A stretch of DNA of 64,000 bases, from positions 1,259 to 65,258 of the forward strand of contig DATGVJ010000374.1 of assembly GCA_035300505.1 (NCBI GenBank), given 5' to 3'. The notes under the pieces were generated by a model. It saw nothing but the letters and a program-made list of their open reading frames with translations, was not told the DNA's origin and made no database searches. The position numbers were made by a program, and so were the translations under genes. The stretch's first letter is position 1. Every line of letters begins with the position of its first letter. The stretch comes from Xanthobacteraceae bacterium. Lineage in GTDB: Bacteria > Pseudomonadota > Alphaproteobacteria > Rhizobiales > Xanthobacteraceae. Below are positions 1 to 64,000 of this stretch, piece by piece.

Positions 1-874
1 TCGCTTCTTCGAGATTGGGATGCAGGCCCATCACGATCCAATGCGTGGGCGTCTCGCCACGCGGCCAGACGAGTTTCATGTCCTTGCGCACGATGAACTG
101 GAAGCGCCCACGCAGGCCGGTTTCGATTGCCGAGAGATCGACTTCGCCGTGGCCCTGAGCCGCATGGGCATCGCCGGTGGAGAACAGCGCGCCCGGCGCA
201 TGAACCGGCATATAGAGAATGGAGCCGGCGCCAAGGTCCTTGTTGTCGAGATTACCGGTATGGACTCCCGGCGGCCCGCTCGAAACGCGGCCCATTGCGG
301 CCGGCGGCGCGACGCCCATCGTGCCGAAGAACGGCCGGTCGAGCGGGATCACCACGCCGCGCGCGACTTCGGCGGTCTTGGCCTGCCGATTGATCCGAAT
401 GATACGCTGCCACATGGCAGCGAATTCCTCGGGCAGCGCGCCCGTGAACGGGCGCTGCCGGTTGTACCCGTAATCGACGGCGAGACTGATATCGAGAATG
501 CGCACTTCGAGCACGTCACCCGGCACGGCACCGTTGATTGCAATGGGACCGGTGAGAATATGCGGGCCCGGGCCGCGATCCTTCACATCGCGATAGATGT
601 CGCGGACATATTGCGGCACCGCGCCAGGCGGCACCACGCCGGATTCATCGATCGACTCCGGCTCCATCGCCGCCGCGGTCTCGATCGTGACAATGTCGCC
701 GGAATTGATGGTCAGCGCCGGTTTAACATTGGCCGCGAAGTGGCCGATGTGAACGGTCTGCGGGCTCGGCATAAGTGTGAATTCGGCCGATTGGGCGATG
801 GAACCGATCGACAACGCAGCAATGGTTACTGCAAGCGATAGACAATATGAAATTCTGGATGTGGGCTTGGCCAT
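1..874 (-). CDS. acetamidase/formamidase-family amidohydrolase, secreted (3' end runs off the window start)
   Basis: Not in the ORF track because it is open at the window edge. Hand translation from ATG at 874 gives MAKPTSRISYCLSLAVTIAALSIGSIAQSAEFTLMPSPQTVHIGHF. In the same frame are DRGPGPHILTGPI (about 580-542) and ALFSTGDAHAAQGHGEV (190-141), both typical FmdA/AmdA motifs. Listed + ORF 20..841 is its antisense shadow. Confidence 0.7.
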   Translation of the reverse strand, partial: MAKPTSRISYCLSLAVTIAALSIGSIAQSAEFTLMPSPQTVHIGHFAANVKPALTINSGDIVTIETAAAMEPESIDESGVVPPGAVPQYVRDIYRDVKDRGPGPHILTGPIAINGAVPGDVLEVRILDISLAVDYGYNRQRPFTGALPEEFAAMWQRIIRINRQAKTAEVARGVVIPLDRPFFGTMGVAPPAAMGRVSSGPPGVHTGNLDNKDLGAGSILYMPVHAPGALFSTGDAHAAQGHGEVDLSAIETGLRGRFQFIVRKDMKLVWPRGETPTHWIVMGLHPNLEEA

Positions 875-1011
875 GCGCTGCTCCCAAAATGGAGGGCCAG
901 CGTGCATACTAGCACGCCTGTCCCTGCTCCGCGTCGGCAGAGACGGATGGATCGCGATCAAGGTGGCGGTCGCGCGCATCAGGTACACGGGCGTATAATC
1001 CTTGGTCGGAT

Positions 1012-1286
1012 CGTAGGGTGGGTAGAGGCAAAACGCGTCCTTTCTTTACGCGTTTTGCCGAAACCCATCAATCCCTCTCGCTGCGACACACGATCGGCTT
1101 ATCTCTCCCCAAACACTGCGCCATCGTCGTTACGATCGCCAGCCCAATCCTTTGGAAAAATGCCCTCACGCACCATCCGATGGAAGGAGGTTGATGATGG
1201 GTTTCGGCAAAGTGCGCAAGAAAGAGCGCGCCATAGCGCGTCTTAAGACGCGCGTAAACGCGCTGATGGCCTCTACCCATCCTACG
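1012..1286. repeat. MITE/REP-like element, family A (terminal inverted repeats CGTAGGGTGGGTAGAGG / CCTCTACCCATCCTACG)
   Basis: The left arm ends in GAAACCCATCA and the right arm begins TGATGGGTTTC. Internal GC-rich hairpins are present. Related copies lie at 39878-40043 and 44542-44704. Confidence 0.7.
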
Positions 1287-1313
1287 CAGTTTGGACTCCA
1301 CCTGCTCGCTCTC

Positions 1314-4277
1314 TCAAGGCGCCCTGCCCAAAATGCCCACGAAGCAGTTGCGGACCTTGACCTGCGTCTCCGCCACATAGGCCTCGAGCGTTGCAAAGTC
1401 GGGAACGTCAGCCGCCCGCGTGAGCAGGCTGATCAATTCCGGCGCAGCCGTCGCCGGATCAAACGGTCCCGTCAGACAGAGACGAAGCACTTGCGTCAGA
1501 TTGTGATACAGCCGCACGGCCGGACGCAAGACTTCCCAGTCGGCAGCCGCAAGAAGACTTAAGCGGGCAGCTTTTTCGAAGACGCGAGCGGTCGATGTGT
1601 CGAGAATATCGGGCACATCGGCGGCATGCACGATCTGGAGATATTGCGCGATGAACTCGAGGTCGATGAGGCCGCCGGCGACAAACTTGATATCCCAGCA
1701 CGTGCTGTCGCCCTTCTCCCGCGCAATCGCTCCGCGCATGTCGACCACATCGCCCGCAACTGCTACAGCGTCGCGCGGACGCGCCAGTACGGCGTCAATT
1801 ACTCGTTCGATTCGTGCCGTAAAATCAGGCGTTGCCGACACCACGCGGGCGCGCGTCAGCGCCAGATGTTCCCAGGTCCAGGCCTCTTTTTCCTGATAGT
1901 CGGCAAATCCATCAAGCTGCGTCGCCAGTGGTCCCGACCGTCCCGACGGACGCAACCGCATGTCGACCTGATAGAGCACCCCGTAATTGGTCGGCGCCGT
2001 CAGCGCGCTGATCAGGCGCTGGGTCAGGCGCGTAAAATACTGGCCGCCATAGAGCCGCCGCGCACCGTCGGATTCCGGGTGGTCATGATCGAAATCGTAG
2101 ACGACGATCAAATCGAGATCCGATGTCGCCGTCATTTCGCGACCGCCGAGCTTGCCGAGCGCCAGGATGGCGACATTCTGGTTCGCAAGGCGGCCGTGCG
2201 ATTTTGCAAAATCGTCTTCGACCAGGCGATGCAACGAGCGAATCAATACGTCCGCGACCCTGGCAAATGCCTCGCCAGCCTGCTCGGCGGATAGAGTTCC
2301 AGAGAGGATGCGGGTCCCGATCAGGAACATGTGCTCCTGCGCAAATACCCGGAAGCGATCGAGAAAGTCCTCGTGGTTGGCAGCCTGACTTATGGAACGG
2401 CCAAGCTCTGCGGCAAGCTCGGCTTCCTCAGGGAGAGCGCCGAAAAAGCTCGGATCGACGACGGCATCCATCAATCGCGGAAACTGGGCGAGACCGTCGG
2501 CCAGGCGTGGCGCTGACCCTAGGATCGATGCAAGCAGGCTGATGAGATCAGGATTTTGCCGCAGCAACGAAAACAGGTGACCCGGCACATGGAGTGCGCC
2601 CAGAAAACGATCAAACGCAAGAACCGCTGCATTGGGATCTGCGGCGCGCGCAAAATGCGGAATAACGAGCGGCACGATTTCGGCAAGCTGTTCATGCGCG
2701 CCGCTGCTGCGCAAGGCGCGATAGAACCCGCTGAGCCAGCGCCGCGCGAGCGCCGACACTTCACGCGGCTGTCGAAAGCCGAGCGCGCTGAGTTTGTCGA
2801 GCGTATCGCGATCGTCGGTATCCGGCGGAAACAAGAGGGCCCGCGCGTTGGCTTCAGCGGCGGGCGCATTTTCGAACAGCGCAGCATAATGCTGCTGAAC
2901 GCGGCGCAGATGCTCGATCAGCGTGTCCGCAAATGCGTCCCGATCCGGTAACCCAAAAAAGCGGGCGAAAAGCTCCAGGCCTTCGCGGTCACTCGGCAAG
3001 GTGTGGGTCTGTTCGTCAGCGACCATCTGCAAGCGGTGCTCGACCGAGCGCAGAAACCGATAAGCCTCGCCGAGTTCGTCACGAGCCTTCGCATCGATCC
3101 ACCCGCCGTCCGCAAGCGACGACAGCATCGCGAGCGTCTGGCGGTCGCGCAGTTCGGGATGGCGGCCGCCGGCAACGAGTTGCTGCGTTTGCACGAAAAA
3201 CTCGATCTCCCGAATACCGCCGCGGCCGAGCTTGATATTATGGCCTTCAACCGCGATCTCCCCGTGGCCGCGGTAGGCATGAATTTGCCGTTTCATGGCA
3301 TGGATGTCGGCAATGGCTCCGAAGTCGAGGTACTTGCGCCAAATGAATGAAGAGAGGCCGGTTAGCAGCCTTTCACCGGCCGCGATGTCGCCCGCACAGG
3401 CGCGCGCCTTGATCAGGGCGGCACGCTCCCAATTCTGTCCACGACGCTCATAATAATCGAGCGCTGCTGCGGTCGAAACGGCAAGCGGAGTCGAGGCCGG
3501 GTCGGGGCGCAGGCGCAGATCGGTACGAAACACATAGCCATCCTGGGTGCGCTCCGAAAGCAGCTTCACCAGCCGCTGCGTCATCCGTACGAAAAATGTC
3601 GAAGCCTCGGCATTGCGCAGCGGCGCGGCCGCATCAAAAAACACGATGAGATCGATGTCGCTCGAATAGTTGAGTTCGCCCGCCCCCATCTTGCCCATGG
3701 CCAGCACGATGTAGCCGCTGCCAAAATCCGGCCGGCCGGGATCGACAGGCACGAACTGGCCACGCCGGGTCGCGTCGGCAATGAGGTAGTGCACAGCAGA
3801 ACTGACTGCGCAATCGGCCAGACGCGTGAGCGCTTGCGTCACGCGCATGATCGGCCATACGCCCCCGATATCGCAAAGCGCGATCAGGAGCGCTGCCTCT
3901 GCCTTCAGGACTCGCAGGTGGCGCATGACGGTTGTCGCGTCGTCACTTGCCGCGATGGTAAGCGAAGTCTGCGTCAACAAGGCAACAAGGTGCTGTGCGG
4001 GATCGCGGGTCAGCAAGCGAACCGCGCGACCCGCATCCGCGCGCAAATGATCCCAAAGGTGCGGGGCAAATTCCGCCAGCCCCGCGGTCAGCTCCGCGAA
4101 TTTCGGATACTCGGCAAAAATCCGTGCAAGCGCCTCGCCATCGACCGTGCCGGCAATTTCAGCCAGCCACTCGGCCACGCGTGCCGGAGCCGCCCGCGGA
4201 TCCGCAAGCACCGGGAGCTGTACAATCTGCGCTGCCAGACCGTCATCTTGCCGCACGACCGTCCCTCCGTGGGTCAC
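1314..4277 (-). CDS. glnE: bifunctional glutamine synthetase adenylyltransferase/adenylyl-removing enzyme
   Basis: 987-aa ORF with two nucleotidyltransferase repeats, LAMGKMGAGELNYSSDIDLIVFFD and LALGKLGGREMTATSDLDLIVVYD. Size and duplicated architecture are typical of GlnE. Confidence 0.93.
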   Translation of the reverse strand: MTHGGTVVRQDDGLAAQIVQLPVLADPRAAPARVAEWLAEIAGTVDGEALARIFAEYPKFAELTAGLAEFAPHLWDHLRADAGRAVRLLTRDPAQHLVALLTQTSLTIAASDDATTVMRHLRVLKAEAALLIALCDIGGVWPIMRVTQALTRLADCAVSSAVHYLIADATRRGQFVPVDPGRPDFGSGYIVLAMGKMGAGELNYSSDIDLIVFFDAAAPLRNAEASTFFVRMTQRLVKLLSERTQDGYVFRTDLRLRPDPASTPLAVSTAAALDYYERRGQNWERAALIKARACAGDIAAGERLLTGLSSFIWRKYLDFGAIADIHAMKRQIHAYRGHGEIAVEGHNIKLGRGGIREIEFFVQTQQLVAGGRHPELRDRQTLAMLSSLADGGWIDAKARDELGEAYRFLRSVEHRLQMVADEQTHTLPSDREGLELFARFFGLPDRDAFADTLIEHLRRVQQHYAALFENAPAAEANARALLFPPDTDDRDTLDKLSALGFRQPREVSALARRWLSGFYRALRSSGAHEQLAEIVPLVIPHFARAADPNAAVLAFDRFLGALHVPGHLFSLLRQNPDLISLLASILGSAPRLADGLAQFPRLMDAVVDPSFFGALPEEAELAAELGRSISQAANHEDFLDRFRVFAQEHMFLIGTRILSGTLSAEQAGEAFARVADVLIRSLHRLVEDDFAKSHGRLANQNVAILALGKLGGREMTATSDLDLIVVYDFDHDHPESDGARRLYGGQYFTRLTQRLISALTAPTNYGVLYQVDMRLRPSGRSGPLATQLDGFADYQEKEAWTWEHLALTRARVVSATPDFTARIERVIDAVLARPRDAVAVAGDVVDMRGAIAREKGDSTCWDIKFVAGGLIDLEFIAQYLQIVHAADVPDILDTSTARVFEKAARLSLLAAADWEVLRPAVRLYHNLTQVLRLCLTGPFDPATAAPELISLLTRAADVPDFATLEAYVAETQVKVRNCFVGILGRAP

Positions 4278-4283
4278 GTGCAG

Positions 4284-5744
4284 TCATTTTGTCAAAGCGA
4301 TTGCGGCGGCGGGTCCGCCACGCGGCAAGGAGATGATGCATCGCAACCCCGGCCGATTGTCTTCGAGCTTAAGCTCACCGCCGTGCAAACGAGCCACCGC
4401 ATTCGCAAGGCTCAGTCCCAAACCCGAGCCAGGCTGCGAGCGGCTCTGTTCGAGCCGCACGAAACGTTCGACGGCGCGAGCGCGATCTGCCTCCGGAATT
4501 CCCGGGCCATTGTCGGAGACCGTCAGCAGAATACGATCGCCCTCACCGGCCCCAGCCTTGACGGTGATTTCGGGTTGCGCGCCGTTTCGTTGCGCCGGCG
4601 AGGGGGCATATTTAATCGCATTATCGACCAGATTGGCCAGCGCCTGGCTTACCAGTTCACGATTGCCGTGCAGCGGCACAGCCATGGGGGCATCGACCTT
4701 GAGAGACAGTCCCTTGTCGTCGGCAAGCGGTTCGTAGAGTTCCGCGATCCCGTGGGCGACTTCGGCGGCATCGAAATCGCTCATTTGATCACGCGCCTGG
4801 CCCGACTCCGCTCGCGCAATCAACAACAGTGCATTGAAGGTCCCGATCAATGCGTCCGATTCTTCGATCGTGCTTTCAAGTGCGGCACGGTATTGCGATT
4901 CGTCTTCTGCAATGCGCAATGCCTCTTCGCAACGATTGCGCAAACGCGTGAGCGGTGTCTTGAGATCATGAGCAATGTTGTCGGACACTTCCTTGACGCC
5001 GCGCATGAGCGCCTCGATGCGCTCAAGCATGATGTTGATATTGCCGGCCAGCCGATCGAGTTCGTCGCCCGTCCCTGCAATCGGCAGCCGTTCGGACAAG
5101 CCTCCTTGCATGATGGCCTGCGTCGTGTCCGTCATGGCGTCGACGCGTTTGAGCACGCGTCGCATCACAAAGACGCCACTCGCCAATCCAAGCAATATGA
5201 CGATCGCAAACGACCACTGCCCGGCCGCAAGAACGATTGCGCGCATCCGGTCGCGCTCTTCCAGGTCACGCCCGACCAGCAGGTGAAAGCCGCCGGCAAG
5301 CTGGACAACCTGAACCAGCGCGTGGTGCTGGCTCTGCTCGTTATCTTCAAACCGACGATAGAAGGTCTCAGTCCAACCCGGCGTATCGAGCACCCCCGGG
5401 CTGAGCGAATCGACATTGCCGGCAAGACCCTCGCCGGTCAACGTTGTAAGCAGATAGAGATTCGATCCCGGCCGGACCGCGCGCTCATCGATCGCAAAGA
5501 CCAGCCGGCGAATGCCGCCTTGGCTGTAGAGTTCGCGCAGACCCTGAATTTCCGTATCGACGGTTTCCGTGATCTGCTCGGTGATCAGGCGGCGCGTATT
5601 CCACGCGAAATAGACCAGCACAAACGCCGCAAAGAACGCAAACAATGTCAGGTAGACCAGCGTCAGCCGGAACGCCGTCGTCCGCAGGAGTTTGCCAATG
5701 GCGGTCACGTGCGCGGTCATGTGTACAGTCATGTGCGCCGGCAT
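4284..5744 (-). CDS. sensor histidine kinase (HAMP-HisKA-HATPase)
   Basis: H-box VSDNIAHDLKTPLTRL, N-box LVDNAIKYAP, G-boxes DNGPGIP and GSGLGLS, and two N-terminal TM helices. Start is set at ATG 5744 (alternative 5732), because the track start 5858 would overlap the upstream regulator. Confidence 0.85.
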   Translation of the reverse strand: MPAHMTVHMTAHVTAIGKLLRTTAFRLTLVYLTLFAFFAAFVLVYFAWNTRRLITEQITETVDTEIQGLRELYSQGGIRRLVFAIDERAVRPGSNLYLLTTLTGEGLAGNVDSLSPGVLDTPGWTETFYRRFEDNEQSQHHALVQVVQLAGGFHLLVGRDLEERDRMRAIVLAAGQWSFAIVILLGLASGVFVMRRVLKRVDAMTDTTQAIMQGGLSERLPIAGTGDELDRLAGNINIMLERIEALMRGVKEVSDNIAHDLKTPLTRLRNRCEEALRIAEDESQYRAALESTIEESDALIGTFNALLLIARAESGQARDQMSDFDAAEVAHGIAELYEPLADDKGLSLKVDAPMAVPLHGNRELVSQALANLVDNAIKYAPSPAQRNGAQPEITVKAGAGEGDRILLTVSDNGPGIPEADRARAVERFVRLEQSRSQPGSGLGLSLANAVARLHGGELKLEDNRPGLRCIISLPRGGPAAAIALTK

Positions 5745-5796
5745 TTGCGCCGTCTTGTGCCACCACTCTTGGTGGCTTCCCTGCGGGCCGGCGGCG

Positions 5797-6471
5797 TCAT
5801 TTGCTTTCGCGCAAGACGTAACCCGCGCCACGCACGGTCTGCAGCAGCGGATGGGCAAAACCTTTGTCGATTTTCGACCTCAGCCGCGAAATATGCACAT
5901 CGATGACGTTGGTTTGCGGATCGAAATGATAGTCCCACACATTTTCCAACAACATCGTGCGCGTGACCACCTGGCCGGCATGCCGCATGAGGTATTCGAG
6001 CAGCCGAAATTCGCGCGGCTGCAGATCGATCTCCTGGTCCGCGCGCACTACGCGATGTGACAGCCGGTCGAGTTCCAGGTCGCCAACGCGGTAGACTGTT
6101 TCTTCGCGGCTGCCACGGCGGCGGGCGAGCACTTCGATGCGCGCCAATAATTCGGAGAACGAATAGGGCTTGGGAAGGTAGTCATCGCCGCCGGCACGCA
6201 ATCCTTTGACCCTGTCATCGACCTGGCCGAGCGCCGACAGGATGAGCGCCGGCGTCTCGATGTTCTTCTTGCGTAACGTTCCAATCAAAGTGAGACCATC
6301 GAGCTTTGGCAGCATACGATCGACGATCAGCACGTCGTATTGCCCGTCAAGTGCGAGAGCGAGCCCTTCCTCTCCGTCACCCGCAAGGTCGGCCACATGT
6401 CCGACTTCGCGAAATGCCTTGGTGAGATATTCGGCGGCATCGCGGTCGTCTTCGATGATCAAAAGGCGCAT
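5797..6471 (-). CDS. OmpR-family response regulator
   Basis: MRLLIIEDDRD receiver domain with LIVDRMLPKLDG, and a winged-helix C-terminus (VHISRLRSKIDKGF..TVRGAGYVL). Start ATG 6471 was verified in the DNA. Confidence 0.9.
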   Translation of the reverse strand: MRLLIIEDDRDAAEYLTKAFREVGHVADLAGDGEEGLALALDGQYDVLIVDRMLPKLDGLTLIGTLRKKNIETPALILSALGQVDDRVKGLRAGGDDYLPKPYSFSELLARIEVLARRRGSREETVYRVGDLELDRLSHRVVRADQEIDLQPREFRLLEYLMRHAGQVVTRTMLLENVWDYHFDPQTNVIDVHISRLRSKIDKGFAHPLLQTVRGAGYVLRESK

Positions 6472-6530
6472 GTCGAACGGGCCATTCTGGCAGCCGCTGG
6501 AGCGCGTCCCATTCAAATTGAACCGGTAAC

Positions 6531-6604
6531 GCGCTCCAGCTTGTTGAGTTGACGCGTTTTCTTACGTGAACCGGAGGCCCATTTCGCCGGAAAACGCTGT
6601 AGTG
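6531..6604. repeat. about 74-nt extragenic repeat, family C
   Basis: GCGCTCCAGCTTGTTGAGTTGACGCGTTTTCTTACGTGAACCGGAGGCCCATTTCGCCGGAAAACGCTGTAG is nearly identical to 57489-57562. Confidence 0.7.
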
Positions 6605-6733
6605 CGGCGAATCTGACGTTGCCATCATATCCTGGCAAATACGTTTAGAAACGCAAATACATCTAGTGTTCCGGCGCTGACGAAAGATTCCGACAGTTGT
6701 GAATCGATGGCCCCGAGGCTGGCTCGGTCTGTT

Positions 6734-6840
6734 CCCTCTCCCCTTTGGGGAGAGGGTTAGGGTGAGGGGGGCTTGAACGGGGATTTCCGTTCCCCCTCAC
6801 CCCGACCCTCTCCCCAAAGGGGCCCCAAAGGGGAGAGGGA
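6734..6840. repeat. GC-rich palindromic REP (CTCTCCCCTTTGGGGAGAGGG type)
   Basis: Left arm CCCTCTCCCCTTTGGGGAGAGGGTTAGGGTGAGGGG pairs with right arm CCCCTCACCCCGACCCTCTCCCCAAAGGGG, plus an extra half copy. It lies in the degP / response-regulator intergenic region. Confidence 0.7.
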
Positions 6841-7097
6841 GTCGACCGAGTTCGTCGATCGTTCAGTGACTCACACACGGCAGCTCTCAAGACCGGGAAC
6901 CAAGTATCAGAGTCGCAGCACTAGAAACGCAAGAGAGGAGCGGTGGGTTTTATCCCGCCGCTCCTCATGTCCAGCCCGACAGGGGCAACGGAAACCGGGC
7001 TGGCACGAAATCGCGGGGACGGGCAACGCACACGCCCGTCCCCCTGGTTCGAGCCACCGGCGGGGGCGACGAATGCCGGTGACACGTCCCATTCCGA

Positions 7098-8639
7098 TCA
7101 GGCTCGACCGAGCCGAAATGCGAGAAACTTGGTGCCGTCGCCGGACTTGATCCTCAGCAGCACAGTGCGTCGGCCGTCCTTTTGCGCATCGCCGAGGGCA
7201 TTGCGAATGTCGGCTGGCGACGCGACTTTCTTGCCTGCGGCTTCAAGAATGACATCACCGGTCTTGAGCCCATGTTCGGCGCCAATGCCATTGGGGTCGA
7301 CATTGGTGACCACCACGCCTTCGGAGCCGCTTCCGGCGACCTCGCCAGCCGGCGCGAGCGTGAGCCCTAGCCGCGGGACGGAAGTTCCGCTTGGAGGACG
7401 AGTTTCTGGAACCGCGCGTGCCTCGCGCTGGTTTGGCAAATCGCCAAGCGTGAGGGTGATGATCTTCTCCTGGCCTTTTTGCAGCACGGTCAATTTTACC
7501 GATGCGCCCGGCGCCATGCTGCCGATCGTGCGCGCGAGATCGCGAGCATCCTTCAGGGCAACACCATTGACCGCGGTGATCACGTCTCCGGCCTGAATGC
7601 CAGCCTTGATGGCTGGACCATCGGCTTGGGGCTCGGCCACCAGAGCGCCACTCGTCCCTTTGAGTCCGAGGCTGTCAGCAATGTCGGAGGTAACCGGCTG
7701 GATCTGCACACCGATCCACCCGCGCGCCACGCTGCCCTTGTCTTTGAGCTGCCCGACCACCGTCTTCACAGTTTCGGCCGGGATCGCGAATGCAATTCCC
7801 ACCGAGCCGCCGGAGGGCGAGAAGATGGCGGTATTCACACCGATCACGGCGCCGTCAATGTCGAAAGTCGGCCCGCCGGAATTGCCCTTGTTCACGGGTG
7901 CGTCAATCTGGATGAAGTCGTCGTAGGGTCCCGCCCCGATATCCCGACCGCGCGCAGAAACAATACCCGCCGTTACGGTGCCACCGAGACCGAATGGATT
8001 TCCAACCGCAAGCACCCAGTCGCCGATGCGCGGTGCTTTTTCCGCAAAGCGCACAAAGGGAAAATCAGTGCGCCCATCGACTTTGATCAAGGCCACATCG
8101 GTGCGCGTATCGGTTCCGATTACCTTGGCGCCATAGGTCTTGCCGTCATCCGTCACGATCTCGACCATGTCGGCCTTGTCGACGACGTGATTATTGGTGA
8201 CCGCGTAGCCATCAGCTGAAATGAAGAACCCGGACCCTTGACCGGTCACCGGAACGCGGCCGCCGCGCTGCGGCCGTTGATCATTGGGCGTTCCCGGGGT
8301 GGCGTCCGGCAATCCAAATCGACGAAAAAAGCGCTCCATCGGAGAACCCGGCGGTAGAACCCCGTTGCCTCCATCCAATCCCAGCAGGCGGGAACTCGCC
8401 TCCGATCTGATGCGAACCGAAATGACCGCCGGTTTCACCGTTTCGACAATGTCGGCAAAACCAACCGGCCGCTGCATGTTTTGCGCATTTGCGGTCGCCG
8501 GACTGAAACTCAGCCGCGGAGATATGGAGGGGGCTGAAAAAAGAATCGCGGCTCCAAGACCGGCGACGCCGGCCATCAGCGCTATACGCCGCCCCGAAAA
8601 CGTTCCGAATTTTTGAATAGTGTTCGGGCTTGTCGTCAT
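7098..8639 (-). CDS. degP: periplasmic serine endoprotease DegP/HtrA family (two PDZ domains)
   Basis: Triad contexts TNNHVV, DVALIKV and NKGNSGGP, followed by two PDZ-like regions and preceded by a signal peptide. Start is ATG 8639, with GGAG 9 nt upstream. Position downstream of ccmH matches known alphaproteobacterial synteny. Confidence 0.9.
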   Translation of the reverse strand: MTTSPNTIQKFGTFSGRRIALMAGVAGLGAAILFSAPSISPRLSFSPATANAQNMQRPVGFADIVETVKPAVISVRIRSEASSRLLGLDGGNGVLPPGSPMERFFRRFGLPDATPGTPNDQRPQRGGRVPVTGQGSGFFISADGYAVTNNHVVDKADMVEIVTDDGKTYGAKVIGTDTRTDVALIKVDGRTDFPFVRFAEKAPRIGDWVLAVGNPFGLGGTVTAGIVSARGRDIGAGPYDDFIQIDAPVNKGNSGGPTFDIDGAVIGVNTAIFSPSGGSVGIAFAIPAETVKTVVGQLKDKGSVARGWIGVQIQPVTSDIADSLGLKGTSGALVAEPQADGPAIKAGIQAGDVITAVNGVALKDARDLARTIGSMAPGASVKLTVLQKGQEKIITLTLGDLPNQREARAVPETRPPSGTSVPRLGLTLAPAGEVAGSGSEGVVVTNVDPNGIGAEHGLKTGDVILEAAGKKVASPADIRNALGDAQKDGRRTVLLRIKSGDGTKFLAFRLGRA

Positions 8640-8794
8640 GTCATTCGACTCCATCGTAGGAAAGATTGCAGAGGTTGCAGGAAGCGGTGCACCCACGCAC
8701 CGTGTTCACGCTAAGATGGGGGTAAGCGTCTTACCCCAACCTGACCGCAGAATTAATCTTTGGTAATATCGCGCTTTAATTGCGATAATTGCGA

Positions 8795-9283
8795 TCAAGT
8801 CTCGCCCGACTTGAGAAGGCTCGCCAAACGCGCCTCCTCGGCAGGCGTGAGTTGGCCGCCCTCGGGCTTTCCGGGATTGACCGCGCCGGCCGCCTTGCGA
8901 CGGCGCGCAATGCGAACCAGCGCCACCAGGCCCCCCAGCACCAATGCGGGCGGCATGCCCCAAAGCAATACCGTGTACATCGTCAATCGCGGCCTCAGCA
9001 GCACGAAATCGCCATAGCGGGCAACCAGAAAATCGATCACTTGATTGTCCGAATCGCCCTGTGTCAGGCGTTCGCGTACCAGAATGCGCAAATCCTTGGC
9101 CAGCGGCGCATCGGAATCGTCAATCGACTGATTCTGACACACCATGCAGCGCAATTCTTTCGACAGGCCGCGGGCTCGAACTTCGAGCACCGGGTCGCTG
9201 AGCACCTCGTCCGGCTGCACGGCAAGCGCTTGCGCAGGCACAAGCAAAGTCAGCGCAACGACCATTGACTGCAGCAAACGCAT
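8795..9283 (-). CDS. ccmH: cytochrome c-type biogenesis protein CcmH/CycL
   Basis: Signal peptide, LRCMVCQNQSIDDSDAPLA (the CxxC motif of CcmH) and a C-terminal TM helix. Confidence 0.92.
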   Translation of the reverse strand: MRLLQSMVVALTLLVPAQALAVQPDEVLSDPVLEVRARGLSKELRCMVCQNQSIDDSDAPLAKDLRILVRERLTQGDSDNQVIDFLVARYGDFVLLRPRLTMYTVLLWGMPPALVLGGLVALVRIARRRKAAGAVNPGKPEGGQLTPAEEARLASLLKSGET

Positions 9284-9288
9284 TCGCC

Positions 9289-11289
9289 CTACTCCGCCGG
9301 TTGCAGCGCGCCCCCGCCCTTTTCCTGTCGCCGCGCCCGCTTTGGCGCCCCAACCCGCAATCGCCGATCGGACAGCGACAGGCCACCACCTATAACCATG
9401 ACCACGGCGCCAAGCCAGATCAGCAGCACCAGCGGCTTGTAATAGAGACGCACGGGGATCGACCCATCCGCGTTGGGGTCGCCAAGTGCAAGATATAGCT
9501 GGCCGACCCCACGGGTCATCAGAGCCGATTCGGTGGTGCCGGTCCCGCGCGACGGGAAAGTCTTTTTGGAAGGCTCCATCGTCCCGATGACTTCGCCGTT
9601 CTGATGGCGCCGAACGGTAAATTGTGCCGCAAACTCCTTATAATTGGGCCCCTGCCGCTCGCTGACACTTTCGAAGTTGAGGTCCCAACGACGGATCGAA
9701 ATGGTCTGTCCGGGCTTGAGTTCGGCAATGCGCTCCGCACCGAGCTGCGTCTCGCCAATGATTCCCAACAACGTCACACCCAGCCCGATGTGCGCAAATG
9801 CCGTTCCCCAGGTCGAACGCGGGAGGCCGCGCGCGCGCGCCAGCGCAGTGCGAACCGGAACTTTCAGCAATGCGGTTCGTTCGACCAGATCGGTCAAGGC
9901 GCCGGCGATGACAAAGACCGCAAGCCCGATCGCGAACGGAACCAGGACCGGACCGCCACCTTCCGCCGCATAGGCTGCCGCAATGCCGATCACCGCAATG
10001 GCTGCTGCCCCCATCAAGCGTTGCGCCACGCCGAGAAGGTCGCCACGCTTCCACGCCATCAATGGACCGAAGGGCACCACCAACAGCAGCGAAAGGAACA
10101 ATGGTCCAAAGGTCAGGTTGAAGAACGGCGGTCCCACCGAAATTTTCTCGCCGGTCACGGCTTCGAGCGCGAGCGGATAAAGCGTTCCGAAAAACACCGC
10201 ACCGCAGGCGCACACGACCAGAAGATTGTTGAACACCAGCGCACCCTCGCGCGAAACCGGCGCGAACAGGCCACCCTGTTTGAGCAGCGGCGCCCGCAAC
10301 GCAAAGAGCGCCAGGCTGCCACCGATGAACAGAACCAGGATGCCGAGAATAAAGGCGCCGCGTGCCGGGTCGCTCGCAAATGTATGCACGGAAGTAAGCA
10401 CGCCCGAGCGCACCAGAAATGTGCCGACCAGCGAAAGTGAAAAGGCCAGGATGGCAAGCAGTATGGTCCAGATCTTCAGGGCGTTACGCTTCTCCATGAC
10501 AACGGCGGAATGAAGCAGTGCCGTGCAAGCAAGCCAAGGCATGAACGAAGCGTTTTCGACCGGATCCCAGAACCACCAGCCGCCCCAACCCAGCGTATAA
10601 TAGGCCCAGAACGAGCCCATCGCGATACCGAGTGTGAGAAACATCCAGGCAAGCAACGTCCACGGGCGCACCCAGCGCGCCCAGGCGGCATCGATTCGTC
10701 CATCGATCAAGGCTGCGATCGCAAACGAGAACGAAATGGAAAGGCCCACGTAGCCGACATAGAGCAGCGGCGGATGGATAGCGAGGCCAGGGTCCTGCAG
10801 GATGGGATTGAGGTCACGCCCTTCCAATGGGGCGACCGGCATGCGCAGGAACGGGTTGGACGACACGAGAATGAACAGATAGAACGCAAACGCTATAAGA
10901 GACTGGACCGCGAGCACATTTGCCTTCAGGCGCGCCGGCAAATTGTCGCCGAACAACGCCACCAAGGCACCGAAAACGCTGAGAATGAGCACCCACAGGA
11001 TCATCGAGCCTTCATGATTGCCCCAGACGCCGGAGATTTTGTAAATAAGCGGCTTCGCGGAATGGGAATTTTCATAGACGTTGGTGACGGAGAAATCCGA
11101 CTGAACGTAACAGGCCACCAGAGCCACAAAAGCGAATGCAACAAAAAAGAATTGCGCAATCGCGGTCGGGCCGGCCACACCCATGAGTGCAAGGTCGTTC
11201 CGGCGAGCGCCATAAAACGGCACGCAGACCTGCACCAACGCAAGAACGAGGGCAAGTACGAGAGCATAGTGGCCGAGTTCGGCAATCAT
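9289..11289 (-). CDS. ccmF: cytochrome c haem lyase subunit CcmF/CycK
   Basis: Polytopic membrane protein with the WWD motif GWGGWWFWDPVENASFMPWL. Real start is MIAELGHYALV at ATG 11289; the track's 11460 start is an upstream extension overlapping ccmE. Confidence 0.93.
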   Translation of the reverse strand: MIAELGHYALVLALVLALVQVCVPFYGARRNDLALMGVAGPTAIAQFFFVAFAFVALVACYVQSDFSVTNVYENSHSAKPLIYKISGVWGNHEGSMILWVLILSVFGALVALFGDNLPARLKANVLAVQSLIAFAFYLFILVSSNPFLRMPVAPLEGRDLNPILQDPGLAIHPPLLYVGYVGLSISFSFAIAALIDGRIDAAWARWVRPWTLLAWMFLTLGIAMGSFWAYYTLGWGGWWFWDPVENASFMPWLACTALLHSAVVMEKRNALKIWTILLAILAFSLSLVGTFLVRSGVLTSVHTFASDPARGAFILGILVLFIGGSLALFALRAPLLKQGGLFAPVSREGALVFNNLLVVCACGAVFFGTLYPLALEAVTGEKISVGPPFFNLTFGPLFLSLLLVVPFGPLMAWKRGDLLGVAQRLMGAAAIAVIGIAAAYAAEGGGPVLVPFAIGLAVFVIAGALTDLVERTALLKVPVRTALARARGLPRSTWGTAFAHIGLGVTLLGIIGETQLGAERIAELKPGQTISIRRWDLNFESVSERQGPNYKEFAAQFTVRRHQNGEVIGTMEPSKKTFPSRGTGTTESALMTRGVGQLYLALGDPNADGSIPVRLYYKPLVLLIWLGAVVMVIGGGLSLSDRRLRVGAPKRARRQEKGGGALQPAE

Positions 11290-11311
11290 CGTGTATGCTC
11301 CTTCATTGTGT

Positions 11312-11779
11312 TCATTGCGCCTTGGCCTGAGGACCGGCTGGTTCGTCGCCCATTTTCCAATGGCCCTGTTTCTTGAGCGCATCGGCAACTTCTTTGGGCA
11401 TATACTTTTCATCGTGCTTTGCCAGCACGTTGTCGGCCTTGAACGTGCCCGCAGGGTCAAGCGTCCCTTCGGTTACGACTCCCTGTCCCTCTCGGAAAAG
11501 ATCAGGCAGCAGACCCTGGTAGGCAACTTGTATCGTATTCTTGCCGTCCGTGACGGCGAAATTGACCTGCAGGTTTTCCCCCTTAAGCACGCTGCCTTCC
11601 TTGACCAATCCGCCAAGCCGGATGCGGGAACCGGGGGGTATCTGCTTCTCCACCACATCAGATGGCGAATTGAAGAACACGATTGCGTCATTGAGCGCTC
11701 CAAGAACAAGCGCGACCGCGACACTAAGCACAGCGAGGCAGGAGCCGATCAGCGCGAGACGTCGTTGTTTGCGGGTCAT
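11312..11779 (-). CDS. ccmE: cytochrome c maturation haem chaperone CcmE/CycJ
   Basis: N-terminal anchor [18 protein letters not shown] and haem-binding region [13 protein letters not shown]. Confidence 0.92.
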
Positions 11780-12154
11780 TACGCGTTTCCACAACTGGAG
11801 TTCGGATTCGAAATTACTCCGGCATTAGGGCACAAACTCGTCACGGAGTTGAAGAATTTGGAGACGGCGCCCTCGAAATCGACAGGACACCAGCCTCTGA
11901 ACCATTCCCGTCTGGGCACTCAAGACTATCGTCTATTCGTATCCCCCGCAACAATCGCGGTAACTTCAGTTCCGCCCACCCTACAGCAAGCCCGGAATCA
12001 ATAAAACCGGGTGGTACGCCTAATTTGGTACATGCTTCTTATATTTGAAGGCAAGCTGCGGCAATTCGCCAGAGGGCATCAGGGCTTGCATCGCCAATTG
12101 CCGGCACGCGTTCCAATACGTTGGCGCCGATTGACCGGAACAATCCGGATTCTG

Positions 12155-13189
12155 TCAGCCCCCGATGCCGAGTTCCTTAGCCAATTCCTCGATCTGTCGA
12201 AGTTTTTCGGGATCGGCGGCCAATGCCCGCCGCGCATCGGCTGCCGCCGCCTTGGCCTTGTCGCGATCGCCCAGCACGACATAAGATCGAACGAGCGTCA
12301 GCCATAACGCCACATTAGAGCCATCGTGCTGTATGCGTTCGGCCAAACGGGCAACCATTGCGGCAGGGTCCGGGGCCCCAGCCACGCGAACTATTTCGCG
12401 CCGGATAAAATCCGCATAGGGCGCATCCGCGGGCGCCTCAGCCAGTATGGCGCGCCAAAGGGCGGCCGCATCATTCGGGTGGCCACCCTGTTCGGCAGCA
12501 AGCCCGAGGAAGTAACGCGCCTCGATATTTTGCCGATCAAGCGTCACCGCACGTTCGAACAATTTCTTTGCTTCGGCACCTACGTTTCCGTCGGCGGCCG
12601 CCACGAGGGCCTCGCCCAGGCCCGCCAGCCGATCGGATGTTTCGCCACTCAACGCCAGCGCAGCACGGCGCGCCTTGACGGCGTCGTCAAATCGTCCGAG
12701 CCGGAAGTAAACCGGGGCGATCACCTCCCATCCGCGACCGTCATTGGGATTGCGCGCGAGATGATCCTCAACTTGCGCAAGCATTGCATCGACTGGCAGC
12801 GACTTCTCGCGTGACGCCAACGGCTGCCCGGGCAACGAGGGCGATCCCAATGCCAGATAGACCGATGCACTACCGACAGAAATGACCAGAGCCGCAAAAA
12901 CGGCGACGCGCCCGCGCGACCCGGTTGGACCTGCCGGCACTTCCGGGGCCTGCGCCGTTTCTGCATCGGCAGCCGCAAGCAACCGTCGCGAAACCTCGAC
13001 CTGGGCTGCTTCCGCCTCGCTTTCACCGATAAGACCAGCATTCCGATCGCGCTGAATCTCTTCGAGCTGGTCCTTGTACACGGCAACATCGCTACCCGAG
13101 CGGAGGCGGCGATTGGCGCGCATAAGCGGCCAAACCACGGCAAGAATTGCCGCAAGCGTCATCAAGGCAACCACGAACCAAAGCGCCAT
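12155..13189 (-). CDS. ccmI: c-type cytochrome biogenesis protein CcmI/CycH (TPR)
   Basis: N-terminal TM helix MALWFVVALMTLAAILAVVWPLM, a second TM helix, then a TPR-like C-terminal half. It sits immediately upstream of ccmEFH. Confidence 0.8.
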   Translation of the reverse strand: MALWFVVALMTLAAILAVVWPLMRANRRLRSGSDVAVYKDQLEEIQRDRNAGLIGESEAEAAQVEVSRRLLAAADAETAQAPEVPAGPTGSRGRVAVFAALVISVGSASVYLALGSPSLPGQPLASREKSLPVDAMLAQVEDHLARNPNDGRGWEVIAPVYFRLGRFDDAVKARRAALALSGETSDRLAGLGEALVAAADGNVGAEAKKLFERAVTLDRQNIEARYFLGLAAEQGGHPNDAAALWRAILAEAPADAPYADFIRREIVRVAGAPDPAAMVARLAERIQHDGSNVALWLTLVRSYVVLGDRDKAKAAAADARRALAADPEKLRQIEELAKELGIGG

Positions 13190-13438
13190 GGGACTTCATT
13201 TGCCCGAATTCGGCATTCCTGCGGTGTTCCCGCCGCCGATTTAAAACGAACTCGCGGATTGTTACACCACGACAACCGGCGGACCGCAACAGGTCGAGTG
13301 GTCGCGCCTGGAAATGGCGGAAAGTGAAAAATGGAACTTTGGTACTTCCAGGATGACGCCCGGCCACTCAAAACGTAGCAGCCGAATCAACAGAAAACGC
13401 GATCCCAATGTGCCGCTAATCCACCAAGTACGATGGCG

Positions 13439-13915
13439 CTACCCGACGGCGGTCCATGTCCCATCCGGGTTGCGACAGGCAGTCCCCCGCATAGCCTGGG
13501 GACGACCGTCAATATAGACCGTATGGGTGAAGGCGCGGCAGCGCATGCCGCGCGATACGTAATAAGGTCCGGGGATTACGGTACCATAATAGGTCGGACG
13601 ATCGCCGCGCCAGCCAACCGGTGCGCCTGGCGCACCACTCTCCAGCGCCGCCATCTCCGCCGCGTAGGCGCGCTGGCGGTCCTGCTCGTCCAGCGACGCC
13701 CCGATGGCGCTACCGAGCAGACCACCGGCTGCCGCGCCAACAACGGCACCAGCGAACCGATTCCCCGCTCCCCGGCCGCCGACCAGCGCGCCAAGCGCTC
13801 CCCCGGCGATCGCGCCGGTAACCGCGCCTGAATTCTGATTGGGCGAATAAGGGTCATTGGCGCAGGCAGAAACCGTCGCGGCGGCGAGCACGGCGACAAT
13901 GATCTTCGAAGTCAT
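13439..13915 (-). CDS. glycine-zipper outer-membrane lipoprotein (17-kDa surface antigen-like)
   Basis: Lipobox AATVSAC after MTSKIIVAVLA, and glycine zippers GAIAGGALGALVGG and GAVVGAAAGGLLGSAIG. Start ATG 13915 follows GGGGGA. Confidence 0.75.
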   Translation of the reverse strand: MTSKIIVAVLAAATVSACANDPYSPNQNSGAVTGAIAGGALGALVGGRGAGNRFAGAVVGAAAGGLLGSAIGASLDEQDRQRAYAAEMAALESGAPGAPVGWRGDRPTYYGTVIPGPYYVSRGMRCRAFTHTVYIDGRPQAMRGTACRNPDGTWTAVG

Positions 13916-14085
13916 CTTGATATCCCCCGACAACTGTCCCAAATTTTCGACGATGCTGGCGCACTTCTGCGCCAACTTTCTGACTTTTGTCGGACATCGG
14001 GATGGCAAACCACAGTTCACAAAGCAATTATGGCTAATAGTTCTTTAATCGAATCCGATCGCGCCAGAGGCGTTAGGTTAAGGAT

Positions 14086-14213
14086 CGTAGCCCAGATGAG
14101 CGCCCTTACATCAGCGCGTTTACGCGCATGATGTGGGCGCGATATCCGGGGCCACCCGTCCCCGCATGTCGCCATCTCGCGTGAAGAACGCGATCTGGCT
14201 CATGCGGGCTACG
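14086..14213. repeat. REP element, family B (CGTAGCCCAGATGAGCG ... GCTCATGCGGGCTACG)
   Basis: Terminal inverted repeats were seen directly. This sequence type is common in extragenic regions of Bradyrhizobiaceae genomes (recollection). Confidence 0.65.
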
Positions 14214-14243
14214 AGGTCCACCTAACACCTATGTCCGGCAGCG

Positions 14244-15620
14244 CTACACACTTGGCAGCAGCAATTCGGCCCTCAAGCCCCCAATCGGCGCAGTTCCCAA
14301 AGCCAGACCACCGCCGTAGAGCGTCGCGAGTTCCACCACGATCGAAAGGCCCAGTCCCGAGCCGGGCTTCGTCTCATCAAGGCGGTGACCGCGGTGCGCA
14401 ACTTGATCACGTTGTTGTGGGGTTAGACCCGGCCCATCATCGTCGACCAAAATATGCACGACCCGACGGTCACCGCCAGCTTCCGGACGCTCAATAAAGA
14501 TCTCAACGGAAACGCGCGATTGCGCCCATTTGCACGCATTGTCGAAGAGATTCCCGATCATCTCTTCGAGGTCCTGCCGCTCGCCGCGAAAACTCGCGTC
14601 GTCCTGAGCATCCAGATCGAAAGCGATCCCGCGTTCGCGATGAATTTTTTCCATCGTGCGCATAAGCGACATGATGACAGGCCGCACGTCCGTAACGGTA
14701 CCCAAGACCGCTACCCGAGCGGCAAGCCGCGCACGCTCCAGGTGGCGCGCCACCTGATCGCGCATGATATCAGCCTGTTCGCGGACTTTTGAAGCCAATG
14801 GATCGCCGGGATGCGCGTCCGCCTCGTTGATCATCACAGACAAGGGCGTCTTGAGCGCATGTGCAAGATTGCCGACATGAGTTCGGGCGCGCGTGACGAT
14901 ATCGCGGTTGGCATCGATCAGCGCGTTGGTCTCGCGGGCAAGTGGCGCCACTTCGACCGGAAAGCTGCCATCGAGACGCTCTGCCGTTCCGGAACGAATC
15001 GCCGCAAGGCCATCGGAAATACGATTGAGCGGTGCAAGTCCGAAACGGACTTGGAACGTGGTAATCAACAGCAGAACGAACCCCAGAAACGAAAATGTGA
15101 CAAGCAAAGCGAAATCGAACCAACGAATCTCCTCGTCGATCTCGGAAGCATCGCCGGCGACCGACACCAGGAAGCGCCCGTCATCGCCCAGATCGATCAT
15201 GCGCTCGACAATACGAAGCCGCTGATCTTCCGGCCCCTGGACGTAGCCCTGCCGGGAACCAGGCGCGCGCATGGGCCCCCCGGCTTCTTCGAGCTGAGGC
15301 AGCGTTGAATCCCATAGCGAACGCGAGGATTTCAACTCGGGCCGCGCCGTGTCGAGGCGCGTCACCTGCCAATACCAGCCCGACAACGGCAAATCGAACA
15401 GAAGCTCGCCGAGCGACTGCGGAAAACGATCGCTGGAATCGTCAGGTGTTGCCACATCGGCCACGAGCGTGCGCTGGTAGACGCCCAGGCGACGATCGAA
15501 GGAACGCTCGACCGCACCACGATAGACCGATGTCAACGCAATCGCTGTGATGACCAGGATGACGACCGTCCAGGCGGCTGCCGACAAGAACAATCGAAGC
15601 GCAAGCGAATTAGTGCGCAT
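14244..15620 (-). CDS. sensor histidine kinase (FeuQ/PhoQ-like)
   Basis: Two TM helices flank a periplasmic loop. H-box NLAHALKTPLSVM, plus DDDGPGL and GSGLGLSIV. It overlaps the upstream regulator by 11 nt. Confidence 0.85.
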   Translation of the reverse strand: MRTNSLALRLFLSAAAWTVVILVITAIALTSVYRGAVERSFDRRLGVYQRTLVADVATPDDSSDRFPQSLGELLFDLPLSGWYWQVTRLDTARPELKSSRSLWDSTLPQLEEAGGPMRAPGSRQGYVQGPEDQRLRIVERMIDLGDDGRFLVSVAGDASEIDEEIRWFDFALLVTFSFLGFVLLLITTFQVRFGLAPLNRISDGLAAIRSGTAERLDGSFPVEVAPLARETNALIDANRDIVTRARTHVGNLAHALKTPLSVMINEADAHPGDPLASKVREQADIMRDQVARHLERARLAARVAVLGTVTDVRPVIMSLMRTMEKIHRERGIAFDLDAQDDASFRGERQDLEEMIGNLFDNACKWAQSRVSVEIFIERPEAGGDRRVVHILVDDDGPGLTPQQRDQVAHRGHRLDETKPGSGLGLSIVVELATLYGGGLALGTAPIGGLRAELLLPSV

Positions 15621-16278
15621 CTGGCATATTCAGGAGATAACCGAGCCCGCGTACGGTTTGGATCACGTCCACGCCGAGCTTTTTTCGAATACGGCCGACA
15701 AATACCTCGATCGTATTGGAGTCGCGATCGAAGTCCTGGTCGTAGAGATGTTCGACCAATTCAGTACGCGACACCACGCGGCCGGTATGGTGCATGAGAT
15801 AGGCCAGCAGCCGGTATTCGTGCGATGTCAGCTTGACCGGATTGCCGTCGACGCTGACGCGGCCCGTGCGCGTGTCCAAGCGCACCGGACCACAATTGAG
15901 TTCGCTCTTTGCGTGCCCGGCTGACCGCCGAAGCAATGCCCGGATACGCGCGAGCACCTCTTCGAGGTGGAATGGCTTCGCCACATAATCGTCGGCACCG
16001 GCATCAAACCCCTGGACCTTGTCGCTCCAGCGGTCGCGCGCCGTCAGGATCAGAACCGGCATCATGCGCCCGCCCCGGCGCCAGGCTTCAAGAACCGAAA
16101 TGCCATCCATTTTTGGCAAGCCGATGTCGAGAATTACCGCATCATAAGGTTCGCTCTCACCAAGAAAGTGCCCTTCTTCGCCATCGAAGGCGCGGTCAAC
16201 CACGTAGCCCGCATCGGTCAGCGCGGTCGTCAGCTGCCGGTTTAGATCTGGATCATCCTCGATAACGAGGAGGCGCAC
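15610..16278 (-). CDS. OmpR-family response regulator (FeuP/PhoP-like)
   Basis: MRLLVIEDDPDLNRQL..DAVILDIGLPKMDG..LILTARDRWSDKV..ADDYVAKPF, followed by a winged helix. It closely recalls rhizobial FeuP, but the symbol is not asserted. Confidence 0.88.
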   Translation of the reverse strand: MRLLVIEDDPDLNRQLTTALTDAGYVVDRAFDGEEGHFLGESEPYDAVILDIGLPKMDGISVLEAWRRGGRMMPVLILTARDRWSDKVQGFDAGADDYVAKPFHLEEVLARIRALLRRSAGHAKSELNCGPVRLDTRTGRVSVDGNPVKLTSHEYRLLAYLMHHTGRVVSRTELVEHLYDQDFDRDSNTIEVFVGRIRKKLGVDVIQTVRGLGYLLNMPDAH

Positions 16279-16421
16279 GCATATCCTCCATTATTAAGAT
16301 GGGATCGATAACGTCTTAGCTCTTTGCACCCATGGTCACACCTATTACTTTGCCATCGCGCGTGGACACTGTCAGCACTTAATCTTGACAGGCCGACCCC
16401 AAATATGCTCGCCAAGAGACC

Positions 16422-17177
16422 ATGCGGCACACGATACTCGCCCACGTATTTGTCCTTTTGAGCCTGTTTCCAGCTGCCGCTATGGTCGGCGGTGCTGCGC
16501 CTGCTGGTCCGGCTGGTGACTCGGTGGTCACGCTGGTAAGTCCGCACGGCTCATGCAGCGGCGTCGCGCTTGCAAGTAGCTTGGTGCTGACCGCCGCCCA
16601 CTGCGTGCGACCGGGCTTCGATTACAAGATTGCAGAATATGACAATTCCAACAATTTGAAGTTGAAGGACGTCGCCGTCGTGCGACGCCATCCTGGCTTC
16701 GATGCGACCGCGGCCGAGCGCAATCTCGCCAGCGCCGATGTCGCGCTGCTCAAAATCGGGACGGCGCTTCGCAGCCGGCCCGCAGGGATCGCCCCAGCCG
16801 GCAGCACGGTCGCGGCCGGTGATCGCCTGGTCGTGGTGGGCACTGGCCTTGCCACGCCGGGCGAAGGAAAGAGCGGCGGCACGGCGCGCGCCGCCCAACT
16901 TGTCGTAACCGGCCAACCCGGCAGTCTTCAAATCCGGCTCATGGACCCCGCGACCCGCGGCGAGCAAGCGGGGCTGGGCGCCTGCACGGGAGACTCCGGT
17001 GCACCGGCCTTTCGCGACCACGACGGACGCCTTTTGGTGATAGGGATCGTGAGCTGGACGACGGGGCCGAAACTCTCCGAGGGTTGCGGCGGATTGACCG
17101 GCGTAACCCCGCTGACGCGCTATCGCGCCTGGATCGTCGATACCGCAAAAGCGCTTGGAAATCCGCTAAACCCTTAG
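16422..17177 (+). CDS. secreted trypsin-like (S1) serine protease
   Basis: Signal peptide and catalytic contexts LTAAHC, DVALLKI and GDSGAP. Confidence 0.8.
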   Translation: MRHTILAHVFVLLSLFPAAAMVGGAAPAGPAGDSVVTLVSPHGSCSGVALASSLVLTAAHCVRPGFDYKIAEYDNSNNLKLKDVAVVRRHPGFDATAAERNLASADVALLKIGTALRSRPAGIAPAGSTVAAGDRLVVVGTGLATPGEGKSGGTARAAQLVVTGQPGSLQIRLMDPATRGEQAGLGACTGDSGAPAFRDHDGRLLVIGIVSWTTGPKLSEGCGGLTGVTPLTRYRAWIVDTAKALGNPLNP

Positions 17178-17350
17178 TTTTCTGTATCAAAGAAACGCAA
17201 CCCGGCCCGAGCCTGTCTCAAGGTGGGACAATTTCATCCGGCGCGGCTCTTGCATCCTTTCCTTCGATTGAGCTCACCGCCGTTGGCGGCGCCCCGTATT
17301 GAGACCGCCGGTGCGGACACCCGGCGCGATCGGTCGCAAGGAGAGAACCG

Positions 17351-17746
17351 ATGTTGCACAAACCGACGTTGCACAAGTTGACAACCGCAGTTACGGCCTG
17401 GGGTGCGTTGGCATCGCTCGCGCTGTCGATCGTACCTTTGCCGGCATCCGCCGAAACCGTTATCGTGCCTTACGTGCCTGCACCAGCATGGAGCGAAACG
17501 GTCATTACGAACAACTGCTTCGGTTCGCGCAGGCTGGAGTCTTGCATTACGACGTTTCGTAATCTTAACCCCAATCCCTATGTCATTCACGTGCCGCCAC
17601 CCATTTCAGAACAGGCGATCGCGGAATATCGGCAGCGCGACAAGAAATGGGAAGAGCGCTGCAAACCGACCATCAGGCAAGATGCGTTTGGTGTCGCACG
17701 CTACGTCTATGCAGCGCGCGGGTGCGAATTCGGCAGACTGGATTGA
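17351..17746 (+). CDS. hypothetical exported protein
   Basis: AGGAGAG Shine-Dalgarno 6 nt before the ATG, signal peptide ending PASAE, and four Cys residues. No family recognised. Confidence 0.55.
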   Translation: MLHKPTLHKLTTAVTAWGALASLALSIVPLPASAETVIVPYVPAPAWSETVITNNCFGSRRLESCITTFRNLNPNPYVIHVPPPISEQAIAEYRQRDKKWEERCKPTIRQDAFGVARYVYAARGCEFGRLD

Positions 17747-17779
17747 CAAAAAAAGCCCCGGCCGAAGCCAGGGCTTTGT
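17747..17779. terminator. bidirectional rho-independent terminator
   Basis: AAAAAAAGCCCCGGCCGAAGCCAGGGCTTTG lies between the convergent genes ending at 17746 (+) and 17807 (-). A GC stem is flanked by an A-run and a T-run. Confidence 0.7.
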
Positions 17780-17806
17780 CGAGAACTGAATCAACAACGA
17801 GCTGGA

Positions 17807-17971
17807 TTACTTCAGCGTCGTGGCGATCGAGGTGAACTTGGCCGTCAAGTTGCTGCCGACGGACGTGAGCGCGACAATGATGGCGACCGAAATGAGCGCG
17901 GCGATCAGGCCGTATTCAATCGCGGTTGCACCAGATTCGTCCTTGGCGAAACGTGTAATAAGGTTTTTCAT
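17807..17971 (-). CDS. flp: Flp-family type IVb pilin (54 aa)
   Basis: Below the 60-aa cut-off of the ORF track. Hand translation gives MKNLITRFAKDESGATAIEYGLIAALISVAIIVALTSVGSNLTAKFTSIATTLK. It has the Flp motif G/ATAIEYGLI plus a hydrophobic helix. AGGAG lies 8 nt upstream of the ATG, and a terminator follows. Confidence 0.88.
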   Translation of the reverse strand: MKNLITRFAKDESGATAIEYGLIAALISVAIIVALTSVGSNLTAKFTSIATTLK

Positions 17972-18490
17972 TTGCAGTCTCCTGTTGGGTTGGTCGACAC
18001 CCGGACCGTAAATCGAGAGTTCTAGGAATCGGTTTCAGCGTTGATTCAAATTGTCCGCAAGAAAATTACACTTGCACAACGCTGTCCGCTCTTCTCCGGC
18101 CCCGAAAAGCCGCATGCCGACCGAACCAACATCTTGTAGATCAAAGGCTTTTTTCGATTTTCCGAGGACAAAAAAAGGCTGCAGAATGCACGACGGCGAG
18201 GCCCGCAAGATCACCGTCTATTAGGTATGTTCACAAGCACGCTTCGACTTATTCTTTCTTGCGCTCCATCCGGGAGCAGCACTCCTCAACAACAAGCAGG
18301 CTAACCCTAGGACTACAATATCCCAATGGGGCGGCGGTGGCGGGGCTGTTGTTGGGTATTGGAATCCGTGGATATCCAACGTCGTACCGGTGGCGACGCA
18401 CCCGAAATCGTTGTCTATTGTCGACATACGTCATCTTGCGGGTCGTTGACACGTGTGCTTCTTTTACAAAAGCAACCAATGGAGGCGACG

Positions 18491-19246
18491 ATGAGCGATC
18501 CGACAATGGCCTATGCGGCCTCTTCCGGCGCGCCCTTTCGCGTTGGCGCGGTCCTGAACCGAACGGTTGAAATTTTTCTAGCGGGTTTTGGCCGCCTCTT
18601 CGTGTTGGCGCTCCTCCCGATGTCTCCGCTTCTCGTCATTACACTTGTCAGCGGACAACTGACGCCGGCGAACCTGGCGGCATTCTCACTCTTGGGCGTG
18701 ATCGCGCTCGTGCTCAATATAATCCTCGGGGTTGTCGCCAACGCGATGATTCTGTTTGGCGCGTTTGAACTCATGCGCGGTGAAAGCTTTACAATTGGCC
18801 AGTCATTGCGGGTTGGCCTGTCGCGCACGTTGGCGGTTTTCGGCGTTTCCATCGTTACCGGCATTGCTGTCGTTCTGGGTCTGGTGGCGCTGATTGTTCC
18901 CGGGATCATCATCTTATGTATGCTGTATGTGGCAGTGCCAGCCTGCGTGATCGAAAAGCTGGGGGTCGGCAAGAGCCTGTCCAGGAGCAGCGCGCTGACC
19001 CGGGGGTACCGCTGGCCTATTTTCGGGATAATTTTGTTGACGATAGTCGGGTCTGCGGTTGTCAGTTACCTGGTAACACGTATCCTGGGGATGATTGGAG
19101 GCGCTATCGCCGTGATACTTTTCGGATTCGGTTGGCAGGTCGTTACGACGGCGTTTAGCGCGGTGCTTTCCGCCGTGATCTACCATGATCTCCGTGTTGC
19201 CAAAGAAGGCGTTGACGTTTCCAAACTGGCGAACGTCTTCGACTAG
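18491..19246 (+). CDS. polytopic membrane protein of unknown function
   Basis: GGAGGCGACG precedes ATG 18491. About 6 hydrophobic helices with a conserved-looking C-terminus, YHDLRVAKEGVD. The track start 18326 is an unlikely extension. Confidence 0.65.
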   Translation: MSDPTMAYAASSGAPFRVGAVLNRTVEIFLAGFGRLFVLALLPMSPLLVITLVSGQLTPANLAAFSLLGVIALVLNIILGVVANAMILFGAFELMRGESFTIGQSLRVGLSRTLAVFGVSIVTGIAVVLGLVALIVPGIIILCMLYVAVPACVIEKLGVGKSLSRSSALTRGYRWPIFGIILLTIVGSAVVSYLVTRILGMIGGAIAVILFGFGWQVVTTAFSAVLSAVIYHDLRVAKEGVDVSKLANVFD

Positions 19247-19252
19247 AGCGTT

Positions 19253-19289
19253 CCTAGCCCATGTTTGACTGTAAACATGGGCTAGGTTT
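19253..19289. terminator. 14-bp stem hairpin between convergent genes
   Basis: CCTAGCCCATGTTT-GACTGT-AAACATGGGCTAGG, then TTT. The right arm overlaps the stop codon of the RDD gene. Confidence 0.5.
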
Positions 19290-20184
19290 CTCGCGACACA
19301 CCACTGGTTTTATCCGCGCGAAAATTGCCGAACAATTGTTCGCGCTCGAGATGGTCGCGTTCCGCGGAGTAGAACGCCGTCAAGAACGCGAAGGTCTCAT
19401 GCGCCGGCACCTCGTCGGTCCAGCCGATTTTTCGGCAAATCTTGGCGCGGACGTCCTGTTGTAATGCGCGTGTCTGTTCGGAATCTGGCCGCCGCAAGAG
19501 TTCTTCCAGCACCTGCAATTCAAAGGCGCCGTAGGCCTCCAGTTGCTTTCGTGAAAATGCATAGCCCATCTTGGTGCCAACAAGGTCGCCCAGAAGCGCG
19601 CGCCGGGGCACCGAAATGACGATCGTGCCGGCGATGAAGTCGCCCGCTCGCATATGATCGCGATTGAACAGGGGCATGGCCGCGATCAGAAGTATCCAGC
19701 CCAGATAAGCGAGCGTCATCCAGGAACCCTGGCCCGAAGTTACAGGCAGCTGGAGCAAAAGACTGAGCGGCAGAAAGACTTCGACTTCGCGCGTCAGATT
19801 TCGGGCCACAATTGCACCCGCGGTCAACGGCCCGCCAAAGCGATCCATGACTCGCAATCCGACGATACGCTTTCCGGGAGTCGAGCCCCTGGCCGTGAGT
19901 TCGAAGTGAATGAAATAAAGATTGCGCAACAGGAAGGTCAGAAACAGAATGATGGTGACGGACACCGCACCATTGACCTTCTGGATCAGCAAAAGCCCCA
20001 GGCCCAAGAACAACAGAATGGTCGCCAACATCCAAAACAAGAAATCCAGCGCAAAGGCCGTCAACCGTTCGCCGTGATTGGCGATGTCGACTTCAAGGTT
20101 GACGCCCTCCGGCGTGGTGATCTCGCGCTTGTTGCGCTTGACCCCTTCCAAAAACTTGTTGACGCGGTCAAGACGGGAGACCAT
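19282..20184 (-). CDS. RDD-family membrane protein
   Basis: N-terminal RDD-like region (ERLTAFALDFLFWM .. GKRIVGLRVMDRFGG) with TM helices. Last gene of the MoxR-containing overlapping gene chain. Confidence 0.65.
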   Translation of the reverse strand: MVSRLDRVNKFLEGVKRNKREITTPEGVNLEVDIANHGERLTAFALDFLFWMLATILLFLGLGLLLIQKVNGAVSVTIILFLTFLLRNLYFIHFELTARGSTPGKRIVGLRVMDRFGGPLTAGAIVARNLTREVEVFLPLSLLLQLPVTSGQGSWMTLAYLGWILLIAAMPLFNRDHMRAGDFIAGTIVISVPRRALLGDLVGTKMGYAFSRKQLEAYGAFELQVLEELLRRPDSEQTRALQQDVRAKICRKIGWTDEVPAHETFAFLTAFYSAERDHLEREQLFGNFRADKTSGVSRET

Positions 20185-21226
20185 CGGCTTTCTCCTCGCG
20201 ACCAGACATGAAATACCACAGCCATAGGGCCCCGGTCAGCGTCCCGATCGCAAACCGCGCCGCGGTCATGTCGACGAGCTGACGAAGGCCGCCCTCTATA
20301 AGCCCTGCGACGAACAGCATCAGCACCGCGCCACCGGCGAGGTAGGCCGCGACTTTGCCATTGAGGGCAAGATTTTCGATGCGCGTATATTCGTTTGGGA
20401 ACAGTATTTTCTCTGCGATCACAAGTCCACCGGCGCCGCAAAGCACGATCGCGCCAATTTCGGTGACCCCATGAATGGTCACCCATCCGAAAAAATCGAC
20501 AAGTAATCCGCGACTGTCGTGCAGGGCCGCGAAGGCTCCCAAAGTCAGGCCCTGGTAAGCCAGAAGCACAAGGGTCGGAACGCCACCCGCGATGCCCAGC
20601 CCAAAGGTCATGATGCCGATGGTGGCGTTATGGCGGAACAGAAAATTGGCGAATACGACGAATGCCTCCGTGAAGCCCGGCCATGGCGCAAAAATTTCAT
20701 GGTCGCGGAGATCGGCGGCGGTGCTCGCCATGCTACGGCCGCCGCTCAAGGCTTGCGGCACGAGCGCGGAAAACCATTCTTCATTGGACTTGACCAGGGC
20801 GAAACCCGCGATGCATCCCGCCAAAATTGCCAGAAAGGAAACCAGAATATGCCACCGGCAGGAACGCACAGCCCGCGGAAAGCCTGTGCGGAGAAACCAC
20901 CCCAGACACTCCACAATCCCAACCCCCGGCCCGTAAGCAACGAAGTAGGCGCGGAGCGCCAGATTTTCCAGATACAGGATCAGATTGCGATCGAGTGCGA
21001 TGGCGCGCGCCACGGACAGGGACGAAGCCACCGTGCGGTAAAGTAATGGCAGACTCTGCAGGTCGTCGGCCGAGAGTTTTGATTGCCCGCGCCTTTCGAC
21101 CTGCTCGATGATGGTTTCGAGCTTGCGCCAGGCCTCTTCGCGCCCTTTTCGGAATTCGCTGCTGCGCAACGTGATCATGTGCCGCGGCGCGTCGATTTGA
21201 GCCGATCCGGGGTCGAGATCATTCAT
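20168..21226 (-). CDS. SpoIIM/DUF95-like integral membrane protein
   Basis: Real start is [10 protein letters not shown] at ATG 21226, forming ATGA with the DUF58 stop. Soluble N-terminal helix region, then about 6 TM helices. The track's 578-aa version is an upstream extension inside the DUF58 gene. Confidence 0.6.
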   Translation of the reverse strand: MNDLDPGSAQIDAPRHMITLRSSEFRKGREEAWRKLETIIEQVERRGQSKLSADDLQSLPLLYRTVASSLSVARAIALDRNLILYLENLALRAYFVAYGPGVGIVECLGWFLRTGFPRAVRSCRWHILVSFLAILAGCIAGFALVKSNEEWFSALVPQALSGGRSMASTAADLRDHEIFAPWPGFTEAFVVFANFLFRHNATIGIMTFGLGIAGGVPTLVLLAYQGLTLGAFAALHDSRGLLVDFFGWVTIHGVTEIGAIVLCGAGGLVIAEKILFPNEYTRIENLALNGKVAAYLAGGAVLMLFVAGLIEGGLRQLVDMTAARFAIGTLTGALWLWYFMSGREEKADGLPS

Positions 21227-22551
21227 ATCAAGCCCCTCTCCTTGATCATCATGTACCGGTTTATGAGCGAGATCGCCAAACCATCGACCGGCACATCCAG
21301 GCAATGTACGCCCATGCGTTCGAGCCGTTCCAATACAATCGCCCGATCGCGCATGAGGTCGTGAGTGACGACGGATTCCGCCACCGCGCGAAAATCGGAG
21401 GGCTCCGCATCGACGATCCCGGCCAGCGTCGGATCGCGCAGCGTCACGAAGATAACGGCATGGCGATTGGCGGTCCGCTGCATACTTTCGAGCAAAAGTT
21501 CTGCGGTCGTCGTGTCGATGAATTCGGTAAACAGCACGACCAGCACGCGGCGCTTGAGGCGCGCGTTGAGTTCGGCGAGACCCAAAGTGAAATTTGTTTC
21601 CTCGGCACGATATGAAAGACGCGCAGTGCCGTGCTGCAACTGCGTGAACCAGGGAAGCCCTCGAACCGGCGGAATGTATTGGCGCACGCGCGCGTCGAAG
21701 CCGAAGATGCCGACGTGATCGCCATTGCGCAAGGAAATCCAGGCCAGCAGCAATCCCGATTTGATGGCGTGATCGAGCCGCGATATCGCGCCGATCGGTT
21801 CGAGCATCAGATGACCGGTATCGAAGGCGAGGATGATCTGGTGATTGCGTTCGATCCGGAATTCCTTGGACAAAAGTTTGCGATGTTTGGCCGAGCGTTT
21901 CCAATCGATAAATCGGTTGTCGAGACCAGCAGCGTGATCGCGCAAGGCCTCGAATTCCGACCCGTCGCCTTTTTGCTGCTGGACCTTGACGCCGCCGATC
22001 GCGTCGCGACTGAAAAATTGCAGCGCGGCGCCGTGAATGCCCCGGATATCCGGAAGAACATCGATTTTCTGCGCAACAGGATGGCGGATCACCCGTTCGG
22101 CAAGCCCCAGCGGACCGCGCCAGCGCAGCCAGACGGCCGCGACATCGACGACGCCCCGGCGGCGCGCGTGGATCGTCAATGCCGCCGTTGCGCGGCCGTC
22201 TGCGCCCGCACGCGCCGCGACAGCATGTGGCCGGTCCGCCTCGCCGGTTTGTTCCGCGATCATCGTGAAATCGACCGGCCGGGCCCGCCCCGCCTGGTCC
22301 ACCCGAACCGCGACCTCATCACTGGCACCGACAAACAGGCGGGCCGGCGTTTCAATTGATATGACCAACCGCCGGGCCGGAACCCCCGCCAGAACGTCGA
22401 CGAAAATCGCGGCGATAATCAATAATGCGGGATCGAACGCGAAGGCCCAGGTATTTGCATCGAACGCCAGCGCAATGAACGCGACCGGCAGGCTTGAGGC
22501 GAACAGCAATACGGCACGCCGCGTCGGCCGAAGGGAAGGTTGCGCGGTCAT
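21223..22551 (-). CDS. DUF58 (vWA-like) protein, MoxR partner
   Basis: Two N-terminal TM helices, then [32 protein letters not shown], a typical DUF58 core. ATGA overlap with the moxR stop. Confidence 0.75.
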
Positions 22552-23504
22552 CGCGGCGCGGCCGTCTGGTCGAGGACTTCCCGCAGGACGGTGTCGCTCG
22601 TCAAACCGTCAATTTCAGCATTCGGCGCGAGCACGATGCGATGGCGCAGGAGCGGGATCACGAGCGTCTTGATGTCGTCTGGAATCACGAAATCCCGGCC
22701 CTGCATGGTGGCCTGGGCACGCGCGGCCGATGCCAACATGTTGGCGGCGCGTGTCGAGGCGCCGGTTTGAATCGAGGCATGCTGGCGTGTGGCGCGAATG
22801 AGGTCGACGATATAATCGATGAGCTCATCGCTGAGCCGGATGCGGGACACATAAGTGCGGACGCCCGAGAGTTCCGCACCGGAGACGACGGGGCGCAAGC
22901 CGAAATCGGCAACTTTCGGCATTGTCACCCGCGACCCGTGGCGGGTGACGATTTCGCGCTCTTCGTCGCGGCTCGGATAGGCGATATTGATCTTGAACAA
23001 GAAGCGGTCCAGCTGGGCCTCGGGCAAAGGATACGTTCCCTGTTGCTCGATGGGATTTTGGGTGGCGATCACCATGAAAGTGTCGCCAAGATCGTGGGTC
23101 TTGCCGTCGATTGTGACAGCGCGCTCGTTCATCGCCTGCAACAACGCGGCCTGCGTCTTTGGCGGCGTGCGGTTGATTTCGTCGGCGAGCAGAATGTCGG
23201 TAAATATCGGGCCTTGCGTGAGGGTGAATGTATTGGTCTGGAAATTGAACAGGCTCGTCCCCAAAAGATCGCCGGGCATCATGTCGGGCGTGAACTGAAT
23301 ACGGCCAAATTTCAGGGACAGACCGGCCGCGAACGCTTCCGCGAGCAAGGTCTTCGCCGTGCCCGGCACGCCTTCCAAAAGGATATGGCCGCCGCACAAC
23401 ATGCTCGTGAGCATCAATTCGATCACGCGGTCCTGACCGACGACGGCCTTGCACACTTCTCCGGTAACGCCCTTACAAATTTCGCTTACGTCCTGCAAAT
23501 CCAT
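22548..23504 (-). CDS. MoxR-family AAA+ ATPase
   Basis: Walker [10 protein letters not shown] and Walker [20 protein letters not shown]. The 318-aa size is typical of MoxR. Confidence 0.9.
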
Positions 23505-24735
23505 CGACGATCTCCTTTTTCCAAAAATACATTGCGCGAGCCCGCGCGAAGGCGCGCGGCAGATTCTTGGGGCTGTCCTTGGGCTTGCTGTTGACAGCCG
23601 CGCCCAAGAAGTCGCCGACGTGATCGCCGATTTGGGTCTTCAATCCTCGGGATTTGCCGGCCCGGTCCAGCCAGGCAATCAAAGCTACTTCGGAGAGGCC
23701 GCGCGGCGCGCGCAGTGCCCTGGCAGCTTCCTGCACATTGACTTGGCCATAGCGCCGAAGCATCGCGGCGTGGTGCCCGCCGTGATCGATCAAAGCTGCC
23801 GTATTGGCGATCAAGGCCCGCTTGTCGGCAGCGAAAACGGGCTTCGTCCGGGCGGGAGCGCCGAAGCGCCCGATGGTCGCCCACAAAAGGAGGACAACAG
23901 CCGCCAGCGCATGAATGCCGAGGAGGCCGAACGGAAAGGCCGTCAAGAGCGCGAGCGGGCTCGTGCCCGAGCCACGAAAGCCATGAATGGTCTCGTCGAT
24001 GACGATGGGGCCGTCATTGCCGCGCAGTTGATCGATAATGTCGACGGCAAGTGTCGCGTTGTCCGCCGCGCCGATACCATGGTTTTCGATGATATCCGGA
24101 TCGGCCAGAACCCAAATCCTGCGGTTTCCCTCCCTGATCTCACCCAGCAGAATCCCGTCGGGCGACGAGATCAATGCGGTCATTTTGGAATTCCCGATGA
24201 GCTGCACCGGCACTTCCAAGGCCGGGTTTGCGCTGAGAACATTGCGGTCGAATCTGTCTGCGCCGGGCACGCGCACGACAATTCCGTTGGGATCGACGAC
24301 CGACAAAACGGATTGCACCCTGGAGATGGGCAATGGCGCAGCGTCGCCGATCCAGGTGCGTTTTTGTAGGCTGGGTACCGCGCCCCATTTCGGCAGGATC
24401 AGCAGAATCCTTCTGGCCGTGAACAGCTTATTGCGGCCTTCGTCGCTGGCCAGACTGCTGATTGGCTCCGCCAGCACCAGGACCCCGTTGGCTCCAAGCT
24501 TGCCGAGCGGCTCGAACTGGCTGCGAAGCACGGGCCGGCCGACGGTCCGCAATACTTCAAAGAATCCCGCATGCCCGATCGCCGATAGCGAATAGGAGTT
24601 GGCGCCGACCGAATCCCCGGCTTCGGCGCCACCATCGCGTCCGGTCGTCAGCAGCAGGGAAGCCGCAAACGCCATCGTCATGGCGGCGACCAGACTGATC
24701 AGAACGCGCCGGGAAAAAAGCGATGATTCGTTCAT
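23473..24735 (-). CDS. DUF4350-like membrane-anchored protein
   Basis: Start is [19 protein letters not shown] at ATG 24735 (ATGA with the upstream stop), with an N-terminal and a late TM helix. Family assignment rests on the usual DUF4129-DUF4350-MoxR-DUF58 gene order. Confidence 0.5.
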
Positions 24736-25445
24736 GCAGGAAGTCCCGCATCGAGATCGGTCTTGAGCGCTTCGAATTGATCGCGGCACAAAAGATAGTC
24801 ACGCAAATCTGCGGCCTGTTCGCCGAAATGGGTTCGTTCAACCTCGCGGACGATGGTGGCGAACGCGGCTCGGCCGGCGTCGGACAACTGGATCCGATGC
24901 AGGATTTCCCGGCTTGTCAGGGAGTCCGCGAAACTGATGTCCAGCCGTTTGCGAAGTTCCGTCAGGCATTGCAGCAGCAATACGTGCATGGCGTCCACGA
25001 ATCGGCCGAGTTTCGCGAGATCATCGGCGGCCAGCCGCGCTTCGTCCATCGCATCTGCGTTTGCCTCAGCCATGCGCTCGTCGTCCGCCGCCGACAGTTT
25101 CCGGGACCTGTCAAACATCGGCAGGCTGTCTCGCAGCGAATAGATGACGACCGCCGCACCCAGGATCACCGAAGCCCAAAGCAAAATGCGCAAGATGTCA
25201 GGATCAATCCGGAACCAGGGCTCGGCTGGCGGGGTGCCAACCGGCATCCGATCCTGCAAGTCATGTTTGCGAATTGCCGCCCGCGCGGCCTCCCCTGGGC
25301 TGGCAACCGGCATCCGATCCTGCAGGTCATGCTTGCGAAGTGCCGCCCGCGCGGCCTCGCCCGGGCTGGGCGCGGCGGAAAGCGGCCACGAACTCAGGTG
25401 CAGAACGATTCCGGCCATGACGACAATTGGCAGGCGCATCTTCAA
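24732..25445 (-). CDS. DUF4129-like protein with signal/anchor
   Basis: Signal peptide, a duplicated 22-aa segment, a TM helix, and a C-terminal helical domain (..HVLLLQCLTELRKRLDISFADSLTSREIL..). First gene of the chain. Confidence 0.5.
   Translation of the reverse strand: MKMRLPIVVMAGIVLHLSSWPLSAAPSPGEAARAALRKHDLQDRMPVASPGEAARAAIRKHDLQDRMPVGTPPAEPWFRIDPDILRILLWASVILGAAVVIYSLRDSLPMFDRSRKLSAADDERMAEANADAMDEARLAADDLAKLGRFVDAMHVLLLQCLTELRKRLDISFADSLTSREILHRIQLSDAGRAAFATIVREVERTHFGEQAADLRDYLLCRDQFEALKTDLDAGLPA
25238..25369. repeat. 2 x 66-nt in-frame tandem repeat inside the DUF4129-like gene
   Basis: CAACCGGCATCCGATCCTGCA[AG]GTCATG[TC]TTGCGAA[TG]TGCCGCCCGCGCGGCCTC.CC.GGGCTGG occurs twice. It encodes SPGEAARAA[LI]RKHDLQDRMPV[AG]. 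Confidence 0.85.
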
Positions 25446-25605
25446 TAGCTCTTTCTAAACAGGCCCCGAACCATAACTATCCGTTCGTTCGACGGGCCGA
25501 TAGGCCACCAACACGATTGGAACTGCCCCCGGAATCATGGCCCCGCCCACGATACCAAATTTCGTAAATACGCCGGTTAACCCGCCACCGAAGCCGCAAA
25601 TATGG

Positions 25606-25639
25606 GCCCTTCCCTTCCGCACCGTCCGGGCGTAACTTT
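25606..25639 (+). promoter_or_regulatory. conserved promoter-like box (copy 1 of 4) upstream of the cytochrome c gene
   Basis: GCCCTTCCCTTCCGCACCGTCCGGGCGTAACTTT. Related boxes occur at 37644-37676, 40091-40125 and 42307-42340. Confidence 0.35.
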
Positions 25640-25706
25640 ACCCCAGACCGTTTACCAACGGGCCACTTCGTTACCAAACTCAAAATCAAAATCGGGAGGC
25701 CACCTC

Positions 25707-26342
25707 ATGCAGCGTCATCTAGTTCCTGCACTCCTAGCCAGCGCAGTTTGTGTCGTGTCGTCCGGCGCATTCGCCCAACAACTCACCGAGCAGCAGACAA
25801 CAGGCCGGCAAGTCTTCGCGCAGTCATGTGGCGTTTGCCACCTGCCGCCCGTGATGAATGCCCGGACCTATGGACCGGCTCTGTCGAAACAGACGGCTGC
25901 CGGCAATGCCGATATTCTCCGCGCCATCATCGGCGAAGGCGGACCGCGCATGCCCGCATTCAAGCACTATCTCGAACGACCGCAGATGGACGCCATCATC
26001 GCCTATCTGTCGACGGTCAATCCCCCGACGCCTCCGGCCCCTGCTGCCACTCCGGCGGCTGCCGCGGCTCCGGCCGCCGCCGCGCGCTTGACCGAGCAGC
26101 AGACCACAGGCCGGCAGGTTTTCGCGCAGTCATGTGGCGTCTGCCATCTCCCGCCCGTGATGGGTGCGCGGACCTATGGTCCTGGCCTGTCGAAGGAGAC
26201 GGCCGCCGGCAATGGCGAGATCATCCGCGCCATCATCAGCGAAGGCGGCCCGCGCATGCCGGCCTTCAAGCACTATCTTGAGCGGACGCAGATGGACGCC
26301 ATCGTTGCCTATCTGTCGACCGTCACGCCTGCAGGTCGCTAA
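25707..26342 (+). CDS. periplasmic dihaem cytochrome c (internal duplication)
   Basis: GGGAGG precedes ATG 25707. Signal peptide ..SGAFAQQ. Two modules each carry QSCGVCHLPPVM (CxxCH) and PRMPAFKHYL (axial Met region), joined by a PPTPPAPAATPAAAAAPAAAA linker. Confidence 0.88.
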   Translation: MQRHLVPALLASAVCVVSSGAFAQQLTEQQTTGRQVFAQSCGVCHLPPVMNARTYGPALSKQTAAGNADILRAIIGEGGPRMPAFKHYLERPQMDAIIAYLSTVNPPTPPAPAATPAAAAAPAAAARLTEQQTTGRQVFAQSCGVCHLPPVMGARTYGPGLSKETAAGNGEIIRAIISEGGPRMPAFKHYLERTQMDAIVAYLSTVTPAGR

Positions 26343-26344
26343 TC

Positions 26345-27201
26345 GGTTTCTGGTTTGACGTCGATCGGGGCCGCCGCAGCCTCGGCAAGGTCGACCCGAA
26401 GACCGAGAAGATCACGGTCTACCAGACGCCGCAAAACATGTCGCCGCTCGGCGGTGCCGTGACGCTCGACGTTGACGGCAAGGGCAAGATCTGGGCATCG
26501 GCCCCGGATGGCGCCGTGCGCTTCGATCCGGAGACCGAACGCTTCACCGACTTCAAGTCCGTCAACAACAAGACCGCGAAAGGCACAGGAATGACCTAAG
26601 GGGCTGCCGGCGACCGCGACGGCAACGGCTGGTGGACCCAGATGGTATTCGACATCGTCGGCAAGGGCGAACCGGCAAGACGCTCGAAGTGCAATTGACG
26701 ATCGTCAAGTCGGAGCTCGATCGCGTCACGCCGCAAGCGCGCGCTCTATGACAAGTTCGACGATCTTTCCTTCGGCAACAATCTGCCGTGGAGCCAGGGA
26801 CCGCGCCGCATGGACACCGATAAGAAGGCCGACGTCTCTGGACCGGCAATTCCTGGGGCGGCACGCTGACCCGCATCAACACCAAGACGCTCGAAGCCAC
26901 GATCGTGCCGCTGCCTGATCCGACATCGATGCAGCCCTACCACATTGTGGTCGACGACAATCACAATGTCTGGGGCAGCCTCTGGACCAACGACCAGATT
27001 CTCAAGTACGACCCGGCGGCCCAAAAGTGGACGACATTCGAACTGCCGGTGCGCGGCACCGAAATCCACCACATCTCGTTCGATGAGCGCAACGGCACCA
27101 CCAAGGTCTTCATGCCGGTCTATCGCACCAACCAGATGGGCGTGATGACGCTGCGCAGCGAAGCCGACATCGCGGCCGTTAGGGCGCAAGCCACGAAATA
27201 G
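26345..27201 (+). pseudogene. 5'-truncated, disrupted fourth copy of the haem-propeller gene family
   Basis: The DNA aligns by eye with about the last 850 nt of 37929-39785 and 40346-42205. There is an in-frame TAA at 26597-26599 plus indels. Only the last 98 codons (26905-27201, ..NVWGSLWTNDQILKYDPAAQKWTTFELPVRGTE..) are open. Confidence 0.75.
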
Positions 27202-27341
27202 GCGATCGGCGCCGCCGAAGCGGCGCCGCCGTCATTGACACAATTGCATCGGCCTGTGGCTCCAGGAGTCACAGACCGGTTGCTTTTTGAGAACTTGTCA
27301 TTCGTCCCAGGAATCACACAAGATTCTCGGATTCAAGAAAT

Positions 27342-27411
27342 CCGAAGTCGGGCTTGCCCGACTTCGGTCACTTATTAGCTCGGCGGAAGTCGGATATATC
27401 CGACTTCCGCC
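27342..27411. repeat. double-hairpin REP (CCGAAGTCGGGCTTGCCCGACTTCGG and GGCGGAAGTCGGATATATCCGACTTCCGCC)
   Basis: Two perfect palindromes were seen directly. The second lies inside the last codons of the GT87-like gene. Confidence 0.7.
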
Positions 27412-28613
27412 GGGGAGAGGGAACAGATCGAGCGTGCCTCATTCAGGGCCCGCCGCAATATCAGCGTGTACAAGACCAATACTGCGATGAGACCGACGGG
27501 CAGGCTGGTCGCGCCCGCAATGCCGCGCGCCAACAGAGGAGATGCCCAAGCGAGTGCCAGTCCGCTGATTTCGTAACTTTGAAATCCATGGTTCAGGCCA
27601 TGCCGGACAAAAAACACGATGGCGACGCCGAGTACTGCGAAGTCATAGTCGAGCACATAGGGCGGGGTGAGAAGACAGCTGCAGGCAAAGGCTGCTGCCT
27701 TGAGATCATCGGCTGCACGTGAGCGCCAGAGCCAAGCCAAGCCCGCCGCAACGGCGACCAGGAGAGCGCCGTGCAGCACGTAAGCCGTCTCAACGCCGGC
27801 GCCCAACATGCGGGCGGCCGCGAAGATGCTTTGCATCTTGTGCCAGCCCGGACCGCCGCCTTCGAGCACGATAAATCGCGTGATCGCCAACGCGTCAATG
27901 AACGTGCGCCACACTTCCGGACCGAACAACAACAACGTCAGCGCGCACGTGGCGCATAGCGTCGCAGTCGCCGCCGCGATGACTGTCCAACGCCCAGTCA
28001 GCAGCAGGACGAGCGGATATAGGATTCCGAGTTGCGGCTTGTAGGCGAGAAGACCAATGAGCGCGCCGGCCACGATCGGTCGACGGTCGAGTAGAACAAG
28101 GCTGCCTCCGATGAGCGCCGCCGACAGGAATCCATTCTGCCCGTGGCCAAGATTGACGAAGACGGCCGGGAAGGCGAGCCCGACTAACATTGTCTCAGGC
28201 CGCGGAAGAACGGCGCGCATCATTGCAAGAAAAGCCGACAACGTGAGCGCCATCCAGATCGCCAGCGACCATGCATAGGGAATGAGTGCGAGGCCAGCCG
28301 CAATAACGAGAAAGAGCGGTGGATAGTGCCAGCCGTAGTGCGGCACGTCGCGACCGCCGAACACATCCCTTTCAGCGACGTGCTGGCGTGCAAGGTCATA
28401 GGGTGCTGACGGCTCCCCAGCCAGCACCAATTTTCCCGCCGCCCAGACATTCGTGAAGTCGGTCCCGATCGGATTTCCAAAGCGGTCGATCATCCCGTCG
28501 GCAAGCGCGATCCAGACAATAGCGATGATGAGCGGCATGCCGATCATCATGCCGGTATAGACGTAAAGGCGCTCCCGTGTGAGCCAGGAGCCTGATTGGA
28601 TTGCCTGCCACAT
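27375..28613 (-). CDS. GT87/DUF2029-like polytopic membrane glycosyltransferase
   Basis: More than 9 TM helices. N-terminal region NPIGTDFTNVWAAGKLVLAGEPSAPYD .. HYGWHYPPLFL .. LLAYKPQLG recalls DUF2029 mannosyltransferase-like proteins. Start is uncertain (28613 or 28700). Confidence 0.6.
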   Translation of the reverse strand: MWQAIQSGSWLTRERLYVYTGMMIGMPLIIAIVWIALADGMIDRFGNPIGTDFTNVWAAGKLVLAGEPSAPYDLARQHVAERDVFGGRDVPHYGWHYPPLFLVIAAGLALIPYAWSLAIWMALTLSAFLAMMRAVLPRPETMLVGLAFPAVFVNLGHGQNGFLSAALIGGSLVLLDRRPIVAGALIGLLAYKPQLGILYPLVLLLTGRWTVIAAATATLCATCALTLLLFGPEVWRTFIDALAITRFIVLEGGGPGWHKMQSIFAAARMLGAGVETAYVLHGALLVAVAAGLAWLWRSRAADDLKAAAFACSCLLTPPYVLDYDFAVLGVAIVFFVRHGLNHGFQSYEISGLALAWASPLLARGIAGATSLPVGLIAVLVLYTLILRRALNEARSICSLSPAEVGYIRLPPS

Positions 28614-28696
28614 GCAAAAACGGTCCGATTGCGACGTGAAAACATAACGGTACTGCAGTTGCACTAAGGTAACGTAAAGGAATTCTTCACGCGCGC

Positions 28697-28975
28697 TCAC
28701 CTCCGTGATTGCTCGAACCGTCGCAGGTCTGGTGGCGCTTGGCCCGCACGTGTCGGCATCAACATGCGTTCGCCGCTGAGGAAATAATCTTGGTTACCGA
28801 TCCGAACCTGGTGTTCCTCTTCGCGCAAATCGTTTCTAGCCATTCGGGAGTTTTGCGGACATATCCCGCTTGATAGTCCACGGGGAAATGAGCGCATTGT
28901 CGATGACCGTGATCTCGTTGTGCAGGAGATCGCGTTTGGTCTTGTCGAGATAGAGGCGTTCCTTGACGATGGTCT
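28697..28975 (-). pseudogene. 3' fragment of a conserved hypothetical gene (two frames)
   Basis: Hand translation gives TIVKERLYLDKTKRDLLHNEITVIDNALISPWTIKRDMSAKLPNG, then a stop. It continues in another frame as ..EEEHQVRIGNQDYFLSGERMLMPTRAGQAPPDLRRFEQ. No start codon or N-terminus is present. Confidence 0.4.
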
Positions 28976-29049
28976 AGCTATCGCGGTGAAACGGCATGCC
29001 GCTTGAGTCATAGCTGCGTGGCCCACGGATCGTTCGTGTCTCGACGGCG

Positions 29050-29500
29050 TTGCCAGCGGCCGGTCATGGATTGCCATTCGGTTTGCCAGCCGTTCAACCG
29101 TATCGCCTTCCGCAACCGTCACGACCTTGAGGCGGTTCGGTTTGGAAGAATTGCTCTCTGCCGGGCTCATGCGGCGGAAGGTACCCACCGTGCCGCGAAA
29201 GCCCCGATCGACATCCGTGGTCAAGCGTGTTTAGCTGCAAAGATGGTCCGGTCGTTCGGACGCACTGACCAGTTTGTCGACCGTATCGCGAATGAGCGTA
29301 TCCGGTCGCGGGTCTTCATAGACGCCGTTATACGCGCCAACGATTCGCTGATGCTCGCGGACCGTCGCCGACACGGTTAAGGCAGGTGGCGGCGGGGCAG
29401 GTTTCGGCGTCTCAGCGACTGTGGCTTTCCGGTCCGGAATGGCCGCAGAAAAGCAGCCGCCAAGCATGAGGGGGAGCATGAGCGCAAGCGCGATGGAACC
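29050..29500 (-). pseudogene. M48-family metalloprotease/LysM lipoprotein relic with internal deletion
   Basis: N-terminal piece has a lipobox, MLPLMLGGC..REHQRIVGAYNGVYEDPRPDTLIRDTVDKLVSASERPD. It is fused after a stop to a C-terminal piece, ..TFRRMSPAESNSSKPNRLKVVTVAEGDTVERLANRMAIHDRPL. The HExxH catalytic core is missing. Confidence 0.55.
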
Positions 29501-29599
29501 CACACCCTTTCGGCAACCAAACTGTTCAGCGGTCACGATATCGGAACCGGGACCATCTTCCAGGATGCGAACGTCAAGGTCACAGCCGTCGAGAATACG

Positions 29600-30025
29600 C
29601 ACTTCAATTTTCCGCCCGGGAGCCCCGCGTATGGAAAATACAAATCATACGCCTACCGATTTGACACAGTCGACCGGTCGGTCGTCTTTACCGGCGACAC
29701 CGGCCCTAGCGATGCTATTGCGCAACTCGCCAAAGACGCCGATTTGCTGATCTCCGAGGTGACCAACCCGGTCGATGAATATAAAGGGCAACTGATCAAG
29801 GCCGGCCGCTGGCAGCTCATGACCCCGCAAGAACAGGCGGGGTATATCCGCCACCACATCGAGGAACACCTGTTGCCCGATGAACTCGGAAAATTGGCGG
29901 CCCGCGCCAATGTCAAGACCGTGGTGCTGACACACCTAAATGACGATTACATTCCCTTTGCCGAGATGGTGAAGAAACACTTCTCCGGCCAAGTCCTCAT
30001 TGCAAAGGACTTGATGGAATTTTGA
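29600..30025 (+). pseudogene. 5'-truncated MBL-fold hydrolase fragment
   Basis: In-frame reading gives ..YRFDTVDRSVVFTGDTGPSDAIAQLAKDADLLISEVTNP.. then ..VKTVVLTHL.., which is only the C-terminal third of a metallo-beta-lactamase fold. The HxHxDH region is absent. Confidence 0.5.
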
Positions 30026-30086
30026 TGGCGGCTTTCGAGGTCGAGCAAGCGGCGCAAGTTCATTCGCTTGTGTACAATGGGCTCGA

Positions 30087-30668
30087 CTACGGGCGTCGGC
30101 AGGCGCGGGCCTTAACGGTGCACTCGCCATTGCGACAGACATTGGTGCGACCGACCGTCACGTTTATCCCATAGTCTTCGCCGTGCGCGGAACGAACGGC
30201 TTGCTGCCAGCTCTCCTCGGCACCTTTTTTCGTCGCCGCCGAGGCGGAGATATAAGGGGTGCAGTAGGCCGTAGCAAACTTTTCGATCCCGAATCCTCCA
30301 GCCGCATAGCCGGCTAACCCCAGAATGACGACGACGCCCAGGAAGCGCCACACGCGCGCGGGTTCCGGTGCCGGCCCATAAGCATTGGGCCCAGGCATGC
30401 CACGGCGATAAAGAACGCGCATGCTTCCGAACAATTTCCAGCCACTGTACCCGAGGTCATGAGCCCGCTGGGCTCCAATTGCCTGCAGGCTCACGAGACC
30501 CGTCAAGGAGAAGATGGCATAGATCCAAACAGCTGCGCCGTAACCCAAGCCCATCGCGGCAATGCCGACGAAAATGCCCGAGGTGATCGCAGCCAGCCAT
30601 CCCAATATTCCGATCCACAATTCAGCACGCGTGATGCGGCCTCGAAAGGAAAACAGGATGCCGATCAC
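30087..30668 (-). CDS. DUF805-family membrane protein with Cys-containing C-terminal extension
   Basis: MIGILFSFRGRITRAELWIGILGW.. and ..QRAHDLGYSGWKLF are typical of DUF805 (YhaH-like). An extra TM helix and a soluble tail follow. Confidence 0.65.
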   Translation of the reverse strand: MIGILFSFRGRITRAELWIGILGWLAAITSGIFVGIAAMGLGYGAAVWIYAIFSLTGLVSLQAIGAQRAHDLGYSGWKLFGSMRVLYRRGMPGPNAYGPAPEPARVWRFLGVVVILGLAGYAAGGFGIEKFATAYCTPYISASAATKKGAEESWQQAVRSAHGEDYGINVTVGRTNVCRNGECTVKARACRRP

Positions 30669-30949
30669 GCTGCACCTCCGTCGCCAGGACCAAACGCAGA
30701 AAGTTGCGTTATCGGTCGGTGCGTTGCCGGGTCGCCACTATATAACCGATTCGGGCTATTTTTGCCTCGCTATGGTTAGGCCGAGAGCCGGCAGGCACGG
30801 GATCATGCCAACATAGAGAAAGTTCTGAGTTCTGGAAGCGCGCGCAAATATGGTCCGCAGTGCCCTCGATAACAAGCGTCAAAGCGTGTATGCTGCGCAG
30901 GTCGCCTACCAAAGATATACACACATTTGCCGCTTTCCGGGGGAGTTCG

Positions 30950-33900
30950 ATGCGTCGTGTTAAAGCAATCTTGACCGCAGCGCTTTTTTTAATCGCGAGC
31001 CCGCTCGCGCACAGTCAGCCAGATCCGCTTCGCATCTTTGATGGCCTGTGGAGTTCGATCAATTCTCCCGGATTGCAGGTGATCTTCAATCGGGTGAGTG
31101 CCGATCAGCGAGAAGCAAGTCTGTCCTTTGGACATGCTTCCATCAGCCTTTCGAATGGCCGCGACAATTCCAATCTTAAGGTCTCCGGCGAAGGCTTCGA
31201 TTGTTACTATTATGTTGCTGAGGACGTGACGCGCGTCCGAATGACCTGGGATTTGAAGAGCGGGCCTGGTGTCTGCCCGCCTTTGACGGTTTTTGAGAGA
31301 GCTGCGCCCCCACCTGAAAATAATGATGTTGCCGTTGCCGAGTGTGACCGGTTGGCAGCATCCCCCTTCGATCATCTTCGGCCTCCGGGAATTCCAGGGG
31401 TTCTTATTGATCGGATTGATGCCTCCCGGGCCGTACCAGCCTGTCAGGCGGCCGCGGCCGCCCGCCCTGACGACGGCCGGTTGATACTTCAGCTTGGTCG
31501 CGCCCTTTACCGCGTCGGCGGCATTGCCGAAAGGGAAGCCGCACGCCTGTACAAGGTTGCCGCTGACCAGGGCCACGCAGTCGCGCAAAACAATCTCGGC
31601 GTTCTTTATGCGAACGGCCGCAGCGGCCTCCCCAATGACGACCGCGAGGCCGCACGCCTCTCCAAGCTCGCTGCTGACCAAGGCTTTGCAATCGCGCAAT
31701 ATGGTCTCGGTACTTTTTATGCAACCGGCCGCGGCGGCCTCCCAAAGGATGACCAAGAGGCCGCACGCCTTTACAGGCTCGCCGCCGACCAGGGCTACGC
31801 GGTCGCGCAGTACACTCTCGGTGTTTTCCATGCGAACGGGCGCGGCGGCCTCTCCAAGGATGACACCGAGACCGCACGCCTCTACAAGCTCGCTGCTAAC
31901 CAAGGCAACGCTCTTGCGCAAGTCAACCTCGGTGTTTTCTATGCGAATGGCCGAGGTGGCCTCACCAAGGATGACACCGAGGCCGCACGCCTCTACAGGC
32001 TCGCCGCTGACCAAGGCAACGCTCTGGCGCAAGTCAACCTCGGTGTCTTCCATGCGAACGGCCGCGGCGGCATCCCCAAAGATGACCGTGAGGCCGCACG
32101 CCTCTACAAGCTCGCCGCTGACCAAGGCAATGCGTTCGCGCAAGCAAATCTCGGACTTTTCCATGCGAACAGCCGAGGTGGGCTCCCCAAGGATGACCAC
32201 GAGGCCGCGCGCCTTTACAAGCTCGCTGCTGACCAAGGCAATGCGTTCGCGCAAGCCAACCTCGGTGTTTTCCATGCGAACAGCCGAGGTGGGCTCCCCA
32301 AGGATGACCACGCGGCTGCACGCCTCTACAAGCTCGCCGCCGACCAGGGCAACGCGTTCGCGCAAGGCAACCTCGGTATTTTCTACGCGAACGGGCGCGG
32401 CGGCCTGCCCAAGGATGACCGCGAGGCCGCACGCCTCTACAAGCTTGCCGCCGACCAAGGCAACGTGTTCGCGCAGTCCAATCTCGCTATTATTTATGAA
32501 ATCGGGCTGGGCGGCGTCTCCAAAGATGCGGGTGAGGGGGCACGCCTCAACAACCTCGCCGCCTCCCAGGACAACGCGCCGGCGCAACAGCTGCCAGCGC
32601 CAAAATTTGAAACGGAGCCATTTTCCGGCAGCGAGTTGCTCAACGGCAAACGGATTGCCGAACAAGAATGCGCAAATCTTGCGGGAGCAGTCTGGGTCGT
32701 CGTGGACCGAAAAGGAGAGTGCATTCGCTATTATCACACAAGTGCTGGCTCCGGCGCGGACGTGCTGATCTTCCTGACCATCGATATGGTTTCCGTAAAC
32801 GGGCGGGGCGAGGCAAAGCCGCACGAAATTTATTTGCGGCAGACCCCGGCAAATCTCAAGAACGGCAGCGCGAGCTGGTCAAGGGCTCTTGCGCTGCCCT
32901 ATGTGCATCTGGCGCGTCCGGGCACAGAAGGGTCTTCGGGCGAACATAACCAGAGGCGAACCCCACGCGAGATCGAGCTGATTTCGGCAGCGATCGATGC
33001 GATCAAGTTGCGACACAACTATGCACGCATCCATATCGCCGCCTACGACGCGGGCGCACATGCGGCGGCGGTTCTCCTGGCGAAGCGCAGCGACCTTGGT
33101 TGCGTGGTGCTTGCCTCAGGCATGGTCTCGCTGCGAAGCCTTCTCGCAGAACAGGGTCGCGCCATTGACTTCACAGGTCACAAGACTGCGATTGATCCTA
33201 TCACGCTCGTCGATCGTATCGCCAAGCGGCCGGACCTGCGCATTTTCGTTGTGACGGACCCCGACGATCTCGTCATCTCGGCGCGCTCGCAAACAATCTA
33301 TGCCAAGCGTCTTGCAGCTGCAGGTCTGCCGGTCCGGCAAATCTTTACGGCCGCTTCCGGCTACAGCGCCCACGGTTTGTTCGAGCCAGCACGCCAAATC
33401 GCTGCGAACTGCGCCAAGGGAATGGCCGACGATGCAATCGTTGCTTCGATTCAAAAAAAACTGCCCGAAACGCCCCCCGACGCCGACGACCCGCCATTGC
33501 ACGGCACCGACGTCATAAGCCGCGGGGTCAAGCTTAATGAGGCGCAATGCAAGAAGCTCGGTATGGCGCTTTGGGTGCATGCCGAGGGCCGCGATTTTTG
33601 CGTGCGGTATTGGCTCTCCACGGTGGGCGGCTCCAAGGATGAGGCGGAAATATATTTTCACGGAGACCTCGGCGATCCCAAGAAACCGCTCGGGGCGCTC
33701 AGTGCTCCCGCGGCGCGAATGACCTCCGGTGGTTTGCAGCGGGAGGCCCACGGCTGGTCACGGTCGTTCGGCGGCCCCTATGCGGAGGTTGGACGACTTG
33801 GCGCGTTGGGTTCCTCCGGAGTCCATCTCCATGAGCGTCGTACGCTGCTCGAGGTCCGCGTCGCGATGGCCGCGCTCGACGGCCTAAAAGAGCGACATCG

Positions 33901-34396
33901 GTTCAAACGATTTCACCTGGTGGGCCAGTCCGGAGGCGGACACACGGTTGCGGCGCTGACCCAGTTGAGAAATGACATCGGCTGCGCCGTCATGGCGTCC
34001 GGCGCAGTGTCGGTGAAATCGGTGCATCGGGATCGCGGCCTCCAGGCGGGACCATTGATCAAGTCGCTCTACGACCCCATCGATCATGTTGCGAAGATGC
34101 AGGATCAGGCGGGGCGGCGCATGGTTGTCCTGGCGGATCCAGACGACCGCATCGTTTCCGCACGCTCGCAGCGGGAGTTCGTCGATCGCGTCCGGTCCCG
34201 CGGACTGCCGATCCTGCACATTACGGCGGCCGCCGGCGATGAAGACCATCACGGGCTGGCATCGATCGGCAGGCGTCTGGTTGCGGATTGCGCCAAAGGT
34301 GTCGATGATGAGGTGTTGATCAAGCGTTACCAGGACAAGGTAGCGCCAGCGCTCACCCCTTCTTCGCCACCGGCACCGGCACGCCGGCAATCTTGA
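30950..34396 (+). CDS. secreted Sel1-repeat protein with two tandem alpha/beta-hydrolase-like modules
   Basis: GGGGGAG precedes ATG 30950. Signal peptide MRRVKAILTAALFLIASPLAHS. About 9-10 consecutive 36-aa Sel1 repeats (EAARLYKLAADQGNAFAQANLGVFHANSRGGLPKDDH). Two homologous modules of about 265 aa follow, and the second carries HLVGQSGGGH. Confidence 0.85.
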   Translation: MRRVKAILTAALFLIASPLAHSQPDPLRIFDGLWSSINSPGLQVIFNRVSADQREASLSFGHASISLSNGRDNSNLKVSGEGFDCYYYVAEDVTRVRMTWDLKSGPGVCPPLTVFERAAPPPENNDVAVAECDRLAASPFDHLRPPGIPGVLIDRIDASRAVPACQAAAAARPDDGRLILQLGRALYRVGGIAEREAARLYKVAADQGHAVAQNNLGVLYANGRSGLPNDDREAARLSKLAADQGFAIAQYGLGTFYATGRGGLPKDDQEAARLYRLAADQGYAVAQYTLGVFHANGRGGLSKDDTETARLYKLAANQGNALAQVNLGVFYANGRGGLTKDDTEAARLYRLAADQGNALAQVNLGVFHANGRGGIPKDDREAARLYKLAADQGNAFAQANLGLFHANSRGGLPKDDHEAARLYKLAADQGNAFAQANLGVFHANSRGGLPKDDHAAARLYKLAADQGNAFAQGNLGIFYANGRGGLPKDDREAARLYKLAADQGNVFAQSNLAIIYEIGLGGVSKDAGEGARLNNLAASQDNAPAQQLPAPKFETEPFSGSELLNGKRIAEQECANLAGAVWVVVDRKGECIRYYHTSAGSGADVLIFLTIDMVSVNGRGEAKPHEIYLRQTPANLKNGSASWSRALALPYVHLARPGTEGSSGEHNQRRTPREIELISAAIDAIKLRHNYARIHIAAYDAGAHAAAVLLAKRSDLGCVVLASGMVSLRSLLAEQGRAIDFTGHKTAIDPITLVDRIAKRPDLRIFVVTDPDDLVISARSQTIYAKRLAAAGLPVRQIFTAASGYSAHGLFEPARQIAANCAKGMADDAIVASIQKKLPETPPDADDPPLHGTDVISRGVKLNEAQCKKLGMALWVHAEGRDFCVRYWLSTVGGSKDEAEIYFHGDLGDPKKPLGALSAPAARMTSGGLQREAHGWSRSFGGPYAEVGRLGALGSSGVHLHERRTLLEVRVAMAALDGLKERHRFKRFHLVGQSGGGHTVAALTQLRNDIGCAVMASGAVSVKSVHRDRGLQAGPLIKSLYDPIDHVAKMQDQAGRRMVVLADPDDRIVSARSQREFVDRVRSRGLPILHITAAAGDEDHHGLASIGRRLVADCAKGVDDEVLIKRYQDKVAPALTPSSPPAPARRQS
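31535..32560 (+). repeat. 108-nt coding tandem array (Sel1 repeats)
   Basis: The repeats are head-to-tail with no spacers. Several neighbouring units are nearly identical at the DNA level. The array also generates the stop-free antisense ORF 30989..32824. Confidence 0.85.
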
Positions 34397-35354
34397 CCTT
34401 CACGGCGCCGACATAGTTCCAGTTGGTGTAGTAGAGCGTCTTCCAGTCGTCGCCGCCGAAGGCGATGTTGGTGGTCTCAGGGCGCCCATGCACGATGCGG
34501 CCGAGTTTCTTGCCCTTGGGGTCGAGAATGTAGATTCCGCCCGACCCGCCGCAATAGACGTTGCCCGCAACGTCGACTTTCAAGCCGTCGGGACCGCCGG
34601 GTTCTGGACCGCGCAGGTCGGCAAAAACACGATCGGTCTGTTTGGCCAAAAGGCCATTGGGCAAAACGTCGAACGCGCGGATGAGCCCGCGCCGGAAATC
34701 CGTGATGTACATCACGCTCTCGTCCGGTGAAAACGCAAGCCCATTCGGAAACACGAAGTCGTTCGCCAGCAAGGTCATGGTTCCGAGGTCCGCCGATACC
34801 CGATAGACGCCCGGGAACCCGATGTCCCATTGCTCGGGCATCGCGTTCAACGGATCGGTGAAATAGATCGCGCCGTCCGATTTCACGATGACGTCGTTTG
34901 GGATGTTGAGCTGCTTGCCCTGGAAGCTGCCGGAGATCACCGTGATGCTGCCATCGGCTTCGCGCCGCGTGATCCGCCGCGTCACGCGTTCGCAGCCGAC
35001 CAGGCGGCCCTGAAGGTCGCGCGTGAGCCCGTTGGTGCGGTTGACCGGCTCGCGCGCCACCGAGGCGCCCTGCCCGGGCACATATTTCATCTGTCGATTG
35101 TTGTGGATGTCGCTGTAGAGAAGATAGCCGCCTTCCTTCCACCAGAGCGGGCCTTCGGTCGGCCCCATGGTGCCGCCGGTGCCTGAGGCGAGTTCCTCAA
35201 TCGGCTCGGACGTGGCGATGATGCTGTCGAGTTCCGGAGCAAATTTTTCGATCCGCTTTGCCGTCTGCGCGGACGCGCGCGACCCGCCAACCGCAAGACC
35301 GGCCGCCGACATCGCCAGCATGTGCCGCCGCGAAATGTCGGATTGTTTAGCCAT
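34353..35354 (-). CDS. Tat-exported SMP-30/gluconolactonase/LRE-family beta-propeller protein
   Basis: GGGAGGAAACG precedes ATG 35354. Tat-like SRRHMLAMSAAGLAVGG. Further motifs are PNDVIVKSDGAIYFTDP, PNGLAFSPDE and GGPDGLKVDVAGNVY. Confidence 0.8.
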   Translation of the reverse strand: MAKQSDISRRHMLAMSAAGLAVGGSRASAQTAKRIEKFAPELDSIIATSEPIEELASGTGGTMGPTEGPLWWKEGGYLLYSDIHNNRQMKYVPGQGASVAREPVNRTNGLTRDLQGRLVGCERVTRRITRREADGSITVISGSFQGKQLNIPNDVIVKSDGAIYFTDPLNAMPEQWDIGFPGVYRVSADLGTMTLLANDFVFPNGLAFSPDESVMYITDFRRGLIRAFDVLPNGLLAKQTDRVFADLRGPEPGGPDGLKVDVAGNVYCGGSGGIYILDPKGKKLGRIVHGRPETTNIAFGGDDWKTLYYTNWNYVGAVKVKIAGVPVPVAKKG

Positions 35355-35423
35355 CGTTTCCTCCCTTGGGTTCACCTCTTATTCTACGCGGAGGATACCC
35401 CAAAAAACCATTGGCCGCTGGTA

Positions 35424-36794
35424 TTAACGCGCCGCCAACATGGTTTTCGATGTGCGGTTTTCATCATCATCGTCGGATGGATGCAGCCTCCGCGGGTGGG
35501 TTGTGGCTCGGCCAAGCGCCTCCAGCCGGGTCCGCACCAAGGCAATGTGGTCGCGCAGGATGTAGAGCTGGCTGACAAAGCCCGGCGGCAGCTTGATGTG
35601 ATTGGCTTGCTGCTCGAGCCGATCGAGTTGCGCCGCCAATTGCAGGTCATTGCGGTTGACGCCGGTGCGCTCCATCTCGTCTTCCAACAAACGCAATTCG
35701 CCGTAAAGACGCGTGATCTTCGAGCGCATGGCCCAGCCGTATAGAGCCGGTGCAATCCGCACCAAGGGATAGAGGACGCCCAGGAGCGGTATGGCAACGA
35801 TGACCAGCCGCCCGATCAGGGAGGCGGCCCAGAACGGCAGGTAGTTCTGCAGAATAGGTCTGCCCGATTTGTAAAACTGGAGCGCATCGGCCGCCAGCGG
35901 GAGGTCAGTCATCTCGGCGGCGGGAAACTGGCCGGCATGATTGAAGATGCCCGGCGCCGAATGCACCTGCACCGCGGTCTGCAGCAGCAGAAATTTCAGC
36001 GCCGAGTGCAGGTCTTTGCGGACTGCCAGACTGGCCTTCGGCGCAACCAGCGCGACGTCCGAGGACGGACGGTTGCGGGCGAGGTCGGCGACGCCTTCCG
36101 GAACGATCACTTTGCTGAGAAAGGGAAAGAGCGCCACATAGGCGTCGGCGTTAGGGAAACTGGAGACCGTCACCCGCTCATCGGTGATCAGGCGGGCAAT
36201 GACGGGCGAGTCGAAAGCGACGAGCAGGATCGCGGCGTCGATCTCGCCGGCCAGCAGCTTCTCGCTCGCCACTTGTGTCGTCAAAGGCAGAAGTTCCCCG
36301 ACCGCATCGGCCATACCGCTGCGTTTGAGAAGTTCCAGCGCCACGGCGCGGGTTCCGCTGCCTTCCGGTCCGACCGACACTTTCTTGCCGCGCAGCGCAT
36401 CGAGCCCGCGGCCGCGCAACTCGCTGCGCAGGAACAGCCAAAGCGGTTCGTAGAAGACGGTTCCGAGCGCTTCGGCCTCGGGCGACGAGCGCTCGTCGGT
36501 AATGCCGCCCTGCAGCAACGCCACACTCACGCCGGACTGGGGGTCGCGCAGCAACTTTAGATTTTCCAGTGCGCCGCTGGTCGGCACCAGCCGCAGCGTG
36601 ATGCCATCGCGTGCCAACAGGTCGCGATAGCGCTTGCCGACCTCGAAATAAGCGCCGCCTTCGGCACCGGTCGCCATGGTGATGACGCGCGGCGGCAGCG
36701 TATACCACACCATGAAGGCAGCGCCCGCCATCACGGCCGCCACCGCCAGGCTCATGAGGAACCAGCGCGCGCGTGAAAATCCTTTGACAGCCAT
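35424..36794 (-). CDS. TAXI-family (TRAP-type) solute-binding protein homologue with C-terminal membrane/coiled-coil region
   Basis: N-terminal anchor, then ITMATGAEGGAYFEVGKRYRDLLARDGITLRLVPTSGALENLKLL..VSVALLQGG, which is typical of TAXI binding proteins. C-terminal TM helices and a helical tail follow. Confidence 0.6.
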   Translation of the reverse strand: MAVKGFSRARWFLMSLAVAAVMAGAAFMVWYTLPPRVITMATGAEGGAYFEVGKRYRDLLARDGITLRLVPTSGALENLKLLRDPQSGVSVALLQGGITDERSSPEAEALGTVFYEPLWLFLRSELRGRGLDALRGKKVSVGPEGSGTRAVALELLKRSGMADAVGELLPLTTQVASEKLLAGEIDAAILLVAFDSPVIARLITDERVTVSSFPNADAYVALFPFLSKVIVPEGVADLARNRPSSDVALVAPKASLAVRKDLHSALKFLLLQTAVQVHSAPGIFNHAGQFPAAEMTDLPLAADALQFYKSGRPILQNYLPFWAASLIGRLVIVAIPLLGVLYPLVRIAPALYGWAMRSKITRLYGELRLLEDEMERTGVNRNDLQLAAQLDRLEQQANHIKLPPGFVSQLYILRDHIALVRTRLEALGRATTHPRRLHPSDDDDENRTSKTMLAAR

Positions 36795-37006
36795 ACCAAA
36801 CCTTGTTTGTGTCCAGTTTCCCCGCGGATGCTCCAGCCCGAGAAGGACGTTGAAAATGGCGCGAATGCGGCAAACGACCGACGCAGTGCCGGTATGACGC
36901 TGCGCTGAGCCGACATCCCATGCAGGCGCAGACGGCGAAGTAACAATTTATCGATGTTGCCGACAAGACAGGAATTATCCGCTGCGATCCTCGCACACTA
37001 CAAGCC

Positions 37007-37250
37007 GTGATCGACAACTACTGGCGCGAAGCTGGTCTTGTTTACGATCGCATCGGCGAACTTCGCGAAGACCCGATCAATGGCCGTTTCGACGTCAGGC
37101 ATTTGACCGCCATTCACGCCTATATCTTTCAGGACTTGCCGCATCATCAACCAGGGATCATCCGTTCGGATGCGAAAAACTGGACCAAGCGCCGCGAGCT
37201 TGAAGGACGGTCAGGCGCACACTCGGTTCCGTATGTCAGCTACAGAGACA
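37007..37250 (+). pseudogene. possible Fic/Doc-family N-terminal fragment
   Basis: ..NGRFDVRHLTAIHAYIFQDLPHHQPGIIR resembles the segment preceding the Fic motif (FD..HL..IH..LFQD....AG..R). No HxFx(D/E)GNGR motif follows. There is no ATG, and the frame stays open upstream only to a TAA at 36941. Confidence 0.3.
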
Positions 37251-37567
37251 AACAATACGTGCGGGTCGATGATCTTCAGGTGCAGGCCCCATGCGGCGAT
37301 TTCGACAGCGGCCAGCGCAATCGCCACGGCCTCCGCGCGTTTATTGCACTGCGTGAAATAGGCGATCAGTTCGGGGTGATAGAGGACATCTTCGAGCGCT
37401 CACGCACTTTGTCGAGATCGGCTTCGTTGGCCAGAAGGTCATCGTTGAATGTATGATCGACGGTCGAAGTCATGACACCCCGAAAAGCTTGCTGCCCCGC
37501 TGTCAAGGCCGGAAGTAGATCATTTCGATTACGCGCTGCAAGGTAGAGTTGTGGACGGAAAATAATG

Positions 37568-37589
37568 CATTAACATCATTATGTTAATG
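37568..37589. promoter_or_regulatory. perfect 9-4-9 palindrome in an AT-rich intergenic island
   Basis: CATTAACAT-CATT-ATGTTAATG. The surrounding 37480-37620 region is conspicuously AT-rich for this genome. Confidence 0.3.
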
Positions 37590-37643
37590 AAATTCTACAG
37601 AGGCCTTGCAGGCGCAAAGGTCGCAGCCTCGATCCTCACATCC

Positions 37644-37676
37644 GCTCTTCCCCTCGGGTTAAACCCAGCGTAATCT
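37644..37676 (+). promoter_or_regulatory. conserved promoter-like box (copy 2 of 4)
   Basis: GCTCTTCCCCTCGGGTTAAACCCAGCGTAATCT, 31 nt upstream of the cytochrome c relic ATG. Confidence 0.35.
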
Positions 37677-37706
37677 GCCCCAAACGAAAAACCGGCAGGT
37701 TTCTCG

Positions 37707-37928
37707 ATGAAGTTCACCACGATCACGCGTTGCGTTTGCGTTCCTGGCCTCGACGCTGTCGGTTGCGGCAGGGCCTGCGTCCGCCCAGCAGTTTACCAAA
37801 CAGCAGACCACAGGCCGGCAGCTTTTCGCCCAGTCCTGCGGAGTCCGATCATCGCTTGCCTGTCGACTGTCACCCCGGCCGCAGCAGCAAATCAACCATG
37901 CTGAGCGGACCATCCAAGGAGAAGCAGA
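37707..37928 (+). pseudogene. cytochrome c relic (frameshifted, haem-binding core deleted)
   Basis: One frame reads ..VAFAFLASTLSVAAGPASAQQFTKQQTTGRQLFAQSCG (compare the intact QQLTEQQTTGRQVFAQSCGVCH). It then jumps to ..IIACLSTVTPAAA in another frame (compare IVAYLSTVTPAGR). Confidence 0.6.
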
Positions 37929-39785
37929 ATGAACATTAGGAAGAAACGTTTCATGTTGGGCGTTGCCGCCATGGTTACGGCGGGCTTGGTCACGACGGTT
38001 GCCTCGCAGGCCGCCGAACAAATTCTCTCCGGGACCATCACCTCGGCCACGGGCGAAAAGCTGGGCGGCGTGACGGTGTCGGCCAAGCGCGACGGCACCA
38101 CGATCACGACCAGCGTCTATACCGACGAACAGGGCAACTATTATTTCCCGCCGATGGAGGCCGGCAAGTACAACGTTTGGGCGCAGGCGCTCGCCTTCGA
38201 GACATCGAAGAGTGCAGTCGACCTGTTGGCTGCCAAGCGCCAGAACCTCGCCCTCAAGGCGATCACCGACAAGGAGCGCGCTTTCCGCCAACTGCCCGGC
38301 GAAATGATGATCGCGGCTCTGCCGGAAGCAACGACCGAAGATGCCAACATGAAGAAAATCTTCATGAACCAGTGCACGGGTTGTCATGCGCCGAACTATC
38401 CGCTGCAATTCCGCTTTGATGAAGCAGGCTGGAGCAAGATCATCGACCTCATGAAGGTCGTGCAGAACACCGGCGCCTATCCGGCAAACCCCAAGGCTAA
38501 CCAGATCATCGATATGAACCAGAAGCAGCTCGCGGCCTATCTGGCCCGTGCGCGTGGTCCTGGCGAAAGTTCCGTGAAGGTGGTGTCACGTCCCCGCCCG
38601 TCCGGCGAAGCCGCTCGTGCGGTTTGGACGCTCTATGATGTCCCGCAGAATGCCGACGCCGGCATTACCCTCGCCCACGGGCCCGGGCCACAGAATGACG
38701 GCACGGACTGGACCCAGGGCACGACTTCCAAGCTCGGCCTGATCACCCATGACGGTGGCATGGACTTCGACGGCAACATCTGGTTCACCTCGAACTCGCC
38801 GAACAAGAGCGTCACAGTCGGCCGCGTCAACGCCAAGACCGGTGAATACAAGGCACTCAAAGTCAACCGCAATGACGGCCGCGCCGCCAACGCTCATGGC
38901 CTGACCCGCGACGCCGAAGGCAATCTCTGGTTCGACGTCGATCCGGGCCGCCGCAGCCTCGACAAGCTCGACCCGAAGACCGAGAAGATCACCGTCTACC
39001 AGACGCCGCAGGGCATGTCGCCACTCGGCGGCGCCGTGACACTCGACGTCGACGGCAAGGGCAAGGTCTGGGCATCCTCTCCGGACGGCGTGCTGCAATT
39101 CGACCCGGTGAGCGAGAAGTTCACCGAGTTCAAGTCCAAGAACCACAAGACCGCACGTGGCCAGGCCAACACCTACGGCGCCGCCGGCGACCGTGACGGC
39201 AATGGCTGGTGGGCGCAGATGGGCTGGGACACAATCGGCAGGGCCAACATCGCGGATGGCTCGACGGTCGAGATCAAGCTGCCGGAAAACAAGGCGGAAA
39301 TGGACCGGCTCACCCCGGCTCAGCTCGCGGCTTACGACAAGGTCGACGACCTTGCCAACGGCAACCCGCTCCCCTGGGGCCAGGGTCCGCGCCGCATGGG
39401 CACGGACAAGAAGGCCGACGTCCTCTGGGTCGGCAACTCCTGGGGCTCGAGCCTGGCCCGCATCGACACCAAGACGAACGCCACGACGATTGTGCCGTTC
39501 CCCGACAAGGCGATGCAGCCCTACCACATCGCAGTCGACGATCAGCACAACGTCTGGGGCAACCTCTGGACCAATGACCAGATCGTCAAATATGACCCCG
39601 CAACGCAGAAGTGGACGACCTTCGAACTGCCGGTCCGCGGCACGGAGATTCGCCACATCGCGGTTGACGAGCGTCAAGGCACGCTCAAGGTCGTCGTTCC
39701 GGTCTACCGCACCAACCAGATGGGCGTGATGTCGGTGCGCAGCGAGGCCGATCTCGCGGCCCTCAAGGCGAAGGCGGTGAACTAG
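37929..39785 (+). CDS. secreted CarboxypepD_reg-like / mono-haem cytochrome c / beta-propeller protein, paralogue 1
   Basis: TCCAAGGAGAA Shine-Dalgarno. Signal peptide ..VTTVASQA/AEQ. LSGTITSATGEKLGGVTVSAKRDG..YTDEQGNYYFPPMEAGKYNVWAQA. CxxCH in NQCTGCHAPNYP. Blade-like repeats (GNIWFTSN.., GNLWFDVDPG.., GKVWASSPDG.., NVWGNLWTNDQIVKYDP). Confidence 0.85.
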   Translation: MNIRKKRFMLGVAAMVTAGLVTTVASQAAEQILSGTITSATGEKLGGVTVSAKRDGTTITTSVYTDEQGNYYFPPMEAGKYNVWAQALAFETSKSAVDLLAAKRQNLALKAITDKERAFRQLPGEMMIAALPEATTEDANMKKIFMNQCTGCHAPNYPLQFRFDEAGWSKIIDLMKVVQNTGAYPANPKANQIIDMNQKQLAAYLARARGPGESSVKVVSRPRPSGEAARAVWTLYDVPQNADAGITLAHGPGPQNDGTDWTQGTTSKLGLITHDGGMDFDGNIWFTSNSPNKSVTVGRVNAKTGEYKALKVNRNDGRAANAHGLTRDAEGNLWFDVDPGRRSLDKLDPKTEKITVYQTPQGMSPLGGAVTLDVDGKGKVWASSPDGVLQFDPVSEKFTEFKSKNHKTARGQANTYGAAGDRDGNGWWAQMGWDTIGRANIADGSTVEIKLPENKAEMDRLTPAQLAAYDKVDDLANGNPLPWGQGPRRMGTDKKADVLWVGNSWGSSLARIDTKTNATTIVPFPDKAMQPYHIAVDDQHNVWGNLWTNDQIVKYDPATQKWTTFELPVRGTEIRHIAVDERQGTLKVVVPVYRTNQMGVMSVRSEADLAALKAKAVN

Positions 39786-39831
39786 AAAACACAAGCACGC
39801 GAAAACGCGTACTTGTGTTTGTGAAGATTAG

Positions 39832-39861
39832 GAGGCGCGGACCAATCCGCGCCTCTTTTTA
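39832..39861 (+). terminator. rho-independent terminator of paralogue 1
   Basis: GAGGCGCGG-ACCAAT-CCGCGCCTC followed by TTTTTA. It is preceded by a second imperfect hairpin, ACACAAGCACGCG..CGCGTACTTGTGT. Confidence 0.8.
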
Positions 39862-39877
39862 TGGGTCAAGGGCACGG

Positions 39878-40043
39878 ATCGTCGGATGGGTAGAGGTAAA
39901 GCGCGTTCTTCACGCGATTTACCGAAACCCATCGACCCCACGGGCCGCAAAAATGATAGGCTTCGGCATGTGGTTGATGGGTTTCGCCATAGCGCGTCGC
40001 GAGACGCGCGTAAACGCGCTTATGGGCCTCAACCCATCCTACG
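39878..40043. repeat. MITE/REP-like element, family A (copy 2)
   Basis: ATCGTCGGATGGGTAGAGG ... GAAACCCATCG ... TGATGGGTTTCGCC ... CCTCAACCCATCCTACG. Same organisation as 1012-1286. Confidence 0.7.
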
Positions 40044-40090
40044 ATGACCCGCCCCTACGAAGAAAGCCTTCCCTTCAGTTTAGTTGTAGG

Positions 40091-40345
40091 CCCCCTTCCC
40101 CTCAGCACCACTCAGGCGTAATCTTCGGCCGAACTTGTGGTCGGGAAGGCATTTTCTGATTCCACGCATTGGCATGGCCGGTGGGAGGCATCGGCGGCGG
40201 GAACCCTGCCATCAAGGCCTCGGACCGCAATGCCAATGTTAAAGCTCCATTGCGAAAACTTCTGTGTTACAATTCTGTGTCAGGTTTCTATCGTCACCGG
40301 CCGTACCAGCGTACATGTTCTGGACCGGCCTATCCAAGGAGAACC
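40091..40345 (+). promoter_or_regulatory. conserved box (copy 3 of 4) plus about 220-nt conserved leader / eroded cytochrome c gene
   Basis: CCCCCTTCCCCTCAGCACCACTCAGGCGTAATCTT, followed by a leader that aligns along its whole length with 42307-42540. No credible ORF; the track's 40169 start is an extension of paralogue 2. Confidence 0.45.
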
Positions 40346-42205
40346 ATGATGAATGTTAAGAAGCATCGTTTCATGTTGAGTGCTGCCGCCATCGTCACGG
40401 CCGGTTTCGTCACGACGGTTGCCGGACAGGCCGCCGAACAAATTCTCTCCGGCACCATCATCTCCGCATCGGGCGATAAGCTGGGCGGCGTGACGGTATC
40501 GGCCAAGCGCGACGGCACCACGATCACGACGAGTGTCTATACCGACGAACAAGGCAACTATTATTTCCCGCCGATGGAAGCCGGCAAGTATAACGTCTGG
40601 GCGCAGGCGCTTTCCTTCGAGACATCCAAGAATGCGGTTGATCTCTCCGCTGCCAAGCGCCAGGATCTCGCCCTCAAGCCGATCACCGACAAGGAGCGCG
40701 CTTTCCGCCAACTGCCCGGCGAAATGATGATCGCAGCGCTGCCCGAAGCAACGACCGAAGATGCCAACATGAAGCGAACCTTCATGAACCAGTGCACCGG
40801 TTGTCATTCGCCGAACTATCCGCTGCAGTTCCGCTTCGACGAAGAAGGCTGGAACAAGATCATCAACCTGATGAAGGTCGTGCAGGGCACCGGCGCCGTC
40901 CCGCCGAACCCGAAGGCCAACCAGATCATCGAGATGAACCAGAAGCAGCTCGCGGCCTATCTCGCTCGCGCGCGTGGCCCTGGTGAAAGCTCGCTCAAAG
41001 CCGTGTCGCGTCCGCGTCCGTCCGGCGAAGCCGCACGCGCGGTATGGACCCTCTATGACGTGCCGCAGAATGCCGAAGCCGGCATTACTGCTGCCCATGG
41101 GGTGGGCCCGCAGAATGACGGCACCGATTGGACCCAAGGCACCACGTCCAAACTCGGCCTGATCACCCACGACGGCGGCATGGATTTTGACGGCAATATC
41201 TGGTTCACATCGAATACGCCGAACAAGACCGTCACCATCGGCCGGGTCAACGCCAAGACCGGTGAATACAAGCCGCTCAAGGTCAACCGCAATGACGGCC
41301 GCGCCGCGAATGCTCACGGCCTGACACGCGACGCCGAAGGCAATCTGTGGTTCGACATCGATCCGGGCCGACGCAGCCTCGGCAAGCTCGATCCGAAGAC
41401 CGAGAAGATCACCGTCTACCAGACGCCACAAAACATGTCGCCGTTGGGCGGCGCCGTGACGCTCGACGTCGACGGCAAGGGCAAGATCTGGGCCTCGGCT
41501 CCGGACGGCGTGCTGCAGTTCGACCCCGCGACCGAGAAGTTCACCGAGTTCAAGACCAAGAACTTCAAGACGGCTCGGGGCCAGGGCACCACCTACGGCG
41601 CCGCCGGCGACCGCGACGGCAACGGCTGGTGGGCGCAGATGGCTTGGGACACGATCGGCAGGGCCAACATCGCGGATGGCTCGACGGTCGAAATCAAGCT
41701 GCCGGAGAACAAGTCCGAGATGGACCGCCTGACGCCGGCTCAGCTCGCGGCCTATGACAAGGTCGACGATCTCGCTATTGGCAACCCGCTCCCCTGGGGC
41801 CAGGGTCCGCGCCGCATGGGCACTGACAAGAATGCCGACGTGCTTTGGGTCGGCAACTCCTGGGGCTCGAGCCTCGCCCGCATCGACACCAAGACGAACG
41901 CCACGACGATCGTGCCGTTCCCCGACAAGGCGATGCAGGCCTACCACATCGCGGTCGACAACAACCACAACGTCTGGGGCAACCTCTGGACCAATGACCA
42001 GATCGTCAAATATGACCCCGCGACGCAGAAGTGGACGACCTTCGAACTGCCGGTCCGCGGCACTGAGATTCGCCACATCTCGGTTGACGAGCGTCAAGGC
42101 ACGCTCAAGGTCGTCGTTCCGGTCTACCGCACCAACCAGATGGGCGTGATGTCGGTGCGCAGCGAGGCCGATCTCGCGGCCCTCAAGGCGAAGGCGGTGA
42201 ACTAA
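40346..42205 (+). CDS. secreted CarboxypepD_reg-like / mono-haem cytochrome c / beta-propeller protein, paralogue 2
   Basis: Start is MMNVKKHRFML at ATG 40346, after TCCAAGGAGAACC. Nearly identical to paralogue 1. CxxCH in NQCTGCHSPNYP. Confidence 0.85.
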   Translation: MMNVKKHRFMLSAAAIVTAGFVTTVAGQAAEQILSGTIISASGDKLGGVTVSAKRDGTTITTSVYTDEQGNYYFPPMEAGKYNVWAQALSFETSKNAVDLSAAKRQDLALKPITDKERAFRQLPGEMMIAALPEATTEDANMKRTFMNQCTGCHSPNYPLQFRFDEEGWNKIINLMKVVQGTGAVPPNPKANQIIEMNQKQLAAYLARARGPGESSLKAVSRPRPSGEAARAVWTLYDVPQNAEAGITAAHGVGPQNDGTDWTQGTTSKLGLITHDGGMDFDGNIWFTSNTPNKTVTIGRVNAKTGEYKPLKVNRNDGRAANAHGLTRDAEGNLWFDIDPGRRSLGKLDPKTEKITVYQTPQNMSPLGGAVTLDVDGKGKIWASAPDGVLQFDPATEKFTEFKTKNFKTARGQGTTYGAAGDRDGNGWWAQMAWDTIGRANIADGSTVEIKLPENKSEMDRLTPAQLAAYDKVDDLAIGNPLPWGQGPRRMGTDKNADVLWVGNSWGSSLARIDTKTNATTIVPFPDKAMQAYHIAVDNNHNVWGNLWTNDQIVKYDPATQKWTTFELPVRGTEIRHISVDERQGTLKVVVPVYRTNQMGVMSVRSEADLAALKAKAVN

Positions 42206-42247
42206 CTCTACAAGAGGCGCTGCCCCATAGGCAGCCCGAAACAACGA

Positions 42248-42285
42248 GGGCGGCTCATTCCGAAGGGATGAGCTGCCCTTTTTTA
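42248..42285 (+). terminator. rho-independent terminator of paralogue 2
   Basis: GGGCGGCTCAT-TCCGAAGGG-ATGAGCTGCCC followed by TTTTTT. Confidence 0.8.
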
Positions 42286-42306
42286 TTGTTAAATTGCCGC
42301 ATTCCC

Positions 42307-42540
42307 TGCCCTTCCCCTCGGGGCCGCCCGGGCGTAATCTCGCACATAGCACGTGGTCGGGAGGGCAATTTCTGATTCCACGCATTGGCATTGGCGGCGG
42401 GCATACCCGCCATCAAGACCTCGCCAGTGTTAAAGCGCCATTGTCACGACTTCTGCGTTACGATTTTGTGTTAGCTTTCTGTCGTCACCGGCCGCACCAG
42501 CATACTTCGAGGTACTGAACCGGCCTATCCAAGGAGAACC
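42307..42540 (+). promoter_or_regulatory. conserved box (copy 4 of 4) plus about 200-nt conserved leader / eroded cytochrome c gene
   Basis: TGCCCTTCCCCTCGGGGCCGCCCGGGCGTAATCT, followed by a leader homologous to 40126-40345. Its 3' part, GCTTTCTGTCGTCACCGGCCGCACCAGCA, resembles the end of the cytochrome c relic at 37860-37900. Confidence 0.45.
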
Positions 42541-44394
42541 ATGATGAACGTTACGAAGAAGCATCGTTTCATGTTGGGTGCGGCCGCCATCGTCACGGCC
42601 GGTTTCGTCACGACAGTTGCCGCGCAGGCAGCCGAGCAATTGCTCTCGGGCACCATCACCTCGGCGTCAGGCGAGAAGATGGGTGGCGTCACGGTGTCAG
42701 CCAAGCGCGAAGGATCGACTATCGCGACCCATGTCTACACCGATGAACAGGGCAATTATTATTTCCCGGCCATGGAAGCCGGCAAGTATCGCGTTTGGGC
42801 ACAGGCTTTGAGCTACGAGGCCGCCAAGAGCGAGGTCGATCTCGCTGCAGCCAAGAAGCAAGATCTCGTGCTGCAACCAATGACCGATCAAGAGCGCCGC
42901 TGGCGGCAGCTTCCGGCCGAACTGATGATTGCGTCGTTGCCGGAAGAAACCACGCAAGACGCGCAGATGAAGAAGATTTTCAGCAACCAATGCCTTGGCT
43001 GCCACATGTCGAGCTACCCGTTGCAGTTCAAGTTCGACGAGGCAGGCTGGAGCAAGGTCATCGACCTCATGAAGCTGGTGCAGAACACCGGCAACCTGGT
43101 CGCCAGCGCCAAGCCCAACCAGATCATCGAACTCAACCAGAAGGGACTTTCGGCCTATCTTGCCAAGGTGCGCGGACCCAATTCAGCCGCGCTCAAGATC
43201 AAAGAACGCCCGCGTCCGAGCGGCGAAGCAGCCCAGGTCGTGTGGAATACCTATGACGTTCCGCAAAACCCGGATGCGGGCGTTGGAATCACCGCCCATA
43301 CCAATGACGGCACGGATTGGTCGCTGGGGACCACCACCCGCATGACGCTGCTCCAGCATGATGGCGCCATGGATTTCGACGGCAATCTCTGGTTCACGTC
43401 CAACGCGCCGAACAAGGTGGTCACCATCGGCCGCGTCGATACCAAGACCGGCGAAGTGAAATTCCTCAAGGTCAACCGCAACGACGGCCGCGCCGCCAAT
43501 GCGCACGGGCTCACCCGCGACGCCGAAGGCAATCTCTGGTTCGACATCGATCCGGGCCGCCGCAGCCTCGGCAAACTCGACCCGAAGACAGAGAAGATAA
43601 CGGTCTACCAGCCGCCGCTAAACATGTCGCCGCTCGGCGGCGCCGTGACGCTCGATGTCGACGGCAAAGGCAAGGTATGGGCCTCTTCGCCAGACGGCGT
43701 GTTGACCTTCGACCCGGCCACCGAGAAGTTCACGGAGTTCAAATCCAAGAACTCCAAACGGGCGAACGGAACAGCCGGCACCTATGGGGCCGCGGGCGAT
43801 CGCAGTGGCAATGGCTGGTGGGCGCAGATGGGTTGGGACACGATCGGCAAGGCCGATATGTCGAGCGGCTCCACAGTCGAGATCAAGTTGCCGGAATACA
43901 AGCCCGGCATGGACTTGTTCACCCCGGAACAGATCGCGGCCTATGACAAGGTCACGGATCTCTCCAACGGCAGTCCGCTGCCCTGGGGCCAGGGACCGCG
44001 CCGCATGGGCACCGACAAGAATGCCGACATCCTCTGGGTCGGCAATTCGTGGGGTGCGAGCTTTGCCCGCATCGACACCAAGACGAATGAAACTACGATC
44101 ATTCCGTTCCCCGACAAGGCCATGCAGGCCTATCACATCCATGTCGACAGCAAGCACAATGTGTGGGGCAACCTGTGGACCAACGACCAGATCGTGAAAT
44201 ACGACCCGGCCGCCGGCAAGTGGACGACTTACGAAATGCCGGTGCGCGGCACTGAAAGCCGGCACGTCTCGGTCGACGAGCGCAGCGGGCGGACCAAGGT
44301 CATCCTGCCGACCTACCGGTCGCACCAGATGTTCGTCATGACCATCCGCACCGCGGAAGACATCGCGGCGCTGAAGGCGCAGACGGCGAAGTAA
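42541..44394 (+). CDS. secreted CarboxypepD_reg-like / mono-haem cytochrome c / beta-propeller protein, paralogue 3 (diverged)
   Basis: Same architecture as paralogues 1 and 2. CxxCH in NQCLGCHMSSYP. Many substitutions throughout, but all blade motifs are retained. Confidence 0.85.
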   Translation: MMNVTKKHRFMLGAAAIVTAGFVTTVAAQAAEQLLSGTITSASGEKMGGVTVSAKREGSTIATHVYTDEQGNYYFPAMEAGKYRVWAQALSYEAAKSEVDLAAAKKQDLVLQPMTDQERRWRQLPAELMIASLPEETTQDAQMKKIFSNQCLGCHMSSYPLQFKFDEAGWSKVIDLMKLVQNTGNLVASAKPNQIIELNQKGLSAYLAKVRGPNSAALKIKERPRPSGEAAQVVWNTYDVPQNPDAGVGITAHTNDGTDWSLGTTTRMTLLQHDGAMDFDGNLWFTSNAPNKVVTIGRVDTKTGEVKFLKVNRNDGRAANAHGLTRDAEGNLWFDIDPGRRSLGKLDPKTEKITVYQPPLNMSPLGGAVTLDVDGKGKVWASSPDGVLTFDPATEKFTEFKSKNSKRANGTAGTYGAAGDRSGNGWWAQMGWDTIGKADMSSGSTVEIKLPEYKPGMDLFTPEQIAAYDKVTDLSNGSPLPWGQGPRRMGTDKNADILWVGNSWGASFARIDTKTNETTIIPFPDKAMQAYHIHVDSKHNVWGNLWTNDQIVKYDPAAGKWTTYEMPVRGTESRHVSVDERSGRTKVILPTYRSHQMFVMTIRTAEDIAALKAQTAK

Positions 44395-44427
44395 AGAGAT
44401 CACAAGCACGCGCAGACGCGTGCTTGT

Positions 44428-44511
44428 GATTGGAAATGAGAGAGGCGCGGATCAGTCCGCGCCTTTTTTGATTGGAAATGAGAGAGGCGCGGATCAGTCC
44501 GCGCCTTTTTT
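44428..44511 (+). terminator. tandemly duplicated rho-independent terminator (2 x 42 nt)
   Basis: GATTGGAAATGAGAGAGGCGCGGATCAGTCCGCGCCTTTTTT occurs twice head-to-tail. It is preceded by the perfect hairpin 44399-44430, ATCACAAGCACGCG-CAGA-CGCGTGCTTGTGAT. Confidence 0.8.
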
Positions 44512-44541
44512 TAATTTGGTGCGTGCGATCGATTCACGTCC

Positions 44542-44704
44542 CGTAGGGTGGGCAGAGGCGCCGGGCACAATCGTGGGGCATGAAACGTGCCTCAATGGCG
44601 CCGTGCCCACGCGGCAACTTACACGCGGGGGAACGCGTGGGCACGGCGCCGCGCAGTTTTGTGTTTGTTTTGAGGTCGGTGCCCGGCGCCTTTGCCCACC
44701 CTAC
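44542..44704. repeat. MITE/REP-like element, family A variant (GTAGGGTGGGCAGAGGCGCCGGGCAC ... GTGCCCGGCGCCTTTGCCCACCCTAC)
   Basis: Long terminal inverted repeats were seen directly. It abuts the stop codon of the amidohydrolase gene. Confidence 0.7.
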
Positions 44705-44709
44705 AAACC

Positions 44710-45735
44710 CTACGCGATCCCCAACCTCGTCGCGATCGCGCGGCCCATGATCCAGTCCTTGTCTTCTTCCGACAAGAAGCTGAGTTCCTGCGTGAAATGC
44801 TCGATGCGCTGGCGATAGATCGCCTTGGCAAACGAATTGGTCATGTCGGTGCCCCAGAAACAGCGGCGCGGACCAAACGCATCGAACAGGCGTTTGATGC
44901 TCTCCGTCATGTCGCGATAGGGATAAGGATCGAACGAGTAGGTCGGTGCCGACGACAGCTTGACCGAAACATTCGGATATCGCGCCAGCGCAACGGAATC
45001 GCTGATCGCCGCCGGAATCCTTCGCTCCTTTGCGATTTCCAGCGTCAGCCCCATGTGATCGATAATGAGTTGCAGACCGGGATGACGCTCGGCGATGCGG
45101 GCGAACTGTGGTGTCTGACCATTGGTCAGGAACATCACCGGAATGCCGGCTTTCTCGGCCGCCGGCCAGAACCAATCCGCGGTTCCATTGGTCAACCAGA
45201 CTGCCTGCGTACCATTGAAGGACACGCGAATGCCCTTCATTCCAGGCTGCTCTTTCCACTTCGGCAACAGGCCGGCGGAGTCGGGCTTCTCGATCGCGAT
45301 GCGGCCCATGATCGCAAACCGATCCGGATGGCGTGCAACGGCCTCAAGCGCATAGTCGTTGCGATCGCCTTCCCAGGAAGGCGGCACGATGACGACACGA
45401 TCGACACCGGCTTCGTTCATTATCGGCAGCAATTTTTCGACCGTGAATGGCTCAGGCAGTTGCGGCGTAGCGCCCGGCCGCCAAGGCCGGTCTGCTGTTG
45501 CTGGCTTCCAGAGGTGAACCTGCGCGTCGACGATCATGCGTTTGCGAGAACCAGTTTGTGGAGCAGGAGCCTGCTGCGAAGCAGCCGGCTGTGCAACAGC
45601 CGGCAAGCCGAAAGCCGTGAGCAGCACGCCGACGCCCGTTGCGGAACTGAGAAAAAGCCGGCGTGAAAATTGGAGTGATGTATCATCTGATTCATCACGC
45701 GCTGACATTGTCCGCTCCTGTGTTGAAACCGGCAT
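44710..45735 (-). CDS. Tat-exported amidohydrolase-2-family metal hydrolase
   Basis: Tat-like SRRLFLSSATGVGVL. Motifs IVDAQVHLW, LIIDHMG and FWGTDMT are typical of the PF04909-type TIM-barrel hydrolases. Confidence 0.7.
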   Translation of the reverse strand: MPVSTQERTMSARDESDDTSLQFSRRLFLSSATGVGVLLTAFGLPAVAQPAASQQAPAPQTGSRKRMIVDAQVHLWKPATADRPWRPGATPQLPEPFTVEKLLPIMNEAGVDRVVIVPPSWEGDRNDYALEAVARHPDRFAIMGRIAIEKPDSAGLLPKWKEQPGMKGIRVSFNGTQAVWLTNGTADWFWPAAEKAGIPVMFLTNGQTPQFARIAERHPGLQLIIDHMGLTLEIAKERRIPAAISDSVALARYPNVSVKLSSAPTYSFDPYPYRDMTESIKRLFDAFGPRRCFWGTDMTNSFAKAIYRQRIEHFTQELSFLSEEDKDWIMGRAIATRLGIA

Positions 45736-45781
45736 TCTCTCCGAAGCAACTCATCACTCCATCAGCGCGATGAACCTTCCG

Positions 45782-46336
45782 TTACCGGCTGATGCGCGAA
45801 ATCTTCGATCCTTCAAGCGTGAGATTATACATCAGCCCCTTCGAATCGAGGATGAACCCAATCACCGGGCTCGTGATCTTGTCGGTATCGATCGAGCCGC
45901 CGGCGCCGACCGTGATCAGGGTTACGGATCCATCGACCCCGACCTTCCAGCCATCCATACCTTGGAACTTCGCAAGCGCCGCCGGTGCCATGAACATGAT
46001 GACGACGGAACGCGCCTGGGCGCCGAGCTGGAAACCGACCGACGCCGCGATCGTGTTGTAATAGCCGACCGTCCTGCCGCCGACCCGCATGGCGCCCTCG
46101 CCATACTCCCCGCCAACCCCCATGCCGGCCTTGACGACCGTCGGGAACACCAGGACCCCGGCCGCCTTGGCGGCCACGTTGCGGGTGCCGGGAATCTGGC
46201 GGAACAACCGGTCAAGCGTTGAACCCGCCCCGGCGTTGATCTCGCCCGCACTCGCGGCTTTGGCTGACGTGCTCGCACCCACCAGCGCGAAGGCGACGAT
46301 CAAACCCGCACAGATTGATTTCCAAAATTGAAGCAC
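45782..46336 (-). CDS. SYLF (DUF500/Ysc84-like) lipid-binding domain protein, exported
   Basis: Signal peptide. AAGVLVFPTVVKAGMGVGGEYGEGAM..GYYNTIAASVGFQLGAQ..MYNLTLEGSKIS is typical of SYLF. Confidence 0.7.
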   Translation of the reverse strand: MLQFWKSICAGLIVAFALVGASTSAKAASAGEINAGAGSTLDRLFRQIPGTRNVAAKAAGVLVFPTVVKAGMGVGGEYGEGAMRVGGRTVGYYNTIAASVGFQLGAQARSVVIMFMAPAALAKFQGMDGWKVGVDGSVTLITVGAGGSIDTDKITSPVIGFILDSKGLMYNLTLEGSKISRISR

Positions 46337-46367
46337 AGCGCTCCCCTCCCCTTAATCCCGATAGCCG

Positions 46368-47877
46368 TCAATTCTTTGTTCTGGCCTGCGACACGGCCGC
46401 AAAGGCGTCGACGTGGCCGGCGCCAAAATCCTTCTCGCGTCCCTTGCCGAGCGTCTTGGCGGAGCGCGTCAACAGGCGGCGAACGTCAGCCGGCGTGAGC
46501 GAGGGGTTGCGTTCGATCAGCAAGGCTGCGACGCCGCTGACATTCGCGGAAGCAACGGACGTCCCCCGTGGTGAATTGATAAGTGCCGCTTGGCGCGGCT
46601 ACCAGCACGTCAACGCCAGGAGCCGCCACCGCGATATGAGAACCACGATTGGCGCCCGCGAACAACGAGTCGCTGGCGTCGGTCGCCGTCACCGCAATCA
46701 CATTCGGATCGGCTGCCGGAAAAAGTGGAGGCGAGCGCGGGCCCGCATTGCCGGCTGCCGCAATCAAAACGATGCCTTTGCGCGCCGTCTTTGCCAGCGC
46801 GTCCTTGAGGCGCGGATCAGCGGGCCCGGCGAAGCTCATATTGACGATGCGTGCGCCCTTCTCGGCCGCCCAATCCAAACCCTTGATGATGTTGAATGTC
46901 GTGCCTTCCGCGCTGTTGGACTTCGTGCTGAATGCCCGCACGGTCAACAGGGCCACACGCGGCGCGGTGCCAAGCACCGTGCGCCGCGACGCAATGGCGC
47001 CCGCCATGCCGGTGCCGTGCGGATGGGCGGTCGTATCATCGCTCGCGGCGTCCAGATTATCCACGACCGCGCCGGCAAGATCGGGATGCGATGCATCGAC
47101 ACCAGAATCGATGACCGCGACCAGAACGCGATTGCCGGTCGCCAGACGGTGCGCCTCCGAGAGGTGAAGTTTTTCCGGTGCATACTGGTCACCGCTCGCT
47201 GCCGGCAACGCACTCAATTCGGTCTGCGCGAGTTTAAAAAGATGATTTGCCTGCGCCCCGGCGACCTCCGGATCGAAGCGCGATATGTTGACGATCACGG
47301 CCCCAACCGGAACATTGCTGTCGATCCGCCAGCGATGCAACGTGCGTCCCGTCAACCGAAAGGTTTTGGTCTCGACACGCGTCATCCGGTGAGCCGCCGC
47401 GATACGATTGAGCGTCGGCTCACCGACGTTCGCCGGAATGTCGAGGATGACCTCGTCGAACACATGTGGTGCGCCGGCCAGTGGAAGACTGAAGCCGTTG
47501 CGCAGCTGCGTCGTGACGGGCCCGGATTTCGGCGCAGGCCCGCGCGACGGCGGCAGATCGAACGGCTGTTGCGGCGGCAATGAAACCTGCCGCAACGGCG
47601 GGTCCGGCGGAAGCGAGCTGTGGTCCACGTCGGTCCGGTCAGGCGGCGTCCGGTCGCCAAATATCTTTGTGCCGAGGAACAGTCCCAAGACGCCGGCAGC
47701 CACGCCGCCGACCACGTACCAAATGACTTTGTTGTTGTTGTTGCCGCCGCCGCCGGACGGCCCGGGAGGCGGAGGAGGACAAAGGGAAGTGCATACCTGG
47801 GCCTGGGCAGCCCGAACGATCGACGAGACCGCCAAGACAGCGGCCAACAGCACGCGAATGAGTGTCGTCCTGGTCAT
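46368..47877 (-). pseudogene. S8 (subtilisin-like) serine peptidase interrupted by a +1 frameshift just before the catalytic Ser
   Basis: D and H contexts VAVIDSGVDASHPDL and HGTGMAGAI, plus N in AAAGNAGP. The listed ORF (46486..47907) ends ..YQFTTGDVRCFREC. Deleting one G of the G5 run (C5 on + at 46563-46567) restores TTGTSVASANVSGVAALLIERNPSLTPADVRRLL..AGHVDAFAAVSQARTKN, with the stop at 46368. Confidence 0.6.
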
Positions 47878-48329
47878 GGCTTGAAGAGCCCCCGCCAAAT
47901 CCGCCAAAGAAGCGATACCCCGCTGTCACGATGGCATGGCGAAACTGTGTTTTCACCCGGCCATCTGTGGAACCAAGGAAATTCAGGCTCTAAATTGAGC
48001 CCGCCTCATTGGAATATCCCCGCGGCGGAGCTTATAGGTCCCCCAAATGAGAGTCACTACTTTCCGGCGAAGTCGCCGCCGCCAAGAGAAGCCGTCAGCC
48101 GACAAATAACCTACAAGGCTTTGCCACGAGTGCCACCGCAAATCTGTCGTGCGCATAACTCTGCGCCCCAGCGTAAACTTAATGTTTCTGCTGCTGACAA
48201 CCCTCCACAGCTTCCCCTTTTCGATCAGATTGGCGCGCAACTCGCGGGACCACCTTCGATTGTTGGGAACTGAGAGCCGGCTCCCGCGTTAAGTATTGTG
48301 CACAAACTCTTAGAAGAGGGAGTTGCAAG

Positions 48330-48671
48330 ATGATCCGTGATCCACAGAACATTTCCCCCGTCGAACCGACGTACCGTGACCCGAACATCGATCCAACTGC
48401 AGACCCGCGTTATGAAGCGCGCAAGGGCATGGATGCCGGAACTATTGTGGGTATAGCGTTAGGTCTTGTCATGCTTCTCGCAGCGGGTGCTGTGTGGATA
48501 TTCGCGCCGGAAAAAACGACGACAGCCATCAATCCACCACCGACGACGACAGGTCAGGGCAATACCTTGCCGCAAACGCGGCCCGCTCCGGCACCGGCAA
48601 CTTCGCCTGCGGCTCCGTCAGCGCCCGACACGAATCCCGGCGTCGATGGATCGCCTGCGATGAAGAAATAA
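48330..48671 (+). CDS. hypothetical single-pass membrane protein with Pro/Thr/Ala-rich tail
   Basis: GGGAG Shine-Dalgarno, one TM helix (IVGIALGLVMLLAAGAVWIF) and a low-complexity C-terminus. Confidence 0.5.
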   Translation: MIRDPQNISPVEPTYRDPNIDPTADPRYEARKGMDAGTIVGIALGLVMLLAAGAVWIFAPEKTTTAINPPPTTTGQGNTLPQTRPAPAPATSPAAPSAPDTNPGVDGSPAMKK

Positions 48672-48705
48672 GGTCCCGTTCACGAAGCTAATTTTTTGAC
48701 AAAAC

Positions 48706-48735
48706 GGCCGGCCCCACGAGGTCGAGGGGCCGGCC
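48706..48735 (-). terminator. perfect 10-bp GC hairpin downstream of the GlcG-like gene
   Basis: GGCCGGCCCC-ACGAGGTCGA-GGGGCCGGCC. On the minus strand it is followed by CGTTTTGTCAAAAAATT. Confidence 0.6.
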
Positions 48736-48748
48736 TGTCGGAGTTGGG

Positions 48749-49240
48749 TTACTTCAGTTGATCCGCAACCTTGTCGAGGCCGGCCTTGACGCAGGCTTCG
48801 TCCTTGTCGCCGCCGGGTGCACCGGAAGCACCGGCCGCGCCGATCGTCACATTGCCGACGTTGATCGGCAGCGCGCCGCGCGCCGGGATCATGTTGCCCA
48901 GGCGCAGCGCGCCTGCGTTGGGTGTCTTGGCGACGTTTTCGGCAAACTGGCCAGAGGGGATGCGCTGCCCGCGCGAAGCCAGCGCCTTGCGCATGGAATT
49001 CTCCATGGTGTGCGGGCCGGTATTGTCGCCGCGCATCGCGACCAGGATTTCGCCCATATTGCCGATCACGTGCACGGACACGTTATAGCCCTGCTGCTTG
49101 CAGGTCTCGATGGCGGTCTGGGCGATCGTGACGGCAATCGGAAGCGAGAGTTGCTTGGTGGTGAGGAGCTGCGCATTTGCGCCGCTGGTGGCGCAGCAAG
49201 CGAGAGCGAGGGCAGCGATACCGCATGCGGTTTTGATCAT
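48749..49240 (-). CDS. exported GlcG/HbpS-like (DUF336) haem-binding-family protein, copy 1
   Basis: Signal peptide MIKTACGIAALALACCATSGANA. GALPINVGNVTIGAAGASGAPGGDKDEACVKAG is typical of GlcG/DUF336. Confidence 0.75.
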   Translation of the reverse strand: MIKTACGIAALALACCATSGANAQLLTTKQLSLPIAVTIAQTAIETCKQQGYNVSVHVIGNMGEILVAMRGDNTGPHTMENSMRKALASRGQRIPSGQFAENVAKTPNAGALRLGNMIPARGALPINVGNVTIGAAGASGAPGGDKDEACVKAGLDKVADQLK

Positions 49241-49315
49241 GATGTTATTCTCCCTGATGCCAGCCATGATGCCGGACTGGCGATGAATCTGTTCAACGGT
49301 GATTGCGGTGCCGGA

Positions 49316-49819
49316 TTACTTGAGGTCGTCCTTGACCTTGTCGATACCGGCCTGGGCGCAGACCTCGTCCTTGTCACCGCCCGGCGCACCGGAGATGCCA
49401 ACCGAGCCGATTGTTTCTTCGCCGATCTTGATCGGCAAAGCGCCGCGGGCCGCCACGATGTTGGCAAGCATCAACTGCGCGGCAACCGGATTCTGGCCGA
49501 CGTTATCGGCAAACTTGCCGGATTCGATGCGGAAGGTGCGCGACGTATAGGCCTTCTTGAACGAATTCTCGTAGGTGTTGACGCCCGCCAAGGGATTGCG
49601 AATACCCACGATCGTCTCGGCGTTGCGGCCCAGCACATGGACCGAGACGTTGTAGCCAGCTGCCTTACAGTTGTCGATCGCGGTCATCGCAATCGTCGTC
49701 GCCATGGCGATCGATATATCCTTGTGCGCGAGAACCTGGGCATTCGCGGAATTCACGAAGCCTGCGGCGAGGGTCGCCGCCAATGCCAGCCCTGCGGCAC
49801 GACACGTTGTTTGAGACAT
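49316..49819 (-). CDS. exported GlcG/HbpS-like (DUF336) protein, copy 2
   Basis: Signal peptide ..GFVNSANA. GALPIKIGEETIGSVGISGAPGGDKDEVCAQAG. Paralogue of the neighbouring gene. Confidence 0.75.
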   Translation of the reverse strand: MSQTTCRAAGLALAATLAAGFVNSANAQVLAHKDISIAMATTIAMTAIDNCKAAGYNVSVHVLGRNAETIVGIRNPLAGVNTYENSFKKAYTSRTFRIESGKFADNVGQNPVAAQLMLANIVAARGALPIKIGEETIGSVGISGAPGGDKDEVCAQAGIDKVKDDLK

Positions 49820-50138
49820 TGAGTCACTCCTCCGGTTTTATGCCGAACGATCACGTGAACTCCGCGACCGCGGCGGTTGGTATTTCATTCTATACTGTCG
49901 ACAGCCACGAAGAAGTCGCAACGAAGATGTCACCTGGACATTCGACTAATCGCCGCAAATCTCGGGGCTGCCACCAGCTTGGACGTTGCTGGGGTATGGC
50001 AGCTTACTCCGGCCCGTCGCACAAGCCAACCTGGACATGGAAACTTCGGTGTGGCCGGACGGACGCCCGTCCGGACGGCGTTACAGGGGGGCGCAGCCGC
50101 TCTAGCCTGTAAACCCTTGGTAGCCCCCTGCCCCCAGG

Positions 50139-50540
50139 TCATTCCGGCTTGAAATTCATCGCCACGCCATTGATGCAATAGCGCAAATGCGTGGGCGGCG
50201 GGCCGTCCTCGAAGACATGGCCGAGATGACCGCCGCAGCGGCTGCAATGCACTTCGGTACGGACCATGCCGTGGGTGCGATCCACCGTATTCTCGGTCGA
50301 CCCCGCCTCCGGATCGTTGAAGCTTGGCCAGCCGGTGCCGCTTTCGAACTTTTTCTTGGAAACAAACAAGGCTTGATCGCAGCCGGCGCAGTAAAACGTG
50401 CCGGCGCGCTTTTCGTAATTGAGCGCGCAGCTGCCGGGCCGCTCGGTCGCGTGGTGGCGAAGGACCTGATATTGCTCGGGGGTCAGCAGACGACGCCACT
50501 CCTCGTCCGTGTGCGTGACCGCATACTGCTTGTCGACCAT
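50139..50540 (-). CDS. msrB: peptide-methionine (R)-S-oxide reductase
   Basis: CAGC..., CSRCGGHLGHVFEDGP and RYCINGVA. The 133-aa size is typical of MsrB. Confidence 0.93.
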   Translation of the reverse strand: MVDKQYAVTHTDEEWRRLLTPEQYQVLRHHATERPGSCALNYEKRAGTFYCAGCDQALFVSKKKFESGTGWPSFNDPEAGSTENTVDRTHGMVRTEVHCSRCGGHLGHVFEDGPPPTHLRYCINGVAMNFKPE

Positions 50541-50622
50541 TTTCTTTACTCCGCGCCGGGGGGTGTAAGAAAATATAGTTATATTTTCTTGTTTGTCTCA
50601 AGAACTTTGTACGAACTCGAAC

Positions 50623-52098
50623 TCAGGCCGCAGGTCCATGCAAGGGCCGCTCTTCAAGCAGGATCACGGCGACCAGTCCAATGATCGAAACTGCCAACGC
50701 CGCCACGAAGACATAGCGGAACACTTGCCCAACCGCGACCCCACTCGCGCCTGCTTGCGTCACCGTCAATTCGACACCGATGCCGCCGCGCTCCGGCGTA
50801 ACGCCGAGGCCGGCAAGCAATATCGCCCCCATGATTGCGACCACCAAGGCGCTCGCCAGCGCGCGAAAGAAGTTCATCGCGCCGGTCGCAGTCCCAACGT
50901 CGCGGCGCTCCACTGCATTTTGGATCGACACGGTCGCAATGGGAAATACCGAGCCGACGCCGAGGCCGATCACACCAGTGATAAAAATCACCCAGCCAAG
51001 CTGCATCTCCGGCCAGCAGGCGAGCGCCGCAACCGCAATGGTCGCGAGCGTCATTCCGATCGTGGGAGAAATCTTGTAGTGGGGGAGATGCATCATCGCT
51101 CGTCCCGACAGCATCGAACCGGGCGTGGTGAGCACGATGACGGGAACGAGCGCGAGACCGGATTGCGTGGCGCTGAGCTTGTGCACGACCTGATAGTAGA
51201 GCGGCATGTAGATCATGAACCCTGTCATCATGCCGAGCGCGCAGGACGTCGCCGTCGTGCCCACACGCATCACCGGATTGGCCAATACGCCGAGCGGCAG
51301 GAACGGCTCATCGACGCGGTGAAGCCACCACGAAAACCCAAGGGTGAAAACAATCGAAAGAAGCAGCAACACAAGGATCGTGGACGAGATCCAGGGAACA
51401 CGCGTGCCGCCCGAGGTCAGCACCAAGAGAAGCGCCACGGCAGCAAGGATCATCAAACTCGCCCCGATGATGTCGAGCCGATGCGAGCGCCCCTGCGGCG
51501 GCAGGCGCTTCATGGCCGTCGAGGAGAGCCACGCAGCGCACAGGCCGAGCGGTACATTGAGCCAGAAGATCCATGACCAGTGCCATTTGTCTGCGATGAC
51601 GCCGCCCAGCACCGGCCCCACCACTCCGGCTGCAATCCAGGCGGTGCCCATATAGGCTTGATATCTGCCGCGCTCGCGCGGCGCGACCATATCGGCGACC
51701 GTCGTTTGCACCATCGGCGTGATGCCGCCGCCGCCGATCCCCTGCAGCACCCGCCCGGCGATGAGGACCGCCATGCTGGATGCCACGGCCGACAGCGCGG
51801 ATCCCGCAATGAACAGGCCGAGCGCAACCAGCATCATGACGCGACGACCATGAATATCGGAGAGTTTGCCATAAAGCGGCGCCACCACCGTCGACGATAG
51901 CAGGTAGGCGATGATCACCCAGGAGAGATTCTGGAAATCGTCAAGCTCGCGTCCGATGGTCGGCAGCGCACTAGCCACGATGGTCTGGTTCACGGCCGAG
52001 AGGAACCCACCCATCATGAGTGCGTAAAAAATCCGGCGGATATCCTTGCGGGACAACGGCGGCGCGGCCCCACCTCCACGCTCCTGCAACGGACTCAT
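50623..52098 (-). CDS. MFS transporter, DHA2 (14-TMS, EmrB/QacA-like) family
   Basis: Motif A-like GKLSDIHGRR. About 14 hydrophobic segments. Start ATG 52098 forms ATGA with the stop of the upstream paralogue. Confidence 0.8.
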   Translation of the reverse strand: MSPLQERGGGAAPPLSRKDIRRIFYALMMGGFLSAVNQTIVASALPTIGRELDDFQNLSWVIIAYLLSSTVVAPLYGKLSDIHGRRVMMLVALGLFIAGSALSAVASSMAVLIAGRVLQGIGGGGITPMVQTTVADMVAPRERGRYQAYMGTAWIAAGVVGPVLGGVIADKWHWSWIFWLNVPLGLCAAWLSSTAMKRLPPQGRSHRLDIIGASLMILAAVALLLVLTSGGTRVPWISSTILVLLLLSIVFTLGFSWWLHRVDEPFLPLGVLANPVMRVGTTATSCALGMMTGFMIYMPLYYQVVHKLSATQSGLALVPVIVLTTPGSMLSGRAMMHLPHYKISPTIGMTLATIAVAALACWPEMQLGWVIFITGVIGLGVGSVFPIATVSIQNAVERRDVGTATGAMNFFRALASALVVAIMGAILLAGLGVTPERGGIGVELTVTQAGASGVAVGQVFRYVFVAALAVSIIGLVAVILLEERPLHGPAA

Positions 52099-53612
52099 TC
52101 CGGCTCCCGTGCGCGGACGTACGGACCGCCCAATGGGCGTTCTTCGATGACCGCGACTGCGATACATGCAAGCCCAAGAAAGAACGCAGCCGCCACGAAG
52201 ACCAGCCGAAACTTTTGTGCAAGCTCACTTGCCGACGCACCCGCGTTAGCCATTTTGTCGAGCGTGCCGCCAGGCACGGCCACATCGAGCCCGGAGAGCA
52301 CAATCGCCGCGAACGCTGCCACGATGATTGCACCTCCAAGCGACCGAAAGAAGTTCAGTGTCCCGGTCGCGATGCCGAATTGATGCGGCAATACCGCATT
52401 CTGAACGATCACAGTGGTCGTCGGATACATAGGGCCCATCCCTATTCCGGCGAGAGTCATAAAAGCCGTGACCGCAACCAGCGACCAACCGGACGGCCAG
52501 ATCGCCAGCAGGACCAAAACCACGACGGCGAGCGGCGCGGCATAAACCGGGACGCGCTTGTAGTGTTGCACCCGAACGATCAGGCGTCCCGCGAGCAACG
52601 ATCCGAGCGTTGCGCCGCCCATGAAGCCGATAAGTACAATACCAGAAGCGCTGGCCGAAAGACCCAAGACCAGTTCGATATAGAGTGGGATGAAGATCGA
52701 CAGGCCGATAATCGTGCCGATGCTGAAGAAGCCCGCGATCACAATGCCGCATATCACGGGTTCGCGCAGCACCGACAGCGGGATGAACGGCTCCGGCGCC
52801 CGGATGAGGCGCCACCAGAAGCCGATCCACAACAACGCCGAGGCGCCGAAAAGAAACCCGATCGGCAGCGAAATCCATGGATAGCGTATCCCACCCCAAC
52901 TCAATGCCAAAAGTAATACGACCGTGGCGGCGACCATCGCGGCAGCGCCGACTAGGTCGAGCCGGTGGGGCCGGTCATTGCGCGGCAGCCGGCGTAGCGC
53001 GCGATCGGTCATGACCAGAGCCGCAACTCCCAACGGCAGGTTGATCCAGAAGATCAACGACCAATGCAAGTGGTCCGTGAAAAAGCCCCCGAGGACAGGC
53101 CCAATGATGCTCGCCGCCATGAACATCGTCGAGGAATAGCCTTGAACGATTGGGCGCTCGCGCGGGCTCAACAAATCGGCGATCACGGTTTGCGCAAGCG
53201 GCAAGAGTCCGCCGCCACCGAGTCCCTGGAGCGCCCGTCCGGCGATGAGAAGTGGCACGGTGGGCGCGACCGCACAGCCCAGCGACCCTGCAATGAATAT
53301 GCCGATGCTGATCAGCATCATGCGGCGCCGGCCATAAATGTCGGAAAGCTTGCCGAACAGCGGCGTCGCCACTGTGGCGCTGATGAGATAGGCGGTCACA
53401 ACCCACGAAAGGTTCTCGACATCGCCGAGTACCCGCCCCATCGTAGGCAAGGCCGGTGCCACGATGGTCTGTTCGAGCGCGGAGAGAAACATCGCCAGCA
53501 TGATGCCGAAGATGATCGAGAGCGCAGCTGCGTGACTTTGCCCCAACGCAGGCCCGACATTGCTCGTCTCATCGGACTGCCGGTTTGAATCGTTCATGGG
53601 TTGCTGTCGCAC
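52095..53612 (-). CDS. MFS transporter, DHA2 family (paralogue)
   Basis: GKLSDIYGRRRMM, LQGLGGGGL and about 14 TM segments. Collinear with the downstream paralogue. Confidence 0.8.
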   Translation of the reverse strand: MRQQPMNDSNRQSDETSNVGPALGQSHAAALSIIFGIMLAMFLSALEQTIVAPALPTMGRVLGDVENLSWVVTAYLISATVATPLFGKLSDIYGRRRMMLISIGIFIAGSLGCAVAPTVPLLIAGRALQGLGGGGLLPLAQTVIADLLSPRERPIVQGYSSTMFMAASIIGPVLGGFFTDHLHWSLIFWINLPLGVAALVMTDRALRRLPRNDRPHRLDLVGAAAMVAATVVLLLALSWGGIRYPWISLPIGFLFGASALLWIGFWWRLIRAPEPFIPLSVLREPVICGIVIAGFFSIGTIIGLSIFIPLYIELVLGLSASASGIVLIGFMGGATLGSLLAGRLIVRVQHYKRVPVYAAPLAVVVLVLLAIWPSGWSLVAVTAFMTLAGIGMGPMYPTTTVIVQNAVLPHQFGIATGTLNFFRSLGGAIIVAAFAAIVLSGLDVAVPGGTLDKMANAGASASELAQKFRLVFVAAAFFLGLACIAVAVIEERPLGGPYVRAREPE

Positions 53613-53845
53613 GGCCTCACCGCAAGGCGCAAGTTCGCGCTTAGCTTCCGTTCTGGTCGCCCAGACGAGGCACGGGGCTGATTTGCCCTTAGACCATCGT
53701 ATTCTTGCGTGTGGACTGGACGGTCGTTGGCCGTCGTTGGCCGGATGGTGCCTTGACTATACAACCCCAATGGGGTACCTGAACGTATGCGCCGTCAACC
53801 TGTTTCTGTGATCGAGTTTGCCGGGTACGGCGGCGCGCAAGCGAG

Positions 53846-54133
53846 TTGCTCACACCAGGAGAGCAGGACGCGGTCATTGATCTCGTCGCCTTTGATCCGA
53901 CCTGCGGAGACCTGATCCCTGAAACAGGAGGATTGCGGAAAGTCCGAATCGGCCGCGGTGGAACCGGCAAACGAGGTGGAGCGCGCGTCGTCTATTATTT
54001 CCATTCGGTCGATTTACCAATTTTCCTGCTCGCCCTTTATGCAAAAAACGAGAAGAGCGACTTGACGGCGGCGGAGAAAAAAGAATTTACAACACAGGTG
54101 AACAAGTTGGTGAAGCAATGGCGAAAAACATAA
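53846..54133 (+). CDS. HigB-2/RelE-superfamily toxin (possibly N-terminally frameshifted)
   Basis: GDLIPETGGLRKVRIGRGGTGKRGGARVVYYF..IFLLALYAKNEKSDLTAAEKKEF matches the HigB-2-type toxin pattern. Only a TTG start is available. A GTG at 53808 encodes VIEFAG.. in the -1 frame. Confidence 0.7.
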   Translation: MLTPGEQDAVIDLVAFDPTCGDLIPETGGLRKVRIGRGGTGKRGGARVVYYFHSVDLPIFLLALYAKNEKSDLTAAEKKEFTTQVNKLVKQWRKT

Positions 54134-54429
54134 CACCGCGCTTGGCCGACGACATCCGCGCCAGCCTGCATGAAGCACTCGACTACGCAGCCGGCAAGGG
54201 AACTAAGGCCGTCGTCCACCGAGTGGTACCGCACGATACAGATGCCCGCGAAGCGCGACTCAAGCTTGGCCTCTCGCAGCTTGAATTCGCGTCGTTCATT
54301 GGCACCGCCGTCGGCACCGTACGCAAATGGGAACTCGGCACACGCCGCCCCTCCGGAGCCGCACGTACGCTTATCGACGTTATCAAGGCAGAGCCCAGCG
54401 CCGTTCGCCGAGCACTAATGAAGGGCTAA
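54118..54429 (+). CDS. XRE-family HTH antitoxin (HigA-2-like)
   Basis: Overlaps the toxin by 16 nt. HTH region [37 protein letters not shown]. Confidence 0.75.
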
Positions 54430-54911
54430 GGCTTTTTCCGTGCAGCCTTCGGAATTCGGACCGGCCAGCTTACGATCCGGCCTTCGAGGTCTTCGTCCGG
54501 AACATCGTCCTCGCAGGCCCCGACCTTGCCGCGGACCGAGATGCCGGCTTGGTGGACGCTGTCGGGATCCCCGGAAACCAGGGGATGCCACCAATAGAGG
54601 TCGCGGCCGTCGGCCAGCAGGCGATAGCCGCAGGTTGGCGGTAACCAGACGATTTTCTTTACATTTCTGGGGGTTAGACGGACGCAATCCTTCACCTTCT
54701 TGGATCGGTTGGGATAATCCTGACAGCGGCAGGTCTCTCCGTCGAGCAACCGGCAGCCCACGTCGGTAAAAAAGGTTCGCGAACTGTCGTCGGCGTCTTC
54801 GAGCTTGACCAGACAGCATCTCCCGCACCCATCACAGAGGCTTTCCCATTCCGAATCTGTCATATTCTCCAATGACTTACGTTTCCAGAAAGGAACCTCA
54901 TCGCGAGCCAT
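54426..54911 (-). CDS. ycgN: YcgN-family (UPF0260) cysteine-cluster protein
   Basis: [66 protein letters not shown]. Confidence 0.85.
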
Positions 54912-55112
54912 TATTGTGTCCCATTCCTTAGGTCTATGTGCGAGCTTAACATGCAACCTGAAATCCTACAGGATGATAGCGCGTGTCATCCATAAATGAT
55001 GCTTTTTAACTTCATACTGTGGCTTCCGTGCAATAGTGTGGGCCCGTAGGATCAGGTAAAGAATCAGTGCGGCAGATCCGATCCTGCTGCAACCCGTCGT
55101 CATGGCGACCTC

Positions 55113-57458
55113 TTGGGGCAACCCTGGGGGCGACCTTGGGGCGGGTTTGAGGAGGCGGTCAGCGAGAGGGGCCCAGTGCTCGACCTGTTTCAACAGCGCG
55201 AAAACGACACCGAATGGAAGGCGCGGCTGCGCCGCGTCTTGCTCGATCTTGATTCGCGCATCGACTTCGGCGTTTACCAGACCCGCACCTGGGGCCGCGA
55301 GCTTTACGAGCGCTTCACGGTGTTCATGGACCGGTTCCACGTCGCCGGCTGGCGGCGCTGGCTCCTCATTGAGCCATTTTCGGAAGGACTTACGCTCGGC
55401 ACCGGCGGCCTCGTCTTGATGCTGACGCTCGCAATTCCCGCATTCCGGGAAACATCCGATGACGACTGGCTCAAGAAATCCGAACTTGCCGTCAGCTTTC
55501 TCGACCGTTACGGCAACGAAATCGGTTCGCGCGGCATCCGCCACAACGATTCGATCCCGCTCGAACAGTTGCCTGACCACTTGGTCAAGGCGACCCTCGC
55601 CACGGAAGATCGCCGCTTCTACGAGCATTTCGGTATCGACATTCCGGGGACGTTTCGCGCCGTCTTGACCAACGCCCGCGCCGGCGGCGTGGTGCAGGGC
55701 GGCTCCTCCATCTCACAGCAGTTGGCCAAGAACCTGTTCCTTTCGAACGAGCGCACCATCGAACGCAAGGTCAAGGAAGCGTTCCTGGCGTCCTGGCTGG
55801 AGTTCCGGCTGCAGAAAAACGAGATTCTCAAACTTTACCTTGACCGCGCCTATATGGGCGGCGGCAACTATGGGGTCGACGCCGCCGCACACTTCTATTT
55901 CAACAAGTCGGCACGCGACGTCACGCTTTCGGAATCCGCCATGTTGGCGGGACTGTTCAAGGCGCCGTCCAAATTTGCCCCGCACGTCAATTTGCCGGCC
56001 GCCCGTGCCCGCGCCAACGTCGTGCTCGACAATCTGGTCGATGCCGGATTCATGACGGAAGGTCAGGTGTTCGGCGCGCGGCGCAATCCCGCAATATCGG
56101 TGGACCGGCGTGACGAACGTTCACCCAGTTATTATCTCGACTGGGCCTTCGACGAGATGAAAAAACTCGCCGAAAAGCTGCCGAACAATTCGCATGAACG
56201 CGTGTTCGTGGCCCGCTTGGCGATCGACGTCAGTCTGCAAAAGAACTCTGAAAAGGCGGTCGAGGATTCCCTGCGTCAATATGGCCGCGAATACAATGCC
56301 AAACAGGCGGCAGCAGTCCTGATGGAGACTGACGGTTCCGTGCGCGCCATGGTCGGTGGTCGCGACTATGCAACAAGCCAATTCAACCGCGCGACCGATG
56401 CGCTGCGGCAGCCGGGCTCTTCCTTCAAACCCTATGTCTACGCGACGGCGCTGGCGAGCGGGGGCTTCAAGCCGACAACAATCGTTGTCGACTCGCCGGT
56501 TTGCATCGGAAACTGGTGCCCGAAGAATTACTCGGGCGGCTTTTCGGGCTCGATGACGCTGACCCAGGCTCTGGTACGTTCGATCAACGTCATTCCTGTC
56601 AAACTGTCGATTGCGCTGGGCAACGGCAACCCGAAAGCCGGACGTGCCAAGATTAGAGATGTCGCCCGCAAGGCGGGCCTGCGTACGGCGCTTCCCGACA
56701 CTCCCTCTATGCCGATCGGCGCCAACGAAGTGACGGTGCTCGACCATACCGGCGGATACGGCATTTTCGTCAATGAAGGCATGTCGATCACACCCCATGC
56801 CATCCTTGAAGTGCGAAATGGCGCCGGCGACCTGATCTGGCGCTTCGACCGGGACGGCAAGAAGTCCGTCGAGGTCATCCCGCCCCAGGTTGCGCGCGAT
56901 CTCAACATGATGATGAACAAGGTCGTCGAGGAGGGCACCGGCAAGCGCGCCATCCTCGACATCACCAAGTCAGCCGGAAAAACCGGCACCACCAATGCCT
57001 ATCGCGACGCCTGGTTTGTCGGCTTCACGGGCAACTACATTGCGGGCGTTTGGTATGGCAACGACGACTATACGTCCACCAATCGCATGACCGGAGGATC
57101 CTTGCCGGCCGGAACTTGGCGCGACATCATGGCCTATGCCCACCAGGGCATTGAAATCAAAGCGATCCCTGGCGTGCCCAATCCTGCGCCAACCAATAAA
57201 GGTCAGAACGTCGCATCGGGCAAAGCCAATACTGACGCGCAGAGGCCGGCACTCCTGACACGCAAAGGTGCCGACATCCTTGTGCGCGTCGAAAGGCTCA
57301 TGGACGAGGCGACGCGCACATTGGTCTCGAACGACAAACCAGCCTTGAGGGCCGATGCGGCACCTGGCGCTGCGGCTAGCGCTGGGGAATCAATTCCGCA
57401 GCCGCTGGATGCCTTCGCGTCCGCGGCTGATCGACGGCCGCCAGGCCGCGGCAACTAG
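55113..57458 (+). CDS. class A penicillin-binding protein (GT51 transglycosylase + transpeptidase)
   Basis: GT51 motifs EDRRFYEHFGID and GGSSISQQLAKN. Transpeptidase motifs SSFKP, SIN and KTGTTN. Start is uncertain within 55102-55113. Confidence 0.9.
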   Translation: MGQPWGRPWGGFEEAVSERGPVLDLFQQRENDTEWKARLRRVLLDLDSRIDFGVYQTRTWGRELYERFTVFMDRFHVAGWRRWLLIEPFSEGLTLGTGGLVLMLTLAIPAFRETSDDDWLKKSELAVSFLDRYGNEIGSRGIRHNDSIPLEQLPDHLVKATLATEDRRFYEHFGIDIPGTFRAVLTNARAGGVVQGGSSISQQLAKNLFLSNERTIERKVKEAFLASWLEFRLQKNEILKLYLDRAYMGGGNYGVDAAAHFYFNKSARDVTLSESAMLAGLFKAPSKFAPHVNLPAARARANVVLDNLVDAGFMTEGQVFGARRNPAISVDRRDERSPSYYLDWAFDEMKKLAEKLPNNSHERVFVARLAIDVSLQKNSEKAVEDSLRQYGREYNAKQAAAVLMETDGSVRAMVGGRDYATSQFNRATDALRQPGSSFKPYVYATALASGGFKPTTIVVDSPVCIGNWCPKNYSGGFSGSMTLTQALVRSINVIPVKLSIALGNGNPKAGRAKIRDVARKAGLRTALPDTPSMPIGANEVTVLDHTGGYGIFVNEGMSITPHAILEVRNGAGDLIWRFDRDGKKSVEVIPPQVARDLNMMMNKVVEEGTGKRAILDITKSAGKTGTTNAYRDAWFVGFTGNYIAGVWYGNDDYTSTNRMTGGSLPAGTWRDIMAYAHQGIEIKAIPGVPNPAPTNKGQNVASGKANTDAQRPALLTRKGADILVRVERLMDEATRTLVSNDKPALRADAAPGAAASAGESIPQPLDAFASAADRRPPGRGN

Positions 57459-57488
57459 ATCGCGTCCCGTGCTCACCAAATAGGTGAC

Positions 57489-57562
57489 GCGCTCTAGCTT
57501 ATTGAGTTGACGCGTTTTCTTCGGCGAACCGGAAGTCCACTTCGCCGGAAAATGCTATGTAG
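57489..57562. repeat. about 74-nt extragenic repeat, family C (copy 2)
   Basis: GCGCTCTAGCTTATTGAGTTGACGCGTTTTCTTCGGCGAACCGGAAGTCCACTTCGCCGGAAAATGCTATGTAG. Compare 6531-6604. Confidence 0.7.
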
Positions 57563-57588
57563 GTTGCTTCCATTCGATTGGGTCAAGC

Positions 57589-58167
57589 GTGCGGTTGCTC
57601 ATCGGATCATTGTTTACGTTAGCGGTGGCCGCAGCGATCGGCCTCGGCATCACGTGGGTGGCCGTGACACAAGGCGCAGCCTACGGCGGCATAACCCTTG
57701 GCGCCTGGTCTGCCTGGCCGCGCGTAGGCACCGCAAGCATAGATCCATATGCGCGCGCCATGATTGCCCGCAGCGGCGAACTCCCGGTCGGCTCCGGCGA
57801 TGGCGTAGCGTTCTATGCGCGCACAGACGACGCACGTCGCACGCTTGATGGTCGTTGCGACGTGGTGTTGAGCGGGACTACCCCACAGGCTCGTTATTGG
57901 ACGGTTACCCTATACGATCCTCAGGGGAGCCTCGTCGCCAATTCGGTGCAGCGCTACGGCTTCACCAGCCAGGAAATCATCCGGGACCAGGATGGTACAT
58001 TTGAACTCACCGTCGGTCCGCGCGCCCGGCCGGGCAACTGGCTGCCCACGGGCGCCATTGAACGTTACGTGCTGGTGCTACGACTTTATGACACGCCCAT
58101 CGGAGTAGCAACGCGCAGTGGGCGCGACGTTCCCATGCCTGCCATTGCTCAGAGGGGATGCCGGTGA
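57589..58167 (+). CDS. DUF1214-domain membrane-anchored protein
   Basis: DPYARAMIARSGELPVGSGDGVAFYARTDD..LDGRCDVVLSGTTPQARYWTVTLYDPQG..RARPGNWLPTG. Confidence 0.65.
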   Translation: MRLLIGSLFTLAVAAAIGLGITWVAVTQGAAYGGITLGAWSAWPRVGTASIDPYARAMIARSGELPVGSGDGVAFYARTDDARRTLDGRCDVVLSGTTPQARYWTVTLYDPQGSLVANSVQRYGFTSQEIIRDQDGTFELTVGPRARPGNWLPTGAIERYVLVLRLYDTPIGVATRSGRDVPMPAIAQRGCR

Positions 58168-58706
58168 TCCGCCTTCTGCTCTGGGTGCTCGGAGGCGCGC
58201 TGCTTGGTGGCGTCGTACATCTTGCGTCGGTGCTCGTCCTGCCACGACTGGCGACGCAAGACGCCTATTCCCGCCTGTCCTCGATCACGCGGACCAATAC
58301 GATTACGCCGCTGCCGGCTCCGACGCCCGAGAACGCCCTCATGCCGTTCATGGACCCGGCCTTTGCCACAGCGGTGTGCCGCTACGACCTCTCGTCCGGA
58401 CCGTTGAAGTTTTCCGTTCCGATCAGCCCTGCCTACACTTCCGTTTCATTCTACACGCGTTCGGAGGTCGCTTACTATGCCATCAACGATCGCTCAGCAG
58501 GCCGTCGCGTCATCGAACTCGAACTGATGACCCGTGAACAGCGAAACAACCTTCCGGGTGACGAGGAAATCACCGCCGCCGACCGGCTGATTGTCGAATC
58601 ACCAACCACCACCGGCCTTGTCCTGGTCAAAGCGCTGGCACCTGAATTCGGATTGCTCCCGACCGCCCGCAACGTTCTCACAACCGCCCGCTGCCAACAG
58701 CAGTAA
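58158..58706 (+). CDS. DUF1254-like membrane-anchored protein
   Basis: 10-nt overlap with the DUF1214 gene. IVHLASVLVLPRLATQDAYSRL..MPFMDPAFATAVCRYDLSSGPLKF..YTSVSFYTR..AYYAINDRSAGRRVIELELMT. Confidence 0.55.
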   Translation: MPVIRLLLWVLGGALLGGVVHLASVLVLPRLATQDAYSRLSSITRTNTITPLPAPTPENALMPFMDPAFATAVCRYDLSSGPLKFSVPISPAYTSVSFYTRSEVAYYAINDRSAGRRVIELELMTREQRNNLPGDEEITAADRLIVESPTTTGLVLVKALAPEFGLLPTARNVLTTARCQQQ

Positions 58707-59072
58707 CGGTACAATTCGATCAGGTGCGGGAGGCGCGCCGCCGGCGCCGGGTGCGGCCAGGTCGCGGGATCGGCGGAAAATCAGAATATCGCTCAATGCG
58801 AATGACCGGCAGAATGATCACGGTGGCCGACCGCGACTTGTCGATTTTCGATTTTTCGCTCGCGCTGCGCGCCGGTGTCGGAAGCCTGATGATCGTTCCC
58901 AAATCTCTCTCCCACGCACCCGGATCGACCCATCACGATCAAAGTCCGGTGGCGCGATATAAGAGCAGCCAAGGTTAACGCTCCGCTAACACCATCGATC
59001 TAATGTGGTGCGAAGTGACAATAAATGTGATGCGAAGTGAAAATAAATTGTAATGATGGACGCAAACCTTCC

Positions 59073-60488
59073 ATGCTGAAGTGGGCCAACATCACGGGTC
59101 TTGAAGGCCTGTTCAATCTTAACCAACAGGGCATCGACATTCGACCGACCTTGTTGCGCGTGATCACCGACCAATATCTGCAAACGTCGGTCCACACGAC
59201 GGACGAAGAACGCCAGTTCACCGAACTCGCGATGCGGCTGCTGGATGAGACCGAGATCGCGACGCGCGCCGCCGTTGCCAAACGATTGGCGCCGCATGCT
59301 TATGCGCCGCGCCCGATCATCCTGCAGCTTGCGCGAGACGTTCTCGAAGTCGCGGAACCAGTCCTGCTTCAGTCGCCATGCTTGACGCCGCAGGACTTGA
59401 GGTCAATTGCCGCCGAACGCGGCGCATCATGTGCACAAATCGTTGCACGGCGGCTCAAACCAGAAACATCCCAATCCATCGGCCAGCCGCTCATGCTCGC
59501 GCAGGTCACACAGCCACATGCCGCGCAGCCACATGCCGCACAGCCACACGTCGCACAGCCACATGCCGCCACCAACGTGACGAAGCCTCCGCACGTTGAC
59601 ACGACGTCCGCGCCCTTGGTAGCCATGGAAACGGCGCCGGCCGAGCCCGCTCTTGCGCCGCCGGCGGGCGCCGCGCTGCTACAAGCGGAACCACTATGTG
59701 CAAAGGCGGCGGCGGTGACCCAACAGCCCAGCGTCCCAACGGAGAGCGTAGAGTTGTTGTCTGCACAGGCGACGCGCAACACGCCCGATGTGATTGTGAC
59801 ATCGAGCGCGGTTGACTTGGACGATGACTTGGGCGGTGACTTGGGCGAACCGTCCGTCCCCGCGGGCTGCACAGCCGCTTCAGGCTGCACAGCCGCTTCA
59901 GGCTGCACAGCTTCGGAACTAAGCGACCAGTTCTTCGCAGCCGACGCGGAAGAGCGCAGGCTGATCCTGATCGTACTCGACTATTCATCCTGCGGGCCCG
60001 CAAACCCGCCGTCGGCATTGCGACCGGCCGACGTCTGGCAACTGGAGGCAGCCGCGCTTCAACGAAACTTGGAATCGGTCGCAAGCGATTTCGAACGAAC
60101 GCTCGGCATCTCGCAGCAAATGGCCCACCGCATGATCGCCGACGGACAGGGTGAGCCGATTGTCATTGCGGCCAAGGCTTTGGAGATACCGGCAAGTGTG
60201 CTCCAGCGCATGCTGTTGTTCATGAACCCGATTGTGGGCCAATCGATCGAGCGCTTGTACAAGCTTACAGCCCTGTACGATGAAATGACCTTGGAGGCGG
60301 CACGGCGCATGATTGACATCTGGCAGGATGCTGAGCCGGCCCAGCTCAGAAAACCGATACATGCCGCGCAATGGCAAAGCACCGTCAGTCGCGCCAGACA
60401 GGCACTTGCGGACATCTCGCACCGCACATCCGCAAAAACGGTTCCCGACGCAAATCGTCGCCGCGTTACCGGCACCGATGCGAGGTAG
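59073..60488 (+). CDS. DUF2336-domain protein with low-complexity insert
   Basis: GIDIRPTLLRVITDQYLQTSVHTTDEERQFTELAMRLLDETEIATRAAVAKRLA is typical of the DUF2336 N-terminus. ATG 59073 is preferred over the GTG at 59037, which lies in AT-rich DNA. Confidence 0.65.
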   Translation: MLKWANITGLEGLFNLNQQGIDIRPTLLRVITDQYLQTSVHTTDEERQFTELAMRLLDETEIATRAAVAKRLAPHAYAPRPIILQLARDVLEVAEPVLLQSPCLTPQDLRSIAAERGASCAQIVARRLKPETSQSIGQPLMLAQVTQPHAAQPHAAQPHVAQPHAATNVTKPPHVDTTSAPLVAMETAPAEPALAPPAGAALLQAEPLCAKAAAVTQQPSVPTESVELLSAQATRNTPDVIVTSSAVDLDDDLGGDLGEPSVPAGCTAASGCTAASGCTASELSDQFFAADAEERRLILIVLDYSSCGPANPPSALRPADVWQLEAAALQRNLESVASDFERTLGISQQMAHRMIADGQGEPIVIAAKALEIPASVLQRMLLFMNPIVGQSIERLYKLTALYDEMTLEAARRMIDIWQDAEPAQLRKPIHAAQWQSTVSRARQALADISHRTSAKTVPDANRRRVTGTDAR

Positions 60489-60836
60489 TCAGGTCACGAC
60501 ATTATCCAAAAAATGTCGTCCGGCGCGATCCTCGATCTCGATGATCCACACGTCGGTATCAAAGCGAACCTCGCGTGCGAGGCGTTCTTCAATTTTCTCC
60601 TCCGGGACCGTCCTATCCCTGAAACAATACGTGAAGGCGCGATCCGCCGGACGCGTTTCATCAAACGCTGACTGTGGGGCGGGTCCGAACAATTCGCCGG
60701 TCCCATTGAGAAGATTGAGCTTGATGAAAATCGCGCCGGCATCCTCGGCGCCGCGCCGCCGCACCGCCGCAAATGCACCTTCGATGTAACAGCGGCGGAT
60801 ATAGGCAGCCACCCAAATCGAAGACTTGAGGCGCAT
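60489..60836 (-). CDS. DUF1491-family protein
   Basis: MRLKSSIWVAAYIRRCYIEGAFAAVRRRGAEDAGAIFIKLN.. The track's 230-aa version is an upstream extension into the neighbouring gene. Confidence 0.65.
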   Translation of the reverse strand: MRLKSSIWVAAYIRRCYIEGAFAAVRRRGAEDAGAIFIKLNLLNGTGELFGPAPQSAFDETRPADRAFTYCFRDRTVPEEKIEERLAREVRFDTDVWIIEIEDRAGRHFLDNVVT

Positions 60837-60843
60837 CTCCAAC

Positions 60844-61728
60844 CTATTCCAGCGGACGGCCAACGATCGCCGAGAGCTCGCGTACCACGCGGTCGGAGGG
60901 CTGGCCGGTGACGGGCAGCTTGCGCTCGCGCTCGAATCTCTCGATGGCGATCTGGGTATCGGCATCGACCACACCGGTGGGCTTGATCTGGCCATAGCCG
61001 TAATCCGACAAAACCCTTTGCACGGTAAGGACGCGCTTCGAAGGGGCCAAAGCCGTCGCAATCGCATCATTGCGAGCCGGCTGCGGCGCAGGCCGTGGGG
61101 GCACAACGCCAGTCGAGACGATGGTGGCAGGGCGCGAGGGCTTCGTCGATGATCGTCTGATGCTTTGGAGCAAAATCTCACTTGGCTCCGCGCTCGGCTT
61201 CATTCCTGCGGTCTGCTCAAAATCGCGTATGGCCGCGATGGTCCGCGGGCCGTACCGACCGTCAATGACGCCCTCATAGTAACCTCGCCGGGCAAGTTCG
61301 CGCTGAATGTCGGCCACGATTTCGGCGCCAAGACGCGCAGGCGGAACCGGTTCGGCCTTTTGGGTTGGCGCGTTGGGTGGCCGCGCAGACGGAACGCTCG
61401 CAACCGGTGTCTCTTTGGCTGCAGGTGGACTGGTTGCAGATGGATTGGCAGCAGATGGCTTCGCAGCAGGCGGATTGGCGGGGGCCACGTTGGTAGAAGG
61501 CGGAACGCTCGCGGCGAGCTCGCTGCGAAACAATGGCGCTGGGTGCTGCCCCGTCTGCATGAACAGGACATTGGTCAGGATTGTACCGCCCAAAATGATT
61601 GCAACACAGCTCCCGACGGCATCGCGAAAATTCCATCCCATCGCGGCAAGCACCCGCCATCGCGATGTGGCGAGATCGCTGTCAACCGGGCTTGCGGCAC
61701 CCCTGCCGGGACGTACAGTACTAGGCAC
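60844..61728 (-). CDS. peptidoglycan-binding (PG_binding_1 x2) membrane-anchored protein
   Basis: Two copies of the motif: IQRELARRGYYEGVIDGRYGPRTIAAIRDFE and VQRVLSDYGYGQIKPTGVVDADTQIAIERFE. One TM helix and a Pro/Ala-rich linker. Confidence 0.75.
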   Translation of the reverse strand: MPSTVRPGRGAASPVDSDLATSRWRVLAAMGWNFRDAVGSCVAIILGGTILTNVLFMQTGQHPAPLFRSELAASVPPSTNVAPANPPAAKPSAANPSATSPPAAKETPVASVPSARPPNAPTQKAEPVPPARLGAEIVADIQRELARRGYYEGVIDGRYGPRTIAAIRDFEQTAGMKPSAEPSEILLQSIRRSSTKPSRPATIVSTGVVPPRPAPQPARNDAIATALAPSKRVLTVQRVLSDYGYGQIKPTGVVDADTQIAIERFERERKLPVTGQPSDRVVRELSAIVGRPLE

Positions 61729-63055
61729 TGAGCTTCACCCGATTTTCCGAGTTCACGCTGGACGGTCGAACGATCGTGGAAATCGCCGGTAACGGCGACG
61801 GCGGGCACATGGCCTGTCCCTTGGCCTGTCCCTCATTCCTGCGCGAGCTTTCACAATCGATCGGCAAATGGACCGTAACCCGCGTTCCCTTGCCGATGCG
61901 GCTATCGATGTGCATCGTGCCCCCGTGCAACGTGAGCAACCCTTTCACAATCGAGAGGCCAAGCCCGGCACCGTCCTGGTGGCGATTGCAGGTCGAGCGA
62001 GCCTGGAAGTAAGGATCTCCGATACGCGGCAGATCCTCAGCCCCGATACCAACTCCGGTGTCCTCCACAGTCACGACAAAACACTCTCCGTCGACCTTGG
62101 CTCCAACCGATATCGTCCCACCAGGGAGTGTAAATTTTATGGCGTTGGATATCAGATTGATCAGGATTTGATTGAACGAACATTTGTCAGCCACAATGTC
62201 CGGCAGGCCATGCGGCATGCACCTGACAAGGTCGAGGTTTGCGTCACGCGCCTTCAACGTCAGGAGATCGCAGCAGTCCTCAATAACTTGTCCAGGTGCG
62301 AATGGTTCTGGAGCGATCTCAAAGCTTTCATTCTCAATCTTTGACATGTCGAGAATGCCATTGACCACGGCAAGCAGGTGGCGGCCGGTTTCGTTGATGA
62401 GCTTCGCATATTCACATTGCCGCCCAGCATCGATCATCAACGCATCTTTTTTCGTCAGCATCTCCGAAAATCCGATGATGGCATTGAGCGGCGTACGCAA
62501 TTCGTGGCTCATGGTTGCCAGAAACCGGCTCTTGGCGGCATTGACCCGGTCGAGCTCGCCGTGAGCCTCTGCCAGTTCGCAATCGCGTGCCTTGCGTTCG
62601 GTAATCTCCCGCATGACCGCAACGACCTGCCGGTCGCCGGCGTCATGACCCGGATCGAAATCCTGATCGAGCAGGCTGCAACGCATCTCGATCCAGATGA
62701 ATTCCATCGCGGAATCGCCGGCAGGTTGATCCCGCCGAACGCGAAACTCGACCGAGCGGCTTTTTCCGGACATTGCGCAATCAGAGAGGGCGGAAAGGAA
62801 GGCCGGACGATCCCCCAAATGGACCCGATCGTAAAGGCCGCGCCCCATCAAGTCGTGAATCTTGGCACCAAACATCGATTCCGCGACTGGCGACACGAAC
62901 AGAACGAGACCGTTCCGGCCATGGCACGTGACGACGTCCGCCATGCAATTCGTCAGCACGCGATAAGGGTCAGGCGTGACCATGCCAGGCCAAATGCCAG
63001 GTTGAGCCTGCCGTCCTGTCCGCTTGGCTGAATAGTGTCGAACGCTATCGAGCAC
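61721..63055 (-). CDS. PAS-domain sensor histidine kinase (cytoplasmic)
   Basis: PAS-like N-terminus, H-box FLATMSHELRTPLNAIIGFSEML, N-box NLISNAIKFT, and DTGVGI / GAGLGLSIV. Confidence 0.85.
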   Translation of the reverse strand: MLDSVRHYSAKRTGRQAQPGIWPGMVTPDPYRVLTNCMADVVTCHGRNGLVLFVSPVAESMFGAKIHDLMGRGLYDRVHLGDRPAFLSALSDCAMSGKSRSVEFRVRRDQPAGDSAMEFIWIEMRCSLLDQDFDPGHDAGDRQVVAVMREITERKARDCELAEAHGELDRVNAAKSRFLATMSHELRTPLNAIIGFSEMLTKKDALMIDAGRQCEYAKLINETGRHLLAVVNGILDMSKIENESFEIAPEPFAPGQVIEDCCDLLTLKARDANLDLVRCMPHGLPDIVADKCSFNQILINLISNAIKFTLPGGTISVGAKVDGECFVVTVEDTGVGIGAEDLPRIGDPYFQARSTCNRHQDGAGLGLSIVKGLLTLHGGTMHIDSRIGKGTRVTVHLPIDCESSRRNEGQAKGQAMCPPSPLPAISTIVRPSSVNSENRVKLSA

Positions 63056-63494
63056 GGTCCTTGTGCGCCATTGATTGCCGGACGCACTCCCCCTGTTTTC
63101 GAGATAGATCGTGTCAAATGCGACTTAAATGAAAACTAAGGCCGATCATCGATTGAGGCTCCTCACCGGTTTTGAGGGGCCTGATCGACGGTATTCGTGC
63201 CGAATGGTGAATGGTCGGTTGCCAACAGCCGCCTGGACCAGGACGATTGGCACGTAATGGCCGCAAATGAGGGTTGAAAGCCCACCCGCAACAAATACGG
63301 CGGTATCGCATTCCGGACCCGCAACGCACCTTCGTTACAATTCGCGAATTCGTTCAAATTTTCTGAAAATTCGCCGACAATTTAACTTAAAACTAGCGAA
63401 AATCAGCACGCCGCCCCGAACCCGGTGTTCAAAGCCCCCTGCTAGGTTCATTATGCAGGGTAACTCCTCAAGGGGCTTGTCACGGGGAAGCGGC

Positions 63495-63863
63495 ATGTGG
63501 TTCCTTTTGAAGTCGGCGTTCTGGCTAGGGCTTGTCCTAGTCTTGTTGCCAATCGGTGGTACACAACCCGCACCCAAGGTGCAGGTCAGCGCGTTCGATG
63601 CGATGTCCGCGGCCAAAGCCGCGGTCTCCGACATGAACAAATTTTGCGAACGGCAGCCCGATGCCTGTGTGATCGGGGGCCAGACGGCCGTTGCGCTTGG
63701 TCAGCGCGCGCAAGTAGGCGCCAAGATGCTCTACGAGTTCCTCAATGAACAGCTTGGCCCGAGCGAAGCCAGCGTGACGTCGACAATTCCAATGCCACCA
63801 GCAAAGGCGTCACATCACACCTTGACGCCGGCGGATCTGGCTCCGGCCTGGCGCAAACCATAA
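63495..63863 (+). CDS. DUF5330-like small membrane-anchored protein
   Basis: MWFLLKSAFWLGLVLVLLP..FDAMSAAKAAVSDMNKFCERQPDACVIGGQ. The track's 63267 start is an unlikely extension. Confidence 0.55.
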   Translation: MWFLLKSAFWLGLVLVLLPIGGTQPAPKVQVSAFDAMSAAKAAVSDMNKFCERQPDACVIGGQTAVALGQRAQVGAKMLYEFLNEQLGPSEASVTSTIPMPPAKASHHTLTPADLAPAWRKP

Positions 63864-64000
63864 CGCAACTGTCCAAGCCGTAGCCCGCGAATATCCCAGT
63901 TCCTCGGACATTCTGCTCTGTCGTTTACGGCCCCGGTCGATTTTTCAAGATCAACCCCCTATATGGTAAGAGCGCGTACGGTCATGCCGCACTCCATGCG

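Follow-up and report, generated by a model that had tools for sequence, protein, structure and literature searches.

In the periplasmic cd1 nitrite reductase (NirS), a cytochrome c domain precedes an eight-bladed propeller that carries haem d1, and the enzyme is served by a small class-I cytochrome c551 (NirM) from an adjacent gene. In quinohaemoprotein and PQQ dehydrogenases, electrons pass from a propeller active site to a haem c, either fused or in a partner protein, and on to the respiratory chain. The sulfite dehydrogenase SorT/SorU and the p-cresol methylhydroxylase PchF/PchC each consist of a periplasmic dehydrogenase with a dedicated small cytochrome c, the catalytic subunits using a molybdenum cofactor or flavin. 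Six-bladed PQQ enzymes work with c4 or c551 partners, and adjacent mono- or di-haem partners have been described for them (bioRxiv 10.64898/2026.07.10.737718). Virginiamycin B (streptogramin B) lyase, Vgb, is a single-domain, Mg2+-dependent C–O lyase of about 300 aa with neither haem nor signal peptide. Its blades 6 and 7 provide the polar residues to which Mg2+ and the substrate bind (PMC8916777). Each of these systems resembles in part the locus presented here.

The window, i.e. the whole stretch of DNA analysed (64,000 nucleotides from a Xanthobacteraceae bacterium), contains an array of three co-oriented genes with intact ORFs. The positions and lengths (617–619 aa) proposed in the first-pass annotation match these ORFs exactly. 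The features of the array are as follows.

37929..39785, + strand: copy 1, 618 aa
37929–38012, + strand: signal peptide of copy 1 (aa 1–28)
38025–38249, + strand: CarboxypepD_reg (Ig-like) module of copy 1 (aa 33–107; Pfam)
38373–38387: CTGCH of copy 1 (aa 149–153), which together with Met175 lies in the haem-c domain (about aa 112–230)
38619–39737, + strand: seven-bladed propeller of copy 1 (aa 231–603), followed by a C-terminal helix
40346..42205, + strand: copy 2, 619 aa, architecture as copy 1
42541..44394, + strand: copy 3, 617 aa, architecture as copy 1

Signal peptide, CarboxypepD_reg module, one CxxCH and propeller are present in each copy, as had been described. The module was recognised by Pfam in all three proteins (PF13620, 50–55 bits, E 1e-14; gathering threshold 32.3). 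Copies 1 and 2 had been called nearly identical; they are indeed close (91% identity), but the wording is slightly too strong, since dS between them is 0.36. Copy 3 is more diverged, as claimed, with 74% identity to copy 1. Among the three copies dN/dS is 0.13–0.22 at dS values of 0.36–0.88, hence each of them is under purifying selection and has retained its function. On the opposite strand, the array is bordered by genes for a lactonase-type SGL protein and an Amidohydro_2 protein.

One haem-binding motif was found per protein (CTGCH in copies 1 and 2, CLGCH in copy 3). Residues C149, C152, H153 and M175 are invariant in 53/53 close and 43/43 distant aligned sequences, the latter at 31–56% identity, and a pattern scan detected CxxCH in 42 of 44 full-length representatives. 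The conservation of the motif in orthologues, which had been suggested as a check, was thus confirmed. The haem would be His/Met-ligated, with M175 as candidate distal ligand. No Pfam cytochrome c model exceeded its threshold in the three copies, the match to Cytochrome_CBB3 being weak (E 0.07, 14 bits; cut-off 27). The isolated haem-c domain gave a poor model (pLDDT 69) without any PDB match. CcmF and CycH, which serve haem attachment, are encoded within the window.

For the C-terminal region AlphaFold2 predicted seven blades of four strands each, with an N-terminal strand closing the propeller (pLDDT 80.9, pTM 0.84). The top PDB matches in Foldseek (2z2n, 2z2o and 2qc5) are all virginiamycin B lyase, with E 1e-15 and TM 0.81–0.84 normalised to the target. 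A propeller had been expected from the repeats, and both methods now predict one of the Vgb type. The blade repeat is also that of Vgb (PDB 2z2n, 2z2o, 2z2p, 2qc5). Pfam Vgb_lyase (PF24684; gathering threshold 50) scored 53.3 bits in copies 1 and 2 and 46.6 bits in copy 3, and SGL (PF08450; cut-off 26.3) matched as two partial stretches with 31–38 bits. SGL lactonases have a six-bladed fold; the array model, with its seven blades, is closer to Vgb.

One residue per blade is predicted to form a ring on the top face of the propeller (H274, H323, Y416, R488, Y532 and R575), the position in blade 3 being V370. Each of them falls on the first-strand motif of its blade, and they are kept in 35–42 of 43 distant relatives. 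Copy 3 retains every one of them, as well as every conserved haem residue. In HMM alignments, His and Tyr of the array proteins fall on the first-strand position of Vgb Y18 and H270: Y18 aligns with Y532, and EPHGIT (around H270, which belongs to the catalytic and Mg2+-binding set of blades 6 and 7) with NAHGLT (H323) in a different blade, the register being ambiguous in a repeat protein. In contrast to Vgb, the ring is spread over blades 1, 2, 4, 5, 6 and 7 and includes arginines. The central pocket that the ring would line is a candidate active site. Besides the single haem, no redox cofactor is apparent from the sequence.

Membership in the streptogramin B lyases is not supported: the NCBIfam models for Vgb(A)/(B) (NF000022/NF000096) gave 22.8–24.9 bits against a cut-off of 600, and the proteins have 617–619 aa with signal peptide, Ig-like and CxxCH domains. 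Nor is cd1 nitrite reductase supported, with no Cytochrom_D1 match in Pfam and seven blades instead of eight; the array proteins also differ from NirS by the extra Ig-like domain and by the lack of d1 biosynthesis genes nearby. No PQQ or GSDH match was obtained in Pfam (E up to 1). PQQ enzymes have propellers of six or eight blades, against seven here, and type II ADH has its domains in the opposite order. Foldseek returned no PDB entry matching the full-length protein, and literature searches found nothing on a haem-c/propeller family. Together with the low NCBIfam scores, this agrees with the earlier statement that no characterised relative could be named.

The family is large and by no means rare. 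More than 2,700 close metagenomic homologues were found, and 284 GTDB species genomes encode a member. MAGs account for all of the best 80 GTDB matches, which come from Alpha- and Betaproteobacteria, Acidobacteriota and others; the family belongs to uncultured soil bacteria, mostly of aerobic lineages, and identity across phyla is 60–75%. Directly upstream of the propeller gene and on the same strand, a mono-haem cytochrome c of about 110 aa is encoded for 136 of the 156 family genes with enough flank (87%), at a median gap of 28.5 nt. This synteny was observed in close GTDB loci and in metagenomic relatives at 31–43% identity. In 11 cluster representatives the cytochrome is fused to the propeller protein, nine times at the N-terminus and twice at the C-terminus. 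The conserved partner synteny and fusion are new findings of this work. Apart from the small cytochrome c no neighbour is conserved across loci, and the genomic context therefore gives no clue to the substrate.

The partner cytochrome resembles c6, c551, CcoP, SorU and PchC, with all best matches below the family cut-offs, and it is weakly similar to the cytochrome domain of type II ADH (PDB 1kv9). SorU and PchC are acceptor cytochromes of periplasmic dehydrogenases, although the catalytic subunits SorT and PchF are unrelated to the array propeller. Because the family is nearly always accompanied by its own small cytochrome c, the propeller protein is probably a periplasmic redox enzyme, a reading already put forward in the first-pass annotation and strengthened by the adjacent, sometimes fused, cytochrome.

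An adjacent intact partner is absent for the three array copies and for 13 copies at other loci. The window nevertheless contains traces of the partner and of a further propeller gene.

25707..26342, + strand: intact di-haem cytochrome c, two partner cytochromes fused in tandem
26294..27201, + strand: degraded fourth copy, frameshifted, without the N-terminal half (only the equivalent of aa 305–616 is left)
37708..37845, + strand: partner cytochrome remnant ahead of copy 1, frameshifted and truncated

The remnant reads ..SVAAGPASAQQFTKQQTTGRQLFAQSCGV and ends before the CH of CxxCH, where the intact partner at locus L001 has GRQLLAQSCGVCH. Both halves of the di-haem protein are 55–58% identical to the L001 partner. 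Its gene is located 11.6 kb upstream of the array, next to the degraded fourth copy, and the protein is probably the in-trans redox partner of the three array copies.

In each of the three copies AAGGAG precedes the ATG by 7 nt, and the stop codon is followed by a GC-rich hairpin with a T-run behind it, which substantiates the individual Shine-Dalgarno sequences and terminators noted before. Besides, a promoter-like motif was recognised.

25610..25635, + strand: promoter-like motif preceding the gene for the di-haem cytochrome c
37648..37673, + strand: promoter-like motif (TTCCCCTC-N-GGCGTAA) ahead of the cytochrome remnant and copy 1
39789..39861, + strand: 3' region of copy 1, a pair of hairpins of which the second, GGCGCGGACCAATCCGCGCC, precedes a T-run
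40096..40121, + strand: promoter-like motif preceding copy 2, with a leader of roughly 225 nt
42246..42290, + strand: terminator of copy 2, 16-bp stem, then a T-run
42312..42337, + strand: promoter-like motif preceding copy 3, with a leader of roughly 204 nt
44399..44513, + strand: 3' region of copy 3, with a single hairpin and, behind it, the terminator hairpin duplicated in tandem (identical 42-nt units)

The window contains four occurrences of the motif, all of them in front of these units, versus a chance expectation of 0.24; it was defined after the sequences had been seen, and three of the four sites are duplicated DNA. Individual terminators and a promoter-like motif ahead of each copy favour separate expression, as had been suggested, and the three copies are apparently co-regulated.

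From the architecture, conservation, partner synteny and fusions, and selection observed above, the following mechanism is proposed. Each gene product would be exported by the Sec pathway to the periplasm as an Ig-like module, a His/Met haem-c domain and a seven-bladed Vgb-type propeller. The pocket with its ring residues would be the substrate site, where a second cofactor may sit, and the haem-c domain would serve electron transfer only. Electrons would move between the pocket and the built-in haem, and from there via the class-I cytochrome c of about 110 aa to the respiratory chain. The likeliest direction would be substrate oxidation with a terminal oxidase at the end. In this genome the module appears to have been copied to four loci; the three intact, separately terminated copies would have lost the adjacent cytochrome gene and use the di-haem fusion instead. 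Several points count against an oxidoreductase: a His/Met haem by itself is insufficient for the oxidation of most substrates, Vgb, the closest characterised propeller, is a lyase without redox chemistry, and no intact partner gene adjoins the three copies. The proposal as a whole is given an even chance of being correct.

The same two-haem relay could run in reverse, in a periplasmic reductase or detoxifying enzyme (acting e.g. on an oxyanion, an N-oxide or a peroxide-like compound) that receives electrons from bc1 by way of its small cytochrome c, in the manner of cd1 nitrite reductase and c551. A cytochrome c domain, a propeller and an adjoining small cytochrome c gene are the layout of NirS/NirM, an Arg/Tyr/His-rich ring would suit an anionic substrate, and the direction of electron flow is not fixed by the sequence. 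However, neither Cytochrom_D1 nor another reductase-cofactor signature was found in Pfam, cofactor-biosynthesis genes are absent from the examined neighbourhoods, the hosts are mostly aerobic, and the closest matches of the partner include the dehydrogenase acceptors SorU and PchC. A reductase is considered unlikely.

A redox protein for metals or metal chelates, acting after outer-membrane import, would require only the haem as cofactor: the ring would bind the complex, and one-electron chemistry would take place directly at the haem, in the form of ferric chelate reduction or Fe(II)/Mn(II) oxidation. Periplasmic binding proteins such as CeuE bind ferric catecholates by His/Tyr/Arg pockets. 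In several distant loci (L133, L139, L143, L152, L155 and L156) a co-oriented gene directly upstream encodes a TonB-dependent receptor whose N-terminus is the same CarboxypepD_reg module, and in L095 and L154 such a receptor lies downstream. This link is nevertheless confined to a single subclade, and neither the window nor any of the 80 GTDB loci shows it; since TonB-dependent receptors are very abundant in Acidobacteriota, the adjacency may be due to chance. Iron-regulation or siderophore genes were not seen nearby, and a function in metal redox chemistry appears improbable.

Nearest fold and Pfam family, the additional SGL match and the lactonase-type and Amidohydro_2 genes beside the array would fit a non-redox Vgb-like lyase or hydrolase (or a lactonase), whose haem domain is structural or a sensor of redox state or gas. 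Such a haem leaves unexplained the cytochrome c found upstream in most loci and fused in some representatives; the NCBIfam Vgb models score far too low, and the flanking genes lie on the other strand and are not conserved across loci. This explanation is held to be quite improbable. A non-catalytic electron-transfer scaffold or binding protein, with the propeller docking a protein or ligand as in the non-enzymatic YncE and the BT4663 sensor, which were also matched in sequence and fold searches, is highly improbable in view of a polar ring with one residue per blade, conserved to 31% identity as is typical of an active site, and of an identity across phyla that points to tight catalytic constraint.

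On the oxidoreductase reading, the array proteins may be the first example of a new class of periplasmic respiratory enzyme, in which a seven-bladed Vgb-type propeller became a redox catalyst. Its site would hold a novel cofactor or consist of His/Tyr/Arg residues without any cofactor, and the built-in haem c and the dedicated cytochrome c would connect it to the respiratory chain. This is advanced tentatively, as somewhat less than an even prospect. If true, uncultured soil Proteobacteria, Acidobacteriota and others would gain energy from an unrecognised electron donor.

Three tandem reading frames were claimed for this region by the first-pass annotation, and gene placement matched them exactly:

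37929-39785, + strand: copy 1, encoding 618 aa
40346-42205, + strand: copy 2, encoding 619 aa
42541-44394, + strand: copy 3, encoding 617 aa

Identity to copy 1 is 91% for copy 2 and 74% for copy 3. Synonymous divergence among the three copies is substantial (dS of 0.36, 0.88 and 0.79) with dN/dS of 0.13-0.22; judged from these values, the copies are old duplicates which have been retained under purifying selection. Between copies 1 and 2, the synonymous difference drops to 0.06 over the final ~68 codons (codons 551-618; about 39579-39782 and 41999-42202), compared to 0.28 overall, suggesting recent gene conversion at the 3' ends.

The encoded proteins start with a Sec-type signal peptide (..VTTVASQA/AEQ), followed by a CarboxypepD_reg Ig-like domain (aa 33-107, copy 1 numbering; Pfam, E 1e-14) and a helical segment which carries the single CxxCH (aa 149-153). 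The C-terminal ~380 aa matched Pfam SGL, as well as Pfam Vgb_lyase with 53.3 bits for copies 1 and 2 and 46.6 for copy 3 (cut-off 50). No curated family of NCBIfam takes in copies 1-3. Structure prediction with AlphaFold2 on an alignment of 53 sequences (pLDDT 80.9, pTM 0.84) gave a propeller with seven four-stranded blades (aa 276-603), the last of which is predicted to be completed by an N-terminal strand (aa 231-237). The top Foldseek match in the PDB was virginiamycin B lyase (Vgb; E 1e-15, TM 0.81-0.84 normalised to Vgb), followed by the seven-bladed propellers BT4663 and YncE, and no PDB entry spanned the full-length protein.

Across 53 close and 43 distant sequences, the residues C149, C152, H153 and M175 do not vary, which supports a covalently bound, probably His/Met-ligated haem. 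A haem c with this ligation is an electron-transfer centre rather than a catalytic centre. When the haem domain was modelled alone (aa 108-232, 20 sequences), AlphaFold2 reached a pLDDT of 69 and Foldseek returned no match below E 3; a profile of the domain compared with PDB sequences matched CcoP and c6 only, marginally. CcmF and CycH, which are required for haem c attachment, are encoded in the window:

8795-13189: cytochrome c maturation genes
9289-11460: CcmF
12155-13189: CycH

A DegP-like protease (7098-8696) and two-component systems are encoded near these genes.

Every propeller blade begins with the motif x-G-x-x-x-D, of which the head residues in blades 1-7 are H274, H323, V370, Y416, R488, Y532 and R575. 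With the exception of V370, they are conserved in 35-42 of the 43 distant relatives. HMM alignments, for which the blade register is ambiguous in a repeat protein, paired the head position of Y532 with Y18 of Vgb, and that of H323 with the EPHGIT motif of Vgb, which contains H270; the title of a PDB entry names H270A as an inactive Vgb variant. In Vgb, the substrate and Mg2+ bind close to polar residues conserved in blades 6 and 7 (PMC8916777). We infer that the central propeller pocket is the probable functional site, with a set of residues (two His, two Tyr, two Arg) unlike that of Vgb. A four-histidine metal centre was also considered, as H274, H323, H533, H540 and H576 are invariant in close relatives, and was rejected since two of these, H533 and H576, are not kept by the distant members. 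The six conserved head residues are identical across copies 1-3, and the differences between copies are densest in the linker, which was modelled at low confidence, and in the haem domain (pN up to 0.30, codons 201-250). This distribution suggests that the copies may differ in how they are regulated or dock to a partner, and not in their substrate.

The architecture was likened to cd1 nitrite reductase and to quinohaemoprotein or PQQ propeller dehydrogenases with cytochrome partners, the latter including six-bladed PQQ enzymes (bioRxiv 10.64898/2026.07.10.737718). Copies 1-3 belong to none of these groups, as the proteins have seven blades and display neither a Cytochrom_D1 signature nor a PQQ or GSDH signature. 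The propeller fold is Vgb-like, but a Vgb lyase is excluded by curated score, size, localisation and domain content. To our knowledge, the only reactions for which the Vgb-type propeller serves as scaffold are those of a lyase (Vgb) and alkylation (CylK). Copies 1-3 are rated as a putative haem-c-linked propeller oxidoreductase on a propeller family not known for redox chemistry.

The family is widespread, strongly conserved and uncharacterised, and not a one-off. A word-indexed search yielded >2,722 homologues, the best 120 of which have 566-620 aa and 69-97% identity throughout, and bear no other names than 'streptogramin lyase/mono/diheme cytochrome c family protein' and 'carboxypeptidase regulatory-like domain-containing protein'. 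At E <= 1e-30, an exhaustive search retrieved 266 representatives of clusters formed at 50% identity; the most distant full-length relatives among them share about 31% identity. Ten distant clusters consist entirely of metagenome-derived members, one of them from a MAG assigned to Patescibacteria, and their 10 representatives have generic names only. The scan of GTDB identified 284 encoding stretches. The best 80, all from MAGs, are 60-76% identical; their hosts are Xanthobacteraceae, other Alphaproteobacteria, Burkholderiales, other Betaproteobacteria, Acidobacteriota, Rokubacteria, Micropepsaceae and Chloroflexia. Many family hosts have several copies per genome. The family is abundant and unusually well conserved, with 60-75% identity when members from Alphaproteobacteria, Betaproteobacteria and Acidobacteriota are compared, and no paper on it was found in the literature.

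The comparison of gene neighbourhoods covered 80 loci of GTDB genomes and 80 metagenomic ones chosen for distant relatives (31-43% identity), a non-redundant set of 160. Clustering of the neighbours revealed a small (~110-aa) mono-haem cytochrome c as the one neighbour conserved family-wide. Of the 156 gene copies with >=400 nt of flank, 136 have a co-oriented homologue of this partner as their immediate upstream neighbour, at a median gap of 28.5 nt. In a syntenic MAG locus with three tandem copies (L001, one of the GTDB set), 112-aa mono-haem cytochromes precede the first copy by 42 nt and the third by 19 nt. The partner is also found fused to the propeller protein, at the N-terminus in nine and at the C-terminus in two cluster representatives. 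The partner belongs to the class-I cytochromes and resembles c6, c551, CcoP, SorU and PchC; its pairing with this protein family is a new observation. In the related locus L103 (2366-4492, - strand), a distant paralogue of 708 aa (25% identity), which carries the partner fused N-terminally, was observed convergent to the main gene, and likewise in L106, L109, L112, L116, L117, L119 and L136.

Other neighbours were less constant. An LLM monooxygenase, an SDR and a PQQ dehydrogenase were repeatedly seen among the closest relatives alone and were thus attributed to lineage synteny. Bug-type binding proteins, present in 26 GTDB loci, several of them from Betaproteobacteria, were read as lineage background. 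TonB-dependent receptors, a ~300-aa protein without Pfam match, zinc-ADH and Amidohydro_2 occur in subsets only, mostly of distant metagenomic loci. In one subclade of the distant relatives from metagenomes, the cytochrome-propeller pair adjoins a TonB-dependent receptor of ~1060 aa whose N-terminus is of the CarboxypepD_reg type. The receptor has the orientation of the pair, upstream in L133, L139, L143, L152, L155 and L156 and downstream in L095 and L154, and is often accompanied by one to three copies of the ~300-aa protein. In the window, the array is flanked by genes of the opposite strand, which are no conserved feature of related loci:

34353-35375, - strand: SGL/SMP-30 lactonase-like protein
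35424-36794, - strand: TAXI-type solute-binding protein
44710-45735, - strand: Amidohydro_2 (lactonase-like) protein

In the gene for a protein of 1178 aa (30860-34396), the Sel1 repeats are encoded by a 111-nt tandem repeat of 8.5 copies (31538-32475).

The partner gene is absent beside copies 1, 2 and 3. Its traces in the window are the following, together with a degraded propeller gene:

25707-26342: intact di-haem cytochrome c gene, 11.6 kb upstream
26294-27201: degraded fourth propeller copy 3' of the di-haem gene, frameshifted and N-terminally truncated
37708-37845: partner pseudogene remnant 5' of copy 1, with a frameshift near its start

The remnant reads ..QQTTGRQLFAQSCGV and ends just short of the CH in CxxCH. 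The di-haem cytochrome consists of two partner domains in tandem fusion, 55-58% identical to the partner of the syntenic MAG locus and joined by a Pro/Ala linker, within which lies an 18-nt repeat (26032-26084). The fourth copy retains only the equivalent of aa 305-616.

Each of copies 1-3 has an AAGGAG 7 nt 5' of its ATG and its own terminator (hairpin and T-run); the hairpin of copy 3 lies within an exact 42-nt tandem duplication (44427-44511). A promoter-like motif, TTCCC-N~16-GGCGTAA, precedes the di-haem gene and the three copies:

25610-25635, + strand: motif of the di-haem cytochrome gene
37648-37673, + strand: motif of copy 1
40096-40121, + strand: motif of copy 2
42312-42337, + strand: motif of copy 3

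Searched as TTCC[CT]-N13-20-GCGTAA, a pattern defined post hoc and with three of its sites in duplicated DNA, it matched 4 times in the 64-kb window compared to 0.24 expected, on the + strand 5' of these four units and nowhere else. A longer form, CTTCCCCTC-N-GCGTAATCT, matched only 5' of copies 1-3. The motif also precedes units of the closest relatives L001 (9560, 13977), L053 (8386, 10776, 15046), L043 and L045. Within the limits of a post hoc motif and duplicated DNA, this suggests that the di-haem cytochrome and copies 1-3 are co-regulated. An AT-rich inverted repeat (CATTAACAT-CATT-ATGTTAATG, 37568-37589), ~60 nt 5' of the copy 1 motif, may be a regulator binding site. Copies 2 and 3 have leaders of about 200-225 nt, conserved with each other:

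40125-40345: leader of copy 2
42341-42540: leader of copy 3

Neither leader showed similarity, even at E 10, to the cytochrome c gene whose place it takes. In an Rfam scan of 36.8-45.0 kb, no family came close to its threshold; the leaders thus match no known riboswitch or leader RNA. REP/MITE-like elements of ~160-270 bp with inverted GTAGGRTGGG..AGG ends (7 such ends in the window, 0.7 expected) were located at 39881-40042, 44543-44704 and 1013-1285. Two of them lie directly 3' of the copy 1 and copy 3 terminators and may have mediated the gene duplications.

A dedicated soluble cytochrome c, beside or fused to a gene, is a signature of a periplasmic enzyme tied to the respiratory chain. Together with a haem suited for electron transfer, the conserved and occasionally fused partner favours a periplasmic oxidoreductase, a reading to which we give an even chance. 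The propeller would bind the substrate in its His/Tyr/Arg pocket, and electrons would pass from there to the built-in haem, to the small cytochrome (here the di-haem fusion) and on to an oxidase. The main rival assumes the opposite electron flow, with a reductase fed by cytochrome c. A redox role on a metal or metal chelate would be consistent with the receptor-linked subclade and could do without a further cofactor. Acting solely as a lyase or hydrolase, or as a scaffold, would leave the partner cytochrome unexplained.

The conserved two-gene module and its natural fusions offer a clear construct for biochemistry. Having a cytochrome c partner of its own implies that the protein is linked to the respiratory chain; finding the substrate could therefore expose an electron donor or acceptor of soil and groundwater that has so far gone unrecognised, and would also show that redox catalysis is possible on a Vgb-type propeller.
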